Virus record (IMG/VR): IMGVR_UViG_3300023174_000040
Coordinates: 186,001 to 250,000 of that record
Length of the DNA stretch: 64,000 nt
Reading direction: 5' to 3' (one strand)
Each line of letters begins with the position of its first letter. Position 1 is the stretch's first letter. The notes beneath the pieces were generated by a model. The model made no database searches. It worked only from the letters and a program-made list of their open reading frames with translations, and was not told where the DNA came from. Of this stretch, positions 1 to 64,000 are shown one piece after another. The translations under genes and the position numbers were made by a program.

Positions 1-168
1 GGTATCCAGGAGTCTATTGCTGAAAAATTGGGTGATACACCAAAAACTTCGAGTTCTCTTTCCATAGAGGCTTTTCAACTAATGAAAGATATTGCTCCTT
101 ATTTGAAAAACTATACCAAAGAATGCATCGATGAGGCATTTTATGTAATGTCTCACTGGAATCAGTAG
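1..168 (+). CDS. 3' end of a hypothetical protein (partial at window edge)
   Basis: Open frame from position 1 (GIQESIAEKLG...MSHWNQ) to TAG at 166-168; translated by hand. Confidence 0.55.
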   Translation, partial: GIQESIAEKLGDTPKTSSSLSIEAFQLMKDIAPYLKNYTKECIDEAFYVMSHWNQ

Positions 169-193
169 AATATTTTCTTTGTATTTAATATTT

Positions 194-288
194 CGGAGGC
201 TGACGCTGGTTATGTGAGGAAATTAAAAGGGAAATTAAAACCTTCCCTTTTAATTTCCATTCGAGAGAAATATCTTTTCGGTTTTTTT
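194..288 (+). repeat. Copy 1 of a conserved intergenic element, with a 16-bp perfect inverted repeat
   Basis: CGGAGGCTGACGCTGGT, then an IR (GGAAATTAAAAGGGAA 218-233 / TTCCCTTTTAATTTCC 243-258), then ATTCGAGAGAA-N-TTTTCG. Homologous to 1345-1423. Confidence 0.75.
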
Positions 289-303
289 GAATGACTGGTC
301 TTA

Positions 304-339
304 GCCAGTGTAGCTCAGTTGGTAGAGTAGCAGTTTTAT
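304..339 (+). pseudogene. Truncated tRNA 5' half (acceptor 5' strand, D arm and anticodon 5' stem only)
   Basis: GCCAGTG-TA-GCTC-AGTTGGTA-GAGT-A-GCAGT-TTT is a canonical tRNA 5' half. It stops in the anticodon loop; no T arm or 3' acceptor strand follows. Confidence 0.7.
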
Positions 340-411
340 TGCCCGGTAGCTCAAAGATAGAGCGGCTGACTTTGGATCAGCGGGTTGCAGGTTTGAATCC
401 TGCCCGGGCAT
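340..411 (+). tRNA. trnQ: tRNA-Gln(UUG), CCA not encoded
   Basis: Cloverleaf: TGCCCGG/CCGGGCA acceptor, GCTC/GAGC D stem, GCTGA/TCAGC anticodon stem with loop CT-TTG-GA, GCAGG/CCTGC T stem with loop TTTGAAT. Followed by TCT, not CCA. Confidence 0.9.
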
Positions 412-413
412 CT

Positions 414-1274
414 TTAATTTTTTGGTTTGGTCCAACCCAATGATGATTTAATTTTTCCTCTTAAAAGAAGCATAATATTTCCTCTGTTTAAATTATTGTC
501 TCGGCAGAATTTATTTAAATTTTTTATTTTAATTAAATTTCCATTTGGATCAATTATACTAAATTCTTTAGCATATTTCTCAGCTAATTTTTTGTGCCCT
601 TTTGCCCTACCTTCCTTGTTTCTTGGGTTATTTTGATCGTGTATTCCATTTTTATTTTCATGAGCTTTTTTGCCGCCAATTTTTCCACCATTTGCTCCGA
701 TTTTTTTGTAGTATTGATAGATGTCTGATTCGTTTAATCTATCCAATCTTTTTAAAATTCCTCTTCTTTGTATTGATTTTCTTTCCTCGTTTGACATTTT
801 GCCCAATCCAGCCGCATATGCTCTCTTGGCATTTTCACGTAGCTGTTCTTTTGTCATTGAAAACAATCCTTTTTTTAAAGTCTTGCATTTCATTCCAATT
901 TCCCTAAGAGTTTCAATATCACAAGTCGGAGAAAATCTACTTCCATTCAGGCAACCTTCTTTGCCATAATGTTCTTCTGTTAGTTTATTTTCAAAATCAG
1001 AACATTTTATTTCGTCGCAAAACAAGCATATTATCTCTTTTATTATTTTGTTGTTTTTTTCTATTTGTTCTAAAAATACTTTTCTGTTAACTTTGGGGCT
1101 TCCAATATATTTGTCACTTAAAATATCCCCTTTAAACTTTCTTTTTCCGTAATAATACGGAACAACTCCATTCTCTATTGCATCTGGGAAACTTGTTTTA
1201 TATATGTAAAAATTACCTTCTACTTCCTTGTAAGATAATTTTATTTCTACATTACTGTAAAAAATTCTTTTCAT
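414..1274 (-). CDS. Free-standing GIY-YIG (T4 Seg-like) homing endonuclease with C-terminal NUMOD1/IENR1-like DNA-binding domain
   Basis: FYIYKT...YYYGKRK...DKYIGS motif; C-terminal IIDPNG...NLNKFCRDNNLNRGNI...KSSLGW. Probable start is ATG 1274 (MKRIFY), not 1481 as in the ORF track. Confidence 0.8.
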   Translation of the reverse strand: MKRIFYSNVEIKLSYKEVEGNFYIYKTSFPDAIENGVVPYYYGKRKFKGDILSDKYIGSPKVNRKVFLEQIEKNNKIIKEIICLFCDEIKCSDFENKLTEEHYGKEGCLNGSRFSPTCDIETLREIGMKCKTLKKGLFSMTKEQLRENAKRAYAAGLGKMSNEERKSIQRRGILKRLDRLNESDIYQYYKKIGANGGKIGGKKAHENKNGIHDQNNPRNKEGRAKGHKKLAEKYAKEFSIIDPNGNLIKIKNLNKFCRDNNLNRGNIMLLLRGKIKSSLGWTKPKN

Positions 1275-1344
1275 AATTATATAATAGTTATTAAAATCCA
1301 ATCCCACTCTTTTTTTATCTTTAATCTTTGCTATAATATGTTCT

Positions 1345-1423
1345 CGGAGGCTGATGCTAGTGATCTGTATTGAGAAATTAAAATCTTCATTTTTAATTTC
1401 CGTTCGAGAGAATAACGTTTTCG
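1345..1423 (+). repeat. Copy 2 of the conserved element, with a 10-bp inverted repeat
   Basis: CGGAGGCTGATGCTAGT...GAAATTAAAA(1374-1383)/TTTTAATTTC(1391-1400)CGTTCGAGAGAATAACGTTTTCG; preceded by TATAAT at 1332-1337. Confidence 0.75.
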
Positions 1424-1448
1424 CCATGGAGGGCGATGAGGGCAATTT

Positions 1449-1631
1449 ATGCTTAACCTCGAAAAAATTAGTGATTTTCATTATAAAAGCTTTTACGGAT
1501 ACTTTTTATTTAAAAAGAATGAATCTAGCTGGGTGTTCATTCCTTTTGAAAAAGAATTTAACACCGAAGAGTTGATGGAAGTATTTGGTATCTTAAAGAG
1601 TCTTGATAATCAAAAATTTTCAAATAGTTGA
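1449..1631 (+). CDS. Small hypothetical protein (60 aa)
   Basis: ORF with upstream GAGGG; fills the gap between opposite-strand genes. Confidence 0.55.
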   Translation: MLNLEKISDFHYKSFYGYFLFKKNESSWVFIPFEKEFNTEELMEVFGILKSLDNQKFSNS

Positions 1632-2276
1632 TTCTTTATTTCCGTTCGAAGATAAGACCTTTTCGCCGGTGTTTTTGATGTCGTAGTAAAAAGAATCGGT
1701 GTCTTCTGTTGTCCACCGGTCTGCATTCTCACAAACGAATATTTGTTTATCCACTTTATATTTAGGAATATTGTCGATCTTTAATGGGTTATTAATAAAG
1801 TTGCTATCTCTCCATAGTATTCTATTGTTTGGCTGAAGAGCAAAGTGTCCATTATCAAGTTTGATTAGGTGTGCATTTTTATAATCTTGGGGAGTATCGC
1901 TATAAGAGTTATTTTCCCAATCAAAGGTCATCATGTATGTTCCCCATACTAATGATTTATCTTTTAATATAACTTCACATCTTTTATTAACAAGATAAGT
2001 GAATACTATAACATTTATTTCATTTCCAAAGCAATCCCATAATTCTAATAAATCAAGTCTATATCCTGGGTGGTCTTTTTTATGAACAAGAGCACTTATT
2101 GGAACGTTGGCTCTTTGAGCACCGTTCTCTAACATTATGTGAAATGTTAATGCTCTTGCTGCTGTGCTTCTTGCTGCGAAAACAAGACAATATTCATATT
2201 CATCAAATCCTGATTGATATTCAAAAAGATGTTCTTTTTTTACAAAACAATAAAACGGGTTTATATTAACGTTCAT
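1620..2276 (-). CDS. Conserved phage hypothetical protein
   Basis: 218-aa ORF. The NPFYCFVKKEHL...FHIMLENGA...WDCF...ALQPNNRILW pattern resembles a family I recall from aquatic phages; function unknown. Confidence 0.7.
   Translation of the reverse strand: MNVNINPFYCFVKKEHLFEYQSGFDEYEYCLVFAARSTAARALTFHIMLENGAQRANVPISALVHKKDHPGYRLDLLELWDCFGNEINVIVFTYLVNKRCEVILKDKSLVWGTYMMTFDWENNSYSDTPQDYKNAHLIKLDNGHFALQPNNRILWRDSNFINNPLKIDNIPKYKVDKQIFVCENADRWTTEDTDSFYYDIKNTGEKVLSSNGNKESTI
1635..1665 (+). repeat. Copy 3 (core only) of the conserved element
   Basis: TTTATTTCCGTTCGA-N10-TTTTCG, inside the 3' end of the minus-strand ORF 1620..2276. Confidence 0.6.
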
Positions 2277-2763
2277 GGGTAACTTCTGGGTGATTCTCTA
2301 TTAACCAATTATTAAATGATTCCACTGCTCTTCCAAAGTCTGGACTTGATTTTACTCCTGATGGCAATTGCGGGAGCTGTCTTTTTGTTGGATCAAACTT
2401 ATTAGTGGGAGCTTTAGTTGCTTTTACCTTGCCCCCTATTATTTGAGCTTTTCCCCTTGAAACAACTACATCTTTTCCATTTACTTTTTGCGTACTTGTT
2501 TTCATGGGAACTTTTTTAGCCATATCCAACATTTCTGCTTTTTCGTCTTCAATATCTTGTTCTTCATCTGTGAGTTTGGAAGCTACGGGTTTTTTAATGG
2601 GAGGAGCTGCACTTGCTTTATTTGATATTCCCAAACCTATTCCTGCGAGACTTCCTGCTACCAATGCGCTCCTTAGTAGTTTATTCTTTCCTAATGAGTC
2701 TAAGATTCCTTCGTCTATTATCTCTGGGTGTTTTTCTATTAGCCATTCATTAAATGTTTTCAT
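2266..2763 (-). CDS. Putative internal virion protein (CTS-like N-terminus plus hydrophobic segment)
   Basis: Starts MKTFNEWLIEKHPE; a similar motif ESFNNWLIENHPE recurs at the C-terminus. Confidence 0.7.
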   Translation of the reverse strand: MKTFNEWLIEKHPEIIDEGILDSLGKNKLLRSALVAGSLAGIGLGISNKASAAPPIKKPVASKLTDEEQDIEDEKAEMLDMAKKVPMKTSTQKVNGKDVVVSRGKAQIIGGKVKATKAPTNKFDPTKRQLPQLPSGVKSSPDFGRAVESFNNWLIENHPEVTHER

Positions 2764-2766
2764 GTT

Positions 2767-3060
2767 TTATATTTCTATTTGATATTCTGGATCTTTGACC
2801 ATGCTGTTGTATTTATTAACAAAGAGCTTCAAGTCTTCTTCTGCGTCGTGTTCACTATTAGTGTGACTGTTAAATATTTTTCTCCACTTTGGAACTAATT
2901 GCTTTACATCTTTTTTTAGATCTTCTAATCCTTGTGGGTCGTTTTCTTTGCACCATTCAATTTGCTCCAACACATACATGGCTTCCCCGTATGCTTCATC
3001 TTCTGCCCAACCATCATTGTTATTTTCTTTAATTTCTAACCATTCATTAAATGTTTTCAT
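2767..3060 (-). CDS. Putative internal virion protein (CTS-like N-terminus)
   Basis: Starts MKTFNEWLEIKE; acidic, 97 aa. Confidence 0.7.
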   Translation of the reverse strand: MKTFNEWLEIKENNNDGWAEDEAYGEAMYVLEQIEWCKENDPQGLEDLKKDVKQLVPKWRKIFNSHTNSEHDAEEDLKLFVNKYNSMVKDPEYQIEI

Positions 3061-3088
3061 GTTTTTATATATGAATCAAATAGTTAGA

Positions 3089-3121
3089 TTTTAATTTCCA
3101 TTCGAAAGACAAAAGTTTTCG
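3089..3121 (+). repeat. Copy 4 (core only) of the conserved element
   Basis: TTTTAATTTCCATTCGA-N10-TTTTCG followed by a T-rich run. Confidence 0.65.
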
Positions 3122-3134
3122 GTTTTTGTTTTTC

Positions 3135-3163
3135 TTGACTTTTTCTCTATTTTTTATTATTAT
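3135..3163 (+). promoter_or_regulatory. Sigma70-type promoter
   Basis: TTGACT-N17-TATTAT upstream of GAGG and ATG 3187. Confidence 0.65.
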
Positions 3164-3186
3164 GGTTTCTTAACCTGAGGTATTTT

Positions 3187-3393
3187 ATGGAAATTAAAAC
3201 AAGTAAAGAAATAGTTTTATCGGCGGAAGATGTTGAAAACTTAATTATTAAAGGTTTATATCACTCTCAAGGTCTTAGTGGAATATTTAATATAAAGTTT
3301 AAGATTGCTAGAGAGCTCTCTGAAAAAGAGGGAGATTATAATTTTGTTTTCGATGGAGCCGAGGTAAAAATTAGTGAAAATATAAGAGTCTAG
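3187..3393 (+). CDS. Hypothetical protein (68 aa)
   Basis: ORF with promoter and SD-like GAGG. Confidence 0.65.
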   Translation: MEIKTSKEIVLSAEDVENLIIKGLYHSQGLSGIFNIKFKIARELSEKEGDYNFVFDGAEVKISENIRV

Positions 3394-3409
3394 TAATATA
3401 TAAATTACT

Positions 3410-3775
3410 ATGAAAACATTTAATGAATGGCTCTCCGGTAAGTTAGAAGAAAATCAAAGTGCTGATGGGTTTAGTTTTAAAAATCATCCCATAGCAACTC
3501 AGCAAATTGCTTCGACAGTTGTTAGTCTAGTTCCAATTGATTTTGAACATAGTCCGAGCTACGGAGAGAGAAGTTCTGATTTTGGGTTATTAATCAAGAA
3601 TCAGCATGGTGAGGCTAAAGCTTATCTGAGTCCAAACAAAAGCGTTGCCATGAATTACTACAATGAATTCATATCAGTCTTTAATCATTTAGTCACTCAA
3701 AGTAGTGAGAATGAGGTCGTTATTATGCAACCTCATACACTAGATAAATTACTTGCCCACATTGGCGTTAGATAG
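3410..3775 (+). CDS. Putative internal virion protein (CTS-like N-terminus)
   Basis: Starts MKTFNEWLSGKLEE. Confidence 0.7.
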   Translation: MKTFNEWLSGKLEENQSADGFSFKNHPIATQQIASTVVSLVPIDFEHSPSYGERSSDFGLLIKNQHGEAKAYLSPNKSVAMNYYNEFISVFNHLVTQSSENEVVIMQPHTLDKLLAHIGVR

Positions 3776-3776
3776 T

Positions 3777-4001
3777 TCACCAGTGATGAATAACGTTTGC
3801 TATAACAAAAGCACAGGTTATAAAATTTATAATAACTATAAAGAACTTAATAAAGAAGCTGATTAGTGCTTCTTGCATTGTGAGTATGGGAATATCTGGG
3901 GTGTCTGAGTCTGTTTTTCCCACTCTATGATCTATAGTCCTTGCTAACACAAGAAAGAATCTGTGTATGGTATTTGATTTACTCATGTTTTTATTATACA
4001 A
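3777..4001 (-). CDS. Small membrane protein
   Basis: 74 aa with a C-terminal hydrophobic helix (FFIKFFIVIINFITCAFVIANVI). Confidence 0.6.
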   Translation of the reverse strand: MYNKNMSKSNTIHRFFLVLARTIDHRVGKTDSDTPDIPILTMQEALISFFIKFFIVIINFITCAFVIANVIHHW

Positions 4002-4010
4002 TATGTAACT

Positions 4011-4181
4011 ATGAAAAACAATAAAAAAAATCTAAATCTATATTTGTATGTTTTTAGTTTTGGTATGGCACTATGGGCATATTATAATTTATACTTATTG
4101 GATGGATTTTGGATGGCGGCAAGTATTTTCATTGCAATATGGGCAAATAATATTCAATGGAATTTAAGAGAAAAATTATAA
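4011..4181 (+). CDS. Small membrane protein (56 aa, not in ORF track)
   Basis: MKNNKKNLNLYLYVFSFGMALWAHYNLYLLDGFWMAASIFIAIWANNIQWNLREKL*; two hydrophobic segments; translated by hand. Confidence 0.55.
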   Translation: MKNNKKNLNLYLYVFSFGMALWAYYNLYLLDGFWMAASIFIAIWANNIQWNLREKL

Positions 4182-4215
4182 AATAATTAATATCTAATAG
4201 CGAAGGAGATTCGCT

Positions 4216-4341
4216 ATGGACATAATACAAATTTGCGCAACAGTTCTGATAGTTTCTTTTACAACAGTCTTCAGTGTGGGTTGCTTTTGCCTCACCTGTG
4301 GTATGATAATGGTGTTGTTGGGAAAAGACAAAGATAACTAG
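4216..4341 (+). CDS. Small Cys-containing membrane peptide (41 aa, not in ORF track)
   Basis: Strong SD AAGGAG upstream; MDIIQICATVLIVSFTTVFSVGCFCLTCGMIMVLLGKDKDN*. Confidence 0.55.
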   Translation: MDIIQICATVLIVSFTTVFSVGCFCLTCGMIMVLLGKDKDN

Positions 4342-4353
4342 TGGCCAACTATC

Positions 4354-4773
4354 GTGTACCCTTTCTCCTCTACAGGTATTGTTGAATACTTTGAGGATTA
4401 TTGCGTACTAAATATAGACCAGGGAATTAGCGACTATTATAGAAGCCTGATACCTAAAAGCTTTTATGTTAAGCCTCAGATGAAAAAAGCGCACATCACA
4501 ATAGTGCGAAAAGGAAAAGAAAAAGTAGAATCTTATGAATCTTGGGGGAAATACTCTGGAAAGATTCTAACTTTTAATTACAGTCCAATTATTCAAAGTG
4601 ATAATACTTATTTTTGGCTAGACTCAGTTTGTAGTGAGATAGGAAGCATAAGAAAAGAACTTGGTTTAAACGAATATCGTGATGATACTTACTTTGGCGG
4701 AGTAAAAAGAAATTGTTATCACATAACAATAGGAAATATCAAAGATAAACTTGTTAAAGGTCATCATCGGTAA
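4354..4773 (+). CDS. 2H phosphoesterase family protein (T4 57B/Acb1- or LigT-like)
   Basis: Two HxT motifs (AHITIV and YHITIG) about 75 aa apart in a 139-aa protein. Confidence 0.75.
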   Translation: MYPFSSTGIVEYFEDYCVLNIDQGISDYYRSLIPKSFYVKPQMKKAHITIVRKGKEKVESYESWGKYSGKILTFNYSPIIQSDNTYFWLDSVCSEIGSIRKELGLNEYRDDTYFGGVKRNCYHITIGNIKDKLVKGHHR

Positions 4774-4924
4774 AAATAATATTTGTCTCATATTTATTGT
4801 AATAATTATTTTTTGGAATATCTCTTCGAATAATCTTTGTTTCCTTGGGCGTGAAAACAGAATCAAGAATCAAAGATAGAACGCCCAAAACAAATAATGA
4901 TAGAATTATAACTAAAACAATCAT
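4754..4924 (-). CDS. Small membrane-anchored protein (56 aa, not in ORF track)
   Basis: MIVLVIILSLFVLGVLSLILDSVFTPKETKIIRRD...DDDL*; N-terminal TM helix. Confidence 0.55.
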   Translation of the reverse strand: MIVLVIILSLFVLGVLSLILDSVFTPKETKIIRRDIPKNNYYNKYETNIIFTDDDL

Positions 4925-5005
4925 TATAATTTTCTCTTTTCTGGTTCTTTGACTCTGGGTCCGTTTGTCAAGGGATATGATTTTACTTTATTCATAGTTA
5001 ACCTT

Positions 5006-5431
5006 TCAGTTTGAGCCTAATATAAAAACTACCATACCAATTACAACTAGTAAAGTTCCAATAGTTGAAATTAAAGATAATTGAAATTGTCCTGTTGCTA
5101 AAAACGCAAATAAAATACAAAATAAAGGATAAGAGATTTCAATTATACTTGCGTGTGTAGCGCTTTTACTTTGTATTGCGTTTATGCAAAGATAGTTACC
5201 TGCTATAGCACTGACAAAGGCCAATATCATCCAAGATATCGACCTGGGAGTAAAGTCGCAATCTATTTTAGTTTTACTGGTCAATAACCAGATCATCCAA
5301 AAAATACAATTAGCGGTGCCGCTTAAAGCTAAATACATTTTTCGGTCTATGCTTTTAAGCACCACTTCGGTGGAACTGTAGGATAGAGCCCAACAAACGG
5401 CGGTAAGTAATGCTGTGATATACCAAGGCAT
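5006..5431 (-). CDS. EamA/DMT-family membrane transporter (single repeat)
   Basis: 141 aa with about five TM helices; ALLTAVCWA...AIQ...ASIIEISYPLF...GTLLVVIG matches the EamA pattern. Confidence 0.75.
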   Translation of the reverse strand: MPWYITALLTAVCWALSYSSTEVVLKSIDRKMYLALSGTANCIFWMIWLLTSKTKIDCDFTPRSISWMILAFVSAIAGNYLCINAIQSKSATHASIIEISYPLFCILFAFLATGQFQLSLISTIGTLLVVIGMVVFILGSN

Positions 5432-5501
5432 AATATTATATTAGTAAAAAGAGACCTAGTGTAGTATATATTTTTATACTAAAATAATTTAGGAGAAATT
5501 A

Positions 5502-8500
5502 ATGCAAACATACACCAGCAATCTTACCTCAATTCCATCTTGGCTCGCAGAATATGGTAATCAAACCGGGAAAACCATAGGTCTCAATTTTGGTTTCAAT
5601 TCCGATGGCATGTTTTTTATTGGAAATGCTGGGGATGAGAGCCCAGCTTATAGCGTAAGAACCAATTTCAACATATCTGAGCATCAGGCTTGCGAGGTGA
5701 TATTTACCGCTGATCACACTAATTTTTGCTCAGATCAAGGCATATGTTTTTACAATGATGGGCAATCTCCCAACTGGCATTGGGATCCAGATCCTTCAAG
5801 AATAGCGTTTCAAATAAATTGTCCAGTTCCACATATTTACGGCACAAACAAGTTTGTAAACAATTCTGGCGAGTATTATGGGAGTTGGGAGCCGGGCAGA
5901 GACGGCTCCGATGTTCTAGAAAGTGGCATCTATACATTTAAGGTAACATACGACCCAGCCGCCAGAACTGTTACCGCCATCACATATGAGGGAGAGAATA
6001 CTTCAGGAACCATGGTGGACACCATTGTTTTGCATGAGAAGTTGATGGATGGTGGACCATACCGAATTGGATTTGATGCCGATAGTGACGGCAGCCTTGA
6101 GCCAGGAGACCCTCCTGGCAATTCCCCTGCGTATTTCAAGAACCTCACGATAAATGTCTATGAAACAAATGGGATATCGGACGACACAGAGTTGAACAAT
6201 CAACTCAATAATCTCAAGACAGAATACGCCCAAGTCACAGATCTTGTGGAAGACCTATACCGTTTCTCAGACGATGCGGACATAGACATGGGAGAAGGCT
6301 CGCCAACAGGAGATGGAACAGACTACAATTTTAGTGAATTGGGATTTGGTAGTGAAATATGCATCCAAGACGATGGCAAAATTGTAGTCGCTGGATATTC
6401 TGGAACTAATGATTATTCAAAAAATATCAGAAGAATAGATGTTTATGGCAAAGAAGATGAATCGTTCACACCGCCAGTTTTCAATGGCCCATTAAGTAGC
6501 GTTGTTCAGATGAGTGACGGAAGGTTGGTTGTGGGCGGTTTTTTTAATAGTCTTGAAAGATTTGATGGACTATCCAACGGCACATCAATATCACAACCAA
6601 GCTGGGATCCCGATATCATATTAGATAATCAAGTCATTATCGGAGGAATGGTTTGCTTAAATCCGGACGGATCAATAAGCAAGAGAGATGGCGGAGATAT
6701 TGGCTTTGAAGATAGAGCCATAAGTGGTATTCCCATTCAAGTTTACACCATAAAATTACTGGACGATAACAGCGTTCTGGTAGGGGGGCATTTTACTCAT
6801 TATGACGATGTGGAATCCCCTTATTTGGCAAAAATAGATAGCGATGGAGTTATAGATGAAGTTTTTGCCGCCAATATTTTAGGCTTGGGATTGCTCCCGG
6901 GAGGTGGCATAAGTTTGAGCGATTCTGTATCCGCAATTGCTGTTGATGATAGTGGGAAAATACTAATTGGGGGCGGATTTGATAAAAGCATCATCAGGCT
7001 TAATGGCGATGGATCACTGGACAGTTCGTTCGATTCCGGGGACGGCTTCACCGGCCAGATGGTGAATGGGGTTTTTGCAATACTTCCATTATCAAGCGGA
7101 AAGATATTGGTTGGACATTCTGGCACAGATTATGACGGGTCTAGTTGTAACCGTGGGTTGGTAAGATTGAACAGTGACGGATCTTTGGACAACACATACG
7201 CCCCAGACCTCTACGAGTCTGAGGGCTTTGGATTTGTAGTTGCCATTGCCCAACAAGAAAATGGAAAGTTGCTTGTAGGCGGAGCCTTTGACATTTTAGA
7301 GGGAGGCAGTCTAAACAAAATAGTCCGATTGAACACTGACGGTTCTATGGATGAAAGTTTCAACAACGGTTTTGGATTTACTTCTGCGGGTTATAATTGG
7401 CCACCACAAACAAATGACATTAAGCTAGACTCGACTGGCAACATATATGTTGCAGGGAACTTCACTGACTACAACCATGCCGCAAGGTTCCAGTATGCAA
7501 AATTGGACACAAATGGGGCACTTCAAGAGTGGAGCGTTCTGCCTGCTTTCAAGCAGATGGGAATAAATGACGGCACGAACGATATGTATGACGGAGCAAA
7601 TTTTTTAAATACAAATCTCACCCAACCTTATCTTGATATAAAGTGCTATGCCAACGATAATCCTGAGGATATCGAGATCAGTGGTGGCTTAGGAGGATGT
7701 ATTTGTCCGCCTTCGTACATCTGTGGCGAGGACTGTTGTGGACCTAGATTTAGCAAGAGTGTCCCCTCCACTCATACTCAAGCATGGGATGAAGACCCAG
7801 AAGAAGACTTCTATGATCCAGCATTAGATCAATATCGATATCTTCCTATTTGTGATAGCCATGTTATGGTTGGAGATGGATATTTCGGAGATGGAAGCAG
7901 CTATTTCACAGCCATGTTTCCCGGAATGTTCGTCCTTGCGGCAAACAACATCAATATCACACAGTTCTCAATAGTTGGAAACATAGGGACAGACGGTGAT
8001 GGTGTTGATGCAGTTGACATCTATCCGATCAATGTTGGTGGATTGACTTACACTGCGTATTTTAAGACTAATTATGGCGACGGTGATCCCTCCATAAACC
8101 ACATCATAATCGTTGATGGCAATGGAGATGGAATCGATCAGTTTTACGATCCAACTTCTAGGGGTGACGAGCATTGTATCACCGGGCTTGAGGGCAAGAC
8201 AAAGCTCTTCTTTCTTTGTTTGAGTAAAGCAGATGCAGTAGCAATGACACCCTCAGAGGCAAAAGACGTTGCAACTAAATTTTTGGATGTTATAGGCTTA
8301 ATCTCTGTTTGCGATCCAATAACGACCACATATGAACTAGATTTGAGTCCGGACCATCCAGAATTATTATCTAATTATAATTACGATGGAGAAGGCAATA
8401 TGGACACTGCCATAATAATCGATCCGGTTAATGGGAAACGTAGATCTATACAGAGAACCTCTTACTTGGAACTCACTGATAATTGCGGAAACAAAAAGGT

Positions 8501-9005
8501 AGTTTCTGCTGATGATGGAAGCTCTCTTAGTGTTAGTTCCAATTTCTTTAATAATCCAAAACCAGTTAGCCAATCTATCAACTATACACAAAGTAGTTTG
8601 TATAATCCTTTGATGGTTGTTGCAACAAAGGAAACCATGATAAATGGTTCGGCCGCCGATAGTCTTGCAACAGGCACGGTTTGTGGTGGTTTCGAGTACA
8701 TTCAAATAGATCTCAATGGAGTTTATAGTGTAAGGGGAGTAGTTATTGGATGTGATTGGTTCGGACCTAATACAAGCGATCCCTTTGACACAAGCCTTCC
8801 AGGATTAATTGGAGACTGGGGTAAGGAATACACCGAGAATAAGAATGTGGAATACTCCACAGATGGTATTAATTATACATTCTTATTCAATACTGGGACT
8901 TTTGAACAACCTATTCAAACATATAATGTCAATGTTAAGGCAAGATATATAAGAATAGTTGGCATAAATGACTGTCTTAGTGTAACTGAATTTTATGCTA
9001 TATAG
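5502..9005 (+). CDS. Large virion/adhesin-like protein: delta-60 (DUF5122) beta-propeller repeats and C-terminal discoidin/F5-8-like domain
   Basis: Repeated QxDGKI(V/L)(V/I)GG...RLNxDGSLDxSF units; C-terminal IQIDLNG...V..STDG...ARYIRI; SD AGGAG. Confidence 0.8.
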   Translation: MQTYTSNLTSIPSWLAEYGNQTGKTIGLNFGFNSDGMFFIGNAGDESPAYSVRTNFNISEHQACEVIFTADHTNFCSDQGICFYNDGQSPNWHWDPDPSRIAFQINCPVPHIYGTNKFVNNSGEYYGSWEPGRDGSDVLESGIYTFKVTYDPAARTVTAITYEGENTSGTMVDTIVLHEKLMDGGPYRIGFDADSDGSLEPGDPPGNSPAYFKNLTINVYETNGISDDTELNNQLNNLKTEYAQVTDLVEDLYRFSDDADIDMGEGSPTGDGTDYNFSELGFGSEICIQDDGKIVVAGYSGTNDYSKNIRRIDVYGKEDESFTPPVFNGPLSSVVQMSDGRLVVGGFFNSLERFDGLSNGTSISQPSWDPDIILDNQVIIGGMVCLNPDGSISKRDGGDIGFEDRAISGIPIQVYTIKLLDDNSVLVGGHFTHYDDVESPYLAKIDSDGVIDEVFAANILGLGLLPGGGISLSDSVSAIAVDDSGKILIGGGFDKSIIRLNGDGSLDSSFDSGDGFTGQMVNGVFAILPLSSGKILVGHSGTDYDGSSCNRGLVRLNSDGSLDNTYAPDLYESEGFGFVVAIAQQENGKLLVGGAFDILEGGSLNKIVRLNTDGSMDESFNNGFGFTSAGYNWPPQTNDIKLDSTGNIYVAGNFTDYNHAARFQYAKLDTNGALQEWSVLPAFKQMGINDGTNDMYDGANFLNTNLTQPYLDIKCYANDNPEDIEISGGLGGCICPPSYICGEDCCGPRFSKSVPSTHTQAWDEDPEEDFYDPALDQYRYLPICDSHVMVGDGYFGDGSSYFTAMFPGMFVLAANNINITQFSIVGNIGTDGDGVDAVDIYPINVGGLTYTAYFKTNYGDGDPSINHIIIVDGNGDGIDQFYDPTSRGDEHCITGLEGKTKLFFLCLSKADAVAMTPSEAKDVATKFLDVIGLISVCDPITTTYELDLSPDHPELLSNYNYDGEGNMDTAIIIDPVNGKRRSIQRTSYLELTDNCGNKKVVSADDGSSLSVSSNFFNNPKPVSQSINYTQSSLYNPLMVVATKETMINGSAADSLATGTVCGGFEYIQIDLNGVYSVRGVVIGCDWFGPNTSDPFDTSLPGLIGDWGKEYTENKNVEYSTDGINYTFLFNTGTFEQPIQTYNVNVKARYIRIVGINDCLSVTEFYAI

Positions 9006-9006
9006 C

Positions 9007-9597
9007 TTATAACCAAAGGCTAATTGGGCACCAAACCTTATTGCTCAATCCTATTTTTCTGAGACCAATATTAACCCAATTATTGCAGGTGTATATGCAA
9101 CTATACCTTAATGAAGAAGAATAGAAATCTCCTTTTTGATAATATGTTTTAAGTTTTTTAATTTTTTTAAAACTCTTAAATGAAACTAAAACATAGTTTC
9201 TCAATATTGATAATTGACTTTTATTTATTTTATACTTTTTAATTTTTTTATTTATTGGTAATTCATCAACATACTCTATTCTAATGATACTTGGGTTAAG
9301 TCCAAAAAAAGCTTTTATAAAGTTAATTGGTTTTAATTTATCCCAAGAACTTGTTTCTAAAAATATTTTACGATCTCCCCATCCGATGATTACATATTTT
9401 TTATTGGTATCAAATAATCCTTTCCAATATTTAGATTCAAAGACAAAATCTGAATGGATATTATCTTTAACGACAAATAGGTTTATATTACCTTTAACAT
9501 TCTTTAGAAAAAATGGATAACGCAATAACACAGAAAGAAAACAAAGTATAATGTATATTAAAAAAGGAGTTAAGAATAAAAGGGATATAATAATCAT
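9007..9597 (-). CDS. DUF2459-like protein
   Basis: N-terminal TM; HSDFV, IGWGDR.FLET..W and Y..IYTCNNW motifs. Probable ATG 9597 gives an ATGA overlap with the upstream gene. Confidence 0.65.
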   Translation of the reverse strand: MIIISLLFLTPFLIYIILCFLSVLLRYPFFLKNVKGNINLFVVKDNIHSDFVFESKYWKGLFDTNKKYVIIGWGDRKIFLETSSWDKLKPINFIKAFFGLNPSIIRIEYVDELPINKKIKKYKINKSQLSILRNYVLVSFKSFKKIKKLKTYYQKGDFYSSSLRYSCIYTCNNWVNIGLRKIGLSNKVWCPISLWL

Positions 9598-9923
9598 TTC
9601 TTTTTTGGCACCCAAAATACAAAGTCATTATCCTCATCACTCCAGCAGCACTCTATTATTCCCTTGGCTGCTAATTTAGACAATCCTGCATCCATTATCA
9701 TTCCTTGTATGTCTTCACATGCATCAAACAATCCTTCCTCATCAATTACTGGTTTGTTGTTCTTTACGCTCGATGAGTGCTCTATTATTAATCCTTTTAC
9801 TTGATTAATAGTTATGTAACTATCAATATCCTCGGTATCATCTGCTCCCATATTGCGTGCGACTATCTCTCTTATTTCTTTTGCAAACTCATCAAACTCG
9901 TTTATGATATATTTTTCTTTCAT
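9594..9923 (-). CDS. Hypothetical acidic protein
   Basis: 109-aa ORF, tightly packed with its neighbours. Confidence 0.7.
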   Translation of the reverse strand: MKEKYIINEFDEFAKEIREIVARNMGADDTEDIDSYITINQVKGLIIEHSSSVKNNKPVIDEEGLFDACEDIQGMIMDAGLSKLAAKGIIECCWSDEDNDFVFWVPKKK

Positions 9924-9926
9924 TAA

Positions 9927-11213
9927 TTATTTTTTTCTTTTAATAAAAACTCTATTCTCGAGAAATTCAACAAACTTTAAAGCGTCCTCTGCTTGATATT
10001 GAGCACTAGGGTTTGAAGATGATCTAAAAACCTTTATATCATCTTTTATCTTTTCTTTAATTTTTTGTATCAAATCTTTAATGTCTTCTACTGGGTCATT
10101 AGGATCAGAAGATACCATATCAACGTAATAAAAAAACGTGTAATAAGAACCAGGAGCGTATCCTTTTTTGACTTTAAATTCTATTTTTTTAGTACTTGGA
10201 TAATAATTAATGACGAACTTTGTATTATTTTTATAATTCTTTTCTATTATTCCCGGATATTCTTTGTCATATTTAAGGCCATAAGTATTGGATATAGCTT
10301 CCATCTTGCTGTAATTATTTGATAATACAGGCTTTCTTTCATTTTTTTCTGTCTTGAGAAAACTTTTAATTTCTTGAATCACGTCGGATAAATCATTATT
10401 GTTCTCTATTACAAACTGTTTTTTGAATTCATCTTTATATCCATATATTGAAACCCAAACAGTATTAGGATGTTCTTTGGAGTTAGATAATTCTATTGTT
10501 GAATATCTATCTTTATCTCTAAGTGTTATTTCTGTTCTACCTTCACTTTGCCACCCCCTTGATTTTTTCTTAAATAATTGGTAATCAGGAAAGTTTTTAG
10601 CTATAGAATATAATATTTTATAATTACCATCATTAGTTATTAAATCTACAACTCTATACGACTTGGGGTCCAAATAAACAACTTGATTGGGTTCATTGCT
10701 ATGAATTACACCCAACCCAGGATCATATAAAACGTTATACCCAGTCTTTTTAAAGAAGCTGTTCCAGGAAGAGTTTCTGGGTAGTCCTTTTTGATTTCTT
10801 ATTCGTTCCAGAACTCCCCAAAAAAGATGACCAGGAGAATCCATGTTTGACTTATGATAAACTTCATCGCTATCTAAAAGACTTTTATCTATACCCATAT
10901 CAATCAAAAGCTTCTCAGCGGTAATCCTGTCCATGTCAAGATTTAAAACTTTAGCACTTTCGGAAGGCTCAATTAGAAACGCATAAGGGTAACTTGCAAA
11001 CATATTATTTTTAAACAAACCATGACCCAGGACATAATCTTTTGGGAAAACATAAACTCCTATTGGGTCAAAGTGGCTTGGATTTGGATTTAAACTCAAG
11101 AAGTCTGTTTTTGAAAAATGAACACCGGAGTATGGACCTTTTAACTGTTTAACTTTTTCAAATAACGCTGGTGAGGATACTTCGCTTCTTTCAAGCCACG
11201 TTTTAAAACTCAT
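9927..11213 (-). CDS. CTS-bearing protein with putative ADP-ribosyltransferase fold (ART-PolyVal-like)
   Basis: Starts MSFKTWLERSE; motif order VHFS...GVYVFP...YAFLIE...GYNVLYD...NEPNQVVYLDP is typical of ART folds. Confidence 0.45.
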   Translation of the reverse strand: MSFKTWLERSEVSSPALFEKVKQLKGPYSGVHFSKTDFLSLNPNPSHFDPIGVYVFPKDYVLGHGLFKNNMFASYPYAFLIEPSESAKVLNLDMDRITAEKLLIDMGIDKSLLDSDEVYHKSNMDSPGHLFWGVLERIRNQKGLPRNSSWNSFFKKTGYNVLYDPGLGVIHSNEPNQVVYLDPKSYRVVDLITNDGNYKILYSIAKNFPDYQLFKKKSRGWQSEGRTEITLRDKDRYSTIELSNSKEHPNTVWVSIYGYKDEFKKQFVIENNNDLSDVIQEIKSFLKTEKNERKPVLSNNYSKMEAISNTYGLKYDKEYPGIIEKNYKNNTKFVINYYPSTKKIEFKVKKGYAPGSYYTFFYYVDMVSSDPNDPVEDIKDLIQKIKEKIKDDIKVFRSSSNPSAQYQAEDALKFVEFLENRVFIKRKK

Positions 11214-11220
11214 AAACTAT

Positions 11221-12300
11221 TTATGATACCAGTGATACAAATTCTTCAAATTTATAGTTGGAAAATTCCTTTACATATTTAATATGGACATTTATTGGAG
11301 AGTCAATCCAGCTTTTTATAAAATCTTTGAGTTCATTCTCTCTATTTCCAAGGTTTTCAGAGATTATTTGTATTTCAAGATCCTCCAGGGTGGTTTGTAT
11401 TATCTTAAACCTTTTAATTCCAAACTTCTCATAGTAATCTCTGCTGCCTATAAGGGGCCATTTTTTGTCTCCGTTTGGAAGAACAAACATATTTCTTACT
11501 CTACCGTGGATTTTTTTGATTGTTTGGAGTTTTCTGCCGCATGTGCATTCTCCAAGTTCTACATGGTCTCCATGCTTATATCTTTTTATGTAAGGATTGG
11601 TGGTAGTAGTTATTATTATTCCACCATCTTCGTCAACCTCTACAATTTGATTCTCCATCACATGCTGAACAGAGGGGTTGTCTGGGCACTGGATGCTTAT
11701 TGTTCCGCACTCCTCGCTGGAGTACATGGACCCTCCCATTTCACTTGTTCCTTTATAATCGATTAAATTTGAAATTTTTGATAAGTCTAACTGGGCGACA
11801 ATGGATGGAGCACAATGCAAGTAATGAGGATTTTTTTCCTCTAACCATTTCTGTAGTTCCGAGACAGAGGAATAGCCTATTTTAAAAGTTTTACCCTGAG
11901 TATTTTCTATGTTCCTTGGTATGCCCCATGAATTCATATCAAGAGTTTTAGAGCCCGGCCTGATAATGGCTATGTTCTTTGACACATCCCATTTTCTCCA
12001 TTTAATTTCTCTTATGTTGGTTGCTAAATACCAAATAAAATCCAATGAAGTTTTTGCAATAGTAACAGGCTCGCCGGTCGAACCAGATGTTCTTGTTCGA
12101 GACAAGTCTTTTCTCATCTCCACTTTTCTTAGATCTTCTCTGGTCATAACTTTAAAATTTTTTAAATATTCATAATTAACTTTGTGGTTCCATTGAGATT
12201 CTTCGAAAATATCAAGTAATTTTTTCACATTATCATAAATTGTTTTGTTCACAGAATCTCCAAATATAAAAAGAGTATTCTTCAAATTTAATATATTCAC
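11221..12300 (-). CDS. Phenylacetate-CoA ligase/CapK-like adenylate-forming (ANL) enzyme
   Basis: P-loop RTSGSTGEP, YSSEECG, RYKHGD, CTCGRKL, GRVRNM. Confidence 0.8.
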   Translation of the reverse strand: MNILNLKNTLFIFGDSVNKTIYDNVKKLLDIFEESQWNHKVNYEYLKNFKVMTREDLRKVEMRKDLSRTRTSGSTGEPVTIAKTSLDFIWYLATNIREIKWRKWDVSKNIAIIRPGSKTLDMNSWGIPRNIENTQGKTFKIGYSSVSELQKWLEEKNPHYLHCAPSIVAQLDLSKISNLIDYKGTSEMGGSMYSSEECGTISIQCPDNPSVQHVMENQIVEVDEDGGIIITTTTNPYIKRYKHGDHVELGECTCGRKLQTIKKIHGRVRNMFVLPNGDKKWPLIGSRDYYEKFGIKRFKIIQTTLEDLEIQIISENLGNRENELKDFIKSWIDSPINVHIKYVKEFSNYKFEEFVSLVS

Positions 12301-12712
12301 TAGGCTTTATAAGAAAATCATTTTCGCTTGGGAAGTGATTGGCTATCTTCATTGGTTTCAACTTATAGTTAAAACTTCTTGTTATAAATACATCAGAAAA
12401 TTTACTACACATATTTAAAACATTGTCGCAAAGTTCTTTTGTAAAATTTAATACACCATCACCAATAATATTGCTGTATTTTTTCTTATTATTAATCCAA
12501 TTACCGACTATTACAGTAGATGAATTATACCAAGGATCAATATCCATTTGATGATCACTAAACTCTATAAGTCTATGTGTGCAGCCGAGAAGTAGAGTTT
12601 TTCCAGGGATCAAATGACTTCTATATATTTTCACGTCACCATCTGAGGGCGATAATGGATGAGGCAAAGAAACAGACCAATAATTTTTATTTATTTTTTT
12701 ATTACTGCGCAC
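12233..12712 (-). CDS. Hypothetical protein, possible class I SAM-methyltransferase-like
   Basis: KTLLLGCT...DID...IIGDGVLN loosely resemble motifs I, II and IV. Confidence 0.45.
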   Translation of the reverse strand: MRSNKKINKNYWSVSLPHPLSPSDGDVKIYRSHLIPGKTLLLGCTHRLIEFSDHQMDIDPWYNSSTVIVGNWINNKKKYSNIIGDGVLNFTKELCDNVLNMCSKFSDVFITRSFNYKLKPMKIANHFPSENDFLIKPSEYIKFEEYSFYIWRFCEQNNL

Positions 12713-12742
12713 TAAATAACTGAGTAGATAACAGGAGAAAAA

Positions 12743-13285
12743 ATGAAATTAATTTTACCTAAAAATTGGGAGATAGTCTCAGAAATAATAAATTTTATAC
12801 CCAATAGCGTGGTTGCTGGTAGTCTGGTTGACAAAATACATTTGTCTGATAATAACTCATTTTTTGGTATATTTAAAGATATTGATTTAGAAATAGATAA
12901 GCAAGATTATCAATTATTGTTGTCTAAGTGCGGAATACCCTACGAAGAGGGAAACTTTGCATCCGAGATAAGCTATCAAGATTTGCATCTAAAATTAGTT
13001 AAATTTGATCTTCATCCTGAAGTCAAGATATATATTGGTTCATATAAGAAAATGCCAATAGACCTCTTTGTTTTAGAAAACAAGAGAGCATCTCAAGAAT
13101 CAATAATAAATGGTTTTAATATAAGGCATCAAACAGTTGAGTCTAGGCAAGAAGTAATAGACAAAATACTGAATATAGGTCCAATGAGATCCCGTAGCAA
13201 GTTAATGGAGAATCTCTGGCTTTGCCGAAAGAAAACATCGCTTTTAAATAAGAGAAAAGCTCTAAACGCCAAATTCAAGAAATAA
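12743..13285 (+). CDS. Putative Pol-beta-superfamily nucleotidyltransferase
   Basis: VVAGS...KDIDLEI...IDLFV arrangement; SD AGGAG. Confidence 0.5.
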   Translation: MKLILPKNWEIVSEIINFIPNSVVAGSLVDKIHLSDNNSFFGIFKDIDLEIDKQDYQLLLSKCGIPYEEGNFASEISYQDLHLKLVKFDLHPEVKIYIGSYKKMPIDLFVLENKRASQESIINGFNIRHQTVESRQEVIDKILNIGPMRSRSKLMENLWLCRKKTSLLNKRKALNAKFKK

Positions 13286-13294
13286 AGAGGAAAT

Positions 13295-16200
13295 ATGACA
13301 AATATAAACAAGAATTTATCCAATTTAAACTCAAAATATCACGAAATAACGAATAGCATAGATAACTTATTCTATTTTAGTGACGACCCAGCAGTCAGTG
13401 ATTTGGGATCGACAAATGTTTCATCGATATCTGTCCAATCTGATGGCAAACTAATTTTAGCAGGAGTTTTTGGAGAAGATATAAGAGGAGCGTGGGGGAC
13501 TACTTTTTTCTTTGAGCATGGGTATGGAGTTATTAGAATCAACCAAGATGGCACTGTCGATGAAACTTTTCAAGCTCCGCAATTTGGAGATTATTTTAAT
13601 TATGGAGAAGGATCCAATGGAGCCGGTGGTGGTGGACAAAGCTTATCAACGGCAATACAATCTGATGGTAAGATACTCGTAGGAGGCAATTTTGGATTCA
13701 TCGCTGCATCTGGTGACGTTGAGCATCGTAATATAGTCAGATTAAACACGGATGGATCTATAGACCAAACATTTTCAGTTTCTTTTGATTACTCAATACA
13801 TCAATTAAATATAACAGAGGATGATTCTATAATTGTAAATAGTTGGGCAGACCCTTTTAATACGCATACAAATAATTATGAAAATAATTCTGTTAGTACT
13901 CCGGTTGCTTCTGTTTGCAAAATACTCAGCGATGCAAATGCAGATGTTCCGGGCGAACTAGATCTCACATTTAATAGTAACTTTTTGGATTTATATGACT
14001 CAGGTTCAAATTATCAATTTAATACAAATAATACAGAAATAGCAAAGGTGCTAAGTAACGGGAAAATACTAATTCCAACATACTCGGAATTATTGTCAAA
14101 GACAATTTTGATTTTAATGAACTCGGATGCAAGCGATGCAGTTGAAATTGATATTTCGATCAATGCAGACGGCCCTTTTCCTGGGATTTTTTGTTTTCAC
14201 GAAGAATCTAACGGAGATGTTTTAATTGGAGGATATTTTAATTTATTAAATGGGGAAGACGGCAATTCACGCTATGATCTAATGCGTTTAAAATCTGATG
14301 GAAACGGTGGATTCCAAGGATTTGACATGGATTTTGCGCCCGGTTTTGAAATTGGAGACGGTATTGACTGGCTACCTCGTGGTGTATATGCGATAGACAC
14401 CCAAGACGATGGCAAGATATTAGTGGGCGGATTTTTTAATAATCTCCTATACGGCCAGGAATTAATTCCCAGCAGAAATATGTGTAGATTAAACACAGAT
14501 GGCACATTGGACAGTTCGTTTGCAACTTCAACTTCTTTTGATTTCGGAGTAACTCAAATTAAATATTTGGGAGACAATAGCATATGGGCTGCAGGACTGT
14601 TCTCTAAACCTAGAAGAAATATTGTAAAATTAAATCATTTAGGTGTTCCCGGCAGCTTTGGATTGCCAATAGAAGTCAACACTCTTGGAATTAAAGATGG
14701 GGGAAATGATTTATATGATTGGGGAAATTTCATTAACACTGACGTCCATCTATATGTCATCGATGAGAACGAAGAAGTTGTGCCCCCATACAGCGATTTA
14801 AAAGAAGGAGGAATATTTGGACAAGATTCCTATGAGCCTGGGGTCACTTTTTACGCCACACCCTCCACTCACACACAAGCGGCCTATCAATCTAATTATG
14901 ATTTTGATAATATTTATTATTACGATTATAAACCAACAGTATTCGACGGAGAAGTCAAAAGTGGAACAGATTATTTTGGAGAAGGAAGTAGTTATTTCAC
15001 CAATATGTATCCAGGGTTATTTGTTTTGATTGCAAGGAATGTAAACATAGGAGAGTTTTCGATAACCGGGGCCGCAGGGAATGGGAATAGATTAACATCT
15101 GCTGATGTATTCGAGGTTAATTCTCGAAATAAGAATTACTCTTGCTATCTAAAATGCACTTTTAATGCACCCACAGCAAATCCTCTTGATGATCCTTCGT
15201 TGAGCCATATAATTATAGTTCCGGGAAGTCCGGATGGAATAACTCAACTATATGATGAAACGTCAGAATTTGATGACCATTGTCTACAGGGTTTATCTGA
15301 TAGGAAGGATATTTACTATTTAATAGTAAGCCTTGGAAATAATACTGAACTTACAACAGAAAATGCTACCATAGTGGCCAAAAAATTCTTAGATGTTATC
15401 TACGATGAAGTTGAGCCAAAATCTTGTGGAAGCACAAATTGTGATACAAATATAAGATGCTTAAAACATAATAAAGATTTAAAAATAGGTTCAACTTTAA
15501 ACTCATGCGGATGCTCCACATGGAAATATGTAGATCCGGGTACCAAGTTAAAAGGATCCCTGTCATCTAGATCATCTAAAAAAGGTGCCTGGATACCCGC
15601 AATAACAGTTTGCTCACAAGTATTGTATTCGTATCCTTCTAAAGTTGTGTCTTCAACAGGTACAACCACAACAGTAGCCCCAACTACAACAACCACAACT
15701 ACAACAACCACAACTACAACAACAGTAGCCCCAACTACAACAACAGTGGCCCCAACTACAACAACCACAACTACAACAACCACAACTACAACAACCACAA
15801 CTACAACAACCACAACTACAACAACCACAACTACAACAACAGTGGCCCCAACTACAACAACCACAACTACAACAACCACAACTACAACAACAGTGGCCCC
15901 AACTACATTACAATTAACATCGTATCTAATGTGGATGAACGGATTAGACGTTGAATATCGCTCAGGTTCAGTATACAATAAATATGAGTATATGTCACGA
16001 TATGGTGGCTCATTAAGTTGGAGTATCAGTAATTTAGTAATAAATGGTCAGCAAATAGTTGGTGGAGGATCAGAATACAACAGAACAATAAATGCTGGTA
16101 GTACGGTCTACAGAGATGACGGCAACGGAGTTGGAATTGCTAACTGCGTCGATATGTTAAATGTAATCATGGATGATTTTGAATTAACAACAAGATTTGA

Positions 16201-16387
16201 AACTTATAGTGAGTCGTTCATTCGTGCCAATTACTACACAGCTGATAATTTCAGTTTAACAATAACTGAATCTTATAGTTTGGTTGATTCCAACGATCCT
16301 TTAAATCCTAGTGTGTATTCGATCTCAGCAGATGGCAGTGGTATAAAGGATGGGATTAGCGCTGCTCCACCTGAATATTGGGGATGA
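13295..16387 (+). CDS. Large virion/adhesin-like protein: delta-60 repeats, shared core, Thr-rich linker and distinct C-terminal domain
   Basis: QSDGKILVGG...RLNTDG repeats; core colinear with 5502..9005 (YFGEGSSYFTNMYPGLFVL vs YFGDGSSYFTAMFPGMFVL). Confidence 0.8.
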   Translation: MTNINKNLSNLNSKYHEITNSIDNLFYFSDDPAVSDLGSTNVSSISVQSDGKLILAGVFGEDIRGAWGTTFFFEHGYGVIRINQDGTVDETFQAPQFGDYFNYGEGSNGAGGGGQSLSTAIQSDGKILVGGNFGFIAASGDVEHRNIVRLNTDGSIDQTFSVSFDYSIHQLNITEDDSIIVNSWADPFNTHTNNYENNSVSTPVASVCKILSDANADVPGELDLTFNSNFLDLYDSGSNYQFNTNNTEIAKVLSNGKILIPTYSELLSKTILILMNSDASDAVEIDISINADGPFPGIFCFHEESNGDVLIGGYFNLLNGEDGNSRYDLMRLKSDGNGGFQGFDMDFAPGFEIGDGIDWLPRGVYAIDTQDDGKILVGGFFNNLLYGQELIPSRNMCRLNTDGTLDSSFATSTSFDFGVTQIKYLGDNSIWAAGLFSKPRRNIVKLNHLGVPGSFGLPIEVNTLGIKDGGNDLYDWGNFINTDVHLYVIDENEEVVPPYSDLKEGGIFGQDSYEPGVTFYATPSTHTQAAYQSNYDFDNIYYYDYKPTVFDGEVKSGTDYFGEGSSYFTNMYPGLFVLIARNVNIGEFSITGAAGNGNRLTSADVFEVNSRNKNYSCYLKCTFNAPTANPLDDPSLSHIIIVPGSPDGITQLYDETSEFDDHCLQGLSDRKDIYYLIVSLGNNTELTTENATIVAKKFLDVIYDEVEPKSCGSTNCDTNIRCLKHNKDLKIGSTLNSCGCSTWKYVDPGTKLKGSLSSRSSKKGAWIPAITVCSQVLYSYPSKVVSSTGTTTTVAPTTTTTTTTTTTTTTVAPTTTTVAPTTTTTTTTTTTTTTTTTTTTTTTTTTTTTVAPTTTTTTTTTTTTTTVAPTTLQLTSYLMWMNGLDVEYRSGSVYNKYEYMSRYGGSLSWSISNLVINGQQIVGGGSEYNRTINAGSTVYRDDGNGVGIANCVDMLNVIMDDFELTTRFETYSESFIRANYYTADNFSLTITESYSLVDSNDPLNPSVYSISADGSGIKDGISAAPPEYWG
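15661..15907 (+). repeat. Coding tandem repeat (15-bp ACAACTACAACAACC units interspersed with ACAGTRGCCCCA) encoding poly-Thr/VAP
   Basis: Directly visible tandem array. Confidence 0.9.
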
Positions 16388-16854
16388 TTTTGATCATGGA
16401 AATAGGAAAAAACTATACTGAAAAAGAATTATTCGATATTTACGGCCCTTTTTGGATGAAAAAACTAAATTTATCTAAAATCCCAGTAATAAAGAATAAA
16501 AAAGAAGTTTTTAATTTCCAGGATTTTGAAGAAGAATCAAAAGAAGTATACATAAAAATTAAAACATATATTGAACAATATAATCAAAATCAAAACATAA
16601 ATTTATGGGCAATAGGTTCACGTGTAATAGGGTCTTGGAAAACTAGGGCCGAGGCTGAACAGTTGGCCAAAGATTATAATACTAAAAAAATAAAGTATAG
16701 TGACTATGATTTTTTAACCGATGCTGAATTTTTACCTTCTAATAAGAATATAGAAAAATTTTTAGGAGAAAATATATTGGTAGATGGTCGTAAAGTAGAA
16801 AATATTGAAAAGATTTTTTGGAGAGCCATTTTAATTGAAGCTATCCCTGTCTAG
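16384..16854 (+). CDS. Minimal nucleotidyltransferase (MNT-like)
   Basis: WAIGSRVIGSW...YSDYDFL (GS...DxD). ATG 16384 overlaps the upstream TGA. Confidence 0.6.
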   Translation: MILIMEIGKNYTEKELFDIYGPFWMKKLNLSKIPVIKNKKEVFNFQDFEEESKEVYIKIKTYIEQYNQNQNINLWAIGSRVIGSWKTRAEAEQLAKDYNTKKIKYSDYDFLTDAEFLPSNKNIEKFLGENILVDGRKVENIEKIFWRAILIEAIPV

Positions 16855-16899
16855 CCTACTTAGAATCAGTTGTGACTCACCGGCAATCAATCAATCTAT

Positions 16900-17847
16900 T
16901 CAATCAGCTGCTATTGGGGATCCGTCTTCGGCGGAGATTACGTCTCTATTCTCGGCCAAAATCCTTGTTACTGGGCTGCCAACATGTGTTGTGCTTAATC
17001 TTAAATTTAATATTTGTTTTGGAAGTCTATATAATGGTCTTTTCCAAAATCTATGGTTCACGTTCTTTGTCAGCTTGTTATGGCCATGAGATCTAATAAT
17101 TTTGGTTTGAGATAACGGAGAAGCCGTAGTTGTGGTGGTTGTTGTGGTTGTGGTTGTTATAGTCTCTTCACATAAAAAACTTGAACCTTCCCAAGAAACC
17201 GATCCGTTGTTAGTGGCAATCTTTCCAAGTCCGCTACTATCATCTAGATAAGCCCCAGAACTATTAGTCAGCAATAAAAGTTTGGTGCCAGTTACAACAG
17301 GTAATTCAGAAGTTGGAACTGTTATTGAGCTCTGTGTTCCGTCGTATACCGAGTTTCCCTTGACCCATCTAAAATTGGTTATTTTACCATTCCAGTAATT
17401 TCCGCTACCGTATCCTATTTGTAATTGATCACTTGAATTTGTTACGTTGTTAGGTGTTGAGACATTTAATATTCTAGTTCCATTTTTATAGACAGAGGAG
17501 ACTCCGCTTTGTCTTACCACTGCAAAGTGGACCCATTGATTTAAATAATTTGATAAAATTACTGGACCATAGTACACACTCCCGTTATTTACCCAAAGTA
17601 AAAAATTGCCACTTTCAATACTTACAGCTATTGAGTGAGTGTTCCACTCGCCCACTTGAAATAATCTGCTATAACTTGGCGGTGATGCTTGTGTTTGATA
17701 TTGCCACCATTCGATGCAAAAATCTCCTGCACCCAAAGCCCAATCATTGCTACCAGCATAAGAAATATACTTGCCACTGGCCCCAAATACAAGGCTACCA
17801 TGGTTACATTCTGATAGGGCTCTGATGGATTTTGGTTGTTTTGACAT
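16900..17847 (-). CDS. LamG/ConA-like jelly-roll protein with Thr linker (putative virion fibre or decoration)
   Basis: DFCIEWW...NQWVHFAVVRQSG...VYKNG...WNGKITNFRW; poly-Thr near 17126-17163. Confidence 0.75.
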   Translation of the reverse strand: MSKQPKSIRALSECNHGSLVFGASGKYISYAGSNDWALGAGDFCIEWWQYQTQASPPSYSRLFQVGEWNTHSIAVSIESGNFLLWVNNGSVYYGPVILSNYLNQWVHFAVVRQSGVSSVYKNGTRILNVSTPNNVTNSSDQLQIGYGSGNYWNGKITNFRWVKGNSVYDGTQSSITVPTSELPVVTGTKLLLLTNSSGAYLDDSSGLGKIATNNGSVSWEGSSFLCEETITTTTTTTTTTTASPLSQTKIIRSHGHNKLTKNVNHRFWKRPLYRLPKQILNLRLSTTHVGSPVTRILAENRDVISAEDGSPIAAD

Positions 17848-17883
17848 ATTTTAAAACCTCCATGAAAAGATTTTTAGGAGGCG

Positions 17884-18696
17884 TTATGGAATAACCAAAT
17901 CGGCATCGGCCAACACATATGGAATCTCTGTTACAGTATTCGGATTGACGTTGGTTCCAGAGTATGTGTAGGTTATCTTTCTGGCAAATGCCCCAGCAAC
18001 AGCACCGGTGGGATACTCTATTATTTGTGTTATTCTATCGCTGCCGTCAACAGTTAATTTTTGGCAAGTAAACAGTCCAGATGCTCTGCCTGCTATCAAT
18101 TCCCAGTCTTGTTTCATATCGGAAGGCGAGAATCCGGCACTCTCTATGATATCTTGATCTGCAGAATCATTTTCATCAAGAAGAACGAGTTGGCCAGCAG
18201 AATCAGGAAAATTAAATCTATTTTCAATTGTGTGTCTTGCAAAATAAGAAGGCAATTCAGAGACGCCAGCTTTTTTATTGAATCTCAAAGATAGTTCGGC
18301 CCCAGTATTACTTATCCATAACTTTATTTCTCTTGTATTTCTATTTGGTTTAGCAGTAATAACTACAGCGGATCCATTTACATTGGCATAAAACATGCTT
18401 GAGAATGTTTCATCAGAGTTTAATGCATTACAAACTTCACTTGCTGTAGTGGCCGATGAATTTGCTCCCGACACATCAATTGAAAGAGCTGAGTAATTTT
18501 TAAATTCAGTGTCATATGCGTAATTTAATGTCAAAATTTCTTTACCGTCTAAATCCCATGGACCAACATTATAAGTTGATTGAAAATTAGAGCTATTTTG
18601 ATTTGCAGGACATGTGAATGTTAGTGAATATTTCTTATCGTCTAAGGTCCAGTTTCCCCTAAATTCCGAATTAAATAAATTTTGAAAAAAAGACAT
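17884..18696 (-). CDS. Hypothetical, probably structural protein
   Basis: 270-aa ORF rich in beta-strand-like and Ser/Asn/Thr sequence; co-oriented with the LamG gene. Confidence 0.6.
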   Translation of the reverse strand: MSFFQNLFNSEFRGNWTLDDKKYSLTFTCPANQNSSNFQSTYNVGPWDLDGKEILTLNYAYDTEFKNYSALSIDVSGANSSATTASEVCNALNSDETFSSMFYANVNGSAVVITAKPNRNTREIKLWISNTGAELSLRFNKKAGVSELPSYFARHTIENRFNFPDSAGQLVLLDENDSADQDIIESAGFSPSDMKQDWELIAGRASGLFTCQKLTVDGSDRITQIIEYPTGAVAGAFARKITYTYSGTNVNPNTVTEIPYVLADADLVIP

Positions 18697-18764
18697 TTTT
18701 ATCCTCTGTTTTGCTTTGATTGTATAAGATGCTTAATCTTATATAGTAATATTTTAGAGAATAT

Positions 18765-19394
18765 TCAATTGATTGGTATGCTAATTATGGCATTTTGGCC
18801 TTTAGTTGCTTCTAAAATATTATTCTTTAAGTTCTCGACTTCTTTCATATTGTTTTCATCAACTTTTTTATCCATATTCTTAATAAAAAACTTTGGAATC
18901 ATTTTCTTTACCAAGAGTTTACTCTCGATTTCAACTAAGGTTTTATCTTTTTGGTCTTCTTCAAAGAATTTTATAGTTCTTTCACATACAATTATGTTCT
19001 TGCCAGGTGAAACTAGACTAGTTTTTATGATCATAACGTTGTTTTTTAGATTAATATCTTGATAAAACTCTAATTTTTGTTTGCCCAAGTCGCTATCCTT
19101 GGTCTCAATAGTAAAAATTAATCTTCCATCAACGTTCCATTGTCTTGGTTTGCGGATTCTCACCACTTCAAGGTTTAAATACTCCCATTTTTTGTCCAGT
19201 AGAACAGCATTGTTTTGCTCAACTATTTTTTCTAGTGAATTTTTTGTTGAAAAATCCTTCAAAACACTAAGATAGGGCTTATTTACCTCAAAAGATTGCT
19301 TGATATTGCTCTGTTTGGTGTGATTTTCATTTAAAAAACACAAAATTGCACAAGAAATCAACAAAATTAAGACTAAGCTCTTGAAAATTTTCAT
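18765..19394 (-). CDS. Hypothetical secreted or membrane-anchored protein
   Basis: N-terminal MKIFKSLVLILLISCAILCFL signal/anchor. Confidence 0.65.
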   Translation of the reverse strand: MKIFKSLVLILLISCAILCFLNENHTKQSNIKQSFEVNKPYLSVLKDFSTKNSLEKIVEQNNAVLLDKKWEYLNLEVVRIRKPRQWNVDGRLIFTIETKDSDLGKQKLEFYQDINLKNNVMIIKTSLVSPGKNIIVCERTIKFFEEDQKDKTLVEIESKLLVKKMIPKFFIKNMDKKVDENNMKEVENLKNNILEATKGQNAIISIPIN

Positions 19395-19545
19395 TTTTTA
19401 TCCTTTTTTGGCCTATGTAAAGCAATTTTACTTTTATATTTGTATATTTTAAGCTAATATTCAATTGATTTTAGTGATTTTGATCAATTTTATTACTATT
19501 TCCATAGTATATATTGGAAACCATCAAATGTTGAGCAAAAATAAC

Positions 19546-20778
19546 ATGAAATTCAAAAATTGGCTACTAAAAGAGGAAGAACAGTACCATGCAATGAGTG
19601 CTTCCATACCAATGCCATCAGAAGTAGATATTTTAAGTGACATATTTAAAAAATTTGGAGCAAAATTATACGCAGTTGGTGGCGCAATAAGAGATTACTT
19701 GTATCACATATTTCATCAAAAGCATGTTCCGTATAATCCGAAAGATGTTGACCTGGCAACGGATCAAACACCGGATCAGGTGATCAAAATACTGAGTTCT
19801 AAAGAAGCAGTAGAGAATGGAATAAAAGTTTTTCCAAAAGGAGAAAGTTTTGGTGTAATAAGTGCCATTATAAATGGAAAAGAATTCGAAATAGCAACAT
19901 TCAGGACCGAGTTTTACGATCCAGAAAAAGGAGATGGAAGAAGACCCGATAAAGTCTCATATAGCAGCCCGGGTTTGGATGCAAAACGCAGAGATCTCAA
20001 CATTAACGCCCTCTTTTATGATTTAAAAGATAAGCAAATCCGTGATTATAACCTCGATCACAAAGGAGAGGGCGAGGGATTCAAAGATATAAAGAATCTT
20101 TCTGTTAGAAGTGTTGGTGATCCCGAGGAAAGATTCAGAGAGGATAAACTTAGAGTGTTGAGACTTGTTAGATTCTTCTCTAGATTCAACGATGACATTA
20201 TTACAAGTCATTTAGATCAAAAAACAATAAGTGCAGTTGAGAAATTCAAAGATTTAAAAGGTGTTAGTGGAGAAAGAATTGCAAATGAATTTTTGTCGGG
20301 GTTGAGTAAATGCAAGAATATTAAAAATTATATTATGAACTATAAGGCGTTAGATTTATTGTCAACAATTTTTCCCGGATTGAATGTTGATTTAAGCTCA
20401 GAGATAGATTCTCACGATCCAATTGCGGTGATGAGTCTAATTTTTAAAAATAATGATCCAAATAAATTAAGATCAAAACTAAATGAATTAAAATATTCAA
20501 ATGAAATAGCAGACACAGTTGCGTTTATTCTAAAAGTAGCTTATGATTTAAATAAATCCAATATCATAAGAATGATAAGGATGAGGGATAATTTAAGCGA
20601 CAAGCTTAAAAAATCTTTTATGGAATTTGGTAAGATAAGTGGTCTACAGAGAGAGATCAAATATTTTTTAATGTATAAGCAAGTCACAAAATCAGAAGAT
20701 TATATGCATTTAAAAGGAAAAGAAATAAGCGACAGAATGAATGATGATGAATATTCTAATTTTAGAAATAATACATAA
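19546..20778 (+). CDS. cca: Class II CCA-adding tRNA nucleotidyltransferase with CTS-like N-terminus
   Basis: Motif A GGAIRD...DVD, flexible loop RTEFY...RRPD, motif B RRDLNINA, motif D EDKLR. Probable start MKFKNWLLKEE at 19546. Confidence 0.9.
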   Translation: MKFKNWLLKEEEQYHAMSASIPMPSEVDILSDIFKKFGAKLYAVGGAIRDYLYHIFHQKHVPYNPKDVDLATDQTPDQVIKILSSKEAVENGIKVFPKGESFGVISAIINGKEFEIATFRTEFYDPEKGDGRRPDKVSYSSPGLDAKRRDLNINALFYDLKDKQIRDYNLDHKGEGEGFKDIKNLSVRSVGDPEERFREDKLRVLRLVRFFSRFNDDIITSHLDQKTISAVEKFKDLKGVSGERIANEFLSGLSKCKNIKNYIMNYKALDLLSTIFPGLNVDLSSEIDSHDPIAVMSLIFKNNDPNKLRSKLNELKYSNEIADTVAFILKVAYDLNKSNIIRMIRMRDNLSDKLKKSFMEFGKISGLQREIKYFLMYKQVTKSEDYMHLKGKEISDRMNDDEYSNFRNNT

Positions 20779-20783
20779 TTTAT

Positions 20784-20987
20784 ATGAATAATTTAATTTA
20801 CACGTTACCGATAATAGTTTTCTTTTCTTGTCTTTTTTCTTACTTGTATTTAAATCATCAGAAGAAGAAATCATTTGTAATAGCAGGAGGATGCACAATT
20901 GGGGTAATTACTATGATCATGGTAATATCTGCAATATGCTCCATAATACAATTCTTCTGGTTTGTATACCGAAATATATTTTACTAG
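20784..20987 (+). CDS. Small two-TM membrane protein
   Basis: 67 aa, two hydrophobic helices separated by HQKKKS. Confidence 0.6.
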   Translation: MNNLIYTLPIIVFFSCLFSYLYLNHQKKKSFVIAGGCTIGVITMIMVISAICSIIQFFWFVYRNIFY

Positions 20988-21016
20988 TTGACTGTTTGTC
21001 AATAAACATATAGAAT
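20988..21016 (+). promoter_or_regulatory. Sigma70-type promoter, probably giving a leaderless mRNA
   Basis: TTGACT-N17-TAGAAT; ATG 21024 lies 7 nt after the -10 box. Confidence 0.6.
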
Positions 21017-21023
21017 TATATTC

Positions 21024-21674
21024 ATGAATATTGAATATAGTTTAAAACAAATATATCCAAGAATTTTTGCGGTAATTATAAAAGATAATTACGATAGAGC
21101 AAATTTATTCTGCCGTGTCCAAGAATATTATGAATCAAAAAATGAAGAGTTCGCCGGCAAGGCATTCTCTATTTTTGATTATTATAGATGGTATAGTAAA
21201 AAGCACGGGGACAGTTTCACCTATGCTTCTGACTGGTCTGGTTTTAATTTACCTTTAAAGACCGCTGTAGACTGTCAGAAAAAAAGTGTTGTTGAGACTC
21301 CATATGATTTGATAATGAATGAAATACTAAGAAAAATATCAAGTATAAACAAAAAAGAAATAGGATATATTATAGGAATCAGATCACTTAACAGCGTCAC
21401 ATTTAGACATGAGCTTTGTCATGCATTTTATTATTCTGATGAGGCTTATAAAAATCAGATGGACGATATAACCAACACAATAAGTAAAAAAGATTTCAAT
21501 AAAATGAAAAAATGTTTAACCGACCTTGGATATAATCCCAAAGTTATTAAAGATGAAATTCAAGCATATATGGCTACAGAAATGGATGCTGAGTTATGCA
21601 AGAGCGTCAGAACAAAAAAAGAACTGCACAATAAATATAAAAAAGTTTTTAAACTATTCTTGACTAGGTATTAA
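21024..21674 (+). CDS. Putative zincin-like metallopeptidase
   Basis: HELCH (HExxH) with a downstream DEIQAY third-ligand motif. Confidence 0.55.
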   Translation: MNIEYSLKQIYPRIFAVIIKDNYDRANLFCRVQEYYESKNEEFAGKAFSIFDYYRWYSKKHGDSFTYASDWSGFNLPLKTAVDCQKKSVVETPYDLIMNEILRKISSINKKEIGYIIGIRSLNSVTFRHELCHAFYYSDEAYKNQMDDITNTISKKDFNKMKKCLTDLGYNPKVIKDEIQAYMATEMDAELCKSVRTKKELHNKYKKVFKLFLTRY

Positions 21675-22592
21675 AATATTTCCCTTACCTGGGATTTTTT
21701 CTCTTGTTTTATAGTCATATATTGGTATTTCTTCTGCTGGGTAGTTTCTGAATAAAAATTCATTTAACATACTTTTATCAGGTACGACTTTATAATATGG
21801 TTGCTGTCCGGATTGAGAGTGACTATCTGCAAACATTTTCAAAAATTGTCCCACTGTTACATCTCTGTTATTTTTTACTTTATCGAAAGTTATTTTTAGT
21901 CTACTTGCAAAAACACCTCTTATGGATAAATCTTCTACGCTAGACGAGCTTATAATAAGAGCTTCTTCATATGCTCCGCTGTCCTCGCCATAGTCTACAT
22001 CGTTATTCTTCAGAATATCAAATATTCCAATAAACGGTCTTGTGTTGCTCCTATACTCTTTTGGAAGTTCGGGGAGCACCGATGCAGGTTTTGCACTTTG
22101 AAGATTCCTAAGTAATTCTCCATTAACATCAAATCCTTCCTGTATCCCTCCTGCAGCATGGCATGTATCGATAAGAACGACCAATCTCTTTACTTTTTTT
22201 ACAGATGCTATTGCCTTTAAAGCTTTGCTAAATTTAAAACTTCCTCCAGCAGCTGTCATTGCAAAATTTTGATTACTACCTCCTCCGTGGCTATTCAAAT
22301 AAAGCAATAGAGTTCCATTATTGCTTAACTTACCTGTTAGTTCTGATATTCTTTTATATATCTCGGCGGAACTAACGTTATGGTATTTCTCTGCCTTGAA
22401 TCCTAATTTACCATCAGAGAAAACTCCGTCTATTAATTCGAGGTTTTTCAGCCTGCCATTTTCATTGGTCATTGTAAATAACCCTGCGAGATTGCTTTCG
22501 CCATAATCAAAAGATAATCCTGTTTCTTTGACTTCAGCAAATAGACTAGAAGAGGCTAATAAGAATATAATTAAATAAATTAAGGTTTTCAT
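21654..22592 (-). CDS. Secreted caspase-like (clan CD; C14/C13-like) cysteine protease
   Basis: Signal peptide MKTLIYLIIFLLASSSLFA; catalytic-dyad motifs LYLNSHGGG and LIDTCHAAG. Confidence 0.7.
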   Translation of the reverse strand: MKTLIYLIIFLLASSSLFAEVKETGLSFDYGESNLAGLFTMTNENGRLKNLELIDGVFSDGKLGFKAEKYHNVSSAEIYKRISELTGKLSNNGTLLLYLNSHGGGSNQNFAMTAAGGSFKFSKALKAIASVKKVKRLVVLIDTCHAAGGIQEGFDVNGELLRNLQSAKPASVLPELPKEYRSNTRPFIGIFDILKNNDVDYGEDSGAYEEALIISSSSVEDLSIRGVFASRLKITFDKVKNNRDVTVGQFLKMFADSHSQSGQQPYYKVVPDKSMLNEFLFRNYPAEEIPIYDYKTREKIPGKGNILIPSQE

Positions 22593-22605
22593 ATAATAGT
22601 ATAGT

Positions 22606-22637
22606 AAAAAAAACAGGAAAGCATTTCTGCTTTCCTG
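22606..22637 (-). terminator. Rho-independent terminator (minus strand)
   Basis: 10-bp stem CAGGAAAGCA/TGCTTTCCTG with a 4-nt loop, followed by 8 T on the minus strand. Confidence 0.65.
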
Positions 22638-22704
22638 CCAAGGTCAACACCTTTGTTCCCATACCCGGAACACCAAACAATGTTGTATGTTAATATATAG
22701 TAGT

Positions 22705-23157
22705 ATGGATGAAAGAGATTTTCTCAATAGTAAAAATATAAAGGAATATAGAGACTTCGCATTTCGTGAAGATATGATGAAGTTTGCTGTTGGGGTTATA
22801 CTTGGAAATTCTTTCAATAAAGTTATAAATGGAATATCTGACTATCTATTAATGCCTATTTTTAAGTTTTTAGTTTCAAAGACAGGAGATGGATGGAGAA
22901 ACTGGGCATTCATTCCGTTTAACGGACTTGAGTTTGAAGTGGGAAGAATGATAGGTGTGCTTGTAGATTTTCTTTTAATTTCTTTTATTTTGTATTTAAT
23001 TTGTCAAAAGGGATTGGGTAGATTAAAAAGAAAAGAAGAGCCCGCAAAAGGTAAAAAATGTGAGTATTGTTGCAAAGAAATAGACACTGAAGCGAAAAAA
23101 TGTCCTTATTGCACCTCTGACGTCACATTACAAACATCAATCCCTCAAGACCATTGA
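22705..23157 (+). CDS. mscL: Large-conductance mechanosensitive channel MscL with C-terminal Zn ribbon
   Basis: IKEYRDFAFREDMMKFAVGVILG..F.K......LLMP (N-helix and TM1), TM2 VDFLLISFILYLI, C-terminal CEYC...CPYC. The ORF track starts at 22687. Confidence 0.85.
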   Translation: MDERDFLNSKNIKEYRDFAFREDMMKFAVGVILGNSFNKVINGISDYLLMPIFKFLVSKTGDGWRNWAFIPFNGLEFEVGRMIGVLVDFLLISFILYLICQKGLGRLKRKEEPAKGKKCEYCCKEIDTEAKKCPYCTSDVTLQTSIPQDH

Positions 23158-23944
23158 AGATAGTATCAAGATTATATTCGTATTTAACGGCATTATTGTG
23201 TAGCATTTCATTATATTCTCTGTATGCTGTTTCATCTACCATATTCTTTGTTCTATAGTTGGGTCTGCCCCAGGCCATCTTTCTGTCTATTATGAGGCTT
23301 TTAGGAAGGTCATTGAATGTTATTTTACCTGATATAATATACTGGGCCAATAGTTCATATACGAACTCATCGCTATTCCTCAGGATATTATTTCTTGCAC
23401 TTTTCATGGTGCCTACAGCTAAGAAGATTGCTTTTCTCTGCTTCTCATAGTCTGGCCGAAGGCTGCTATATCTGCCTGTGCTTATTCCATATACATATTG
23501 TAATATTTCATCGAAGTCTCTTCTGACTTCTTCATTAAAATGTCTTTCAAAAGTTTTATCACGTCTAATCGCATGGCCTAATCTATGGGCCATGGCCCAA
23601 GCTGTCATAGGTATTTTTTCTGCCCCAGTATTATTTGTGAATATAACGGTTATAGAATCTTCTTTTGGCTTTATATCAACTTCTAAATTCTCTTTAACCC
23701 ATTCCGGGGTCACCTGACCGACTTCGACATGTTTACTTGCCTTAAAACTCCTTAAAAAGTAAAATTCAAAATTACTCTTGCTGTTGCTCCAGTGCTTATG
23801 TATTTTTTCAACCGCCTTGGGATTTTCTAGTATTCCCGAGTCTTGTGTGTTATATCCGTATTTTCTCTTAGCTTCAGGTCCCCATTGACCCATTAGTTCA
23901 AAATTGGTTACAGGTGACTCGTTGATAAAATCTTTGAAGTTCAT
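23123..23944 (-). CDS. CTS-bearing hypothetical protein, possible degenerate zincin
   Basis: Starts MNFKDFINES; AHRLGH plus downstream DEFVYE. Confidence 0.65.
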   Translation of the reverse strand: MNFKDFINESPVTNFELMGQWGPEAKRKYGYNTQDSGILENPKAVEKIHKHWSNSKSNFEFYFLRSFKASKHVEVGQVTPEWVKENLEVDIKPKEDSITVIFTNNTGAEKIPMTAWAMAHRLGHAIRRDKTFERHFNEEVRRDFDEILQYVYGISTGRYSSLRPDYEKQRKAIFLAVGTMKSARNNILRNSDEFVYELLAQYIISGKITFNDLPKSLIIDRKMAWGRPNYRTKNMVDETAYREYNEMLHNNAVKYEYNLDTIFNGLEGLMFVM

Positions 23945-24291
23945 TTAGAATTTTTTTCTTGTATTAATAGTTCTCCTAAAACTTCCATTTTACCAAGTAG
24001 TTCCTGGAATGTTTTTTGGTTTACATCTTCTATGTTATCCATCATTGAATGAAGTTTTTCACAAAGCTTTTTATATTCTTCTTTGCTTTTTTCAAAGTCC
24101 ATCTTTCCTTCTAAGGCTTTTTTGTAGTAGGGAAGTTTGACGGCAAAGTGATAATGAGTAAGAAGGGCGGGACCACCTTTTTCTTCAGCCATCTCAGATA
24201 TCTTTTTTGCACCATCAAATCTTTTTTCTGAGAAATTATTAAATTTTTCAACTTGTTCAGTTAAACCGGCGAGTTTTAATATATCGTTCAT
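23941..24291 (-). CDS. Hypothetical protein
   Basis: 116-aa helical ORF; ATGA overlap with the downstream gene. Confidence 0.7.
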   Translation of the reverse strand: MNDILKLAGLTEQVEKFNNFSEKRFDGAKKISEMAEEKGGPALLTHYHFAVKLPYYKKALEGKMDFEKSKEEYKKLCEKLHSMMDNIEDVNQKTFQELLGKMEVLGELLIQEKNSK

Positions 24292-24312
24292 TTTTATCCT
24301 TTTTAATATATA

Positions 24313-24340
24313 TTGATTTGAACTAAAAATAATCTATAAT
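24313..24340 (+). promoter_or_regulatory. Sigma70-like promoter, probably leaderless
   Basis: TTGATT-N16-TATAAT, then 6 nt to ATG 24347. Confidence 0.45.
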
Positions 24341-24346
24341 TAAAGA

Positions 24347-24982
24347 ATGGATAAAATATTACAAAATGAAGATAAATTCGTAATCTACGATAACGTCCTC
24401 ACTCCAGAAGAGTTTAAAGGTATGTGGGATTGGTTTCAAACTCTAGATTATTCTTCTATAAACTCAAATGGATTCATGAAAGTTTGGAAATTGACTGACG
24501 GAAATCCCATGGGGAGTAAGGAATATAATGCTAAAGATTACCCATTCAAAAACCCACTTGATAAGGTTTATGAAAAAATAAACGAAATTAATAATAACCA
24601 TCCAGAAATTTTTGGCAAATGGAGTGAAGTCTTTTTAAGAGCATATATCTATGGAAGAGGAACTAAAATAAATTGGCACAACGACACTGGCTATACAGCA
24701 GCAGTTATATTTTATACTCATCCCTATTGGGGAGCAGGATGGGGTGGCGAGTTAATGTTGGCCGAGACCCCAAACATAGAGTATAAAAAGGAAAATGTAG
24801 GCGGACCTTTAGAGACTTGGTGGACAGATAAAATAATGAACTATGTTGCATGTGGGTATTATGTTCAACCAAAGCCAAACAGAATTGTGGCAACAAGAGG
24901 CGGGGTTTGGCATCAAATAAACAGAGTAGACGAAGATTCCGGGTCCAATTCACGGTGCTCTATAGTTGCTTTTTTCAAATAA
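24347..24982 (+). CDS. 2OG-Fe(II) oxygenase (prolyl-hydroxylase-like)
   Basis: WHND (HxD), WGGEL, PKPNR, distal WH and RCS. Confidence 0.85.
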   Translation: MDKILQNEDKFVIYDNVLTPEEFKGMWDWFQTLDYSSINSNGFMKVWKLTDGNPMGSKEYNAKDYPFKNPLDKVYEKINEINNNHPEIFGKWSEVFLRAYIYGRGTKINWHNDTGYTAAVIFYTHPYWGAGWGGELMLAETPNIEYKKENVGGPLETWWTDKIMNYVACGYYVQPKPNRIVATRGGVWHQINRVDEDSGSNSRCSIVAFFK

Positions 24983-24985
24983 TTA

Positions 24986-27967
24986 TTAACAGCAAATCTT
25001 AGTTAGTGTCATGCTGCCGATCCAGTTGGACGAGCAAGCACCTACCAAAGTCCAGCCACTTCCATTCCAATAACAGTGATTATTGTCCCCGCAACTCGTG
25101 TAATTTGATTTATTTCCTGATCCGGGTGCTTTTTGAGATACGGATAATATTTTATAATTCCTAGGTGATTCTATGCTGGCTATGTAGTCTAGGTTTCTCT
25201 GATCCCACGCCAGTGTACTTGGTGCACCATATCTTGATCTTAGATTAATAGGATCAGTAAAAATAACATTCGGCGTATATGTGGGCGTTGCCGTCAATGT
25301 GATTGTAGGTGTAGGAGTTAAAGTTTTTGTTGGAGTTGGTGTCGGGAAGGGTATATCATAACGACCTCGCAACATCTCGAAATTTTGAAGAACCTCGACT
25401 GCAGATAATCCCCTGTTGTATTGTTTAAATACCCCTACTCTTTGTTGTGACCAATCTGGAACTGGTTGGCTGTTGGCTGCAATTCTAAGAGGATAATTGC
25501 TACTAAAGTCATAATTATTTATCAACGGGCTATTATCGGTAAACATTTTTACTGAATTTTTATATAATCTAAACACGCCCTTAGTTCTGGTGTATACGAG
25601 ATGAACCCAAGTATTAAAATCAGTACTGTCCGTCAAGAGAGAAATCGGATTGCCGCCGGCATCTTGGTATTGCCACTCGGTGGTATTACTATTTATATTG
25701 TTTAAAACACCATTGAATCCGGCCCCCGCCGAGTATTTTCCTTTACCAAAGATTTTACCATAAGTAAAACCTCCATTCTTTGGATAAACCCATATTTCAT
25801 AAGCAAAGTCACCGCTCAAATTATTGATCGAAGCATTGTTGGCAACCTCCGCCCATTGAGTGGTGCTATTGGAATTAAATATCAAAATTCCACCATGATT
25901 AGCACTATAAATTGGCTGACTTATGAGTGTTGCGTGATTACCAAGACCGCTAAGATCTCTCCACACATAGCCAGTTCCAGGGTAACTCGATATATCCCCG
26001 GCATCTAGATGTAGAACTAACCCACTAACAGAAGACAAATATGTGCCTGTTACTGTTTGGGTTAATGTTGGGGTTTTAGTTGAAGTAGGAGTTTGAGTAT
26101 TGGTGGGAGTTCTGGTGTTGGTTCTAGTTAATGTTGGAGTGTTAGTTAATGTTTTGGTGTTAGTTAATGTTGGAGTATTAGTTGATGTTCTAGTGTTGGT
26201 TAAAGTTGGAGTGCTAGTTAATGTTAAAGTTGGAGTGTTAGTTAATGTTGTGGTACTAGTTTGTGTAGGGGTGCTAGTATTGGTCGGTGTTTGAGAACTA
26301 GTTAAAGTTGGAGTTCCCGTTAAAGTAGGGGTATTAGTTAGTGTGGGAGTTAGAGTCGGAGTGAGTGTTGGAGTGCTTGTTAAGGTTGCCGTCTGAGTTA
26401 AAATTAATGTTTGAGTACTGGTCAGGGTTTGAGTGCCAGTTATTGTCGGAGTATTTGTTAAAGTGGGAGTACTAGTTAAAGTGGGAGTTTCTGTTAGTGT
26501 AGGAGTATTTGTTAAAGTCGGAGTACTGGTTTTAATTGGTGTTTGAGTATTGGTGTTTGTTAAACTTATTGTGGGAGTTAGTGTAGGAGTCTCTGTTAAT
26601 GTGGGAGTATTTGTTAGTGTAGGAGTCTCTGTCAACGTGGGAGTATTTGTTAGTGTAGGAGTCTCTGTCAACGTGGGAGTATTTGTTAGTGTAGGAGTCT
26701 CTGTCAACGTGGGAGTATTTGTTAGTGTAGGAGTCTCTGTTAACGTTGGAGTAGATGTCAACGTAGGAGTCTCTGTTGACGTGGGAGTATTTGTTAGTGT
26801 AGGAGTGTTAGTAGGAGTGGATGTTTGAGTATTAGTTGAAGTAAGTGTCTGAGTACTTGTTAGCGTAGGTGTAATTGTAAGTGTCGCAGTTGGGGTTCTA
26901 GTATTTGTTCTTGTGAGAGTTGGCGTTAAGGTTAATGTGGGAGTAAGCGTGGGGGTAAGCGTGGGGGTAGGAGTGGGAACAACAGAGGGAGATAATATCT
27001 TATATGGACTAATATTATTAAAAATAATAGAAGAAGACCCACTGGATAAGGATCCCAATGTCCAAGATTCTTCTGCGTATATTGTTGGAAAATCAAATAA
27101 TCTTATATTTAAATAAGAACCCCCAGATCCATGAGTGGGAGATTCTCCTGCATCGGTGCTAGTGGTGGCCCATCCGACAACTTTATTAGAAGAGTCAATT
27201 AACACAACTTCAAATGATGCATAATCAACTTCTGTGAATTCAGGAAAGTCTTCTTTTGCTTTATTGATTGAATTAGAATAATTGAATTCAAATGATGTGC
27301 CAGAAAATTTTCTATCAATTAGATTATAGTCGCCAATATTTGATCCATAAAAATAAGAAGATGATAAATTAGAAGTATAGTCGTTTGTGCTTGGATTTTT
27401 TAATCTAAAATATCCACCAACGTAATATGCGGACACGGGATATGAAACTTGAGGGAGAGGCAAATCTAAATCATAAGGGGAAAAATTATTTACTCTACTA
27501 AATACAAGATATGTTTTTCCGCAAACAAACTGAGAAAAGCCAGGAAATCCAGTTGGAGTCCAAGATAGTAAATTATTTCCACTGGGCGCCTCTGTTATGA
27601 TCTTGGTAATTCTGGTCTTTACTTCGGGTGAAAGGTCAGAAATATTAAAATTAGATTCCGCTTTGTAGGTAATAAATTGAAATTTTTTATTTATAGCTCC
27701 ACTTTGATCAGGAGAATTTGAATTAATATTCAAAATATAATCAGAAAAATTACTTGCATTTTTTATTATGTATGATTTTTCAGGACCCAACGTACTAAAT
27801 CCAGGAAGTCCTGTTGGGGTCCAAGATAAAAGATTATTGCCACTAGCGGATTCTCCATATACTATATCGACTTGAGATAAACCGGATAGATTATAACTTT
27901 CTCTTGAACTTATTATTTGATATAATTTATTAATTATCATTTTAGTTCTAACCTCAAAGTGAAGCAC
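24986..27967 (-). CDS. Virion fibre-like protein with long Thr/Pro stalk and LamG domain
   Basis: Duplicated N-terminal [16 protein letters not shown]; about 300 aa of TPTLT repeats; GLVLHLDAG...WRDLSG.GNHA...WVHLVYT LamG; Cys-containing C-terminus. Probable start 27940. Confidence 0.8.
26050..26975 (-). repeat. Coding tandem repeat, 18/36-bp units ([12 protein letters not shown])
   Basis: Near-identical contiguous 36-bp units GTGTAGGAGTCTCTGTCAACGTGGGAGTATTTGTTA at about 26581-26796 within a longer degenerate array. Confidence 0.9.
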
Positions 27968-27973
27968 ATAAAA

Positions 27974-29362
27974 TTAAAAATTCACTTCGCCATTTGTAAA
28001 AAATCCAGAATAAGTGCTTCCTGATTTTGTGATTCTAAATGGTAAAGATAAGTAGTTTGGAGATAAAGACACTGAGGCTATTAAAATTCCTCCTGCTTTA
28101 ATATCCATGTTATATGGAATTCCCGAGCTACTCAAAGCATTAAACTCAAATATAGTTTCGCTTTCTGATGTTACTGTGACCCCAGTAGATTCTACGAACC
28201 AGTAACTAGGTGATAGGGGATTTGCCCCCAACACAGTAGTAATAGATGTATTCAAGAAAACAGTTGTTGTCGTAGTGGTTGTGGTAGTGGTTGGTGCCAT
28301 GGTTGTTGTTGGTCCTGCTGTGGTCGTGGTTGTAGTTGTTGGCTCTAATGTGGTTGTGGTTGGGCCAATTGTGGTCGTAGTAACTGTCGGGATATACATG
28401 AAGTGAACATCTATCTCAGCTATCCAATTAACATCACTCCCCAAAACCTTTAATCTAATCTTATCATCTTCAACTCTAATGTTAACATCCCAATCGTCAT
28501 TATCGGTATTTAATGATTTATTTTCTTCCCCCACAAGATATATGTATTGAGTTGAGCTTAATGGGGTATCGGGGTTTATCGATTTCCTATATGTCGCTTC
28601 TATATCAGATGATATTGCGGCATTTCTGTCGAAGTTAGTGCCGCTACATGATATTCTAAACTTGGCCAAAAGATTATCAGGGACATCAAATTCAAAAAAA
28701 GTTTTTTCGCTATTTCCAATTGTTGTTGCCGTGCCTGAGTATGTTATGCTTTTAGATAGATTGTTTCTTTTTTCTAAAATTATTGAATTCTGATTTTCTG
28801 AGAACGGATCACTATTATTCTCTATAGATACATAACCCTTAACATGAAGAGATTTTTCCGATTTACTCCAAACAACATCGTCTGTTACACTTACCGGATT
28901 AGCTCCATCACCGATTAAGAAGCTGCCTAAGTTAAGAGATGATCTGCCTGTTCCTCCCCAAGAAACATCAACTGGGGTGGCTTCCCACGTGCCAGAGAGA
29001 ATGGTTCCGACTTGCGTTAGTTTAGAATAACTAACGGTATCTCCCAGGGAGTATTGATCCAACACTAAGTCCCCATCAATTTTATATGACTTATAAAGAC
29101 TTAAATTAAAGCTTTCACTACTTGTCCAAGAATGTTTGGTATAGTCGAATAATATGGTTTTAGGGGTTGCCGCATTTACCTTGATTCCACTTTGATCCGC
29201 ACCAAGGTCACTTGTATTCAAAGAGCCTATTACCAATTGATTATCGGCAGATAAGAAAATACTAGTTACAAAATCTCTCATATCCTGGGCGGATATATCG
29301 CCAGAAGAATTATTGTAAAATAAGGATAATATATCTGTTCTTGTTCTTAGTGTGTCTGTCAT
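27974..29362 (-). CDS. Tail-fibre-like structural protein with Thr-rich linker
   Basis: LTQVGTILSGTWEATPVDVSWGGTG fibre-type motif; poly-Thr/Pro at about 28261-28387. Confidence 0.65.
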   Translation of the reverse strand: MTDTLRTRTDILSLFYNNSSGDISAQDMRDFVTSIFLSADNQLVIGSLNTSDLGADQSGIKVNAATPKTILFDYTKHSWTSSESFNLSLYKSYKIDGDLVLDQYSLGDTVSYSKLTQVGTILSGTWEATPVDVSWGGTGRSSLNLGSFLIGDGANPVSVTDDVVWSKSEKSLHVKGYVSIENNSDPFSENQNSIILEKRNNLSKSITYSGTATTIGNSEKTFFEFDVPDNLLAKFRISCSGTNFDRNAAISSDIEATYRKSINPDTPLSSTQYIYLVGEENKSLNTDNDDWDVNIRVEDDKIRLKVLGSDVNWIAEIDVHFMYIPTVTTTTIGPTTTTLEPTTTTTTTAGPTTTMAPTTTTTTTTTTVFLNTSITTVLGANPLSPSYWFVESTGVTVTSESETIFEFNALSSSGIPYNMDIKAGGILIASVSLSPNYLSLPFRITKSGSTYSGFFTNGEVNF

Positions 29363-29405
29363 TAAGGATATATATTGTTTTCATCTAAAATTACTATGTT
29401 ATTAA

Positions 29406-30503
29406 GTGAAAATACTTTTTTTAGCCTATACTAGCAAATATTATAATGGGAGTGGGATTAAAATAGAGAATCCTGGACTGACACGAAAAATGTCTTGTTT
29501 AGAGACATGGGTCCCAAAAATAGAGTCTTTGGGCCACAAAGTGATATTTTTTGATGGAGGCAACAAAGAAGTATCTTATGATAAAGACAACAAGATACTA
29601 CACTTAATAGCCAATGAATCTTACGACTATCCCAATACTGGGCTGGGGTCGTTTATGATTGAAAGATTGAAAGAGGCTGTACTATGGTCATTAAAAAATG
29701 AAGAGTTTGATTACATATTCAGGACAGATGATGGATCTTATTTAAATCACTACGTGATGGATGATTTAATGAAGGAGATGGAAGGATTCGATGTATTGAG
29801 GGCAAAATTTGGTGGCGGCGGCGGAATTTTAATGTCCAAAGAAGTTTGTCGAGAATTTATAAAATTTGAAAATACCTCAAATATAACATTAGAAGATATT
29901 GCTTTTTTTAATTTTTTAGCAATTAAAAAGTTTAAAACAAAAGTCACCAATTTATTATCTTGTTTTTACATACTTGGTGAAAAACTATTCTCTATTCATT
30001 ACACAAATGGCAAAAGACAATATTTTGTAAATAATATATTAGATTATTACTATGGCGGAAATCCAGTAGATAGAAAAGTTGTGGTGAACAGTCCCGCAAA
30101 TTTTGGAAAACTATTCCCCGTCAAGACTTGGAATTGGGATTGGGGAGGAACACCATTTTGGTATTCTTATGAAAAAGATATTTATAATTGGGAATATTAT
30201 ACGGGTCAAACAAGATGCCAATATGAACACAGGCAATGCTGCCCATTTGGGGAGGGGGCATTGTCCAGATTGATGTTTTATAATTTTGATTATAATCTAG
30301 AACATCAACCTGAAGAGGCTGTATTCAGAGAACACATATCTTCTTTAAAAGAAAATGGTTTGGCATATATTCCCGATTCCGATTTGTACAGAGACAGAAT
30401 ATTTGAAATCTATCCCGGCTCAGAGATCACAGACAATATTAAAGAAAATATAGAATTATTGGAAATCAATAAGAACAAATGGATATTAATCCGAAAAAAT
30501 TAA
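29406..30503 (+). CDS. Glycosyltransferase (GT31/galactosyltransferase-like)
   Basis: DYIFRTDDGSYLN (DDD-type motif), GGGGILMS, EDIAF; GTG start. Confidence 0.6.
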   Translation: MKILFLAYTSKYYNGSGIKIENPGLTRKMSCLETWVPKIESLGHKVIFFDGGNKEVSYDKDNKILHLIANESYDYPNTGLGSFMIERLKEAVLWSLKNEEFDYIFRTDDGSYLNHYVMDDLMKEMEGFDVLRAKFGGGGGILMSKEVCREFIKFENTSNITLEDIAFFNFLAIKKFKTKVTNLLSCFYILGEKLFSIHYTNGKRQYFVNNILDYYYGGNPVDRKVVVNSPANFGKLFPVKTWNWDWGGTPFWYSYEKDIYNWEYYTGQTRCQYEHRQCCPFGEGALSRLMFYNFDYNLEHQPEEAVFREHISSLKENGLAYIPDSDLYRDRIFEIYPGSEITDNIKENIELLEINKNKWILIRKN

Positions 30504-31033
30504 AAAGCATAGAGAGGATATTTGTCTGGTGAAACATCTGTCTCTATGAAGTCAATAATAGTCCTTAGCTGGTCGTATATGTCTCTCTTAGAGTTCAGGA
30601 TGATTGACTTGCGTTCTTCGTCCATGAAAAATCCTTCGGGATCAACTAGCACGACAGGGATCTTATCATTCAATTTGAGAGCAAATGGTGCGGACTTACC
30701 GACAGCAACAATTATATCGGGCTTGAATTTGGCGAAATCAATGTCCAGTTTACTTGTATTCTTAGATTCAAAAACGGTGCAATCTATATTTTGAAACTTC
30801 TTCAATAAAGGATGCTTCATCAAGTAAGAAAGATAGCCAGTGTCATTCATGAAAAAGATTCGAGTACCATCCCAAACAGGATCTTCATCCACTATTCTCT
30901 TGTAATACTTTTCACTGCCATTATCATAGTTTTCATATAATGGGTAATATTTTCGCTTCTTTTTCTTTGTCTTAGAAGAATTGTCTTCAATTTTATATTT
31001 GTTGATATCAAAATCAAACGATTCCAAATTCAT
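30500..31033 (-). CDS. Hypothetical protein
   Basis: 177-aa ORF; PDIIVAVG...PVVLVDP suggests a Rossmann-like alpha/beta fold. Confidence 0.6.
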   Translation of the reverse strand: MNLESFDFDINKYKIEDNSSKTKKKKRKYYPLYENYDNGSEKYYKRIVDEDPVWDGTRIFFMNDTGYLSYLMKHPLLKKFQNIDCTVFESKNTSKLDIDFAKFKPDIIVAVGKSAPFALKLNDKIPVVLVDPEGFFMDEERKSIILNSKRDIYDQLRTIIDFIETDVSPDKYPLYAF

Positions 31034-31120
31034 TGCGGCACCTTAGTATAGTGTGTGGAGAAATACTACTCCTCACAGGATGGATATTCAAGATACCGTA
31101 CCAAAAAGAAACTTAAAGAA

Positions 31121-31573
31121 TTAGTTTTCCCAAGGAAAAACTATCCATCTATTTTCTTTTTCTCGATCTATTTTTCTTGCAGTGTAGTCTACTGTAAAAG
31201 ATTGTCTTATATTGTAGAACAGGCATGCTGAATATATGTTTGAAAAACCTTCTGAAGTCAGACGTGATCTTATTCTTTGTAGAGTATCCCCGCTATCACA
31301 AATTTCGTCTACCAATAGTAGATTAGAAGATTTAGACACATCTTCTAATTCTATAGTTATATTATCTTTATAAATTGTTGCTACTCTAAGAGGAACAGAG
31401 AGTATGTGGCTGAATTTAATAGAAGGAACTAATCCTCCTCGTTTAATACCAATTATAAAATCAGGCATTACACCCGACCCAGATACACGACCAGATAAGA
31501 TTCTCATATCTGAATCAAAATCTTGCCAAGAGTATATTATTTCTTGTAGCATAATGATATTATTATAATGCAA
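31121..31573 (-). CDS. Type I phosphoribosyltransferase (Gpt/HPRT-like)
   Basis: IIGIKRGG, LLVDEICDSGDT (PRPP loop), WIVFPWE. Probable start 31552. Confidence 0.85.
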   Translation of the reverse strand: MHYNNIIMLQEIIYSWQDFDSDMRILSGRVSGSGVMPDFIIGIKRGGLVPSIKFSHILSVPLRVATIYKDNITIELEDVSKSSNLLLVDEICDSGDTLQRIRSRLTSEGFSNIYSACLFYNIRQSFTVDYTARKIDREKENRWIVFPWEN

Positions 31574-31579
31574 AAATAA

Positions 31580-32398
31580 TTAAAAATCAACTAAAGAAAT
31601 CTCATCATCAGATATTTCTCTGCCGAATTTATTAATAAATGCTTTTTTGATAACTTCTATCGGCTTGCCTTTTAAGTATAAGATAAATTCTTTTGGATCA
31701 TCTATGGAAGTTTTCTTTCTGCTATTAATAATTTTATTTTTTTCTAATAATTTATACGCAGAATTTTTAAAACCTTGTATGGCGTCTAGCGCCCCATTTT
31801 CACCGCCCTTATTCCCAGATATTCTTCCAGTCCAATCCATTGTTATTATATAAAGAAGAAGTTTAACTTTTCTTTCATTTTTATAATTTCCATCTTGATC
31901 GAAAACAACAGAAGACACCTTCTTGGAAAAAGATCCATTTCCAAGACTCATGTGATAATCAATACAGAAGTATATATCTTGTATTTCATCAGGGGATAGT
32001 ACCGATAACATAGGACTCCACATTGAACCAAGCTTATCTATCATTGGCTCGTAATGGTGGGATTGATCGTGCTGGTGTGCTGATATCTTACCGGATGTGT
32101 CGGCGGCATCTTTCCAATGAATGCCGTCTACAGTTGTCGCACTTGCTTTTCCAATATCGTGAAGCCAAGCACAAATCTTAAGAATTTTCTCTTCTTTATC
32201 AGACAGATCAAAGTTTATTTTTGAAAAGGGAAAAATTCCTTGCTCTTTCTTAAGTAGTCTTTTGGCAACTTCAAGAGAATTTCTGACCATTCTTGTGTGT
32301 TTGAAAACATCGCCCTCTGCGTGGTGTTCGGGATTTTGAGGGACATCCTTAAGTAAATCCCTAAGACTAGATTCGACAAGCCAAAGTTTAAAATTCAT
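31580..32398 (-). CDS. Stand-alone HD-domain phosphohydrolase of the CCA-enzyme-associated type, with CTS-like N-terminus
   Basis: QNPEHHAEGDVFKHT...AWLHDIGK...YHM...DWTGR; starts MNFKLWLVES. Confidence 0.8.
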   Translation of the reverse strand: MNFKLWLVESSLRDLLKDVPQNPEHHAEGDVFKHTRMVRNSLEVAKRLLKKEQGIFPFSKINFDLSDKEEKILKICAWLHDIGKASATTVDGIHWKDAADTSGKISAHQHDQSHHYEPMIDKLGSMWSPMLSVLSPDEIQDIYFCIDYHMSLGNGSFSKKVSSVVFDQDGNYKNERKVKLLLYIITMDWTGRISGNKGGENGALDAIQGFKNSAYKLLEKNKIINSRKKTSIDDPKEFILYLKGKPIEVIKKAFINKFGREISDDEISLVDF

Positions 32399-32418
32399 GA
32401 TATACTATATATTATTAG

Positions 32419-32781
32419 ATGTTCAACTTTATTAAAAGTATATTCTTTAAATTATCAAAAGAAGAAATTCAAGCTTTATCTGCACCAAGATCTGGGAAGT
32501 GGAGGACGGTCAGAAAAAATTATCTTGAATCACTTCCGATTGAGCGTAAAGAATGCGCCGTATGTGGTGCAACAAAAAATTTGGTTGTGCATCACATAGT
32601 TCCTGTTCATGTGGACCCAACAAAAGAACTTGATAATGATAATTTTATAGTTTTATGTGAAACGCCCACATTTAACTGCCATCTATTTTTCGGCCATCTA
32701 AAAAATTGGGTTAGATTTAATCCAAATATATTAGAAGATGCTAAAAATTGGAGAGAAAAACTAAATAAAATTTATAGATAA
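32419..32781 (+). CDS. HNH endonuclease
   Basis: W..VR...CAVCG...VHHIVP...NFIVLC...CH...GH. Confidence 0.85.
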   Translation: MFNFIKSIFFKLSKEEIQALSAPRSGKWRTVRKNYLESLPIERKECAVCGATKNLVVHHIVPVHVDPTKELDNDNFIVLCETPTFNCHLFFGHLKNWVRFNPNILEDAKNWREKLNKIYR

Positions 32782-32786
32782 ATTAT

Positions 32787-33230
32787 ATGTTAAATTTTAA
32801 AGATTGGCTTATAAGTGAAGGTTCTAATCCTGGCGGCAAAACTGGTTTGTATCCATTGGGATACGGTGGAATAGGATTATACCCGCCCCAGTGGTACCTC
32901 ACAAGAAGTGCGGATGCAATCTTTTACCTGTCCGTAGACGAAAGAATCTACAATTCAACAGATAAGACATCGTTTGATATAACTCATATACCCGGGGAGT
33001 CAAATACAAAATTAAATAGCGGCGAGTCTGGTTTGTGGAGTATAAGGGGCATAGGTGGTGAATCCACTTCACCAAAAATCAATAAAGATGGATTCTCGGC
33101 AAAATATGGAGAAGGAAAGCCTTGGAGCATAAAGAAGATACCCGGAAAACCTTCTTACACAAAAAACAAAGATTTTGTCCCAGATTCAGGAGACGGCGGC
33201 ATATGGAGCATAAAACATATTAAAAAGTAG
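32787..33230 (+). CDS. CTS-bearing hypothetical protein with internal repeats
   Basis: Starts MLNFKDWLISE; four (W/F)(S/D)IxxIxG repeats. Confidence 0.7.
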   Translation: MLNFKDWLISEGSNPGGKTGLYPLGYGGIGLYPPQWYLTRSADAIFYLSVDERIYNSTDKTSFDITHIPGESNTKLNSGESGLWSIRGIGGESTSPKINKDGFSAKYGEGKPWSIKKIPGKPSYTKNKDFVPDSGDGGIWSIKHIKK

Positions 33231-33304
33231 CTTTTTAAGTTCTAAGTATTTGATGCATAGATAATTATAGGTGAGTTAGGCTTCAAGTTTGCAAGGAGGC
33301 AAAA

Positions 33305-33754
33305 ATGAAAAAGTTATTGTTATCACTTTGTCTATTGACAGGATGTTATAGACATGTAAATATTCCAGAAAAAAAACCGGATACACAACAAAAGTCACAG
33401 AAAGCTTCTGTTACTTTAAGATTACTTGAATTACATAATTTTGAAAGAAATAGTCGAAGCATAAAATCATTGGAACTAGTTAATGATTTGAATAAATATG
33501 CACAAAATTATGCTGAGTACATGGCAAAAAACGACGCACTAATCCATTCAAATATATCAGTTTTGTTGAAGGACTACAATGCATGTGCAGAGAATATTGC
33601 TTCTGGGCAAAGGACACCGGAAGAGGTTGTCAAGGCTTGGATGGGATCTTACGGGCATAGATCCAACATACTGTCTTCAAGCTATAAACATGTAGGATTT
33701 GGTTGCTTCTCAGTAGAAGGTAAAATTTATTGGTGTGCAGTATTTGGAGATTAA
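33305..33754 (+). CDS. CAP/SCP-domain lipoprotein
   Basis: Lipobox LTGC; HNFER...AQNYAEYM...ENIA...VKAWMGSYGHRSNIL; SD AAGGAGG. Confidence 0.85.
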   Translation: MKKLLLSLCLLTGCYRHVNIPEKKPDTQQKSQKASVTLRLLELHNFERNSRSIKSLELVNDLNKYAQNYAEYMAKNDALIHSNISVLLKDYNACAENIASGQRTPEEVVKAWMGSYGHRSNILSSSYKHVGFGCFSVEGKIYWCAVFGD

Positions 33755-33755
33755 A

Positions 33756-34076
33756 TTACTTGTAAATATTTCCAAATTTAGATCCCTGCATACCGCCGAC
33801 ATCGCCCAATAAATCATCGAGAAGAGCAAGCATCTCGGGGTTTCTTCCTACAAATTGAATCAGTTTTTGATATTTATTTCCTTTTTCACCAAGATTACTG
33901 GAAATCTTAGCCAGGTTTTTATTCATTTGTTGTTTTGAGCGAACCTCAGGAGCAGGTTGTTGTGTATTTTGTCCTGGGGTCACGTCGTTGGAAGAATTGG
34001 TTGCCATGGGTTGTTGAAGTCCAACAGCAGGGGGAGCCATTTCGTTTATCAATTTGTTTAGTTTGTAGAAGTTCAT
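33756..34076 (-). CDS. Hypothetical protein (weak CTS-like start)
   Basis: MNFYKLNKLINE, then a Pro/Gln-rich low-complexity segment. Confidence 0.6.
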   Translation of the reverse strand: MNFYKLNKLINEMAPPAVGLQQPMATNSSNDVTPGQNTQQPAPEVRSKQQMNKNLAKISSNLGEKGNKYQKLIQFVGRNPEMLALLDDLLGDVGGMQGSKFGNIYK

Positions 34077-34107
34077 AATAATTATATATGCAGAACTAAT
34101 TAAAATA

Positions 34108-35328
34108 TCACCAACCTATTTTTGTCCTGAATCCAGAGAAAGTTTTTAATCTAAACGTTCTATCTGGGACATCAGGTAGTTTATAGTTTAATATTAAACA
34201 TTTATTGTGTGGAGGCAATGAATTTATACTAGGGTCAGATATGGACAAAACATGCTCATCGGCAACAAAACTCAACTCTTTTTCCAAGATCAAATCTTTA
34301 ACTTTATTTGTAACATCGACTAAATTTTCAGGACCTGGTGGCTGGGCCTCATCTCGCTGGATACCATCAAAACCAAAAAACGCTGAAATAATTTCTGGTT
34401 TTTTTCCTTCAAATGAATATGATCCATCATAAAAAAATCTAGGGCAGTCAGTTCCTTGTGGATCAAACTCATAGTGCCACATCTCATATTTCTTTATTTC
34501 GCTTGGACTTATGTTGCCCTCATGTAGCCATGCCTCTCCATACCACCTATCCCTGTATTTATATTCTATATTTTTCTTTATATGAGAAGATTTGGTCCAC
34601 CAAAAATTACCCCACCACCAGCCAAATATATTTGTGACGCCAACTGTATCGAATCCATTGTTTAATTTATCAACACAATCCTTCCATCTATCGATTGTGA
34701 AATAATCAAGTGATTCAGCCCAGTCATTTATGCTGTTTATTTTTTGTTGAGATATTTCTTTTGTTGAAAAATTCTTGAATTTATTATAAACACCTTTTAC
34801 ATGACTGTATAATAAATTTGTATTATTTCTAGTTTTTCCTAAATCATCTATTTTCTTTATTCCCCAATATTCTGGTATATTATCTGTGTGGTATTCTATT
34901 ATTAATTTACCATATTTATTAAAAGTTGTTCTTATGTCTTCTTCTTGATTATTGGTATCCGTTATGGTCAAATAAATCTCATCAGCAGTGTCATACAATC
35001 CAGAATTTATCATTCTATTTATTTTTGCGATAAGTCTATCTTTCCAATCATTTACTGCCCAACAAAATATGACAACTATTACGCTTTTATCGCCCTCTTC
35101 CTCCAACACATGATCACTTAAAATTAAAGTTTGATTTTCTGGGATCTTTGATTTTTTGCCGTCATGAATTAAATCTAGATATTTAAATACTCCGGGAGTA
35201 GGATCTCCAAATAAATCATTTCCCACTAATACAAAAGATAATCCTTTCTTTATTTTATCATTAAGTATATCTGTGACATCCTTGCCTCCATAAACAGCAC
35301 TTTCTATAAAATTAATTTTTTTTGTCAT
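34108..35328 (-). CDS. Glycosyltransferase-like protein flanked by SUEL/Gal-lectin-like modules
   Basis: N-terminal SAVYGGKDVT...FGDPTPGVFKYL; central YSHVKG...GNFWW; C-terminal ISAFFG...DVT...DP...KCLILNY. Confidence 0.55.
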   Translation of the reverse strand: MTKKINFIESAVYGGKDVTDILNDKIKKGLSFVLVGNDLFGDPTPGVFKYLDLIHDGKKSKIPENQTLILSDHVLEEEGDKSVIVVIFCWAVNDWKDRLIAKINRMINSGLYDTADEIYLTITDTNNQEEDIRTTFNKYGKLIIEYHTDNIPEYWGIKKIDDLGKTRNNTNLLYSHVKGVYNKFKNFSTKEISQQKINSINDWAESLDYFTIDRWKDCVDKLNNGFDTVGVTNIFGWWWGNFWWTKSSHIKKNIEYKYRDRWYGEAWLHEGNISPSEIKKYEMWHYEFDPQGTDCPRFFYDGSYSFEGKKPEIISAFFGFDGIQRDEAQPPGPENLVDVTNKVKDLILEKELSFVADEHVLSISDPSINSLPPHNKCLILNYKLPDVPDRTFRLKTFSGFRTKIGW

Positions 35329-35330
35329 TT

Positions 35331-37616
35331 TTATGTCTTTACTATTACGGAGGTAATGCTTGTAGGACCTAATTTAAAAATTTGAATAGATTTTATATTA
35401 TTCTTTAAATATTCTTTTTCTTCTTCATCTAAATAATCTGATATTATTTCTTTTTTATCTATAAAATTTTCCAACAATTCCAATGTAGTGATTTTTGTCG
35501 GATCTCCCCAACCCCAAACATCACGTTTTTCTGGTATTTTCACCTCTATGCTAGAATGCAGATCTTCTATTATAAATAGCCCTCCACTCTTTAATGATTT
35601 CATAAAAGAAGCAAAGGTTATCTGTTGGTCATGTATATTGTGAGAACCATCATCTATAATGATGTCGTATTCCCTTAATTTAGCAGCATAGTCGGAAACA
35701 AGTTCTTTCTTGGATTGATCCAACCAGTCTATAGTTATTCTCTCCAAATCTCTCAATTGATGTCTCACAATATCCAGTCCTAAAATTTGAGCATTTTTAA
35801 AATAATCACGCCAAACCCTTAGCGAATTTCCAGGCTCCCATCCTGCTTCCTTTAAAAAACCACCAATTCCAATTTCACAAACAAGCTTCACATTGTCTTT
35901 TATTGGGTAAAAAAATTCTTCGTAAACAGATTCATAGTAATTGTGAGTAAAATCTTTGTCGGTGGGGTATTTTTTAGAGATATCCGAAAGACTCTTGTGG
36001 GAGAAATCTTTTTTGCCTAATACCAATTTTTTTCCCTCTGGGATTATCATGGTTTCATTTTTATAATTAACAACCAAGCTCTTGAAGACTCCTGGATTTG
36101 GATCTCCAAACAATTCGTTTCCAACGACAATTGATAAACTTCCATTTATCATTTTTCTAGTCAGAATATCTTTAACATCTTTGCCGCCATAATTAGCGCT
36201 ATGAAGATCTTCATTAGAGTTAGAAAGATCTTCATTGGCAAAAGTTTTATCTTCTAAGCTAGTCTTTTCTATTTGAGAAGGACTAACTCGTTTTTTAATA
36301 ACAGATGTCACACTCGATAATTCTTCTCCCCGCTCATACAATAATTTACAATAATCAATATTGTTTTTAAGATATTCTTTATCGGCATCAGAGATGTAAT
36401 CTGACTGGACGTTGTTGTTTAATAATATTAAATTTTGAAGCATCTCAAGAGTGGTAGTTTTATTAGGATCTCCCCAATTAAACATTTGCTTCCCAGACAT
36501 CTTAGCTTCATGACTGGTCTGTAGGTTCTCTATAATAAATAACCCGCCTGGTTTTAGTTTCCTAAAAAGTTTGGCAAAAGTTATTTGTTGATCTCTCATT
36601 TTATGAGAAGCATCATCCAATATGACATCAAAATCTTCTTGAGTTAAAGCAAATTTCTCAAGATCTTCTTCTTTGCTTTGATCCATCTGGACAAAGTTAA
36701 TTCTCTTTTCATTAATTTTTATTGGGTTAATGTCACATCCAATAATTTCGGCATTATTGAAAAAGTCACGCCACATTTTAAGAGACTCGCCATCTGTGCC
36801 TATTTCACAAAATCTTTTTAAATTTTCTTTTATTGGATTGAATAAATCTTCATAATAATTAGAAATATACTTATGAGATGATTCTTTATCAGTATGGTAA
36901 AATTCCGATATGTCTGCTAAGCTCTTATTGTTGGGGTCCATTTTTATATTGAATACATCATAATAGATTTTATCTATTTTTCTATTTCTTATATGTCCGT
37001 ATCCAAAGGCATGAAAAATAAAATTTCCATCATTGTATTCACGCCAATTTAAACTTCTGTTGGTTATTATCTTGACTTTATTCTTAACATTGGAACTTCT
37101 ATCGTAGAGAACAGTTAAACAAGTTTGATCGTGCCAAAGATTGTTTTTAAAATAACCTTCTTGATTATTGTTTGTTGACAAAGATGAACAATCTCCGCCC
37201 CTCAAATAATTTCCAGCTTCCCACCAATCATTCATGAAGTTTCTGGACCATTCAGAGTTCTTAAACAATAGAACTCCAGCATTCATTTTGCTGTGTGAGC
37301 TATAATCCTCTGTTGCTATTAGATCAAAGTCATCATCTATAAATTCTTCTATTCTTATTGTATTATCTGAGACAACGGCATCCATATCTAAAAATAAAAC
37401 ATAATCACAATCATACTTTTCCATCACTTCTAGTATTAATTTGGGCTTAGCCCAAGTATGCGCCCTGTCTTCTATATAGGTTTTTATCTTATCTGTGTCT
37501 TTCTCAACATGATAGGTATACCCTTTTTCTTCACAGTACTTTTTGTTTATTTCCTCTGAAAATTTTCCATAAGATAGATTCTTTGTATAAAATTGAGCAA
37601 TTACTATTTTTTTCAT
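35331..37616 (-). CDS. Fusion: GT34 (MNN10/GMA12-like) glycosyltransferase, SAM methyltransferase, lectin-like module and second SAM methyltransferase
   Basis: WAKP...LFLDMDAV...NAGV...DQT, then two TDK...EIG...SL..WRD.F.NA.I.G.DI...DQS...I.DD.SH...GGLFIIE domains resembling MycE/TylE-type sugar O-methyltransferases. Confidence 0.8.
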   Translation of the reverse strand: MKKIVIAQFYTKNLSYGKFSEEINKKYCEEKGYTYHVEKDTDKIKTYIEDRAHTWAKPKLILEVMEKYDCDYVLFLDMDAVVSDNTIRIEEFIDDDFDLIATEDYSSHSKMNAGVLLFKNSEWSRNFMNDWWEAGNYLRGGDCSSLSTNNNQEGYFKNNLWHDQTCLTVLYDRSSNVKNKVKIITNRSLNWREYNDGNFIFHAFGYGHIRNRKIDKIYYDVFNIKMDPNNKSLADISEFYHTDKESSHKYISNYYEDLFNPIKENLKRFCEIGTDGESLKMWRDFFNNAEIIGCDINPIKINEKRINFVQMDQSKEEDLEKFALTQEDFDVILDDASHKMRDQQITFAKLFRKLKPGGLFIIENLQTSHEAKMSGKQMFNWGDPNKTTTLEMLQNLILLNNNVQSDYISDADKEYLKNNIDYCKLLYERGEELSSVTSVIKKRVSPSQIEKTSLEDKTFANEDLSNSNEDLHSANYGGKDVKDILTRKMINGSLSIVVGNELFGDPNPGVFKSLVVNYKNETMIIPEGKKLVLGKKDFSHKSLSDISKKYPTDKDFTHNYYESVYEEFFYPIKDNVKLVCEIGIGGFLKEAGWEPGNSLRVWRDYFKNAQILGLDIVRHQLRDLERITIDWLDQSKKELVSDYAAKLREYDIIIDDGSHNIHDQQITFASFMKSLKSGGLFIIEDLHSSIEVKIPEKRDVWGWGDPTKITTLELLENFIDKKEIISDYLDEEEKEYLKNNIKSIQIFKLGPTSITSVIVKT

Positions 37617-37691
37617 AAATTATATTAGTTACTTATTAAGTATTTTTTAAAGAAAAATACAACTATATATTTTAGATTCTGAAAGGTAAAA

Positions 37692-39014
37692 ATGGCCGAT
37701 ACATTAATTCAATTAAAAAGAGCATTATCGTCTAACTGGGCACTGGTTAATCCCTTGCTTCTTGAGGGGGAAGAGGGCCTAGAAACAGACACAAATAGAA
37801 AGAAAACAGGCAATGGAATATCTCGATGGAACGATCTTCCTTATTCTTCTAAACAATTCGATAATATCTACGTAAATGGCAACACAATAAGTTCTCAGGA
37901 TGTTAATGGAAATATATACCTTCGGCCAAACGGAACAGGTAAAGCGTATGTAAACGATGATGAAATTCTAACAAAAGCTAATTTTATAAACAATTCTTCG
38001 ACAACAATACCATCCCAATACGCTCGAAAAGATCAAAACAATGTATTTCCATCGCAATACGGCAATACATTTGCGGGGTTAGTCGATATAACGGGAACTT
38101 TTAGAGTTGGATCCGTCACGGTTAATGCAACTGCGGTAGAATTAAACTATCTTCACGATGTAACACCGGGAACAGCAACTGTAAATAAACCATTATTTGT
38201 TAACAGTAATTTAGATTTATCTGGATTGAGGAATTTATCACTAACCGGGGCTGTAACTTCCGTTGGCGACATAAGATCATCGGGAAGTTTCTATTCAAAT
38301 AATAAAAAAATAGCAACTGAGGAATATGTTGATAACTCAAGGAAAAGTTTTGATATAAAACAATCAGTCAGAGCCGCCACAACAGCCGATATTAATTTGA
38401 CTGGTCTTCAGACAATAGATAATATTTCTTTAGTAGCTGGTGACAGGGTGTTGGTTAAGAATCAAATTCTTCCATATGAAAACGGAATATATGATGTTAA
38501 AATAGGCGCCTGGACAAGATCTTCTGACGCTAACTCTAACAATAATTTTACTACCGGGCTTTTTGTCTTTGCGTCAGAGGGCACAGCAAATATGGACACT
38601 GGTTGGCTGTTAATAACCAACGACACCATCAACTTGGGAGTAACAGATTTAGTCTTTAGTTTGTTTAATGGAGCCAACCAATTAACTGCTGGAGATGGGT
38701 TGACTAGGACTGGGAATTCTTTTTCGGCCAGAGGAACTCTGGGTAGGATAGTCGTAACTCCTTCTGGTATTGATCTAGCCGTCATACCCGGATTAGTTTC
38801 CGGCCCTTATTCAAAGGTCATAGTGGATTATTATGGTAGAGTTGTAGGAGGATCAAATCCAACCACTCTCGCTGGCTATGGGATAACAGATGCCATGCCA
38901 TATAGTCAAAATCTAAATAGCATATCAAATGCCGGACTAGGATCTCCAGGAAAAGTATTGGTGATCGAAGGTAACTACCCAGTTTGGGGGGATATAGATG
39001 GCGGAAGTCCTTGA
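37692..39014 (+). CDS. Tail fibre protein with Mtd_N-like N-terminal domain
   Basis: IQLKR...NPLLLEGEEGLETDT...GNG...WNDLPY; SVRAATT...IDNISLVAGDRVLVKNQ; VDYYGRV...PTTLAGYGITDA; ends IDGGSP. Confidence 0.85.
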   Translation: MADTLIQLKRALSSNWALVNPLLLEGEEGLETDTNRKKTGNGISRWNDLPYSSKQFDNIYVNGNTISSQDVNGNIYLRPNGTGKAYVNDDEILTKANFINNSSTTIPSQYARKDQNNVFPSQYGNTFAGLVDITGTFRVGSVTVNATAVELNYLHDVTPGTATVNKPLFVNSNLDLSGLRNLSLTGAVTSVGDIRSSGSFYSNNKKIATEEYVDNSRKSFDIKQSVRAATTADINLTGLQTIDNISLVAGDRVLVKNQILPYENGIYDVKIGAWTRSSDANSNNNFTTGLFVFASEGTANMDTGWLLITNDTINLGVTDLVFSLFNGANQLTAGDGLTRTGNSFSARGTLGRIVVTPSGIDLAVIPGLVSGPYSKVIVDYYGRVVGGSNPTTLAGYGITDAMPYSQNLNSISNAGLGSPGKVLVIEGNYPVWGDIDGGSP

Positions 39015-39035
39015 AATTTGAACTATAATTAGTTT

Positions 39036-39776
39036 ATGACTTCTGTGGTAGTTTACATAATAAACGGTAATCTAAATTACCATAAAATGGCTCTTAATAG
39101 CATCAAAATGCTTAGAAAATTCAACAAAAACATAAGAATAATATGTTTTTGCACACATGATGAGACCATGTTTCCAGAAGAATTGATGGTTGAAACAAAG
39201 TATGTGAAGAACATAGACCCAGAATACTTCCCAGCAAACAAACAATATCTAGCCGATTTGGACTTTGACAATATATTTTACATAGATAGTGACACTTTTA
39301 TATTTGATGATATAGAAAAAATAATAAATAAATACCCAGAAGATATTGTGGGCTGTGAGAACAAGTGGGCCTATAGTGCAGACTTTAAATTATTTAAGCC
39401 CATTAATTCAGGCGTGCTATTGTTTAGAAATGGATCTAACAAAAAAATATACAAAGACTTTAATGATAAGCTCAATAAAATAAAAGAAACCCACCCCGAA
39501 CTATGGGTTTGGCTTGAGAGATATAATAAATGGGTGAGGGAAGAATTCCTAATGAGTCAAATAGTTCATGATGATAATATAAATAAAAATTATTTTAAAA
39601 GAAATCATGTTAAGATACCAGAAAATATCAATGACTTTGAATATATGGATGCGATAATATTCCATACATACACACACAATTGGGAAAGATTGCTAAAATT
39701 CAAAAATGTTAAAAGAAAAGTTTTGAGGCCAAAATTCAAATTAAACTCATATATATTTCATCATGAGCTTATTTAA
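39036..39776 (+). CDS. Glycosyltransferase (GT8-like, GT-A fold)
   Basis: FYIDSDT (DxD), INSGVLLF, IFH. Confidence 0.7.
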   Translation: MTSVVVYIINGNLNYHKMALNSIKMLRKFNKNIRIICFCTHDETMFPEELMVETKYVKNIDPEYFPANKQYLADLDFDNIFYIDSDTFIFDDIEKIINKYPEDIVGCENKWAYSADFKLFKPINSGVLLFRNGSNKKIYKDFNDKLNKIKETHPELWVWLERYNKWVREEFLMSQIVHDDNINKNYFKRNHVKIPENINDFEYMDAIIFHTYTHNWERLLKFKNVKRKVLRPKFKLNSYIFHHELI

Positions 39777-42678
39777 AAATTACGTAGAGAGTCAAGAAAA
39801 TCTTGTCGGTGGTCCTGGCATACAATTGCTTAAATCCACATTTGATGGAATGTTCAGCAGAGGAGCCCCAGTAGAATATGATGATACAGGATTTAATAAG
39901 CCTGATTTTATGTCTTTTAAGAGAATAACTAGCGATCCAAAATATCATGAAGACACCATACCCGTTGCAATGGCAAATAATATTTTATCAATATTAAACA
40001 GATATAAAAAGACCCAAGTAACTCATTATGAAGATATCAAGGCAGCAGTTAATAAAGACATAAAAGACTCATTGTCGCTCCATGATCAAGAAGATGACAA
40101 AATAACAATTGATAACAATGCTCCTAAACAATACGGCAAGGTGAAAGTTTTAATTCCCGGAGGCATAGATAAAGCTCTATCGAGGAGAATAGAAGCGATA
40201 ATAGTACAAAAAAAGAATCTCCAAAAAACTTTAAATAAATTTGGAAAACATCAATATGAAGCATGGCGATACTTCAGTCAAGATAAAAACACACTAGATA
40301 CATACTATGTTTCGCCCGAAGTCATTGATGAGATAGTGGAACTAGTAGCGGGTGAGAAAAAGATAGGCGTTAAAAAAATAGGAGCATCGGCCGCAGTTGC
40401 CGCCACGGGAATAAACACCGGATCATCCTCAGATGTTAATGTTATAGGAGTAGAAGAAACCCAGAGATATGGCAAAAGGCTTGCCATACAGTTTAATGTT
40501 CCGTTTGAAAAAAGTAAAGCCTTATTTGATGCGGTTAAGGCAGCAGGACTTTCTCCAAGTGGAATGGCATACGAAAGAAACCCAACAAGATTCTTATTAT
40601 CATTGGATAGAAAGATTCACGACCAAGTAATCAAAAAGTTCAGTGAATTTGGAATAGATGCCAAACCAATAGATGATTTTGTGGAAAAGAACCAATTATC
40701 AGTTCAATCTGCGGACGATCCTTCAGAAGAAGAAAAACCAACAAAAGGATCCGAGAGTGCGCCTACCAGTGAGAGAATAGAGTTTACAGATCCTTCCAAG
40801 GGAAGAGACGATAAACTTCATATAAAAATATTATACACAAGAGTATCTCCTCAACAAAAAGAGTTCCTTAGGGAACTTGTGCAATACACATTTCCAAATT
40901 ACGAATGGGATAGAGACAACTATTCTTATATCGTTAGGGGTAATTTTAAACAATATGTATCTTTTGGTGCAACACTTAAAAAATTCGGTTACATGTTTGA
41001 AATAACAGACAATTACACGCAGAACCCAAATAGTCTTAAACTAATCCTACAAACTAAACTTAAAAATGGCGGAGTCAAAAAGACAAAATACGAAGGGGAA
41101 GTTCCAGAAGGATTAAAAGATAAAATAGAAGAAAAACTACCTGAATCTAAGTTTGAATTATATGATCAGCAAAAAGATGGAGTGACCTTCTTGTACGGCA
41201 GACATCACGCAATACTTGGTGATGAAACAGGATATGGAAAAACTGCAATGCTTATAAGTGCTGCGGAGTTGAAGATGCAAGACACTCCTGGCGCAAAAAC
41301 TCTTGTGATTACATTGAAATCGGTTCAACAGCAGTGGGTAGATGAGATAAAAAATGTTGTAGGAGATAAATCCGAAATCTCAACTGATGCATTGAATCCA
41401 AAGAAGTGGACCGTTCTGTACTACGACAATTTTTCAAGTGGAAAACAAGTGGATAATGTTGTCAAGTCAGTCAGCGGGACAAATTTTGAAATAGCAATAT
41501 TTGATGAACTTCACAAACTAAAACACAGCACGTCCAAAAGAAGCCAGAACATACTCGTCGCAACTCAGAACATACCTTATAAATGGGGCGCCAGCGCAAC
41601 AATAAGTGCAAACAAACCAATGGACGTAAAGAATCAATTGGTTATGATCGGCCACCCACTTGGCTCCATAAAAGAAGGAAAGTTTAAAAAAGATTTTGCG
41701 GGCATGGTGCCCGGTGGTTATGGCGGAAGTTATGTTGAGGGAACATTTAGAGATAAGATCAAAGCCGCCGAGAAACTAAATCGATGGTTAAATCTATCAG
41801 GAGTCTATGTCAGAAGAACAAAGAATGAATTAAGAGAAATGCCCAATCTTGAAGTTAACGCATACACAACTGACATAGACACATCGGAATTTAGTAAGAA
41901 ATTAAAAGAAAAACTCAAGGCTTATAAGGATCCCAATTTAGCAATATCAGAATTAATAGCCTCGAGAGAAATCCTTGCTCATCTAAAAGTGGATTCCACA
42001 GTAGATAAAGCCTTGAAAATAATAAATTCAAATAAAGAAAAATCAGAAAACAATTACGCAGCAAGTAAAGTTGTCATATTTACAAACTTCGTTCAATCCG
42101 GTGAACAAATAAACAACAAGTTATCAGCTAAATTAAAAGAAATTAATCCTAATTTTAAAGTAATAACATATCTTTCTAGTACAAAGAAAGCAGAAAGAGA
42201 AAAGGTTAAAGAACTATTTACAAATGATCCTAATGCAAAAGCACTTGTAATGAGTATGAAAATGGGTGGAACTGGGATAAGTTTTCCCAACGCAGCTCAG
42301 AATATGATCGTTAATGACTTTGATTGGACTCCTGAAAGCTCTGAGCAGAGTGAGGGAAGAATATACAGAATCAACACAAACCACTCAGTTAAGATAGATT
42401 ATACACTAGCACCGGGCCTAGACACCGAAATCTATGAAGCAGTTCAGCGCAAAAGGAAGCTTGCAGAAATTATCCAAAGATACAGAAAAGAATACCAGGA
42501 TGTTCAGGCCGATGAAAAGCTGCTACAGAAGATAATTGATACTCAAGTAGAAGCAAATAAAATAGATGAAGAAATTAAGAATTTAATAGCAAAGGCTGCT
42601 TCCAAATCTATGGAGGAAGCGGTATCATTTAGCGATTATCTTAAAATATTAGAATTGGGATTCAACGCAGACACTTGA
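39763..42678 (+). CDS. SNF2/SWI2-family ATPase (SMARCAL1/HARP-like) with long N-terminal extension
   Basis: LGDETGYGKT, IFDELH, GASAT, GISF, QSEGRIYRIN; starts MSLFKNYVESQE. Confidence 0.9.
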   Translation: MSLFKNYVESQENLVGGPGIQLLKSTFDGMFSRGAPVEYDDTGFNKPDFMSFKRITSDPKYHEDTIPVAMANNILSILNRYKKTQVTHYEDIKAAVNKDIKDSLSLHDQEDDKITIDNNAPKQYGKVKVLIPGGIDKALSRRIEAIIVQKKNLQKTLNKFGKHQYEAWRYFSQDKNTLDTYYVSPEVIDEIVELVAGEKKIGVKKIGASAAVAATGINTGSSSDVNVIGVEETQRYGKRLAIQFNVPFEKSKALFDAVKAAGLSPSGMAYERNPTRFLLSLDRKIHDQVIKKFSEFGIDAKPIDDFVEKNQLSVQSADDPSEEEKPTKGSESAPTSERIEFTDPSKGRDDKLHIKILYTRVSPQQKEFLRELVQYTFPNYEWDRDNYSYIVRGNFKQYVSFGATLKKFGYMFEITDNYTQNPNSLKLILQTKLKNGGVKKTKYEGEVPEGLKDKIEEKLPESKFELYDQQKDGVTFLYGRHHAILGDETGYGKTAMLISAAELKMQDTPGAKTLVITLKSVQQQWVDEIKNVVGDKSEISTDALNPKKWTVLYYDNFSSGKQVDNVVKSVSGTNFEIAIFDELHKLKHSTSKRSQNILVATQNIPYKWGASATISANKPMDVKNQLVMIGHPLGSIKEGKFKKDFAGMVPGGYGGSYVEGTFRDKIKAAEKLNRWLNLSGVYVRRTKNELREMPNLEVNAYTTDIDTSEFSKKLKEKLKAYKDPNLAISELIASREILAHLKVDSTVDKALKIINSNKEKSENNYAASKVVIFTNFVQSGEQINNKLSAKLKEINPNFKVITYLSSTKKAEREKVKELFTNDPNAKALVMSMKMGGTGISFPNAAQNMIVNDFDWTPESSEQSEGRIYRINTNHSVKIDYTLAPGLDTEIYEAVQRKRKLAEIIQRYRKEYQDVQADEKLLQKIIDTQVEANKIDEEIKNLIAKAASKSMEEAVSFSDYLKILELGFNADT

Positions 42679-43070
42679 TTAATGGCCTGATTCATTTGAT
42701 CATTAATTGTGTTTCTTATAGCCTCAACTTCTCCCGGAGTGAGAGCCCTTGCAGATCCCAATAAATTTAACACAAAGTCACAATCAAGTTTCTTTAAAGA
42801 CCTTATGCCATTTTTCTTGTATTGTCTAAAAGCCGAAGTTACAAATTTGTCACTCTTTATATTCGGGTAACCAAACATAATATTATTACAATTTTTTTGT
42901 AATAAATTTCTTATATATGGGAAAGTTAAATAATGAACGTTGATTCCCCAAACATAAAAAGAGTCTGCGGCTGTTACCATTACATTTGGATTGGGATCAT
43001 GACCAGCCTTATGGAACATGTAGTTAAAAGAAACTAAACTACCTTTTTTAACATCCTGTATAAGGTCCAT
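42636..43070 (-). CDS. Putative DNA end-protector (T4 gp2-like)
   Basis: G..VSFNY...DP.P.V...WGINVHYL...R.LL resembles the gp2 core from memory. Confidence 0.45.
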   Translation of the reverse strand: MDLIQDVKKGSLVSFNYMFHKAGHDPNPNVMVTAADSFYVWGINVHYLTFPYIRNLLQKNCNNIMFGYPNIKSDKFVTSAFRQYKKNGIRSLKKLDCDFVLNLLGSARALTPGEVEAIRNTINDQMNQAINQVSALNPNSNILR

Positions 43071-43089
43071 CTTTCTCCTTTAATTGGAG

Positions 43090-43476
43090 TTACTTTAAAT
43101 ACTTTATCTTATATATTGTTCTGTAAGTTAGGGCTACAACCTCATCCATAATATTTTTGAGATGAGTGTCTTTATCATTCATGCTATCTTTTCCAAGCAT
43201 GAATATCTTTGCACAATCTTGGAGATAATCTTCAATATCAACATCAGAAATACTAATATCTCCATATCCGTTTAATATTCCATATTGACCTTGATATGTT
43301 TCAATAAAAGAATCCGCTAGATCCAGAATACCATCATAAAATCCATTTAAGGCTTTATGTTGACTATAACTTTTAGTTTGTAAATGGTGAACATGAGCCA
43401 CTTGGCGTGCCTCAAACATTTTCTGAACTAGGCTCTTGACGCTTTTAGAATTTTTATAATCATTTAAACTTATCAT
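43090..43476 (-). CDS. Ferritin/Dps-like four-helix protein (DUF5856-like)
   Basis: AHVHHLQTKSYSQHKALNGFYD...DSFIETYQG..G...LKNIMDE...Y.IKYLK. Probable start 43476. Confidence 0.7.
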   Translation of the reverse strand: MISLNDYKNSKSVKSLVQKMFEARQVAHVHHLQTKSYSQHKALNGFYDGILDLADSFIETYQGQYGILNGYGDISISDVDIEDYLQDCAKIFMLGKDSMNDKDTHLKNIMDEVVALTYRTIYKIKYLK

Positions 43477-43477
43477 T

Positions 43478-43984
43478 TTAATACCCATTGTAAACTTTAG
43501 AGGAATAATCTCCGGATGCACCACCAAACAACTTAGTTGAGTAGTCTGTTCCTTGTGACCTGACCATTAATTTAATGTTTTCAGGATTCTTTTCATATTG
43601 ATATTTGGCACTCATAGTGAAGAATTTTTTAAGTTCAGCACACATGTATTCAATTATATTTTTTGCACAGTCATCTTCTGTTGCATCTTTTTGTCCCATG
43701 AGATTATTATATATTTTCTCAAAGTCCAGCAGATATGGCTTTCCATAAGGATGAGTATTCGTCTTGTTTTGAACCTTGAATGCTATAGAATTAGCAATAG
43801 GATATACTCTAACTCCTTGAAAATAAGTATCGGGATTAGTTGAAAATACAAAAATATGAGGTTCTTGGTCCGAGTCAAATAGTTTATTTTTTATCTTTTG
43901 ACTCTTCAATAGATCACTTATTATCTTAAGCTTCCTATGAGCCTGCATTTCCGATTGGTTAATATAATCAAAAAATTTATACAT
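43478..43984 (-). CDS. Hypothetical protein (CTS-like start)
   Basis: MYKFFDYINQSE. Confidence 0.65.
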   Translation of the reverse strand: MYKFFDYINQSEMQAHRKLKIISDLLKSQKIKNKLFDSDQEPHIFVFSTNPDTYFQGVRVYPIANSIAFKVQNKTNTHPYGKPYLLDFEKIYNNLMGQKDATEDDCAKNIIEYMCAELKKFFTMSAKYQYEKNPENIKLMVRSQGTDYSTKLFGGASGDYSSKVYNGY

Positions 43985-43994
43985 TTTTAATCCC

Positions 43995-45305
43995 TTAGCA
44001 GTTCCTTAAAATTATTTCAGCTGCACTGGGCACACATCTCTGTATGACTTTCAAGTCTGATGGGTTACCGTTAAAGGGAAGTTCTTTAACAATGACTCCA
44101 GGAAAACTTGCAGCAGCCTGCTTAAGAGTATCTAGTTGAGCTGTCACAAATAAAATTCCATCTATCCTCTCAATGAAGTCGGACTCTCCTTTTTTAGGAA
44201 ATCCATTCTCATCAATCTCCCCTGTTTCATATAAATACTTGATCTTTAAATCTACATACGGAACAACATTTCCATCATCATCTATCATAGCCTCACTGTT
44301 TTCCGACTGTATTGTTCTTACTGACAATTTACCGTCCGCATAAGCGGTGCTTAGACAGCTTCCGAGATCTAAACCTACAAAATAAACGGTTCCATCTACT
44401 CCCACTACGTTTATGAGGAAAGATCTTTGCTTGAAATTATCTGCAATAGCTTCCATGATAACTCTTCTTCTTAGAACATCTCTCTCTTCTGGGCTGCCTT
44501 CTTCTAGCCTCTTGAGTTCGGGATCCTCCAAAAATCTTTCTGGGTCGTCTTCCCTTAAGGACCATTTTCCTAAATCTATCATTCCCCATTTTTCATTGAA
44601 TCTTGTTGATATCTTTATTGAATATGTTCTTTCATTGTAAATGATATCTTCGGAGTTTCCTCCACTGCCAACTTGGGCCGCACCTAATAATGAGGCCAAA
44701 TATTTTCTGTGAAGGTCACTCTTCATGCCCAGTGTTCCCTTCAGCTTAATAAATACATTTGTTAAATCAGAATAACTCTGAAGTGAGGTGAAGATGTGAT
44801 TGACAACTGACATCGAGGGATTATTGTTATCCAATTCCTGTCTGATAGATTTTCTTATATCCTTACCAGCTTTTTCTATATTAGAATTTTGTCTTAAAAA
44901 AAGAATCTGTAAATTGTCTTCAACAAACTTTCTTGGATAAGCCTCTAAATCATAATCCCTGATTTTATGAATATCATTTAATAAAAGACTTGTGTCGCCT
45001 TTAACTAGATTTTTAAAATAGCTTATTTTCCAAGTTTCAAAATCTTCTGATTCCTCTTGTTCTTCTGGGATGTCGGGAGATTGTGGTTCTTGCGATAAAT
45101 CTTGCGGAGAATCTTGTTTTGGGAGTTCTATCTCTGTCTCCTCTGGGGCCCCATCTGTATTTTGGTCCTGTGGTGGTTCTTCGGAGGTGTTGTTTTGCAT
45201 CACCACCTGATTGCCGCCAGTAGCATCGGAAGGAGGCTGTCCTCCTGCGGCTTCGCCTGGATTTCCAAGTTCTTCATTAAACCAATTTAAAGTATTAATT
45301 TTCAT
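43995..45305 (-). CDS. Hypothetical, probably virion/head-associated protein
   Basis: 436 aa; MKINTLNWFNEE followed by an acidic Pro/Glu-rich tract. Confidence 0.7.
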   Translation of the reverse strand: MKINTLNWFNEELGNPGEAAGGQPPSDATGGNQVVMQNNTSEEPPQDQNTDGAPEETEIELPKQDSPQDLSQEPQSPDIPEEQEESEDFETWKISYFKNLVKGDTSLLLNDIHKIRDYDLEAYPRKFVEDNLQILFLRQNSNIEKAGKDIRKSIRQELDNNNPSMSVVNHIFTSLQSYSDLTNVFIKLKGTLGMKSDLHRKYLASLLGAAQVGSGGNSEDIIYNERTYSIKISTRFNEKWGMIDLGKWSLREDDPERFLEDPELKRLEEGSPEERDVLRRRVIMEAIADNFKQRSFLINVVGVDGTVYFVGLDLGSCLSTAYADGKLSVRTIQSENSEAMIDDDGNVVPYVDLKIKYLYETGEIDENGFPKKGESDFIERIDGILFVTAQLDTLKQAAASFPGVIVKELPFNGNPSDLKVIQRCVPSAAEIILRNC

Positions 45306-45768
45306 CTTTTGCTTCTTTCTTTGCTTTATTTATCGCTTCTAGTAACTGTCTTTTATTGTTTCCTGAATTTATATTTATTGTATTATTTTGATTGGCTGCT
45401 AAGTATTTAGGGAAGGTATCCTTATCTTTTAACTTTATTCTTGTCATTAAATCTGCCATTTTAGCCATTTTATCCGCTACATCGCTTTTTATCTTAACCA
45501 AACTTACAAGAGCTTCTTTGCTTGCACTGGTGCTGTCGCCCTCATTTATTACGAGATCGGCAAAATTACCTATAAATTCATCTATTTGTTTTCTATCTTC
45601 TCTTATATTATTTAGAATCTCGCTGTAGACTCCAGCCAATTCTTCATCAGAAACTATGTGAGAGAGATCATTTTGATTCTGAACAGACGGAAGGTCTACG
45701 TTCATTTGAGGTATTAATTCTTTTGCATCATCTATTTGACTTATTATAATTTGATCTTGATTTTCCAT
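45295..45768 (-). CDS. Hypothetical helical protein
   Basis: 157-aa ORF with NNNTININ-type tail; position could fit a packaging or head gene, but this is not confirmed. Confidence 0.65.
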   Translation of the reverse strand: MENQDQIIISQIDDAKELIPQMNVDLPSVQNQNDLSHIVSDEELAGVYSEILNNIREDRKQIDEFIGNFADLVINEGDSTSASKEALVSLVKIKSDVADKMAKMADLMTRIKLKDKDTFPKYLAANQNNTININSGNNKRQLLEAINKAKKEAKDEN

Positions 45769-45817
45769 AACTATATATATTAGTGAAAGTTTATAAAGTT
45801 TAAGTATATAACAAAAA

Positions 45818-46093
45818 ATGGTCGAAAAAAGAAAAAATCAATCTGGGGACTTGAGTCGCATCGAGCACAAAATCGAGCATTTTGAAGATAAAATAAAAGA
45901 AATGTCCTCGGAGATGGATTCTTTCTCAAAGAAAATTCAAGAATTTGAAATTAAAATGGAAGGAATTAATCTTAGGACATCAAGATCTCAACAAAATTGG
46001 GATCAACTGATTGATTTTATAGTCAAGATATTCTGGGTGGTTGTTGCTTCATATCTATTGTATAAATTGGGAATACAAAGCCCTTCAGTGTGA
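45818..46093 (+). CDS. Coiled-coil protein with C-terminal TM helix (XhlA/holin-like architecture)
   Basis: Heptad-rich N-terminus, then LIDFIVKIFWVVVASYLLYKLG. Confidence 0.6.
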   Translation: MVEKRKNQSGDLSRIEHKIEHFEDKIKEMSSEMDSFSKKIQEFEIKMEGINLRTSRSQQNWDQLIDFIVKIFWVVVASYLLYKLGIQSPSV

Positions 46094-46138
46094 AAAAATA
46101 AATTAAAACAATATATAACAATAACAAAAGGTGAAAAA

Positions 46139-47344
46139 ATGGGAAAATTTCAAGATTACGTTTTATACAAAGAGAACAACTACAAAGAGAACAATATTCC
46201 GGTAGTTTCAAAAGTTAAATTGGCTAGGAATCCAGGAGTAGAAGATTTCCAACCATTCGTAATCGATAAAGACAACCACCCCAGTTTAAGATTGCTTATA
46301 AAAGCTTTCGAAAATAGCCCACAAATAGGTGTTGGTTACACCACCATGGATAAAACAGATGGTGAGGTTGAACCAAAACTTAAAAAGAAAGTCGTCTACT
46401 TAACAGGTGGGGCAGTTCGTGATCATCTAAAAGGAAAGACCCCGAGAAACTATGATCTTGCAACAGATGCCACATCAAGCGAAATTAAATTAATTTTAAA
46501 GGGAAATGGTTTTGAGGAAACTCAGACTCCGAGAAGTAACAAGAGTTTCTTTGCCAGTAGGATGGATGATAAAAATAAGCCCGTAGAATTCACAGTTGTT
46601 ATTAACGGAGAAAACTTTGAATTATCTCCTTTGTCAAAATCCATTAAGAATAGGAATTTAAATGTTGATGGATTTTCAGCAACATCAAGCTTAGAAGACG
46701 ATGCAGCATCAAGAGACTTTACAATAAATGCAATGTATATTCCACTTAAAAATAGTGAAGGAGAAAACACAGAACTACTTGATGTTTATGGTGGTGCTCA
46801 TCATCTTAAAAATGGTCAAATAATCTCTATCGGGAAGTTCTCAAAAAGAGTTGAAGATGACCCAATGACAGCACATAGATATATAAGAATGCAAGCCAGA
46901 TACGGAAATGAAGACATCCCTGAAGATCACATCGAATCTATGGGAAAAATAAACGATCTAAATAAAAACTATAAAAGGGAATACATTCTTGGTCTCGAGA
47001 ATCCCGAAATAAATGACAGAAAATATTTGGATATGTACAAAAACACAGGTCTTTTAAATACAGTTTATCCTTTAGATAATTTAGCTGTGGACGACGTGCC
47101 AGAAAAAGCTTACAATGATAGATTTTTAACTTCTGCTTGGTTGATGAAAGATAAAGCAATAGAACAAGTTAAATTTGCTTTACTATCAGCGGGGTGGGAA
47201 TCAAGAGAAGTAGAAGATATCGCACATCTTATCAGCATGTATCAAGCAGAAAGAAATAATTACCAGCAGGTTTCAACTCCTTGCGGACTTTCTGATAACA
47301 AAGTTAATAAGTGGAAAAAGATATATTCAACATCAGCCTGGTGA
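46139..47344 (+). CDS. Divergent class II tRNA-nucleotidyltransferase paralog with altered catalytic motifs and CTS-like N-terminus
   Basis: GGAVRD present, but DxD reads NYD, RRD reads SRD(FTINA) and EDxxR reads DDPMT; starts MGKFQDYVLYKE. Confidence 0.8.
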   Translation: MGKFQDYVLYKENNYKENNIPVVSKVKLARNPGVEDFQPFVIDKDNHPSLRLLIKAFENSPQIGVGYTTMDKTDGEVEPKLKKKVVYLTGGAVRDHLKGKTPRNYDLATDATSSEIKLILKGNGFEETQTPRSNKSFFASRMDDKNKPVEFTVVINGENFELSPLSKSIKNRNLNVDGFSATSSLEDDAASRDFTINAMYIPLKNSEGENTELLDVYGGAHHLKNGQIISIGKFSKRVEDDPMTAHRYIRMQARYGNEDIPEDHIESMGKINDLNKNYKREYILGLENPEINDRKYLDMYKNTGLLNTVYPLDNLAVDDVPEKAYNDRFLTSAWLMKDKAIEQVKFALLSAGWESREVEDIAHLISMYQAERNNYQQVSTPCGLSDNKVNKWKKIYSTSAW

Positions 47345-48196
47345 TTCTAGGACCAGCTTTTTAGCATTGTTTAGAATCTTGTCTATGCTTCCCGCAGGTA
47401 TCTTATCTTTGAAGTGATTGTAAGCTCCTTTTATCATTTCATGTTCCGGGTTGCATGTTAATTCAAGCCAACCTACAAAATAATTCCAAATTCTATCCTC
47501 TAGAACAAGAGGGTATTTAACGCCTTCGGGCCTACCAAACCGGTGAACCCACTTTAATTGAGGGATACAAATTGCTTTGCCCCCACGTGTTCTAAATTTT
47601 TCATGAATATAACCTTCTTCTCCGCCAAATCCCTTAAAGTGCTGGTTGAATCCGACCCAATTCTTGGTCTCGCATGAAAAAACACCAAGACCATGCATGA
47701 GAATCTCAAAAGGCTCACCTTTTTTCAAGTTTTCATGATCTGTGTGCCAGGTCCCATACATGGAATGATTCCAGACCGGAGAAAAGCTTGTAGATTCATT
47801 TCGCAAATCGTCATAAAGAAGAGGTCCCTGAACTATGTTTTTGCAATCAGGGTTTTGTTCATAATATTTCAAAAGACTTTCTATTGCACCCTTTTGAAAT
47901 AAAACGTGGCAATCCATTGATATGGTATACTTGCCCTTTGCTTGCTTGAATATTTCATTTCTTACTGCAGTGCTTTTCTTTTCTTCATATGGGATATATC
48001 TTCCTCTGGCCCAACTATTAACAAAAGATTTAACCGGTTCGGCATGTTTACCTTTTGGGTTATTATCTATGACTAAAAATTCAACCTGATCAGTGTTGCA
48101 TACTTCGTGATACATGCGAAGTGCTTGGAGAGAGAAATACACTCCATCATAATCATCATAGGTCGCCATTCCGATAGTCAATAATTTTTCACTCAT
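47333..48196 (-). CDS. GT2-family glycosyltransferase
   Basis: LTIGMATYD...VIDNNP...RNEIF...ISMDCH...F.GFGGEE. Confidence 0.8.
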   Translation of the reverse strand: MSEKLLTIGMATYDDYDGVYFSLQALRMYHEVCNTDQVEFLVIDNNPKGKHAEPVKSFVNSWARGRYIPYEEKKSTAVRNEIFKQAKGKYTISMDCHVLFQKGAIESLLKYYEQNPDCKNIVQGPLLYDDLRNESTSFSPVWNHSMYGTWHTDHENLKKGEPFEILMHGLGVFSCETKNWVGFNQHFKGFGGEEGYIHEKFRTRGGKAICIPQLKWVHRFGRPEGVKYPLVLEDRIWNYFVGWLELTCNPEHEMIKGAYNHFKDKIPAGSIDKILNNAKKLVLESPG

Positions 48197-48238
48197 TATT
48201 TTTCCTTTTTTGTATTATAACAATTAATATATTTTATT

Positions 48239-49930
48239 TCAAGATTCTTTTCTTAATTCTGCCGAGTAGTGTTCGAATCTATTGTGTTCGGTTGGTGTCA
48301 TGAGCAAAAGTCCACCTTGAATATTACCTTTTTTAGTTTCTTGGTAAATATAACTCATCCAAGTTTGTTCGTATGAATGAGCCCAAGTAGTTTCTAAAAA
48401 CATTTTTTTGTTTCCTTCTCTGGAGACTACTTGGGGCCAATTGCAATAGTAAACTTCTCCATTTGTATATGGAACTCCTCGATGACTTTTTATGTTATTA
48501 TAAACAGTCTTGGGAGCATTTGGATCGGTTCCTAATTGAGGAAGCTTTTTATTATTTGGCCAATACTTTTCTCTGACATCTTGGGACACGTTATACCAAC
48601 TCCATTGAGTTCCATTGTCTCCAAAAAACTCAGTATAGTTTAATTTTAAAAAATCAAAACTTTCTTTGTTTGCTATTTCCATTGACTTAGAATAAAGATT
48701 CTCTGTTATTCTATTGAAGCCATTTTTACAAAGAGGTTCATTTTTATTTGAATAGAAGAACATATCATCTTCGAAAAACCAATGAAAATCAAATTCGTTT
48801 TGTTCCGCATGATCTGCTATGAATTGTCGGCCACCACATATCCCCAAGTTATCTTTTTTAATATGCTCGAAATTATATTCTTCACATAGTTTGATGTATT
48901 CATCATTCTTCGACAAGTCTGTTGAGTTATTGAGAAGAAATCTTTTCTTGGGTTTTATAAGAAAATCAGAGTCGTATGCTTCCATGCTTTTTAATAATGT
49001 TCTAAATTGATTGGGGCTGTTAAAAGTTATTACGTAAAGCGCAGTGTTATCTGTATCTGATTGACAATTTAATTTATTTTCTTTTACCTTCTCGTTTGTG
49101 AATTCTTTAAGATTCTCAAAGAAAGGATAAACTAAACCGTTTCCCGGTATTTCGTATCTATGAATCAAAGCAGGGTGCCTATGGCATAGTATTGTAAATA
49201 AACACTCATCTGCGCCCATATTCCCCTCTCTGAGGGTTGATTCCATAACCCCATAATAAAGGCTATTAATTTGAGATACTAGTTCTTTTCTTCCGCCAAA
49301 GAATCCCCCTCTTGCAACATAATCTACATAATTAATACCGCAATATTTTGCCATAGCATTTCTTTCAAAGCCATGTATTTCATCGTTAGCGGTATATGGA
49401 TATGTTATGTGCACAAACTTCTTTTGAATTTTACAATAATTATCAAGATTATCGAGAACCTTATCATGTGTAAAAGTTCCCTGGTGGACTGTATTTGTCA
49501 ATCCTCCATCTATCCAAAAGAAATAATCAGATTTAAATGGATTGTAAATGGACGAATCATTTAACATGAACATTTTTGTGAACATCATTGGATTGTAAAA
49601 TTCCAATGCCGCCTGAGGTGATTCTCTAAGCCAACCCGCTCTAGATAGCCATTCCTCATTTTTTCTTATTTCTTGTATTTTATCAAAGAAAGGATTCCAA
49701 GTTTTAAAGTCTTCATTTTCTTTAAAATATATTCTTGTTGGCTTATCCTTCCTTATGTCCAAAACTTCCTGCTCTAGGAATTTTGGAATCCAAATGCACA
49801 TTTGAGCATCAACTTCCAACATCTCAAAAAATCTGGCCTTGTAGTCGCTAAAGTTTCTTTGTGCCCAGCCGTCTAAGCTTTCTCGATTAAGATCCCAAAG
49901 ACCTGTGACAAGGGTAATATTTTTATTCAT
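48239..49930 (-). CDS. HtrL/YibB (WlaTC)-like glycosyltransferase fused to a second GT-like domain
   Basis: ITLVTGLWD...K.FML...FFWIDGG...GGFFGG...DE; C-terminal FFEDD domain. Confidence 0.7.
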   Translation of the reverse strand: MNKNITLVTGLWDLNRESLDGWAQRNFSDYKARFFEMLEVDAQMCIWIPKFLEQEVLDIRKDKPTRIYFKENEDFKTWNPFFDKIQEIRKNEEWLSRAGWLRESPQAALEFYNPMMFTKMFMLNDSSIYNPFKSDYFFWIDGGLTNTVHQGTFTHDKVLDNLDNYCKIQKKFVHITYPYTANDEIHGFERNAMAKYCGINYVDYVARGGFFGGRKELVSQINSLYYGVMESTLREGNMGADECLFTILCHRHPALIHRYEIPGNGLVYPFFENLKEFTNEKVKENKLNCQSDTDNTALYVITFNSPNQFRTLLKSMEAYDSDFLIKPKKRFLLNNSTDLSKNDEYIKLCEEYNFEHIKKDNLGICGGRQFIADHAEQNEFDFHWFFEDDMFFYSNKNEPLCKNGFNRITENLYSKSMEIANKESFDFLKLNYTEFFGDNGTQWSWYNVSQDVREKYWPNNKKLPQLGTDPNAPKTVYNNIKSHRGVPYTNGEVYYCNWPQVVSREGNKKMFLETTWAHSYEQTWMSYIYQETKKGNIQGGLLLMTPTEHNRFEHYSAELRKES

Positions 49931-49971
49931 GATTAATCTTAATATAGATTATTCTGAATAAAAATTATCGT

Positions 49972-50640
49972 TTATGGTTTACCCGGAGCTTTGTTATTCC
50001 ATTGACCACTTTGGAATTTTGCCATGGAGTCAGAAACTGGTGCTGGCACTGCCACAGCGGCTGGAACACTGATTGTAATCCCTGACTTTTTATTTTTAAC
50101 TAGCTGTTGTCCCACTATTATTGCGTTTGGTTTATACTTAACGGATTTGTCTATTTTAAGCTCAGAATAAATTTTTTGAATAAGAGATTCAATGCTACCT
50201 ATAGTGGCTGGGTCACCTTGTATATGGACATGTAAGGACAATTCTTGTGGAAGAGATTTAATACTAGATTGTAACTTTCTTTCTTCTACAAGTCTGTCAT
50301 ATGTATTTTGTTCGATAAGAACGGCTGCCTCTTTAATATTGAAGAGTTGCTGGTGTCCTTGGGAGGTATCTACATCATCAAAATTGTATGATGGGGCCGA
50401 TCCTCTACTGCACGATTTGCCTCCGCAAGCACCATATTTCAAGGGATTAACAATTGTGTTTTTAATACCACCAACAGTTTTTTGTCCACGACCTACTTTC
50501 TGACCTCGGTAAGCATCGATCCAATCGTTGTCTCTTCCTTGTAGGGTATTGGCGGTTAGACCGGCCGCAGCGCCCAAACCGGTTGCAATCTGATTTAAGA
50601 AGGATTCGTTTGCTTCAATCCAATCAATGAATTTTTTCAT
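49972..50640 (-). CDS. CTS-bearing hypothetical protein
   Basis: MKKFIDWIEANE followed by a glycine-zipper-like segment, IATGLGAAAGLTA. Confidence 0.7.
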   Translation of the reverse strand: MKKFIDWIEANESFLNQIATGLGAAAGLTANTLQGRDNDWIDAYRGQKVGRGQKTVGGIKNTIVNPLKYGACGGKSCSRGSAPSYNFDDVDTSQGHQQLFNIKEAAVLIEQNTYDRLVEERKLQSSIKSLPQELSLHVHIQGDPATIGSIESLIQKIYSELKIDKSVKYKPNAIIVGQQLVKNKKSGITISVPAAVAVPAPVSDSMAKFQSGQWNNKAPGKP

Positions 50641-50731
50641 AAATATATATATTAAAACAAGATATAATTTAAAATAAATTATTATATTGATATATATGTT
50701 TTGTACTCAACTCTAAGTAATTTTTTAATAA

Positions 50732-53700
50732 ATGATAGACAATCTAGGGAGAAATATTGATTCGGGATTAAATGCGCAGGATCTCCGTGGATTAATTTCA
50801 TCATTAGCAAAACAAGACACTGGTCCAGCAAAGCCATTTGGCAAAAAAAACGATAATGATCCCACAACTAAATTACTAAAAGATATGGAAACTCTTTCTA
50901 AAGAGTTTCGGTCATCGATACAAGAAACAAAAAAATTAGCGGTTGCAGTTGGTGATTTTTTGAAATCATCCACTAAAGCATCGAGTGGCGGCAATAATAA
51001 ATTCGGACCTATGCTACCTAGAGACATGGGAAGAAAAAATCCCGGAAACAAGAAGATGGAAGCTTCGATGACCAAACTGGCTGAGCATGGGCTAAAAAAG
51101 GGAAGTATATTTACACACGATTTCAAATTAGGAGAAATAATGAAATCGTTGGCAAAAAGCCTGCGGAAAGGTTTTGGTGCAATGACAGGTGGTACAGGTA
51201 GTGGAACCGGCGGGGGTGGTGGAGGCAGCGGAGGAGGAGGAGGAAGAGGAGGAGGATATGGAGGTTACGGAAGAGAAGACCCAGATCAACTCGCAGCCTT
51301 AAACTCACTTAGAAGAAAAAAGCAATCAATCGGAGATATATCCAGAAGCCTCGCAGTTTCTCAAGAAACAATGCTTGGCTACACGGCTTTCAGCAAAATC
51401 ACAGATGGCATTGTCAAGAAAGAAAGAGAATTCTCACAAAGCGTTAGAGCAGTTGCGTATGAAACAGAAGGTGTAACAAAAAATTCAAGAAGCTTGCAGA
51501 AAACCTATGAAGATATAGGAAGGGTTTCAAAAATAACAGGTTTTGAAAGAGATAAGACACAAGCATCTTATATTTCGAATCTAAAGAAAGGATTCAAAGA
51601 TCAAAAAGCAGCTTTAAATGTATCTAAAACCCAGTTAAACACAGAGAAGATGATAGGCGTGGAAGCTGGAGTGTTAGGGGATACTTTCTCCGGGATGGCT
51701 TTATCGACAGGTATGACTGAAAATCAATTAGCACAATTCGGAAGAAGCATAAAGGAAACGGCAAGAAATACAGGAGTAACAGGAGATAATCTTGCTAACG
51801 CAGTCAAACAAAGTGATCAATTTATAAAAAATCTAAGAAATGGAGCCAGATTAACTACGTCTGCCGCTTCTAATATGGTCGAAATGATGGCTAGCGCAGA
51901 AAAATTTGGAGTATCCGAGCAGATGGGTTCAATAGCAGGTGTTGCAACCAAAGGATTGAGTGGATTGATGGAAGCATCATCTCAACAAAAGGCATTGTTA
52001 TATCAGGCTGCAGGCGCTATGGGAGCAACAAGTGAACTCATGTCGGGCACTCTATTGAGCACTAAAGAAGGAATGAAAAAGCTAGCAGGAGGAATGGAAA
52101 GCATCCTTGGCAACTTTGGAGTAACCTCCTTAGATCAAATAGCCAACATGAGCGATGAACAGAAGTCCACACTAGATGCACAATTAAGATCTGGGTACGG
52201 CATGGGATTGGGAGAATTCCAAAAGAGCATAGAAGCAACAAGAGAAGCCTCAAAGGGACTAGACGAAAAATTAAGTGACATAACAACCAAGCAAAAACAA
52301 AACTTAACTCTGGGTGAAAAAAATCTCCTTCTGGATCAGCAAAGATCATTAACTACAGGCGGATCTTTAGACATAATGTCGCAACTTGACGAAGTTGCTA
52401 AGAGTGCTGGAGATATGGACGCAGCATTTGATAAATTTGGATCAAAACTTCCAGGAATGGACAAAGACTTAAAAGCTCTTGGCATAACTGCAACTGACTC
52501 TAAGGGTGTTGCGAAACAATCTATAGAGACTGCGTTAAAGGGTATAAATGAAGGCTTAAAAAAGGCTAAGAAAAAAGAATTAAATATAACTTCGAGTCAA
52601 ATAGAGAACGCCTTAAAAGATCCCAAGTCATATAGAGAACTAGTTAAAACAATGGGTGATGCCAATGCAGAACTTGGCGTAAAAGAAAAGAGTCAAGTAG
52701 ATGCGTTGACCGATGTAAATCAATCTTTAAATGAATTGAACGATACCTTAAGAGTAACATCTCTAGGAGTTATAGGCGGACTATTAAATCAGCCTGGTTT
52801 GGCTAAGACATTGACAGGGGTTTTTGGGGCGGCGGGTGGCATAGCAGACATAATGGGCAAAGCCACAGATTATCAGATTAATAAATTAGAGGCAATAATC
52901 TATGGCACAGCTAGCGCCGGCGGCGCAGGAGGTGGAGCGGCGGCGAGTGCCATAGTAGCAGCACTGCCCGGGATAGCAGCAGGGGCGGCGATATTGGTAG
53001 GTGTAGCAGGAGCTATAATGGGAAGTATGGCAGCAGGGGAGCAAGCTGCTGAAATATTTGGAATCTCTCAAGAAAAATTAACTACTGCCGAATATTATGC
53101 TGCTAAGGGTGCGGGCGCTGTTACAGGAGCATTAAATTATTTAACTTTTGGAATTTTTGACAGTCTGTTAGGATCGACAGGAACGCTGACTATAGCATTG
53201 GCGAAGTTTAATAAAATGATACCTATATTGAGTGCAGTGATGGCAATCATAGATGCAATAGCAGGAGCAATTTGGGGGTTAATAACTAGTGTGGGGGATG
53301 TTCTTGCGGGAATAGGCGAGATGGTTTATTTTGCAATCGCTCCCATAGGCAGTGTCTTTATTGCTATCGGTGACGCAGTTGGAAGCATACTTGGACCACT
53401 ATTTAATTTTAATTCCAAGATGGAAGAGACTGGTAGTTTCTTTACAATTTTCGCAAATATTTTTGGAGGTATAGGCAAAGCAATACGAACTGTTTTAAGA
53501 GTTGTTGGCATGTTCATTGGTGGAATAGTTAGCTTATTCACGATGGTGTTGGCTCCTGTGATCAGAATTATAGGACAAGCCATAGGACTTGTTACCTCTG
53601 TAATAGGAATGTTGTTAAATTCGTTATACAATAGAGCATTGGGAATACTTCAATTCTTTGAAGGTGTATTTACTTTAAACTTAGGCAAGATTTTTGAGGG

Positions 53701-56263
53701 TATGGGAAGATTTATTGGAGAAACATTGATCTTTACATTCAAAATATTATTTATAGAAATACCAAAAATGCTATTAAATATATTTGCTTTTGCATTTAAA
53801 TTATTATTTGTAGAAATACCCAAAATGATTCTTAATCTATTCATGAGTATTCCAAGAATGCTATATGATAGCTTAGTATCCCTGGCCGCAAGCGATTGGG
53901 CTGGACCAATATTCCAACCTTTCTTGGATATACTGAGTCCAATAGGAGAGGCACTTGGATCATTATATGATGCTTTTGGAGCGTTATTCGATGCGATAGG
54001 AACTTTACTAGACCCTATATTTTATTTATTCGAATCTATTTTTGGAGTAAGTGAGGCCGGCGAATCTGGTTTCAGTGCCATGAATCTATTAAAAGGAGTT
54101 GTGTATGGCTTATCAACAGTAATAGGATCTCTTATAAGAGTGGCTCTTTTCCCTTTACAAATAGTAATTCAAGCTTTGGTGGCTCCAATAAGGGCTGTTA
54201 CATGGGTGATCAATCAAATAACATCGGCAATAAACGCATTAGTATCTTGGGCAAAAGGATTGGTAGATGCAATATTAAGTCCATTCAACTGGCTTTTTGA
54301 TGTCTTGGTAGGTCATTCGATAATACCTGATTTAGCAACTTCAATAGTTTCTATATTTGGAAAAATGGCATTAAACGTGATAGGCGGCATGGCAAAAATG
54401 GCTTCTAGCGTAATAGGGGGTTTAACAAATCTGCCAGGTTTAGCGGTTGGAGCTGTGAGTAAGGTCGGAGGATTGGTAGGCAAAGCTATGAATCTATCAT
54501 CTGATTTATTCTCTGGATTTGTTAAAGGATTTTCAAATGCAAATGGGGCTCAAGAAGGATTCTTCTCATCGATCTCAAAAGGATTTTCAAGTATGATGGG
54601 AACAAGTGGTGCAGCTAAAATAGGAGATTTCTTTAAAGGAATAGGATCAAAAATAAAAGAAACATTTAATCCTTTAGCAAAAGGATATTCAAGATCAAGA
54701 GAACAAGGAGGAGGAATACTATCGTCTATTGGAAAGGGCTTAACAAGTCAAGTAAAATCAACATCCGCCGGTAGAGGAGCATTAAATGTTGCAAACAAGG
54801 GAAAAACCGCAGCATTAAGTACGACTGGTAATTTACTTGGCGGCATTAAAGGAAAAGCAGGCAAATTACTCGGTGGAGTAGGATCTATATTTGGATCTAT
54901 ATTAGATGGAGGGGGAGATGATGCATGTGCGTGCAGTGCAGAGGCAGCACAATCTCTTGAAATTCCTTTATCGAAAGGAATGAAAAATCTAAAGAATCAA
55001 AATGCAAAAAGTTTAGGTAATGCAGCTGAAAAAATAGCCGGTAAGTCGAGCAAAGGATTCTTGGGAGGATTAAAAAGCAAGGTTGATTCAGGCATTAAGT
55101 CTGGAAAGGGTTTAGTGGGAGGATTATTTGGTAAGGCTGGCGGAGCCACCAGTAAGGCTGGTGGTATGTTGAGCAAAGGAACCGGATTGATGAGCGGACT
55201 ATTTGGTAAAGCAAGTGGAGTTGCTGCTAAAGCCGGTTCATTATTCAGTAAAGGCGGTGGCTTAATGGGAAGCATGTTTGGCAAGGCTGGTGGCTTCATA
55301 GCAAAGGCGGGATTGGCCGGTGCAGGTAAAAGCTTGTTAAAGAAGTTGCCAGGCATAGGTGCTTTAGCCGGCGCTGGTTTTGCTTTGTCGGCATTGGTTC
55401 AAGGAAACGTTGGAGGAGCAGTAAAAGAATTGGCAAGTGGACTAGCTGGTGCAATTCCGTTCATAGGACCAGTTCTGTCGGCCGGTATTGACTTCTTTGG
55501 AGATGGACTAATAAGTGGTGCAGGAAAACTAGCGAGCAGTGCATGGGAAGGTGCAAAGTCAATAGCAAGTAGTGCGTGGGAAGGTGCAAAAAATCTTGGA
55601 TCAACATTATGGGAAGGTGCAAAAAATCTAGGGTCTAAACTGTGGGATGGGGCAAAAACTGTTGGTGAGGGCGCCATGTGGTTAGGTCAAAAATATATTG
55701 ATGGCTGGAAGATGATAGGCAAAGGTGCATTATCAGTAGGTAAGTTTGCTCTGGATGCAGCAACACTACCAGCCAGAACACTTGCATCTGCTGCCGGATG
55801 GGCAGGAGGGAAAATTGCCGGGTTCTTCGGAGGCGCAAATAAAGCAGCAGAAACAGGAGCTGCTACGGCCAATAAGATGAGTATGCCAAGTCCGATATAT
55901 CCATTAAACAATACTACAAGCGGATCAGTTCCGGCGTCAACCGCACGGGTTACCGATATTGGTGAGTCTTTACAAAGAGATGCTGTGACTTCGGGAGCGG
56001 CAACAGCAGAAACTTCCGAACTTAGCACAATTGCAGAATCCGGTCAGACTCAAGTTGAAAAATTAGAAAATATGATAACTCTATTACAGCAGATGGTGGG
56101 ATTCATGAAACCATCACAAGGATCGGGAGAGGGTGGGCAATCAGCAGCCAGCACTGCGACCAATTATGTTTCCTCTAGTCCTCCAAAATATTATAAATGG
56201 AAAACAGGTAAACACGGACAAGGCGCATCTAAGGGAATAACAAGCATAGGAACAGTAGGCTAA
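50732..56263 (+). CDS. Tail tape measure protein
   Basis: 1843 aa, Ala/Gly/Ser-rich helical sequence with a hydrophobic middle and 11-aa repeats (SSAWEGAKSIA, STLWEGAKNLG; GLFGKAGG); directly upstream of the baseplate genes. Confidence 0.9.
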   Translation: MIDNLGRNIDSGLNAQDLRGLISSLAKQDTGPAKPFGKKNDNDPTTKLLKDMETLSKEFRSSIQETKKLAVAVGDFLKSSTKASSGGNNKFGPMLPRDMGRKNPGNKKMEASMTKLAEHGLKKGSIFTHDFKLGEIMKSLAKSLRKGFGAMTGGTGSGTGGGGGGSGGGGGRGGGYGGYGREDPDQLAALNSLRRKKQSIGDISRSLAVSQETMLGYTAFSKITDGIVKKEREFSQSVRAVAYETEGVTKNSRSLQKTYEDIGRVSKITGFERDKTQASYISNLKKGFKDQKAALNVSKTQLNTEKMIGVEAGVLGDTFSGMALSTGMTENQLAQFGRSIKETARNTGVTGDNLANAVKQSDQFIKNLRNGARLTTSAASNMVEMMASAEKFGVSEQMGSIAGVATKGLSGLMEASSQQKALLYQAAGAMGATSELMSGTLLSTKEGMKKLAGGMESILGNFGVTSLDQIANMSDEQKSTLDAQLRSGYGMGLGEFQKSIEATREASKGLDEKLSDITTKQKQNLTLGEKNLLLDQQRSLTTGGSLDIMSQLDEVAKSAGDMDAAFDKFGSKLPGMDKDLKALGITATDSKGVAKQSIETALKGINEGLKKAKKKELNITSSQIENALKDPKSYRELVKTMGDANAELGVKEKSQVDALTDVNQSLNELNDTLRVTSLGVIGGLLNQPGLAKTLTGVFGAAGGIADIMGKATDYQINKLEAIIYGTASAGGAGGGAAASAIVAALPGIAAGAAILVGVAGAIMGSMAAGEQAAEIFGISQEKLTTAEYYAAKGAGAVTGALNYLTFGIFDSLLGSTGTLTIALAKFNKMIPILSAVMAIIDAIAGAIWGLITSVGDVLAGIGEMVYFAIAPIGSVFIAIGDAVGSILGPLFNFNSKMEETGSFFTIFANIFGGIGKAIRTVLRVVGMFIGGIVSLFTMVLAPVIRIIGQAIGLVTSVIGMLLNSLYNRALGILQFFEGVFTLNLGKIFEGMGRFIGETLIFTFKILFIEIPKMLLNIFAFAFKLLFVEIPKMILNLFMSIPRMLYDSLVSLAASDWAGPIFQPFLDILSPIGEALGSLYDAFGALFDAIGTLLDPIFYLFESIFGVSEAGESGFSAMNLLKGVVYGLSTVIGSLIRVALFPLQIVIQALVAPIRAVTWVINQITSAINALVSWAKGLVDAILSPFNWLFDVLVGHSIIPDLATSIVSIFGKMALNVIGGMAKMASSVIGGLTNLPGLAVGAVSKVGGLVGKAMNLSSDLFSGFVKGFSNANGAQEGFFSSISKGFSSMMGTSGAAKIGDFFKGIGSKIKETFNPLAKGYSRSREQGGGILSSIGKGLTSQVKSTSAGRGALNVANKGKTAALSTTGNLLGGIKGKAGKLLGGVGSIFGSILDGGGDDACACSAEAAQSLEIPLSKGMKNLKNQNAKSLGNAAEKIAGKSSKGFLGGLKSKVDSGIKSGKGLVGGLFGKAGGATSKAGGMLSKGTGLMSGLFGKASGVAAKAGSLFSKGGGLMGSMFGKAGGFIAKAGLAGAGKSLLKKLPGIGALAGAGFALSALVQGNVGGAVKELASGLAGAIPFIGPVLSAGIDFFGDGLISGAGKLASSAWEGAKSIASSAWEGAKNLGSTLWEGAKNLGSKLWDGAKTVGEGAMWLGQKYIDGWKMIGKGALSVGKFALDAATLPARTLASAAGWAGGKIAGFFGGANKAAETGAATANKMSMPSPIYPLNNTTSGSVPASTARVTDIGESLQRDAVTSGAATAETSELSTIAESGQTQVEKLENMITLLQQMVGFMKPSQGSGEGGQSAASTATNYVSSSPPKYYKWKTGKHGQGASKGITSIGTVG

Positions 56264-56266
56264 AAA

Positions 56267-56800
56267 ATGAATGCAACAACAGGAAAAATACTTGAGAATA
56301 TACCTGACTGCTATATCAAGGTAGAAGGTCGCACAATATACATGAATGTGCTACCAGACATATCAGATAGTAAGTCTGCTGCCTATAACGATGAGCCAGT
56401 GATTGGTCGAAGTTTTCCAATGAAAACCTATAGTCACTCAGAAAACAGGTCTATAAATTGGACCGCTTATTTTGTAGTAACACAAGATAGCGACATACAA
56501 AAAAATTTAACAGCACTAAGAACAATCGAAAGTGCAGTCTACCCAAGAGTAGGTAATTTTGAACCATATGCACCTCCACCAGTATGTGCTTTAAGATGTG
56601 GACATTTATTAAAACCCGGAGGTGAAATAGTTGATACTTGCGCAGTTCTGCGAACATATAGCGTAAAATATCCAACAGATGTTGCCTGGGATAGTGAAAC
56701 AAAACTTCCTTATAAATTTAGTGTGGATATGACATGGGAAGTGGTTTATGAAAGCAGTAACTTACCAGGTCATAATAGAATATTTAAGGTAGGTGGTTAA
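56267..56800 (+). CDS. Tail-tube initiator / baseplate protein (gp48/gp54- or P2 gpU-like)
   Basis: Y.DEPVIGRS.P...Y..S..RSI.W...PP.C.LR.G...V...YSV; follows the tape measure gene. Confidence 0.65.
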   Translation: MNATTGKILENIPDCYIKVEGRTIYMNVLPDISDSKSAAYNDEPVIGRSFPMKTYSHSENRSINWTAYFVVTQDSDIQKNLTALRTIESAVYPRVGNFEPYAPPPVCALRCGHLLKPGGEIVDTCAVLRTYSVKYPTDVAWDSETKLPYKFSVDMTWEVVYESSNLPGHNRIFKVGG

Positions 56801-56802
56801 AA

Positions 56803-57129
56803 ATGTCAAACTATTATGAAGAAACAAATATACAACCTTCTAAATTTGTAGGATTCTCAAGCAGATATGCGGAGAGTGGAGTTGTGTATTATACTGAAAA
56901 TAAACTTCTAACATTTAAAACATATAAAAAAAAGAATCATATTCCAAGCAAAAGTGATAAGTATGCAGTTATAACAAAAGGATATGAGTACAGGCCCGAC
57001 TTGATGTCAAATCAAGCTTATGGAACTCCTGATTTTTGGTGGAAAATATTAGAAGCCAATGGAATGAAAGATATTTTTGAATTTAAGAGTGGCGAAAATA
57101 TAATCATACCAAACAACATATTATTTTAA
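56803..57129 (+). CDS. Baseplate wedge protein, gp53/LysM (P2 gpX)-like
   Basis: YRPDLMSNQAYGTPDFWWKILEAN...G..IIIP. Confidence 0.85.
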   Translation: MSNYYEETNIQPSKFVGFSSRYAESGVVYYTENKLLTFKTYKKKNHIPSKSDKYAVITKGYEYRPDLMSNQAYGTPDFWWKILEANGMKDIFEFKSGENIIIPNNILF

Positions 57130-57140
57130 AGGCCGGTAAA

Positions 57141-58793
57141 ATGGTAAATATAGATTTTCTTAAAGGAATTAGAGACTACGGATGCAATGCAACAGTAGAT
57201 ACTGTAAAGAAACCCATAGGAGGTCACTCCTTTGCACCATTTGTTGAGTTGAGATTATTTAGTAAACAATTTGGTGTAGACATATTAACGGTAGGGAACA
57301 ATTCTTATCCAAAAAACGGAAATACTGCTATAATAAAGTCTATGGAATTTGGAACATCAGAGGGCATGGGTTGTGTAATTGAGATATTTGATGAAATGGG
57401 AGGAAGTTTCGAAAGAGCATTCACGGCACTTAACAAATCTCTTTATGACTCAACAGAAGATGGAACAATGAATTTTGTACTAGACTTTGGTTGGATAGTT
57501 GAAAAAGAAGGTTCTGAGTGTGGTGCTAAGTCGATTGGATTTGATAGAGTGTCGGTGTCTTCACTTCACGGTGGAGATGGAGGCTTTATAAGATTGATCC
57601 CTATAAGTGCAAAAATAGCATATGAGCAAGGTAAGATAAAATATACAATAGAGGCAACAGATGCACAAACAAGAATAGCAGAAGCGAGAGTTGAGTGCGT
57701 AATAGGAAGCGACCAAAAAAAAGTAGATTTAAAACAAGCTATAAGAGATTTGTTCGAGAAAAAAGAACCGGGACCACAACTTAAAGTAAAATTCTTAGAC
57801 GCAGAGGGAAAATCAGAATTTAAATTTAAAGTTTCAGATGGAAATGGAGGCAAAGATGGAACCGACAATGGCAATGGACCCAAAGGCGTGTGGACCACCA
57901 ATCAACAAAACAAATTAGCTGCTGTTAGAAGGTGGATAGCCCCTTTAACAACAACTAATAATAAAGGACTAATAATGCACTGGGATGGTAAAAATGAAGG
58001 AAAAACTCCGGAGATAGCAGGAACCATAATAATACAAGAAGATCCCGGTCCAGATCTATGCGATAAAAAAATAAGATGTGAAGACAGAAATATTGGAACA
58101 TATATTGTAAACGGAGGAGATCTTAGTCCTGTGCTGAGTTTCAATCCTAGTGTTAATTGGCAATTCGCCTTCTCTGCCAAATCGGGTGGTTCGCAATCAG
58201 CAGTTAGTGGAAATTATGCCAAAATGGAAGGAAATAAAAATTGTCCGGGAGGCGACAAGCGAGCCAAGGGCGGAACAAGCACGAATTCATCGCCAGGAGG
58301 ATCACAAATGCATTACAGAGATCCTGGCAGTCAGGCAAAGGAAACAGCAATCTCCGATGCAGCGCATCAAGCAGCAAATAGTCACATGGAAGGACTTAAT
58401 AGTATTGAGGCAGAATTAAGAATACTTGGAGATCCGAGTTATTGCTTTCCCGTGGGAATGAAAGGGAAATCTTTGGCCCTTGTTGTAATTAATCCTTTTC
58501 ATATAAGAAAGCATGGCTCTTCTTTTTCCACCTTGTCTGGACAGGCTAATAGAGCAACAGATATAGATTGGTTATCTGAACCATTATGCAATCCTATATT
58601 TAGCAACAAAAATTGGCAAATAAATGGAATAAGTCATCAAATAAGAGAAGGACAATTTTCTACTACATTAAAGTTATTCCTAGCAGTACCAGGATCAGAT
58701 TTACAACCCAATGCTAAATTAGGAGGAGGGGATGACGGACCAGCCTTCAGCATACGTGCCGAGACCGACCCTAATAGATGTGATAAAAAATAA
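57141..58793 (+). CDS. Baseplate hub protein (gp27/P2 gpD-like)
   Basis: Synteny, plus C-terminal AELRILGDP...W.I.GISHQI..G.FSTTLKL. Confidence 0.7.
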   Translation: MVNIDFLKGIRDYGCNATVDTVKKPIGGHSFAPFVELRLFSKQFGVDILTVGNNSYPKNGNTAIIKSMEFGTSEGMGCVIEIFDEMGGSFERAFTALNKSLYDSTEDGTMNFVLDFGWIVEKEGSECGAKSIGFDRVSVSSLHGGDGGFIRLIPISAKIAYEQGKIKYTIEATDAQTRIAEARVECVIGSDQKKVDLKQAIRDLFEKKEPGPQLKVKFLDAEGKSEFKFKVSDGNGGKDGTDNGNGPKGVWTTNQQNKLAAVRRWIAPLTTTNNKGLIMHWDGKNEGKTPEIAGTIIIQEDPGPDLCDKKIRCEDRNIGTYIVNGGDLSPVLSFNPSVNWQFAFSAKSGGSQSAVSGNYAKMEGNKNCPGGDKRAKGGTSTNSSPGGSQMHYRDPGSQAKETAISDAAHQAANSHMEGLNSIEAELRILGDPSYCFPVGMKGKSLALVVINPFHIRKHGSSFSTLSGQANRATDIDWLSEPLCNPIFSNKNWQINGISHQIREGQFSTTLKLFLAVPGSDLQPNAKLGGGDDGPAFSIRAETDPNRCDKK

Positions 58794-58807
58794 AGGATAA
58801 CAAACTA

Positions 58808-60919
58808 ATGTTCGCTAATGAAAAAGAATTAAAAGCACTTGATCTCAGGCTTTCAATGATAGAAGAACGATTTGGTGCAATGAGATATGAAACCAAGTCT
58901 GTTGTACAAAGTGAATTGAATGACGGACTTAAGATACATATGCAGGATGAGACTTTATTTGGTGTTTACATAGCTCTTTGCGTAGAGACGATAGATATAT
59001 GGAAGATGAATAGAATAAGGTTCTTTTGTCCATTATTACACAACCCAAAAACACCGATAGATGAACTGCCCTGGGCGATGCCTATATCTAGCATGGGAGG
59101 ATTCGATGATTGCGGTTTAAATTGGGTGCCTCCAGCAGGATCTGCTGTGGTGGTTTCGTTTGAAGGAGGAAACAGAGAATCACCATATTATCACGGAACA
59201 GTATGGAATAGAGATAGAGGACAAGGAAGAGACTCTTGGTCAAATAATATTAAAGAATATCAAGACATACATAAAGGTCACAGAGCAGGATACTTGGTCG
59301 GGAAAAACGATGAATCACAAGTTCTTCCTCCATGGAACACTGAGAGTTACAATGGATTTGATTTAAATTCAGTGGTTGATTTTTCAAGCAATGCAGAAGC
59401 ACAAAAAAGAATAACTTATCCAAATATTTATGGATTCAAAACACCAGAAAAACATATGGTAAAAATGGTTGATGGTGATCCAAAATGCAACAGAAGATGG
59501 AAGAGACTTGAAATAATGTCAAGTTGCGGAAATTGGATGATGTTTAAAGACGACCATATACATTATGCCGGTCAGTGGTCACACCCAAGTTGCGGAGCAA
59601 AACCAGGAGACGTAAGTTGTGTAAGAGGACAAGATGAAGGAAGCCCCAACGACGATGTTGCAAGATTAAGTAGCAAAACAAAGGCAACAGAAAATACAAA
59701 CACAAAGGCTCTTTCATACGACCCAAAAGAAAAAACAAGTTGTTCCGGGGGCAAAAGTAATAGCAAGGTAATTGGCGGGCACCCAAGCACAGGACACCCA
59801 GAATCAAAATATTCAGATAGCCAAGTGGGTGATAATCCATACTTTAAACACGAAAACGAATGCAGACCATACAAAGGTCCGGGCACTCCTCAAAATAATA
59901 GATGTGATTTACCTCAGACGGGCATACAATTTACAAGTATAAGTGGACATACTTTTGTGATGGATGATAGCGTAGAAGAACCAGGCGGAACATTAGGGTG
60001 GGAAAGATCTTTAAAGCCATTTGATTTTGGATGTAATGATAATTTTGCAGGAAGATCGTATTGGAAATCGGCCACAGGCCATTTAATAGAAATGAGTGAT
60101 GTCGAAAAGACTGGGTTGGAAAAATCAAAATTAAGAGCTGAAAATAATTACATAAGAATAAAAAGTGCTACGGGAAATAAAATAGAATTAAATGATCATA
60201 CAGTAGGAAGTGCCAACTGCCCTGGATGTCCTCCTAACATCGCCGGTAGTCAGAGAGGAATTCATCTACAAAGTACATCTAATCACACAATAGATATGTG
60301 TGATGATACAAACGAACAATGTTCTCCATGTAGAAAAGAAGGAGGAAAACCTGAAGCCAAGGCTAAAAAAGCGTATGTTAAAATTAGAAGTGGTTATGGA
60401 CTAGAAATAATGATGAGTGATTCCAATATACAGGAACCAGAAACTCAACAACAATACATACAAATAAAAGCTCCTCAATATACGAATGATTGCGGACCTC
60501 ATTTCTTAAGAATGCAAGAAAGCAAATCTCCTGAGAGGTCATTAATATTCTTGAGGGCAGGAGGAAGATACATAATATCAACCTGCAAAGATAAAATAGA
60601 TATAGTGGGAGACAAGGAAAAGAACCCATCAGATTATATCGAAATAGTCAGTAGATTAAAACTGGTCTCAACAGAGGATTATTACATAAATGTTACTAAA
60701 AAATCTCATTTATTCTTAGCTGATGAAAATATATACCTGTTAGCGGGTAAAGACTGTGTTGCAGAGGATGGATCTCCTGCACCTTGTGTCGGTCCGGCAT
60801 TGGTTTATGTAAACGGATGCGTAAGACTTAGCGATAGAGTTTTTGCAAGCGCCAGTAAGTCGGCACCGGCGGCGAGCATATTCATGCTAGAGCCATTGGT
60901 GAACTGCCCAACTAGCTAG
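58808..60919 (+). CDS. Baseplate spike protein, gp5/VgrG-like with N-terminal OB fold
   Basis: CVETID..KMNRIRFFCP...PWAMP...VPPAGS.VVVSFEGGNRESPYYHG, then repeated SGH/TGH/TGN.IE..D beta-helix-type repeats. Confidence 0.85.
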   Translation: MFANEKELKALDLRLSMIEERFGAMRYETKSVVQSELNDGLKIHMQDETLFGVYIALCVETIDIWKMNRIRFFCPLLHNPKTPIDELPWAMPISSMGGFDDCGLNWVPPAGSAVVVSFEGGNRESPYYHGTVWNRDRGQGRDSWSNNIKEYQDIHKGHRAGYLVGKNDESQVLPPWNTESYNGFDLNSVVDFSSNAEAQKRITYPNIYGFKTPEKHMVKMVDGDPKCNRRWKRLEIMSSCGNWMMFKDDHIHYAGQWSHPSCGAKPGDVSCVRGQDEGSPNDDVARLSSKTKATENTNTKALSYDPKEKTSCSGGKSNSKVIGGHPSTGHPESKYSDSQVGDNPYFKHENECRPYKGPGTPQNNRCDLPQTGIQFTSISGHTFVMDDSVEEPGGTLGWERSLKPFDFGCNDNFAGRSYWKSATGHLIEMSDVEKTGLEKSKLRAENNYIRIKSATGNKIELNDHTVGSANCPGCPPNIAGSQRGIHLQSTSNHTIDMCDDTNEQCSPCRKEGGKPEAKAKKAYVKIRSGYGLEIMMSDSNIQEPETQQQYIQIKAPQYTNDCGPHFLRMQESKSPERSLIFLRAGGRYIISTCKDKIDIVGDKEKNPSDYIEIVSRLKLVSTEDYYINVTKKSHLFLADENIYLLAGKDCVAEDGSPAPCVGPALVYVNGCVRLSDRVFASASKSAPAASIFMLEPLVNCPTS

Positions 60920-60930
60920 AAATTATAAAT

Positions 60931-61347
60931 ATGAATAAATTTTTAGGATCACCATATCCAATTACCAAGGGTCCTCATGGATTTTTTAGAACTCAAAGCG
61001 GAGTAAATCAGATAAAATCTGACTTATTAGTTTTATTGCTAACCAATCCAGGAGAACGTGTATTCCTACCAGATTTTGGCACACCTCTTAAAAGACTAAT
61101 ATTTGAACAAAATGATACTGCTCTAGAGACATTGGCCAGGAATATGATAATATCTTCTATAGAGAATTGGGAGCCCAGAATAGTAGTGAATCAAATAGAA
61201 GTTTCGAGCCAAGCATCTAGAAGCGACCTAAATTCTTACGATACTTACGAGGATATAGAAAATATATTAAGCATAAAAATTATATTCGTAGATCCGGATC
61301 AAATATCTGAAGTTCAAGAATTAAGGTTGCAAATTCCTTTAACCTAA
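60931..61347 (+). CDS. Baseplate wedge protein gp25-like
   Basis: IKSDLLVLLLTNPGERVFLPDFGT.L..LIFE...I..WEPRI.V. Confidence 0.92.
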   Translation: MNKFLGSPYPITKGPHGFFRTQSGVNQIKSDLLVLLLTNPGERVFLPDFGTPLKRLIFEQNDTALETLARNMIISSIENWEPRIVVNQIEVSSQASRSDLNSYDTYEDIENILSIKIIFVDPDQISEVQELRLQIPLT

Positions 61348-61361
61348 GACTATATTATAAT

Positions 61362-62912
61362 ATGAATAATTGCCCATTTGATATAACCCCATATGCTCAA
61401 TCACAGAACATAAGTAAACCCAATATATTTAATTTAAATTATACTAATCAGGATTTCTGGTCCATGAAGACCAGACTTGTGGAATATATAAGGCAAAAGT
61501 TCCCCACAGAATTTAATGATTTTGTAGAATCTTCTGTGGCAATTATGCTAATAGAGAACTGGGCGTTTCTTGCAGATACTCTTAGTTTTAAAATGGATCA
61601 AATTGCCAACGAAATCTTTATAGACACAGTCACAGAAGTAGAGAATGCATTTAGACTATGCAAATTAATAGGGTTTAATCCTCAACCGCCAATTTGTTCC
61701 CGATCACTTTGGACAGCCAAAATAAATAATGTTTTAAATTTTGATTTAAATATACCATCTCCATTTGATATAACAACAACATCGGGCGACCAACTAATAA
61801 GAATAGAATTATTCCCCGCAGATGCTAATAATAATCCAATATTTGATCAAAGCATAGTGGTTCCAGCAGGCGGCTTTGTTAATGCAAGCGTAGTTGGCCT
61901 TGAAGGAACAACAAGATTAGACACAGTGGATGGAACCGGATCGCCAAATCAAACAGTAAGCTTGGTATACCCATCAGTAATATATGATAGCATAAGAGTT
62001 TATGTGGACGGAGTTTCCTGGAATAAGGTGGACTATTTTACAGATAGCCAACCTAGAAGAGAATACAGAGTAGAGTTTGACTCCAATTACTCAGCTTTCG
62101 TTATATTTGGCAACAACAGAGCAGGTTTGGTGCCCTCTGGCGGCTCTGTGATTGAGGTAGTTTACAGAACAGGTGGCGGAACCATCGGAAATATAGTTGC
62201 AGGATCTGTTGAGACTCAAACTATTATTAATCCAACCGGTTATGAGCTTAGCGTTCCGGTTACATTTAATAATTACACAAAAGGAGAATACGGATATAAC
62301 GGAGATACAATAGAAGATATAAGAAGAAAACTCCCTCAATACTTAAGAACACAAAACAGAGCCGTAACTGGCACCGATTACAAGACAATTGCTGAACAAT
62401 TCGCTAGTCCATATCAAGGCCAGATTGGAAAGGCTACGGCGGTCTTAAGAAATTATGGGTGCTCTGCAAACATAGTAGATTTATATATACTGGCTAGGCA
62501 GGATGAGAGTAATTTGGAGCTAGCTAGCGACCAACTAAAATCTGAACTCAGGGGTCACATAGATCAAATAAAGATGATAACAGATTATGTATGCGTAAGA
62601 GATGGAACTGTATTGAACGCCGCTGTTAGTATAGATATCTTTATGGACAGATTGTATAGAAAATTTGAAGACGAGGTAAGAGAAAAAGTAAACAGAAGAA
62701 TGAATAGCTTTTTCCTTATTTCAAATTGGGATTATGGTAAAATATTAAGAGATATAGATATAATAAAACAACTATCTGATATCAAAGACCCAAGTAGATA
62801 CGAAGTATCTTTCACCACAGACGATGGGAATAGCAGTATAATTACACCAAAATTCAATGAAATTATACGCCCAGAATCAATACAAATCAATTTTACATAT
62901 GAGAACAATTAG
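61362..62912 (+). CDS. Baseplate wedge protein gp6 / baseplate-J-like
   Basis: DFWSMK..LV.YI...FP.EFNDF.ESS...MLIE..A...D.LSF; GG..GN; E.IRRK.P....QNRAVT..DY. Confidence 0.92.
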   Translation: MNNCPFDITPYAQSQNISKPNIFNLNYTNQDFWSMKTRLVEYIRQKFPTEFNDFVESSVAIMLIENWAFLADTLSFKMDQIANEIFIDTVTEVENAFRLCKLIGFNPQPPICSRSLWTAKINNVLNFDLNIPSPFDITTTSGDQLIRIELFPADANNNPIFDQSIVVPAGGFVNASVVGLEGTTRLDTVDGTGSPNQTVSLVYPSVIYDSIRVYVDGVSWNKVDYFTDSQPRREYRVEFDSNYSAFVIFGNNRAGLVPSGGSVIEVVYRTGGGTIGNIVAGSVETQTIINPTGYELSVPVTFNNYTKGEYGYNGDTIEDIRRKLPQYLRTQNRAVTGTDYKTIAEQFASPYQGQIGKATAVLRNYGCSANIVDLYILARQDESNLELASDQLKSELRGHIDQIKMITDYVCVRDGTVLNAAVSIDIFMDRLYRKFEDEVREKVNRRMNSFFLISNWDYGKILRDIDIIKQLSDIKDPSRYEVSFTTDDGNSSIITPKFNEIIRPESIQINFTYENN

Positions 62913-62914
62913 TT

Positions 62915-64000
62915 ATGATATTAACAATAGATCAAAATCCCTCTGTGACGGACGAAATATTATTTACATTTAACACAAAAGATGTCAATAATAAAACAAT
63001 AGATCCTTATAAAGTAGATGCACTAAAAATATATTTTATTGAAAGAGATTTTGCCAGCACAGATAATAAAGAATACTCTGCCGAGAGCTATTATAACCAT
63101 GATTATATTCAAGGAGAAATTCACAAAGCAATAACATCTGGTGGTGGGTCGGGCGAAAAAGTCATTAAGTTTATGACAGAGCACTCCCCGATTATAAACG
63201 GAACTCTAAGTGGAACTATTTTCAAAGATCTAAATATAGTAAACACCTTTACTCTAGACAAGAAAAACAGATTTATATTAACAGATATAAGAACGGGCGG
63301 AATTTCTCCTGAATTTAAAGTTAATTGCGGAAGCGTTAACTTAGAAACAGGAGAAATTAGTTTAACTTGGAATAAGGATCCAGGCTCATATAAGATAATA
63401 ATTAACTATGAATACAAAATGCCTAACGGTAACGACTTTTTTTATTACAAAGAAGCAACTCCAGTCGAGATAGTTGGAAGTGAAATTTTTCCTGCTTGGT
63501 TGTCAACAGATCAAGAAAAATCTTTAATTGTAAAAGATAATTGCTCAGAGGGACTTTTTAATTATACATGGAACCCTTCTGGAAGAAGGGAAGGTGACTA
63601 TTTCATATGTTATACTTGGACCCCTTATGCTGGAGCATCTTCCTTATCTAGTCATGAAAGATTTTACTTAAACGGATCAACGATATTAAACACAAGCATA
63701 CCTAGCCATCAAACAGTTCCAGGGAAGTATGAGGAATTACTAGATAGATACCTACCCGAAATGTTTAAAGCACTAATAGCGGACGAAGATAGAACACCAG
63801 ACGTTTTAGATAATTTTAATAAATCAGTGGCCAAGGGTTTTACGTTTCTCGAGGACTTGACCAATCAGATAGTAGATTTATTTGATGCAAATGTAATAAG
63901 TGAATCACTCTTGAGTTATCTCGGAAACACCCTAGACCTTAAACTAAAGAGTTCGGATCCAACTTTGTGGAGAAGGCAAATAAAGGAAGCGGTACCCCTT
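62915..64000 (+). CDS. Baseplate wedge / P2 gpI-like tail protein (partial, runs off window; not in ORF track)
   Basis: Open frame from ATG 62915 (MILTIDQNP...) to the window end; LLDRYLPEMF...IVDLFDAN...LSYLG...LWRRQIKEAVPL; translated by hand. Confidence 0.75.
   Translation, partial: MILTIDQNPSVTDEILFTFNTKDVNNKTIDPYKVDALKIYFIERDFASTDNKEYSAESYYNHDYIQGEIHKAITSGGGSGEKVIKFMTEHSPIINGTLSGTIFKDLNIVNTFTLDKKNRFILTDIRTGGISPEFKVNCGSVNLETGEISLTWNKDPGSYKIIINYEYKMPNGNDFFYYKEATPVEIVGSEIFPAWLSTDQEKSLIVKDNCSEGLFNYTWNPSGRREGDYFICYTWTPYAGASSLSSHERFYLNGSTILNTSIPSHQTVPGKYEELLDRYLPEMFKALIADEDRTPDVLDNFNKSVAKGFTFLEDLTNQIVDLFDANVISESLLSYLGNTLDLKLKSSDPTLWRRQIKEAVPL

Follow-up and report, generated by a model that had tools for sequence, protein, structure and literature searches.

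The window analyzed here, a 64-kb stretch taken from a 323-kb viral record that is about 64% complete, encodes two proteins predicted to act on tRNA 3' ends: a class II CCA-adding tRNA nucleotidyltransferase of 410 aa (19546-20778, + strand) and a putative stand-alone HD phosphoesterase of 272 aa (31580-32398, - strand). Near one end of the window is a gene for tRNA-Gln (UUG) (340-412, + strand; ARAGORN), and its 3' end is followed by TTTAAT rather than by CCA. The same holds more widely, since an encoded 3' CCA was found in none of the seven tRNAs or the tmRNA of the whole 323-kb genome. This genome is that of a T4-like jumbo phage, with genes for a gp21-type prohead protease (PF03420, E 2.4e-28) and a gp23-type capsid protein (PF07068, E 2.9e-90) that lie about 1 kb apart. 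Relatives have both genes too; no cultured relative of the lineage was found.

The 410-aa protein is recognizable as a CCA enzyme by its Pfam, phrog and PDB matches and by its motifs. It scores 79.9 bits against Pfam PolyA_pol (PF01743; cut-off 23, E 2.6e-22), falls in phrog_2244, tRNA nucleotidyltransferase (E 6.6e-38), and has a sub-threshold match to PolyA_pol_RNAbd (18 bits; cut-off 22). The motifs GGAIRD, DVD, RRD, EDKLR and SGERIANEF are intact, and motifs A, B, D and E align with those of E. coli Cca and six homologues (alignment A2). The closest solved relatives are human TRNT1 (PDB, E 1.3e-23) and bacterial CCA enzymes; the predicted activity is addition of the whole CCA, which cannot be told reliably by sequence from addition of CC, of A or of poly(A). 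A Pfam scan found no HD domain in the 410 residues. The enzyme is full length: past the RNA-binding region, at the place of the HD domain in E. coli Cca, it runs on for about 130 further residues.

That domain is found instead in the second gene. Like the phage pair, E. coli Cca and 3WFO-type enzymes combine a class II nucleotidyltransferase with HD, the latter bearing the signature P..P..H.E.....HT / HD[IL]GK / D..GR; the phage HD protein has PQNPEHHAEGDVFKHT, WLHDIGK and MDWTGR. Ten of its residues (H26, E28, G29, H34, H80, D81, H110, H149, D188 and R192) do not vary across the 20 sequences of the family alignment (A1), among them the metal-binding residues of the HD superfamily, H...HD...D (H34, H80-D81, H110, H149, D188). 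The window protein does not reach the gathering score of Pfam HD (PF01966; 13.8 bits, cut-off 22), and all 20 family members match it weakly (best E 1.5e-4). In its AF2 model (pLDDT 90), the top structural neighbor is residues 245-448 of 3wfo_A (Z 12.2; next 9.1), 3WFO being an HD-bearing class II tRNA nucleotidyltransferase structure in the PDB. Among the top 50 VIA-align neighbors, almost every one is of HD-fold or related phosphodiesterase type (Z 6.4-12.2), and Foldseek gave generic HD-fold matches only (HD proteins in afdb_clusters, E down to 2.5e-5). With hhalign, the phage HD is placed on E. coli Cca residues 211-357 with the motif columns aligned, but the match is weak (E 0.0033 and a probability of 9.7% against a single-sequence template). 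The 57 nearest relatives outside the family contain HD in 52 cases, a Pnk-like AAA_33 kinase in 15 and PolyA_pol in seven, and their profile matches the HD part of 3wfo at E 2e-21 (next HD structure 1.5e-4). The nearest relatives, their profile and the structural model support the assignment of the HD protein to a clade borne by tRNA nucleotidyltransferases and polynucleotide kinases. The HD domain of E. coli Cca is a 2',3'-cyclic phosphodiesterase, 2'-nucleotidase and phosphatase (Yakunin et al. 2004, pmid 15210699, as cited in PMC2190708), and the phage protein is predicted to be a 2',3'-phosphoesterase acting on RNA ends. The gene contents given in the initial annotation (a CCA enzyme that lacks HD but has its motifs intact, a separate gene for a CCA-type HD module, and a tRNA-Gln lacking CCA) are thus all confirmed.

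Could the HD protein instead be a nuclease of the Cas3-HD type that, once injected, attacks the nucleic acids of the host or of rivals? Direct PDB matches of the family profile are to Cas3 HD domains only (E 0.015-0.56), five of the 20 members weakly match Pfam Cas3_HD, and one source gives one homologue that name. However, the PDB matches cover the HDIGK segment alone, some 20-35 residues at the metal-binding motif, and the fusion partners of the family are RNA repair enzymes, with no helicases among them. A Cas3-like role therefore seems very improbable.

What connects two genes that, in contrast to the single gene of E. coli Cca, lie 11 kb apart and on opposite strands? The answer comes from fusion proteins in relatives. 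A profile search with the HD family, covering 1.84 billion representatives, recovered at least 11 protein clusters (648-761 aa) in which HD and an enzyme of the CCA clade form a single chain. Seven of the 11 were scanned with Pfam, and in all seven the HD family occupies residues 1-265, with PolyA_pol behind it; in a motif scan, HDxGK preceded GGxVRD in 10 of the 11. Four HD-CCA fusion ORFs were also recovered by a second reading of raw IMG/VR DNA. In their CCA portions the fusions share 41-45% identity with the CCA enzyme of the window. The existence of these proteins supports a functional link between the two window enzymes and bears out the earlier suggestion that they form one kit. The word "split" is imprecise, because it suggests a broken Cca of the E. 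coli type: in the fused relatives HD comes before CCA, the reverse of E. coli Cca, and the phage CCA enzyme is full length. As to co-occurrence, of 14 related records in which the CCA enzyme is tagged, only one also has the HD family (most of these records being fragments of 11-68%); tagged CCA enzymes are far commoner than this HD family.

The kit also proved to be larger than the pair first described, which was incomplete. Outside the window, the genome encodes a tagged Pnk-like kinase (AAA_33, E 1.2e-17) and an Rnl1-type RNA ligase (PF09511, E 1.2e-15) that has no N-terminal tag. The kinase shares 37% identity with the kinase portion of P0047, a kinase-HD protein with a tail resembling Rnl1 (Atlas features, score 0.93); two other relatives, P0038 and P0042, are also fusions of kinase and HD in that order. 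The presence of kinase and ligase points to a repair set for tRNA breaks in general, beyond the acceptor end alone. A cellular counterpart in domain make-up is the HD-kinase enzyme of Runella, in which an HD 2',3'-phosphoesterase is joined to a P-loop 5'-OH polynucleotide kinase beside a ligase; the AAA_33 kinases on 15 of the 57 nearest HD relatives and the kinase and ligase of the phage genome resemble this arrangement. The Runella order, however, is HD then kinase, opposite to the fused phage relatives, whereas in this phage the genes are separate and the proteins tagged. T4 offers another parallel in Pnkp and Rnl1, which counter the anticodon nuclease PrrC, since the present T4-like phage also has a kinase, a predicted 3' phosphoesterase and an Rnl1-type ligase. 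In T4, on the other hand, a HAD-type phosphatase is fused to the kinase, the pathway has no CCA enzyme, and the enzymes are made after infection. HD-type phosphatases have been reported as rare among jumbo phages (PMC7824862).

A more mundane explanation is that the CCA enzyme only matures the tRNAs and tmRNA of the phage, while the HD protein, unrelated to it, hydrolyzes nucleotides, such as dNTPs, (p)ppGpp or the cyclic nucleotides of immune signaling. Because the phage tRNAs all lack an encoded CCA, an ordinary maturation role for the CCA enzyme is to be expected, and packaging would not be needed for it. The structural neighbors of the HD model include generic ones (phosphodiesterases, SAMHD1, GppA/PPX and HD-GYP enzymes), and most records with the CCA family lack the HD family. 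On the other hand, bacterial hosts normally have a CCA enzyme of their own, the HD family has repeatedly and independently been fused to CCA enzymes and Pnk-like kinases, and its nearest relatives and top structural neighbor are HD modules of tRNA nucleotidyltransferases. Housekeeping as the whole explanation is thus unlikely.

A feature that sets both phage proteins apart from the cellular enzymes is an N-terminal tag, M-x-F-K-x-W-L-x-x-E, with which at least 18 ORFs in the 323-kb genome begin. In the CCA enzyme it reads MKFKNWLLKEEE (19546-19581, + strand; matrix score 23.4) and in the HD protein MNFKLWLVE (32372-32398, - strand; 19.1). A position matrix seeded with 15 N-termini, and circular for those 15, gave 21 sites over all six-frame ORFs of the genome, 18 of them immediately after Met, as against 3.25 sites and 0.3 after Met in shuffled ORFs; three of the N-terminal sites are new beyond the seeds. 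The tag is kept as MxFKxW[LF] in all 20 HD relatives, down to 33% identity, and 101 of the 120 closest CCA enzyme homologues show F[KR]x[FW][LIM]..E in the stretch before the catalytic core, an N-terminal extension without counterpart in E. coli Cca (alignment A2). Related records have one to six strict copies each, compared with zero for a reversed control pattern. The amino acids of the tag are conserved while the codons vary. A second tag-like motif occurs at the fusion junction (seven of 11 by regular expression, plus two by eye), reading KMNFRQF[IM]ESQE in two of the raw IMG/VR ORFs, and in the kinase-HD fusions the HD core begins with SLRD right behind the tag.

The likeness of this peptide to the T4 capsid-targeting sequence (CTS) spans about 10 residues. 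The T4 internal proteins IPII and IPIII begin with MKTYQEFIAE and IPI with MKTFKEF (from AF158101); as in the jumbo phage, a short peptide (M-K-T-[YF]-x-E-[FW]-[IL]-x-E) is there shared by otherwise unrelated proteins in a phage with gp21-type and gp23 genes. T4 gp21 protease cuts at (L/I)-x-E, and a possible site of this kind closes the tag in both window enzymes (L-K-E at residues 8-10 of the CCA enzyme, L-V-E at residues 7-9 of the HD protein), the W-L-E of the kinase being a poorer fit. These comparisons support the tag as a genuine recurrent N-terminal peptide resembling the T4 CTS, and the CTS-like tag noted in the initial annotation is indeed present on both enzymes. T-even internal proteins are diverse injected anti-defense proteins with the CTS alone in common (PMC3012670). 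The present phage would differ in that its predicted cargo would include RNA repair enzymes of 19-47 kDa and in that at least 18 proteins are tagged.

Since kinase, HD protein and CCA enzyme all start with the T4-CTS-like peptide, tRNA repair enzymes may enter the host preformed, together with the phage DNA; the interpretation given in the initial annotation thus gains partial support. That the genome encodes a tRNA repair set of separate small genes, and that its tagged members are packaged and injected, is a reading to which we give about an even chance. From the observed gene identities, motifs, fusions, recurrent and conserved tags and T4-type head genes, we infer the enzyme activities on tRNA ends, the packaging, the cleavage and the injection as follows. 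The set would comprise the Pnk-like 5' kinase, the HD 2',3'-phosphoesterase, the CCA-adding enzyme and the Rnl1-type RNA ligase. The tag of about 10 residues would draw the first three, without the ligase, into the prohead core, where the prohead protease would cleave it off after the Glu of the (L/I)-x-E site. The mature enzymes would be ejected with the DNA and could heal tRNAs ahead of phage protein synthesis. On a tRNA cut by a ribotoxin, the HD enzyme would take off the 2',3'-cyclic phosphate or 3'-phosphate; if the acceptor end were hit, the CCA enzyme would then rebuild the 3'-OH end, and if the anticodon loop were hit, the kinase would phosphorylate the 5' end and the ligase would join the halves.

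Several observations count against a packaged kit: the ligase needed for anticodon-loop repair is untagged, the likeness to the T4 CTS covers about 10 residues, the CCA enzyme has its maturation role without packaging, the HD family is scarce among the tagged-CCA records, and the window HD protein falls below the Pfam threshold, has generic Foldseek matches and aligns weakly with E. coli Cca. Like T4 Pnkp and Rnl1, the same repair enzymes might be made and act after infection, and the tag might not be a capsid address at all, serving instead in binding a common partner, timed proteolysis, localization in the cell or efficient initiation of translation. The missing tag on the ligase fits this alternative, as does the AF2 model, in which the tag of the HD protein lies in a single helix running on into the HD core. 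In addition, many tagged genes have an ATATATA promoter-like element just 5' of the ATG, so the shared feature could reflect co-regulation. However, the peptide is close to the N-termini of IPII, IPIII and IPI, the genome has protease and capsid genes of T4 type, the peptide is borne by unrelated proteins with its amino acids rather than its codons conserved, and it recurs at fusion junctions, where initiation of translation is not obviously relevant. Action solely after infection, with the tag in some other role, is accordingly the less probable reading, though it is the most serious of the alternatives.

The tagged proteins other than the repair enzymes are mostly ORFans, a further likeness to the diverse internal proteins of the T-even phages (PMC3012670). 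The one closest to T4 IPII and IPIII at its start is a protein of 165 aa without a Pfam family, MKTFNEWLIE (2266-2763, - strand). Near it, two more ORFans are recognized by their tags, MKTFNEWLEIKE (97 aa; 2767-3060, - strand) and MKTFNEWLSGKL (121 aa; 3410-3775, + strand). Four tagged proteins found with the matrix have no known domain: MSFKTWLERSE (428 aa; 9927-11213, - strand), MNFKDFINES (273 aa; 23123-23944, - strand), MLNFKDWLISE (147 aa; 32787-33230, + strand) and MKKFIDWIEANE (222 aa; 49972-50640, - strand). The window also holds a second protein of the PolyA_pol family (401 aa; 46139-47344, + strand; Pfam PolyA_pol E 8.2e-20), in which the catalytic motifs are degenerate (NYD for DxD, SRD for RRD and EDDPM for EDxxR in alignment A2) and the start is weakly tag-like, MGKFQDYVLYKE.

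The 323,267-bp record has a GC content of 35.8% and an estimated completeness of about 64% (CheckV). It encodes a prohead protease of the T4 gp21 type (genome 289323-289841 region; PF03420, E 2.4e-28) and, about 1 kb away, a major capsid protein of the gp23 type (PF07068, E 2.9e-90), and can therefore be assigned to the T4-like jumbo myophages. Searches of 50,697 GenBank phage records with blastn and tblastn found no cultured relative of the phage and nothing related to the region or to the HD protein; in that set, only three uncultured huge phages gave a match to the CCA enzyme, at 31–33% identity.

The CCA-adding enzyme (19546-20778, + strand; 410 aa) belongs to class II and carries a PolyA_pol domain (Pfam E 2.6e-22), a sub-threshold match to the RNA-binding domain and no HD domain. 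In PHROGs it is named tRNA nucleotidyltransferase (E 6.6e-38), and the closest solved structures are human mitochondrial TRNT1 and bacterial CCA enzymes. In an alignment with E. coli Cca and six homologues, the GGAIRD motif, the DVD carboxylates, RRD, EDKLR and the motif E helix are all kept, so that Pfam and alignment agree with the initial annotation, which had described an enzyme with intact motifs that ends without an HD domain; a tRNA-Gln lacking an encoded CCA, also reported there, is indeed found at 340-412. An encoded CCA is absent from all 7 tRNAs of the genome and from its tmRNA. Completing these CCA-less phage tRNAs is thus an ordinary task for the CCA enzyme, and one for which packaging would be unnecessary. 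The tmRNA (genome C1:113382-113842; tag peptide GTVNYAMAA) adjoins a tRNA-Leu, besides which the phage encodes six further tRNAs, none with an encoded CCA; an odd tRNA-like gene (genome 118976-119043), also without CCA, received an anticodon call of only 2 bases. A second PolyA_pol-family protein (46139-47344, + strand; 401 aa, E 8.2e-20) has altered motifs (NYD for DxD, SRD for RRD, EDDPM for EDxxR), a 45-residue insert ahead of the core and a weak tag-like start, MGKFQDYVLYKE; this protein may be a pseudo-enzyme or catalyze something else.

What is the HD protein? The 272-aa product of 31580-32398 (- strand) has the motifs PQNPEHHAEGDVFKHT, WLHDIGK and MDWTGR, as originally described. Taken alone it scores 13.8 bits against Pfam HD, which is under threshold, but all 20 aligned family members match that domain weakly, and in this alignment the metal-binding pattern H34, H80-D81, H110, H149 and D188 is invariant, as is R192. 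There are 37 homologues in a set of 5.8 billion proteins. The AlphaFold model built from the 20-member alignment is confident (pLDDT 90.2). Sequence searches of the PDB with the protein and the family profile returned only chance matches or short matches to Cas3 HD domains; a Cas3-like nuclease is an unlikely rival reading. Comparison of the model with PDB and Swiss-Prot by Foldseek yielded nothing beyond generic HD-fold matches (TM < 0.5). A different neighbor, singled out among the structural comparisons only by a VIA-align wide search independent of Foldseek, is 3wfo_A residues 245-448 (Z 12.2, the next being 9.1). The nearest 57 out-of-family relatives (E 7e-15 to 1.5e-9) carry an HD domain in 52 cases, an AAA_33 kinase in 15 and PolyA_pol in 7, and their profile also finds the HD part of 3wfo in the PDB (E 2e-21), far ahead of the next HD structure (1.5e-4). 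The PDB names 3wfo "tRNA processing enzyme", and E. coli Cca matches it too; it is the CC-adding enzyme from Aquifex described by Yamashita et al. (2014). In IMG/VR, a nucleotidyltransferase match lies immediately upstream of many of the more remote HD matches, giving the classical order of CCA then HD, and when the phage HD profile is compared with E. coli Cca 211-357 the motif columns fall in register, though weakly (E 0.0033, probability 9.7%).

These profile and model comparisons argue for placing the family in the RNA end-healing HD clade that is common to HD-bearing tRNA nucleotidyltransferases and HD-Pnk enzymes, and the earlier label "CCA-type HD" is a fair one, given the relatives' domains and the 3wfo matches in profile and structure. 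The activities of two such enzymes are known: the HD domain of E. coli Cca (Yakunin et al. 2004, as cited in PMC2190708) and Runella HD-Pnk (PMC6097658). That of the phage protein is predicted.

Do the two genes belong together? A profile search for the HD family against 1.84 billion representatives returned 70 proteins at E < 1e-30, among them 11 clusters of 648–761 aa with the HD family at the N-terminus. A PolyA_pol head domain lies at about residues 310-480 in all seven fusion clusters scanned with Pfam, and HDxGK stands upstream of GGxVRD in 10 of the 11 by motif scan. P0043 is one example of an HD-CCA fusion. Four HD-CCA open reading frames of 728–738 aa (IMG/VR loci L103, L112, L133 and L151) are free of stops in the raw DNA. 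The CCA halves of the fusions are 41–45% identical to the window enzyme and are therefore of the same clade. On sequence grounds, the fusion is the strongest new evidence that the HD and CCA enzymes form a pair, as against a housekeeping CCA enzyme that merely shares a genome with an unrelated HD hydrolase. The co-occurrence survey gives that rival some room: among 14 related records that hold a tagged CCA enzyme, one also has HD, and among 5 HD-bearing records, one has CCA. However, these records are fragments of 11–79%, most of the 14 being small, and the survey is for this reason largely uninformative. The description of the pair as "split" was imprecise: the fused relatives run HD then CCA, the window CCA enzyme is full length and shows no truncation, and the HD family is far rarer than the CCA clade (about 112 representatives versus 3349 proteins, both at E up to 1e-10). 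Further fusions occur in the L104-L154 loci: L128 joins a kinase to a CCA enzyme, and L153 has a multi-domain open reading frame of 1657 aa.

Other fusions bring in a kinase. In two proteins from the HD search, P0038 and P0042, a P-loop AAA_33 kinase precedes the HD domain, and a third, P0047 (894 aa), runs from kinase to HD to a 455-aa tail. The tail has no match in Pfam, the PDB or its own genome; the Atlas protein-language-model feature search, the one method that places it, groups it with ligases like T4 Rnl1 (score 0.93, 215 of 256 features), and its identity as such a ligase is a lead only. Together, the HD-CCA, kinase-HD and kinase-HD-ligase-like fusions point to a likely function for an HD family that is unnamed in databases. 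The phage has its own AAA_33 kinase outside the window (genome 145754-146245; 163 aa, E 1.2e-17). This kinase shares 37% identity with the corresponding part of P0047 and, since it starts MKKFTVWLENK, is tagged. It has no PDB match by phmmer, so its identification as a polynucleotide kinase rests on Pfam AAA_33 and the fusions. Also outside the window is an Rnl1-type RNA ligase (351 aa, PF09511 E 1.2e-15) without a tag; RtcB and Rnl2-type ligases were not found in the record. With a kinase and an Rnl1-type ligase, the set thus resembles T4 Pnkp plus Rnl1, but HD replaces the HAD phosphatase and a CCA enzyme is added. The RNA repair genes of jumbo phages have been cataloged before; CCA enzymes are among them, as are HD-like phosphatases, which are rare (PMC7824862). 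That the HD, CCA and kinase enzymes of this phage serve in RNA end repair is quite probable.

The HD protein, the CCA enzyme and the kinase share an N-terminal peptide with a dozen ORFans of 71–651 aa that lack Pfam domains, although these proteins are otherwise unrelated. A regular expression and then a position matrix place the motif M-x-(x)-F-[KN]-x-W-L-x-x-E nearly always at the N-terminus: 18 of 21 matrix sites directly follow Met, whereas shuffled ORFs give 3.25 sites, 0.3 of them after Met. The tag is kept in 20 of 20 aligned HD relatives, at identities down to 33%. Of the 120 closest relatives on the CCA side, 101 have it, and several of the remainder look like start-codon miscalls; E. 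coli Cca lacks the extension. Related records hold 1–6 strict copies each, and a reversed control pattern none. A signal at the nucleotide level only was rejected, because codons vary from copy to copy, while distant orthologues and internal fusion junctions keep the peptide. At least 18 ORFs are tagged genome-wide, with a disproportionate share in the window (2266-2763, 2767-3060, 3410-3775, 9927-11213, 23123-23944, 32787-33230 and 49972-50640, besides the two enzymes). In the 165-aa protein of 2266-2763 (- strand), the tag recurs as a near-copy, SFNNWLIENHPEV (matrix score 22.1), that lies 16 residues from the C-terminus. A 971-aa SNF2-family helicase (39763-42678, + strand) has a weaker tag-like start, MSLFKNYVESQE, with an ATATATA element upstream.

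Cleavage by the T4 prohead protease follows the rule (L/I)-x-E, and the tags end in L-V-E on the HD protein and L-K-E on the CCA enzyme, both of which fit. T4 IPII and IPIII start MKTYQEFIAE and IPI starts MKTFKEF (read from AF158101), to be compared with MKTFNEWLIE at the start of 2266-2763; the likeness is limited to about 10 residues. Most tagged proteins are ORFans without Pfam domains and in this recall the hypervariable internal proteins of T-even phages. In T4, a peptide of this type is the capsid-targeting sequence (CTS), which loads diverse anti-defense internal proteins, and even foreign ones, into the prohead (PMC3012670). The CTS-like tag claimed for both enzymes is therefore borne out as a motif. 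In the fusions, a second tag-like motif sits at the HD-CCA junction in 7 of 11 by regular expression and in two more by eye, and in two raw ORFs it is complete with the former initiator Met (KMNFRQF[IM]ESQE). Judged by its sequence, this is what the fusion of two tagged genes would leave, and it suggests that the prohead protease could separate the HD and CCA halves. In a sister clade of phage CCA enzymes (L104-L154; IMG/VR relatives at 35–39% identity), the conserved extension at the N-terminus is of another kind, e.g., MKENIKQILREGL..EERIKF; as these genomes also have T4-type protease and capsid genes, the extension may be that lineage's version of the tag.

The rival to a capsid address is that the tag has some other function. 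The absence of a tag on the ligase weighs against packaging, and the tagged genes have a further feature in common. Among 7-mers in the 45 nt preceding ORF starts, the strongest enrichment is that of ATATATA (29 occurrences against 3 expected), which lies 5–15 nt ahead of the ATG in many tagged genes, e.g., at 32399-32420 (the HD gene) and 3061-3080. The tagged genes that bear it have no Shine-Dalgarno sequence, in contrast to others, such as the protease gene, with AAAGGAG. The element may be the sign of a class of promoters whose leaders are very short, and the sharing may partly reflect co-regulation; a late promoter found no support, and the capsid and protease genes lack the element. On balance, packaging of the tagged enzymes in the virion is mildly favored.

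How might such a system work? Guided by the tag, the kinase, the HD protein and the CCA enzyme would join the scaffolding core as the head is assembled, the gp21-type protease would cut the tag off, and the enzymes would exit with the DNA at infection. The HD enzyme would then open 2',3'-cyclic phosphates or strip 3'-phosphates on cleaved tRNAs, the CCA enzyme would rebuild the acceptor ends, and the kinase would make 5' ends ready for a ligase that is made after infection or supplied by the host. Some members of the lineage would make the enzymes as a tagged polyprotein, cut by the prohead protease at the internal copy of the tag. The functional link between the enzymes has solid sequence evidence behind it; their delivery is an attractive hypothesis. 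The mechanism as a whole, end repair together with packaged delivery, stands at about even chances, and the broader reading, in which a large, uncultured lineage of T4-like jumbo phages loads its heads with some 20 varied tagged proteins, including a working tRNA repair set that some members make as polyprotein, is tentative, with the chances tilting slightly against it.

Taken separately, phage tRNA repair and internal proteins directed by a CTS are well known; no paper joining capsid targeting to RNA repair enzymes was found in the literature searched, which does not prove absence. Defenses that cut tRNA are now recognized as common, and include PrrC, RloC, PARIS, retron effectors, OLD and bacterial Schlafens. 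The responses known from phages, whether spare tRNAs or Pnkp plus ligase, all depend on prior phage gene expression. If packaging is true, the phage would offer the first example of RNA repair enzymes that are injected, and a new timing class of counter-defense. It would solve a bootstrapping problem, in which tRNAs disabled by the host block translation of the phage's own repair genes: with the enzymes inside the capsid, translation could be restored before the phage makes anything. An N-terminal M-x-F-K-x-W-L-x-x-E together with a gp21-type protease gene would also provide a simple sequence rule by which the head cargo of giant T4-like phages that are uncultured can be predicted.

Several neighboring genes deserve mention. 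Within the span of the two enzymes lies a caspase-like peptidase (21654-22592, - strand; Peptidase_C14 E 1.7e-6) with a signal-peptide-like N-terminus. A 993-aa protein (24986-27967, - strand) has long TPTLT-type Thr/Pro repeats coinciding with strong local GC skew, and adjoins a 462-aa protein (27974-29362, - strand) with a virion-structural PHROG match (E 7.3e-13); both are probably fiber or decoration proteins. Directly downstream of the HD gene and on the same strand is a small phosphoribosyltransferase (31121-31573, - strand; E 8.9e-13), and an HNH endonuclease gene (32419-32781, + strand) lies between the HD gene and the next tagged gene.

Follow-up and report, generated by a model that had tools for sequence, protein, structure and literature searches.

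A conserved homologue of CCA-adding enzymes without the canonical catalytic residues, and with a T4-like capsid-targeting motif, in a huge phage

What becomes of a tRNA-nucleotidyltransferase gene when the residues required for nucleotide addition are replaced but the reading frame is kept? This question is raised by a locus of a freshwater huge phage, studied here in a 64,000-nucleotide window (positions 186,001 to 250,000 of the IMG/VR record IMGVR_UViG_3300023174_000040). The original prediction, made from the sequence alone, described a second CCA-like gene, full-length and CTS-tagged, with Asn for the first Asp of DxD, SRD for RRD, DDPMT for EDxxR and no RxE flexible-loop signature. It proposed that the product could be a catalytically dead tRNA-binding decoy or shield, a partner of the active CCA enzyme or a relaxed-specificity RNA-tailing enzyme. 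The observation itself holds in every motif. The interpretation is only partly supported, as detailed below. The coordinates of the features discussed are listed in Table 1.

Table 1. Features of the locus, in window coordinates
Position	Strand	Feature	Residues or size
46139..47344	+	Derived ('pseudo') class II tRNA nucleotidyltransferase homologue (P0001), intact ORF	401 aa plus stop
46139..46174	+	N-terminal T4-CTS-like peptide MGKFQDYVLYKE, followed by a variable linker	F4, Y7, V8 ... E12
46394..46822	+	PolyA_pol head domain	86-228
46406..46423	+	Motif A glycine loop GGAVRD, retained	G90-D95
46448..46456	+	N-Y-D (aac tat gat) in place of the catalytic DxD	N104-Y105-D106
46619..46621	+	Position of the conserved Glu of 'FEIATFR', taken here as the third carboxylate	E161
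46634..46651	+	S-K-S-I-K-N, the clade-specific 'SKSxKS' motif, in place of the basic/acidic R-x-D/E motif and the start of the flexible loop	S166 (S166-K-S168), K170
46709..46717	+	S-R-D in place of motif B RRD	S191-R192-D193
46856..46870	+	D-D-P-M-T in place of motif D EDxxR; templating Asp kept, templating Arg is Thr	D240-D241-P242-M243-T244
19546..20778	+	Second, canonical class II CCA-type gene (P0002 from Met28) with DVD, R-T-E, RRD and EDKLR intact; starts with the CTS-like peptide MKFKNWLLKE
45818..46093	+	Coiled-coil protein with a C-terminal hydrophobic segment (read from the translation), immediately upstream of P0001	91 aa
42636..45768	-	Divergently transcribed conserved block	four proteins, listed below
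45295-45768	-	Protein of the block	157 aa
43995-45305	-	Protein of the block, CTS-like N-terminus across phages	436 aa
43478-43984	-	Protein of the block, CTS-like N-terminus across phages	168 aa
42636-43070	-	Protein of the block, weak gp2-like 'DNA end protector' hit	144 aa
43090-43527		Unconserved ORF inside the block	145 aa

The frame of P0001 is free of internal stops under translation table 11, so that an alternative genetic code was not considered necessary, and the sequence AAGGTG lies 6 nt upstream of the ATG. The protein belongs to the class II nucleotidyltransferase superfamily, since its head domain matches the Pfam profile PF01743 (71.9 bits against a cut-off of 23, E = 8e-20). 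Its AlphaFold2 model is confident (pLDDT = 89.9) and similar to the human mitochondrial CCA enzyme 4x4w (Z = 25.2 over residues 25-401), with Z of about 22-24 to the bacterial poly(A) polymerase 3aqm and to the Geobacillus (Bacillus) stearothermophilus CCA enzyme 1miv. The head, neck and body of the seahorse-shaped class II fold are thus predicted. Yet the description of the protein as full-length requires a caveat: it stops at about residue 348 of 398 of the human enzyme and 323 of 395 of the G. stearothermophilus enzyme, and lacks the roughly 90-aa C-terminal tail domain that most members of its clade and solved class II enzymes have. This absence characterizes the subclade of the window protein, whereas a long clade member (P0036) covers the tail.

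In alignments with solved CCA enzymes, the N-Y-D, S-R-D and D-D-P-M-T of the window protein correspond to their DVD, RRD and EDALR, respectively, and the GDGR-type flexible loop is absent. These replacements are not peculiar to one sequence. Among 148 relatives forming a single clade (SH-aLRT = 100, stem length 0.67), none has an intact DxD (NYD in 117, NYN in 22, GYD in 4, DYN in 2, DYH in 2 and SYD in 1), none has the Arg of the basic/acidic motif, none has the first Arg of RRD and none has the Arg of EDxxR, which is Thr in 119. Two further changes had not been listed by the original prediction. The Glu taken as the third carboxylate is present in the window protein but is found in only 39 of the 148 derived sequences, where the position varies freely (E, N, Y, S, R, D, F, H), against 17 of 19 canonical orthologues and 52 of 55 other class II enzymes; R250 is also relaxed in the clade. 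In contrast, GGAVRD, R192-D193 and K170 are invariant in the clade and D241 is conserved in 99%.

The clade sits among syntenic orthologues that keep the canonical motifs. The latter occupy the same position in sister huge phages (loci L043, L045-L048, L050 and L052-L056 of our set of related loci), beside the same four conserved genes, share the N-terminal tag and N-terminal region, and are 33-39% identical to the window protein. They have DxD, the Glu of 'FEIATFR' (17 of 19), R-K-D, a GDGR-type loop, RRD and EDxxR, so one lineage lost the catalytic set once and kept the protein. The random decay that had been named beforehand as evidence against the prediction was not observed. The dN/dS ratio is 0.04-0.09 in derived pairs and 0.055-0.096 in canonical pairs, and an environmental strain differs from the window gene by 34 synonymous and 6 non-synonymous changes, with the motif codons untouched.

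The second question is whether the N-terminus is a targeting peptide. At the sequence level the CTS tag is confirmed: MGKFQDYVLYKE has the aromatic (i), aromatic (i+3), aliphatic (i+4)...Glu pattern of the T4 capsid targeting sequence MKTYQEFIAE, whose key residues are 4, 7, 8 and 10 (PMC9026906, PMC8442874). In the family, F4 is invariant and E17 nearly invariant, and the consensus is M-x-x-L-F-x-x-Y-x-x-L-R-E; canonical orthologues start with MRKTFLEYLSLKE or MKTFKEYILLKE. The pattern is shared by a set of unrelated proteins of the phage and is found at the N-terminus of 21 of 438 crude genes of the genome (roughly 5%; about 3.5 expected) and of 64 of 603 genes in related loci (4 expected). 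The genome also encodes a gp21-like protease (PF03420, E = 2.4e-28, at positions 289419-289841 of the genome), found as well in 3 of 5 related genomes, and a gp23-like capsid protein (PF07068, E = 2.9e-90). Nevertheless, capsid targeting in this uncultured phage rests on sequence analogy with T4, and the putative cleavage context of the window protein is Y-K-E rather than the L/I-x-E seen in most relatives. T4 internal proteins IPI, IPII and IPIII and Alt, which are capsid-targeted, processed by gp21 and injected, have comparable N-terminal peptides of about 10-12 aa, but their mature domains are unrelated to the protein studied here.

The genomic context is compatible with this view, although position next to tagged or structural genes is only circumstantial. 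The four proteins of the divergent block are present in 55-59 of 59 related loci and the 91-aa coiled-coil protein has a homologue in 32 of 59, while a tape-measure-like protein and baseplate genes lie downstream. Structural leads from the ESM Atlas for the 436-aa neighbour (restriction-endonuclease-like, 0.80) and the 157-aa neighbour (T4 DNA_Packaging, 0.82) are below the level that we would trust. A Pfam search of ten other tagged ORFs gave no informative family, PADLOC returned no hit for the protein or its two tagged neighbours, a promoter and terminator scan around the gene found no more sites than in shuffled sequences, and no RNA-seq run was found to hold the locus.

Taken together, these results are best explained, with moderate confidence, by a conserved pseudo-CCA-adding enzyme which keeps the class II scaffold but has lost the machinery for nucleotidyl transfer, and which descends from the canonical CCA-type enzyme found at the same locus in related T4-like huge phages. 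In this view the first metal-binding Asp, the third carboxylate (still a Glu in the window protein), the basic/acidic motif that positions the tRNA 3' end (PMC7014341), the flexible loop, the first Arg of RRD and the templating Arg of EDxxR were replaced together in one lineage and then fixed, while the Gly-rich loop, the ribose-reading Arg-Asp of motif B, the base-reading Asp of motif D and a new Lys/Ser-rich motif stayed invariant. It has been reported that an AxA variant of DxD is inactive and that the D and R of the human EDxxR tolerate no replacement in CCA-repair selections (PMC11784652). The most likely mode of action would therefore be non-catalytic binding, in the former active-site cleft, of an RNA 3' end (most plausibly the tRNA acceptor end) or of a nucleotide lacking the metal-triphosphate moiety. 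The protein would probably be loaded into the prohead, trimmed at the hydrophobic-x-Glu site and delivered to the host with the DNA. Since the tail domain anchors the tRNA elbow in class II enzymes, the tail-less form may recognise only the acceptor end, or generic RNA 3' ends. The intact frame, the class II architecture of the model, the motif counts, the monophyly of the clade, the purifying selection and the enrichment of the N-terminal pattern are established by the analysis; the loss of catalysis is inferred from residues only, a one-metal or otherwise altered catalytic centre cannot be excluded, and RNA or nucleotide binding, encapsidation, processing and delivery are likewise inferences.

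As to the three ideas of the original prediction, a non-catalytic RNA-end binder (decoy or shield) fits best, albeit by inference. An obligate partnership with the canonical enzyme is not supported, and a relaxed-specificity tailing enzyme is unlikely, because the metal ligands, the third carboxylate and four conserved arginines (that of the basic/acidic motif, the first Arg of RRD and the templating Arg of EDxxR, together with R250) are lost or relaxed together in the clade. The choice between a pseudo-enzyme and a new activity was the right frame, but the canonical orthologues at the same locus, the missing tail domain and the conserved block of similarly tagged, probably encapsidated proteins had been overlooked.

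Several alternatives may be considered. The one that survives best, although it seems unlikely, is a neo-functionalised enzyme, in which the remodelled pocket (N104, D106, D110, E150, R192-D193, D241, T244 and SKSxKS) would catalyse a different reaction, such as single-metal transfer of another nucleotide or cofactor, 3'-end trimming or pyrophosphorolysis, or modification of RNA or DNA ends. The substitutions are indeed specific and fixed rather than random (N104 94%, T244 80%, S166 86%, K170 100%), D106 is kept in 82%, E150 (on the neighbouring strand) and R141 are newly conserved, the remaining pocket residues are invariant, and selection is as strong as on active-looking relatives. Yet no member of the clade keeps both Asp of DxD, the third carboxylate varies and four arginines conserved in canonical enzymes are affected together, while no known class II member works without these residues (PMC11784652).

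It is more doubtful that the protein is a purely structural internal or scaffold-like cargo, the old fold serving as inert bulk or as a DNA-associated ejection protein without RNA or nucleotide ligand. The tag and the neighbourhood would agree with this, but invariance is concentrated in the former active-site motifs (GGAVRD, RD-T-N, D215-GG and D241-P242), which is hard to explain for inert cargo, and T4 internal proteins evolve fast (PMC9026906) whereas this family is highly conserved.

A regulatory or partner subunit of P0002, in the manner of the 'prozyme' pseudo-enzymes that activate an active paralogue, is very unlikely. Both genes occur in this genome and both carry the tag, and a P0002-type gene was found in 5 of 13 derived-type records and in 0 of 8 canonical-type records. 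Nevertheless, a derived-type genome rated 100% complete (533 kb) has only the derived gene, the two genes are 26 kb apart, and the proteins belong to different class II subfamilies, as P0002 falls outside the syntenic family in the tree. A structure prediction of P0001 (residues 20-401) in complex with P0002 (residues 28-437) scored 0.00 and speaks neither for nor against binding.

It is still less likely that this is an ordinary CCA-, CC- or A-adding enzyme or poly(A) polymerase, as database names ('tRNA nucleotidyltransferase/poly(A) polymerase') and the head-domain and fold matches would suggest, given the replaced motifs. NCBIfam equivalog and subfamily scores are far below cut-off (the best are pcnB, 69.7 against 305.65, and the CCA equivalog, 54.8 against 290), but so is that of the canonical P0002, which makes this criterion weak on its own. 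Finally, a decaying pseudogene, which the loss of catalytic residues and of the tail might evoke, is refuted by the selection data, by the intact frames of the 34 derived-type loci read as full ORFs, by the lengths of 393-648 aa of more than 140 derived sequences and by 49 invariant columns across 57 sequences.

Among known systems, class II CCA-adding enzymes (G. stearothermophilus 1MIV, human TRNT1 4X4W, Planococcus 6QY6) share the fold (Z = 20-25), GGxVRD, the 'RD' of motif B and the Asp of motif D, but not the replaced motifs or the N-terminal targeting-like peptide. Jumbo-phage CCA enzymes have been described more generally (Iyer et al. 2021, PMC7824862). Bacterial CC-adding enzymes and eukaryotic CC-adding variants are natural class II variants in which the flexible loop and/or the basic/acidic motif is deleted or mutated, changing function (PMC7014341); they keep the catalytic carboxylates, RRD and EDxxR and remain polymerases, whereas here the catalytic core itself is gone, judging from the residues. 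Pseudo-enzymes of the Pol-beta-type nucleotidyltransferase fold, such as the DZF domains of NF45/NF90 and MiD51, have also lost their catalytic carboxylates while being conserved and binding RNA or nucleotides non-catalytically, but they are eukaryotic, belong to other nucleotidyltransferase families and show no direct homology beyond the superfamily. Our literature searches found no paper on an inactive CCA-enzyme homologue in phages; the four-enzyme case of Acanthamoeba consists of active enzymes only, and the RaK2 paper did not address packaging of its CCA enzyme.

A more speculative possibility, unlikely on present evidence, is that the protein is an injected tRNA-end shield or decoy, a dead CCA-adding enzyme that would be packed into the capsid by the T4-like targeting peptide and delivered with the DNA. 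In the first minutes of infection it would cap or sequester tRNA 3'-CCA ends, or soak up a nucleotide signal, so that host abortive-infection toxins acting on tRNA acceptor ends (such as MenT/AbiEii-type nucleotidyltransferases and CapRel-type pyrophosphokinases) could not shut down translation. In that case, the canonical orthologues of sister phages would be the enzymatic repair version of the same injected counter-defence.

CCA-adding enzymes are textbook essential polymerases, and a conserved, catalytically stripped lineage of them was not described in the literature searched. More than 140 sequences from huge-phage contigs (up to 670 kb, from several metagenome sources) are automatically annotated as active 'tRNA nucleotidyltransferase/poly(A) polymerase'. 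The canonical orthologues at the same locus provide a clean natural experiment on how a template-independent polymerase is converted into something else. If the T4-like tag is functional, these huge phages pack tRNA-related proteins (canonical and dead CCA enzymes, plus an HD-like protein), an SNF2 helicase and many unknown proteins into their capsids, which would widen the concept of injected internal proteins and point to tRNA 3' ends as an early battleground of infection.

The gene of interest is a single uninterrupted ORF of 401 codons with AAGGTG lying 6 nt before its ATG. Pfam finds a PolyA_pol head domain at residues 86-228 (E 8e-20) and PHROGs calls the protein tRNA nucleotidyltransferase. 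Its alignment to solved class II enzymes fixes the correspondence of the motifs: N104-Y-D106 (aac tat gat) aligns to the catalytic D-V-D, S191-R-D193 to RRD and D240-D-P-M-T244 to E-D-A-L-R, whereas the basic/acidic (B/A) R-x-D/E motif that precedes the flexible loop is S166-K-S168 and the GDGR-type loop is missing. The original prediction of a full-length CCA-like gene in which the catalytic and specificity motifs are rewritten is therefore correct as an observation. Contrary to this protein, a second PF01743 gene (P0002) keeps DVD, R-T-E, RRD and EDKLR. In the protein under study, the linker after the N-terminal tag contains a 5-aa tandem duplication (K-E-N-N-Y-K-E-N-N) which is absent from the 83-86%-identical relatives P0004 and P0007. 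In addition, Ala108 is encoded with a C where all four environmental runs compared and nearly all relatives read T (Val108), which corresponds to a private variant or an assembly difference in the DLxTD segment just after the N-Y-D.

Positions in the window of the features considered in this section
Feature	Position	Strand
Derived PF01743 ORF	46139..47344	+
N104-Y-D106 codons	46448-46456	+
Tandem duplication in the linker	46169-46195	+
Ala108/Val108 variant	46461
Canonical PF01743 gene P0002, from its likely Met	19546..20778	+
ORFs starting with a T4-CTS-like peptide	2266-2763, 2767-3060, 9927-11213, 19546-20778, 23123-23944, 31580-32398, 32787-33230, 39763-42678, 43478-43984, 46139-47344, 49972-50640	-, -, -, +, -, -, +, +, -, +, -
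Tagged SNF2/DEAD-type helicase	39763-42678	+
Tagged 272-aa HD-like protein	31580-32398	-
Conserved block of four genes (157, 436, 168 and 144 aa)	42636-45768	-
Two giant DUF5122 proteins	5502-9005 and 13295-16387	+
Glycosyltransferase and methyltransferase cluster	35331-37616, 47333-48196, 48239-49930, 39036-39776	-, -, -, +
tRNA-Gln(ttg)	340-412	+
tRNA and tmRNA genes of the genome	113382-295179 (whole-record numbering)	

The window is made up of bases 186001-250000 of a 323-kb IMG/VR virus record (G000) with a CheckV completeness of 64% and 36% G+C. This genome encodes a T4 gp23-like major capsid protein (E 3e-90), a gp21-like prohead protease (E 2e-28), a baseplate-hub (Phage_base_V) protein and a tape-measure-like protein of 1843 aa, and it belongs to a T4-like huge phage. 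The locus is present in more than 15 freshwater or lake metagenomes from 2017 to 2025. The genome also has seven tRNA genes, one of them odd, and a tmRNA (tag GTVNYAMAA). None of the six tRNA genes that were checked encodes its 3' CCA, so phage tRNAs need a CCA-adding activity. Two giant proteins (1167 and 1030 aa) carry multiple DUF5122 beta-propeller repeats, one of them together with an F5/8 type C domain, and are probably receptor-binding or fibre proteins. The cluster of glycosyltransferase and methyltransferase genes (GT2, HtrL/YibB-like, and a GT34 plus SAM-MTase fusion) flanks the NTase gene only in the closest relatives (loci L003 and L004), so this region is variable.

A word-indexed search found 353 homologues, the best 120 of which (41-92% identity, nearly full coverage) all carry the same substitutions. 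In a set of 148 non-identical members of the derived clade, no sequence has an intact DxD (NYD in 117, NYN in 22, GYD in 4, DYN in 2, DYH in 2 and SYD in 1), the Glu of 'FEIATFR' is present in 39, and R250 is relaxed. The B/A Arg is found in 0 of 148 (Ser in 127), the first Arg of RRD in 0 of 148 (Asn in 110) and the Arg of EDxxR in 0 of 148 (Thr in 119). By contrast, G90, G91, R94, D95, R192, D193, T195, N197, D215, G219 and P242 are invariant, as is K170 inside a new 'L-S-K-S-x-K-S' motif, and D241 is conserved in 99%. Selection on these proteins is strong. The dN/dS of unsaturated pairs inside the clade is 0.04-0.09, indistinguishable from the 0.055-0.096 measured in canonical relatives. 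Similarly, a co-occurring environmental strain differs at 50 of 1301 positions and, of the 40 differences listed, 34 are synonymous, 6 are not, and none touches a motif codon. The random decay or frameshifts that would have contradicted the original prediction are thus not what is observed, and the gene is not a decaying copy.

IMG/VR holds 59 loci encoding relatives. In 55-59 of them the gene lies beside the same divergently transcribed genes of 157, 436, 168 and 144 aa, and in 45 of them the tape-measure-like giant protein lies within the 8-kb flanks. Among these conserved neighbours, the 436-aa protein has a tag followed by a G/P/Q-rich linker, the 144-aa protein weakly matches the T4 gp2-like DNA end protector and the 157-aa protein has a weak lead to the T4 small terminase (DNA_Packaging). 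Loci L043, L045-L048, L050 and L052-L056 have the orthologue at this position at 33-39% identity and with the same N-terminal region, but these orthologues keep DxD, FEIATFR-K-D, a GDGR-type loop, RRD and EDxxR. In the maximum-likelihood tree the derived proteins form one clade (SH-aLRT = 100, stem length 0.67) that joins two canonical-form groups inside a well-supported syntenic family (SH-aLRT = 99). So a canonical, locus-resident CCA-type enzyme lost its whole catalytic set once and was then maintained. Loci L057, L058, L060 and L061 show other partial states. The exhaustive HMMER search gives 39 clusters (at 50% identity) below E 1e-30, which cover both the derived and the canonical states.

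The AF2 model of the protein (57-sequence alignment, pLDDT 89.9) matches the human mitochondrial CCA enzyme at Z 25.2 over residues 25-401, and it also matches PAP I and the Geobacillus (Bacillus) stearothermophilus (Bst), T. maritima and A. aeolicus enzymes at Z 19-24. The protein ends at about residue 348 of 398 of the human enzyme and 323 of 395 of Bst. A 495-aa clade member (P0036, pLDDT 88.3) aligns to the very end of these enzymes, hence most clade members (450-650 aa) have the tail domain. The subclade of the protein studied here (393-414 aa; monophyletic, support = 100) has lost it, and the description of the gene as full-length is true of its frame but not of its architecture.

Catalysis by these proteins is very unlikely. 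In selections on the human enzyme, an AxA variant of DxD is the dead control, and the D and R of EDxxR accept no substitute for CCA repair (PMC11784652). The B/A motif positions the tRNA 3' end, and both this motif and the loop are needed for A-addition (PMC7014341). Six independent elements are changed in the derived proteins and the two remaining carboxylate positions drift (N-x-N, D-x-H, variable E161), from which a loss of nucleotidyl transfer is inferred. In class II enzymes, the Arg-Asp of motif B reads the ribose and the Asp of motif D reads the base amino group, and this is the part of the pocket that survives. A new conserved basic/Ser motif sits where the 3'-end-positioning element was. 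Such a pattern would be expected of a protein that still docks a nucleotide or an RNA 3'-terminal nucleotide without Mg-triphosphate, although this step is an inference.

The protein starts with MGKFQDYVLYKE, and the consensus of the family is M-K-x-L-F-x-x-Y-x-x-L-R-E followed by a variable low-complexity linker. The T4 capsid targeting sequence is MKTYQEFIAE (PMC8442874), in which residues 4 and 7 target and residues 8 and 10 direct gp21 processing (PMC9026906). The same aromatic(i), aromatic(i+3), aliphatic(i+4)...Glu pattern (M-x-x-F-K/N-x-W/F/Y-L/I ... E) begins 21 of the 438 crude genes of this genome, against 3.5 expected from its internal frequency, roughly 6 times the chance expectation, and most of these are followed by L/I-x-E. 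Examples are MKTFNEWLEIKE, MNFKEWIIKE and MKNFKEWLINEE, as well as the canonical CCA enzyme (MKFKNWLLKE), a 971-aa SNF2/DEAD-type helicase (MSLFKNYVESQE) and a 272-aa HD-like protein (MNFKLWLVESS...). The latter contains 'PEHHAEGDVFKHT' and has only weak Cas3-HD hits (E about 4e-4) and no Pfam hit; it may be an HD phosphohydrolase, a domain that in some bacteria is fused to the CCA enzyme for 3'-end repair. In 31 related loci the motif begins 64 of 603 genes, against 4 expected, including the canonical orthologues (MRKTFLEYLSLKE, MKTFKEYILLKE) and the conserved 436-aa and 168-aa neighbours. Since gp21- and gp23-like genes are present, encapsidation and delivery with the DNA is a reasonable hypothesis, but it remains unproven. 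If the tag is functional, a helicase would be among the encapsidated cargo. The number of unrelated ORFs that share the motif suggests an unusually large set of capsid-loaded proteins.

The relationship with the canonical enzyme was studied by counting the PF01743 genes in 21 records. The derived-type genome G001 (533 kb, rated 100% complete) has only the derived gene, whereas G000, G003, G004, G006 and G008 also have a P0002-type gene. Among the canonical-type records, the complete genomes G011, G013 and G014 have only the syntenic gene, while G012 and G016 carry an extra short (237-260 aa) NTase. This head-only PF01743 protein (loci L083 and L082, respectively) starts with MNIKLYRVGGFVRDEL and represents a third kind of NTase in this phage group. 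P0002-type genes thus occur in 5 of 13 derived-type records and in 0 of 8 canonical-type records, a trend compatible with functional replacement, although most records are fragments. An obligate partnership between both proteins is excluded by G001, and the prediction of their complex gave no verdict in either direction.

The sequence changes, their fixation under purifying selection, the canonical ancestry at the same locus, the missing tail in the predicted structure and the recurrence of the tag pattern are shown by these analyses, whereas the loss of catalysis, the binding of a ligand and the loading into the capsid are inferred. The interpretation offered by the original prediction is partly supported: its proposal of a catalytically dead tRNA-binding protein is in line with the mechanism favored here, but its suggestion of a partner of the active CCA enzyme does not hold as an obligate arrangement. 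The most likely mechanism, held with no more than even confidence, is the non-catalytic binding of RNA 3' ends or of a nucleotide by an encapsidated protein. Alternatively, a new catalytic activity remains possible, but it seems less likely. Public records call these proteins tRNA nucleotidyltransferase/poly(A) polymerase, and no paper describing such a lineage was found. The finding is real and more general than originally predicted, since it concerns a conserved clade of catalytically stripped class II CCA-enzyme homologues, as inferred from their residues, in T4-like huge phages. These proteins derive from a canonical orthologue at the same locus and carry a T4-type capsid-targeting-like peptide, and in this phage the tail domain is also missing.
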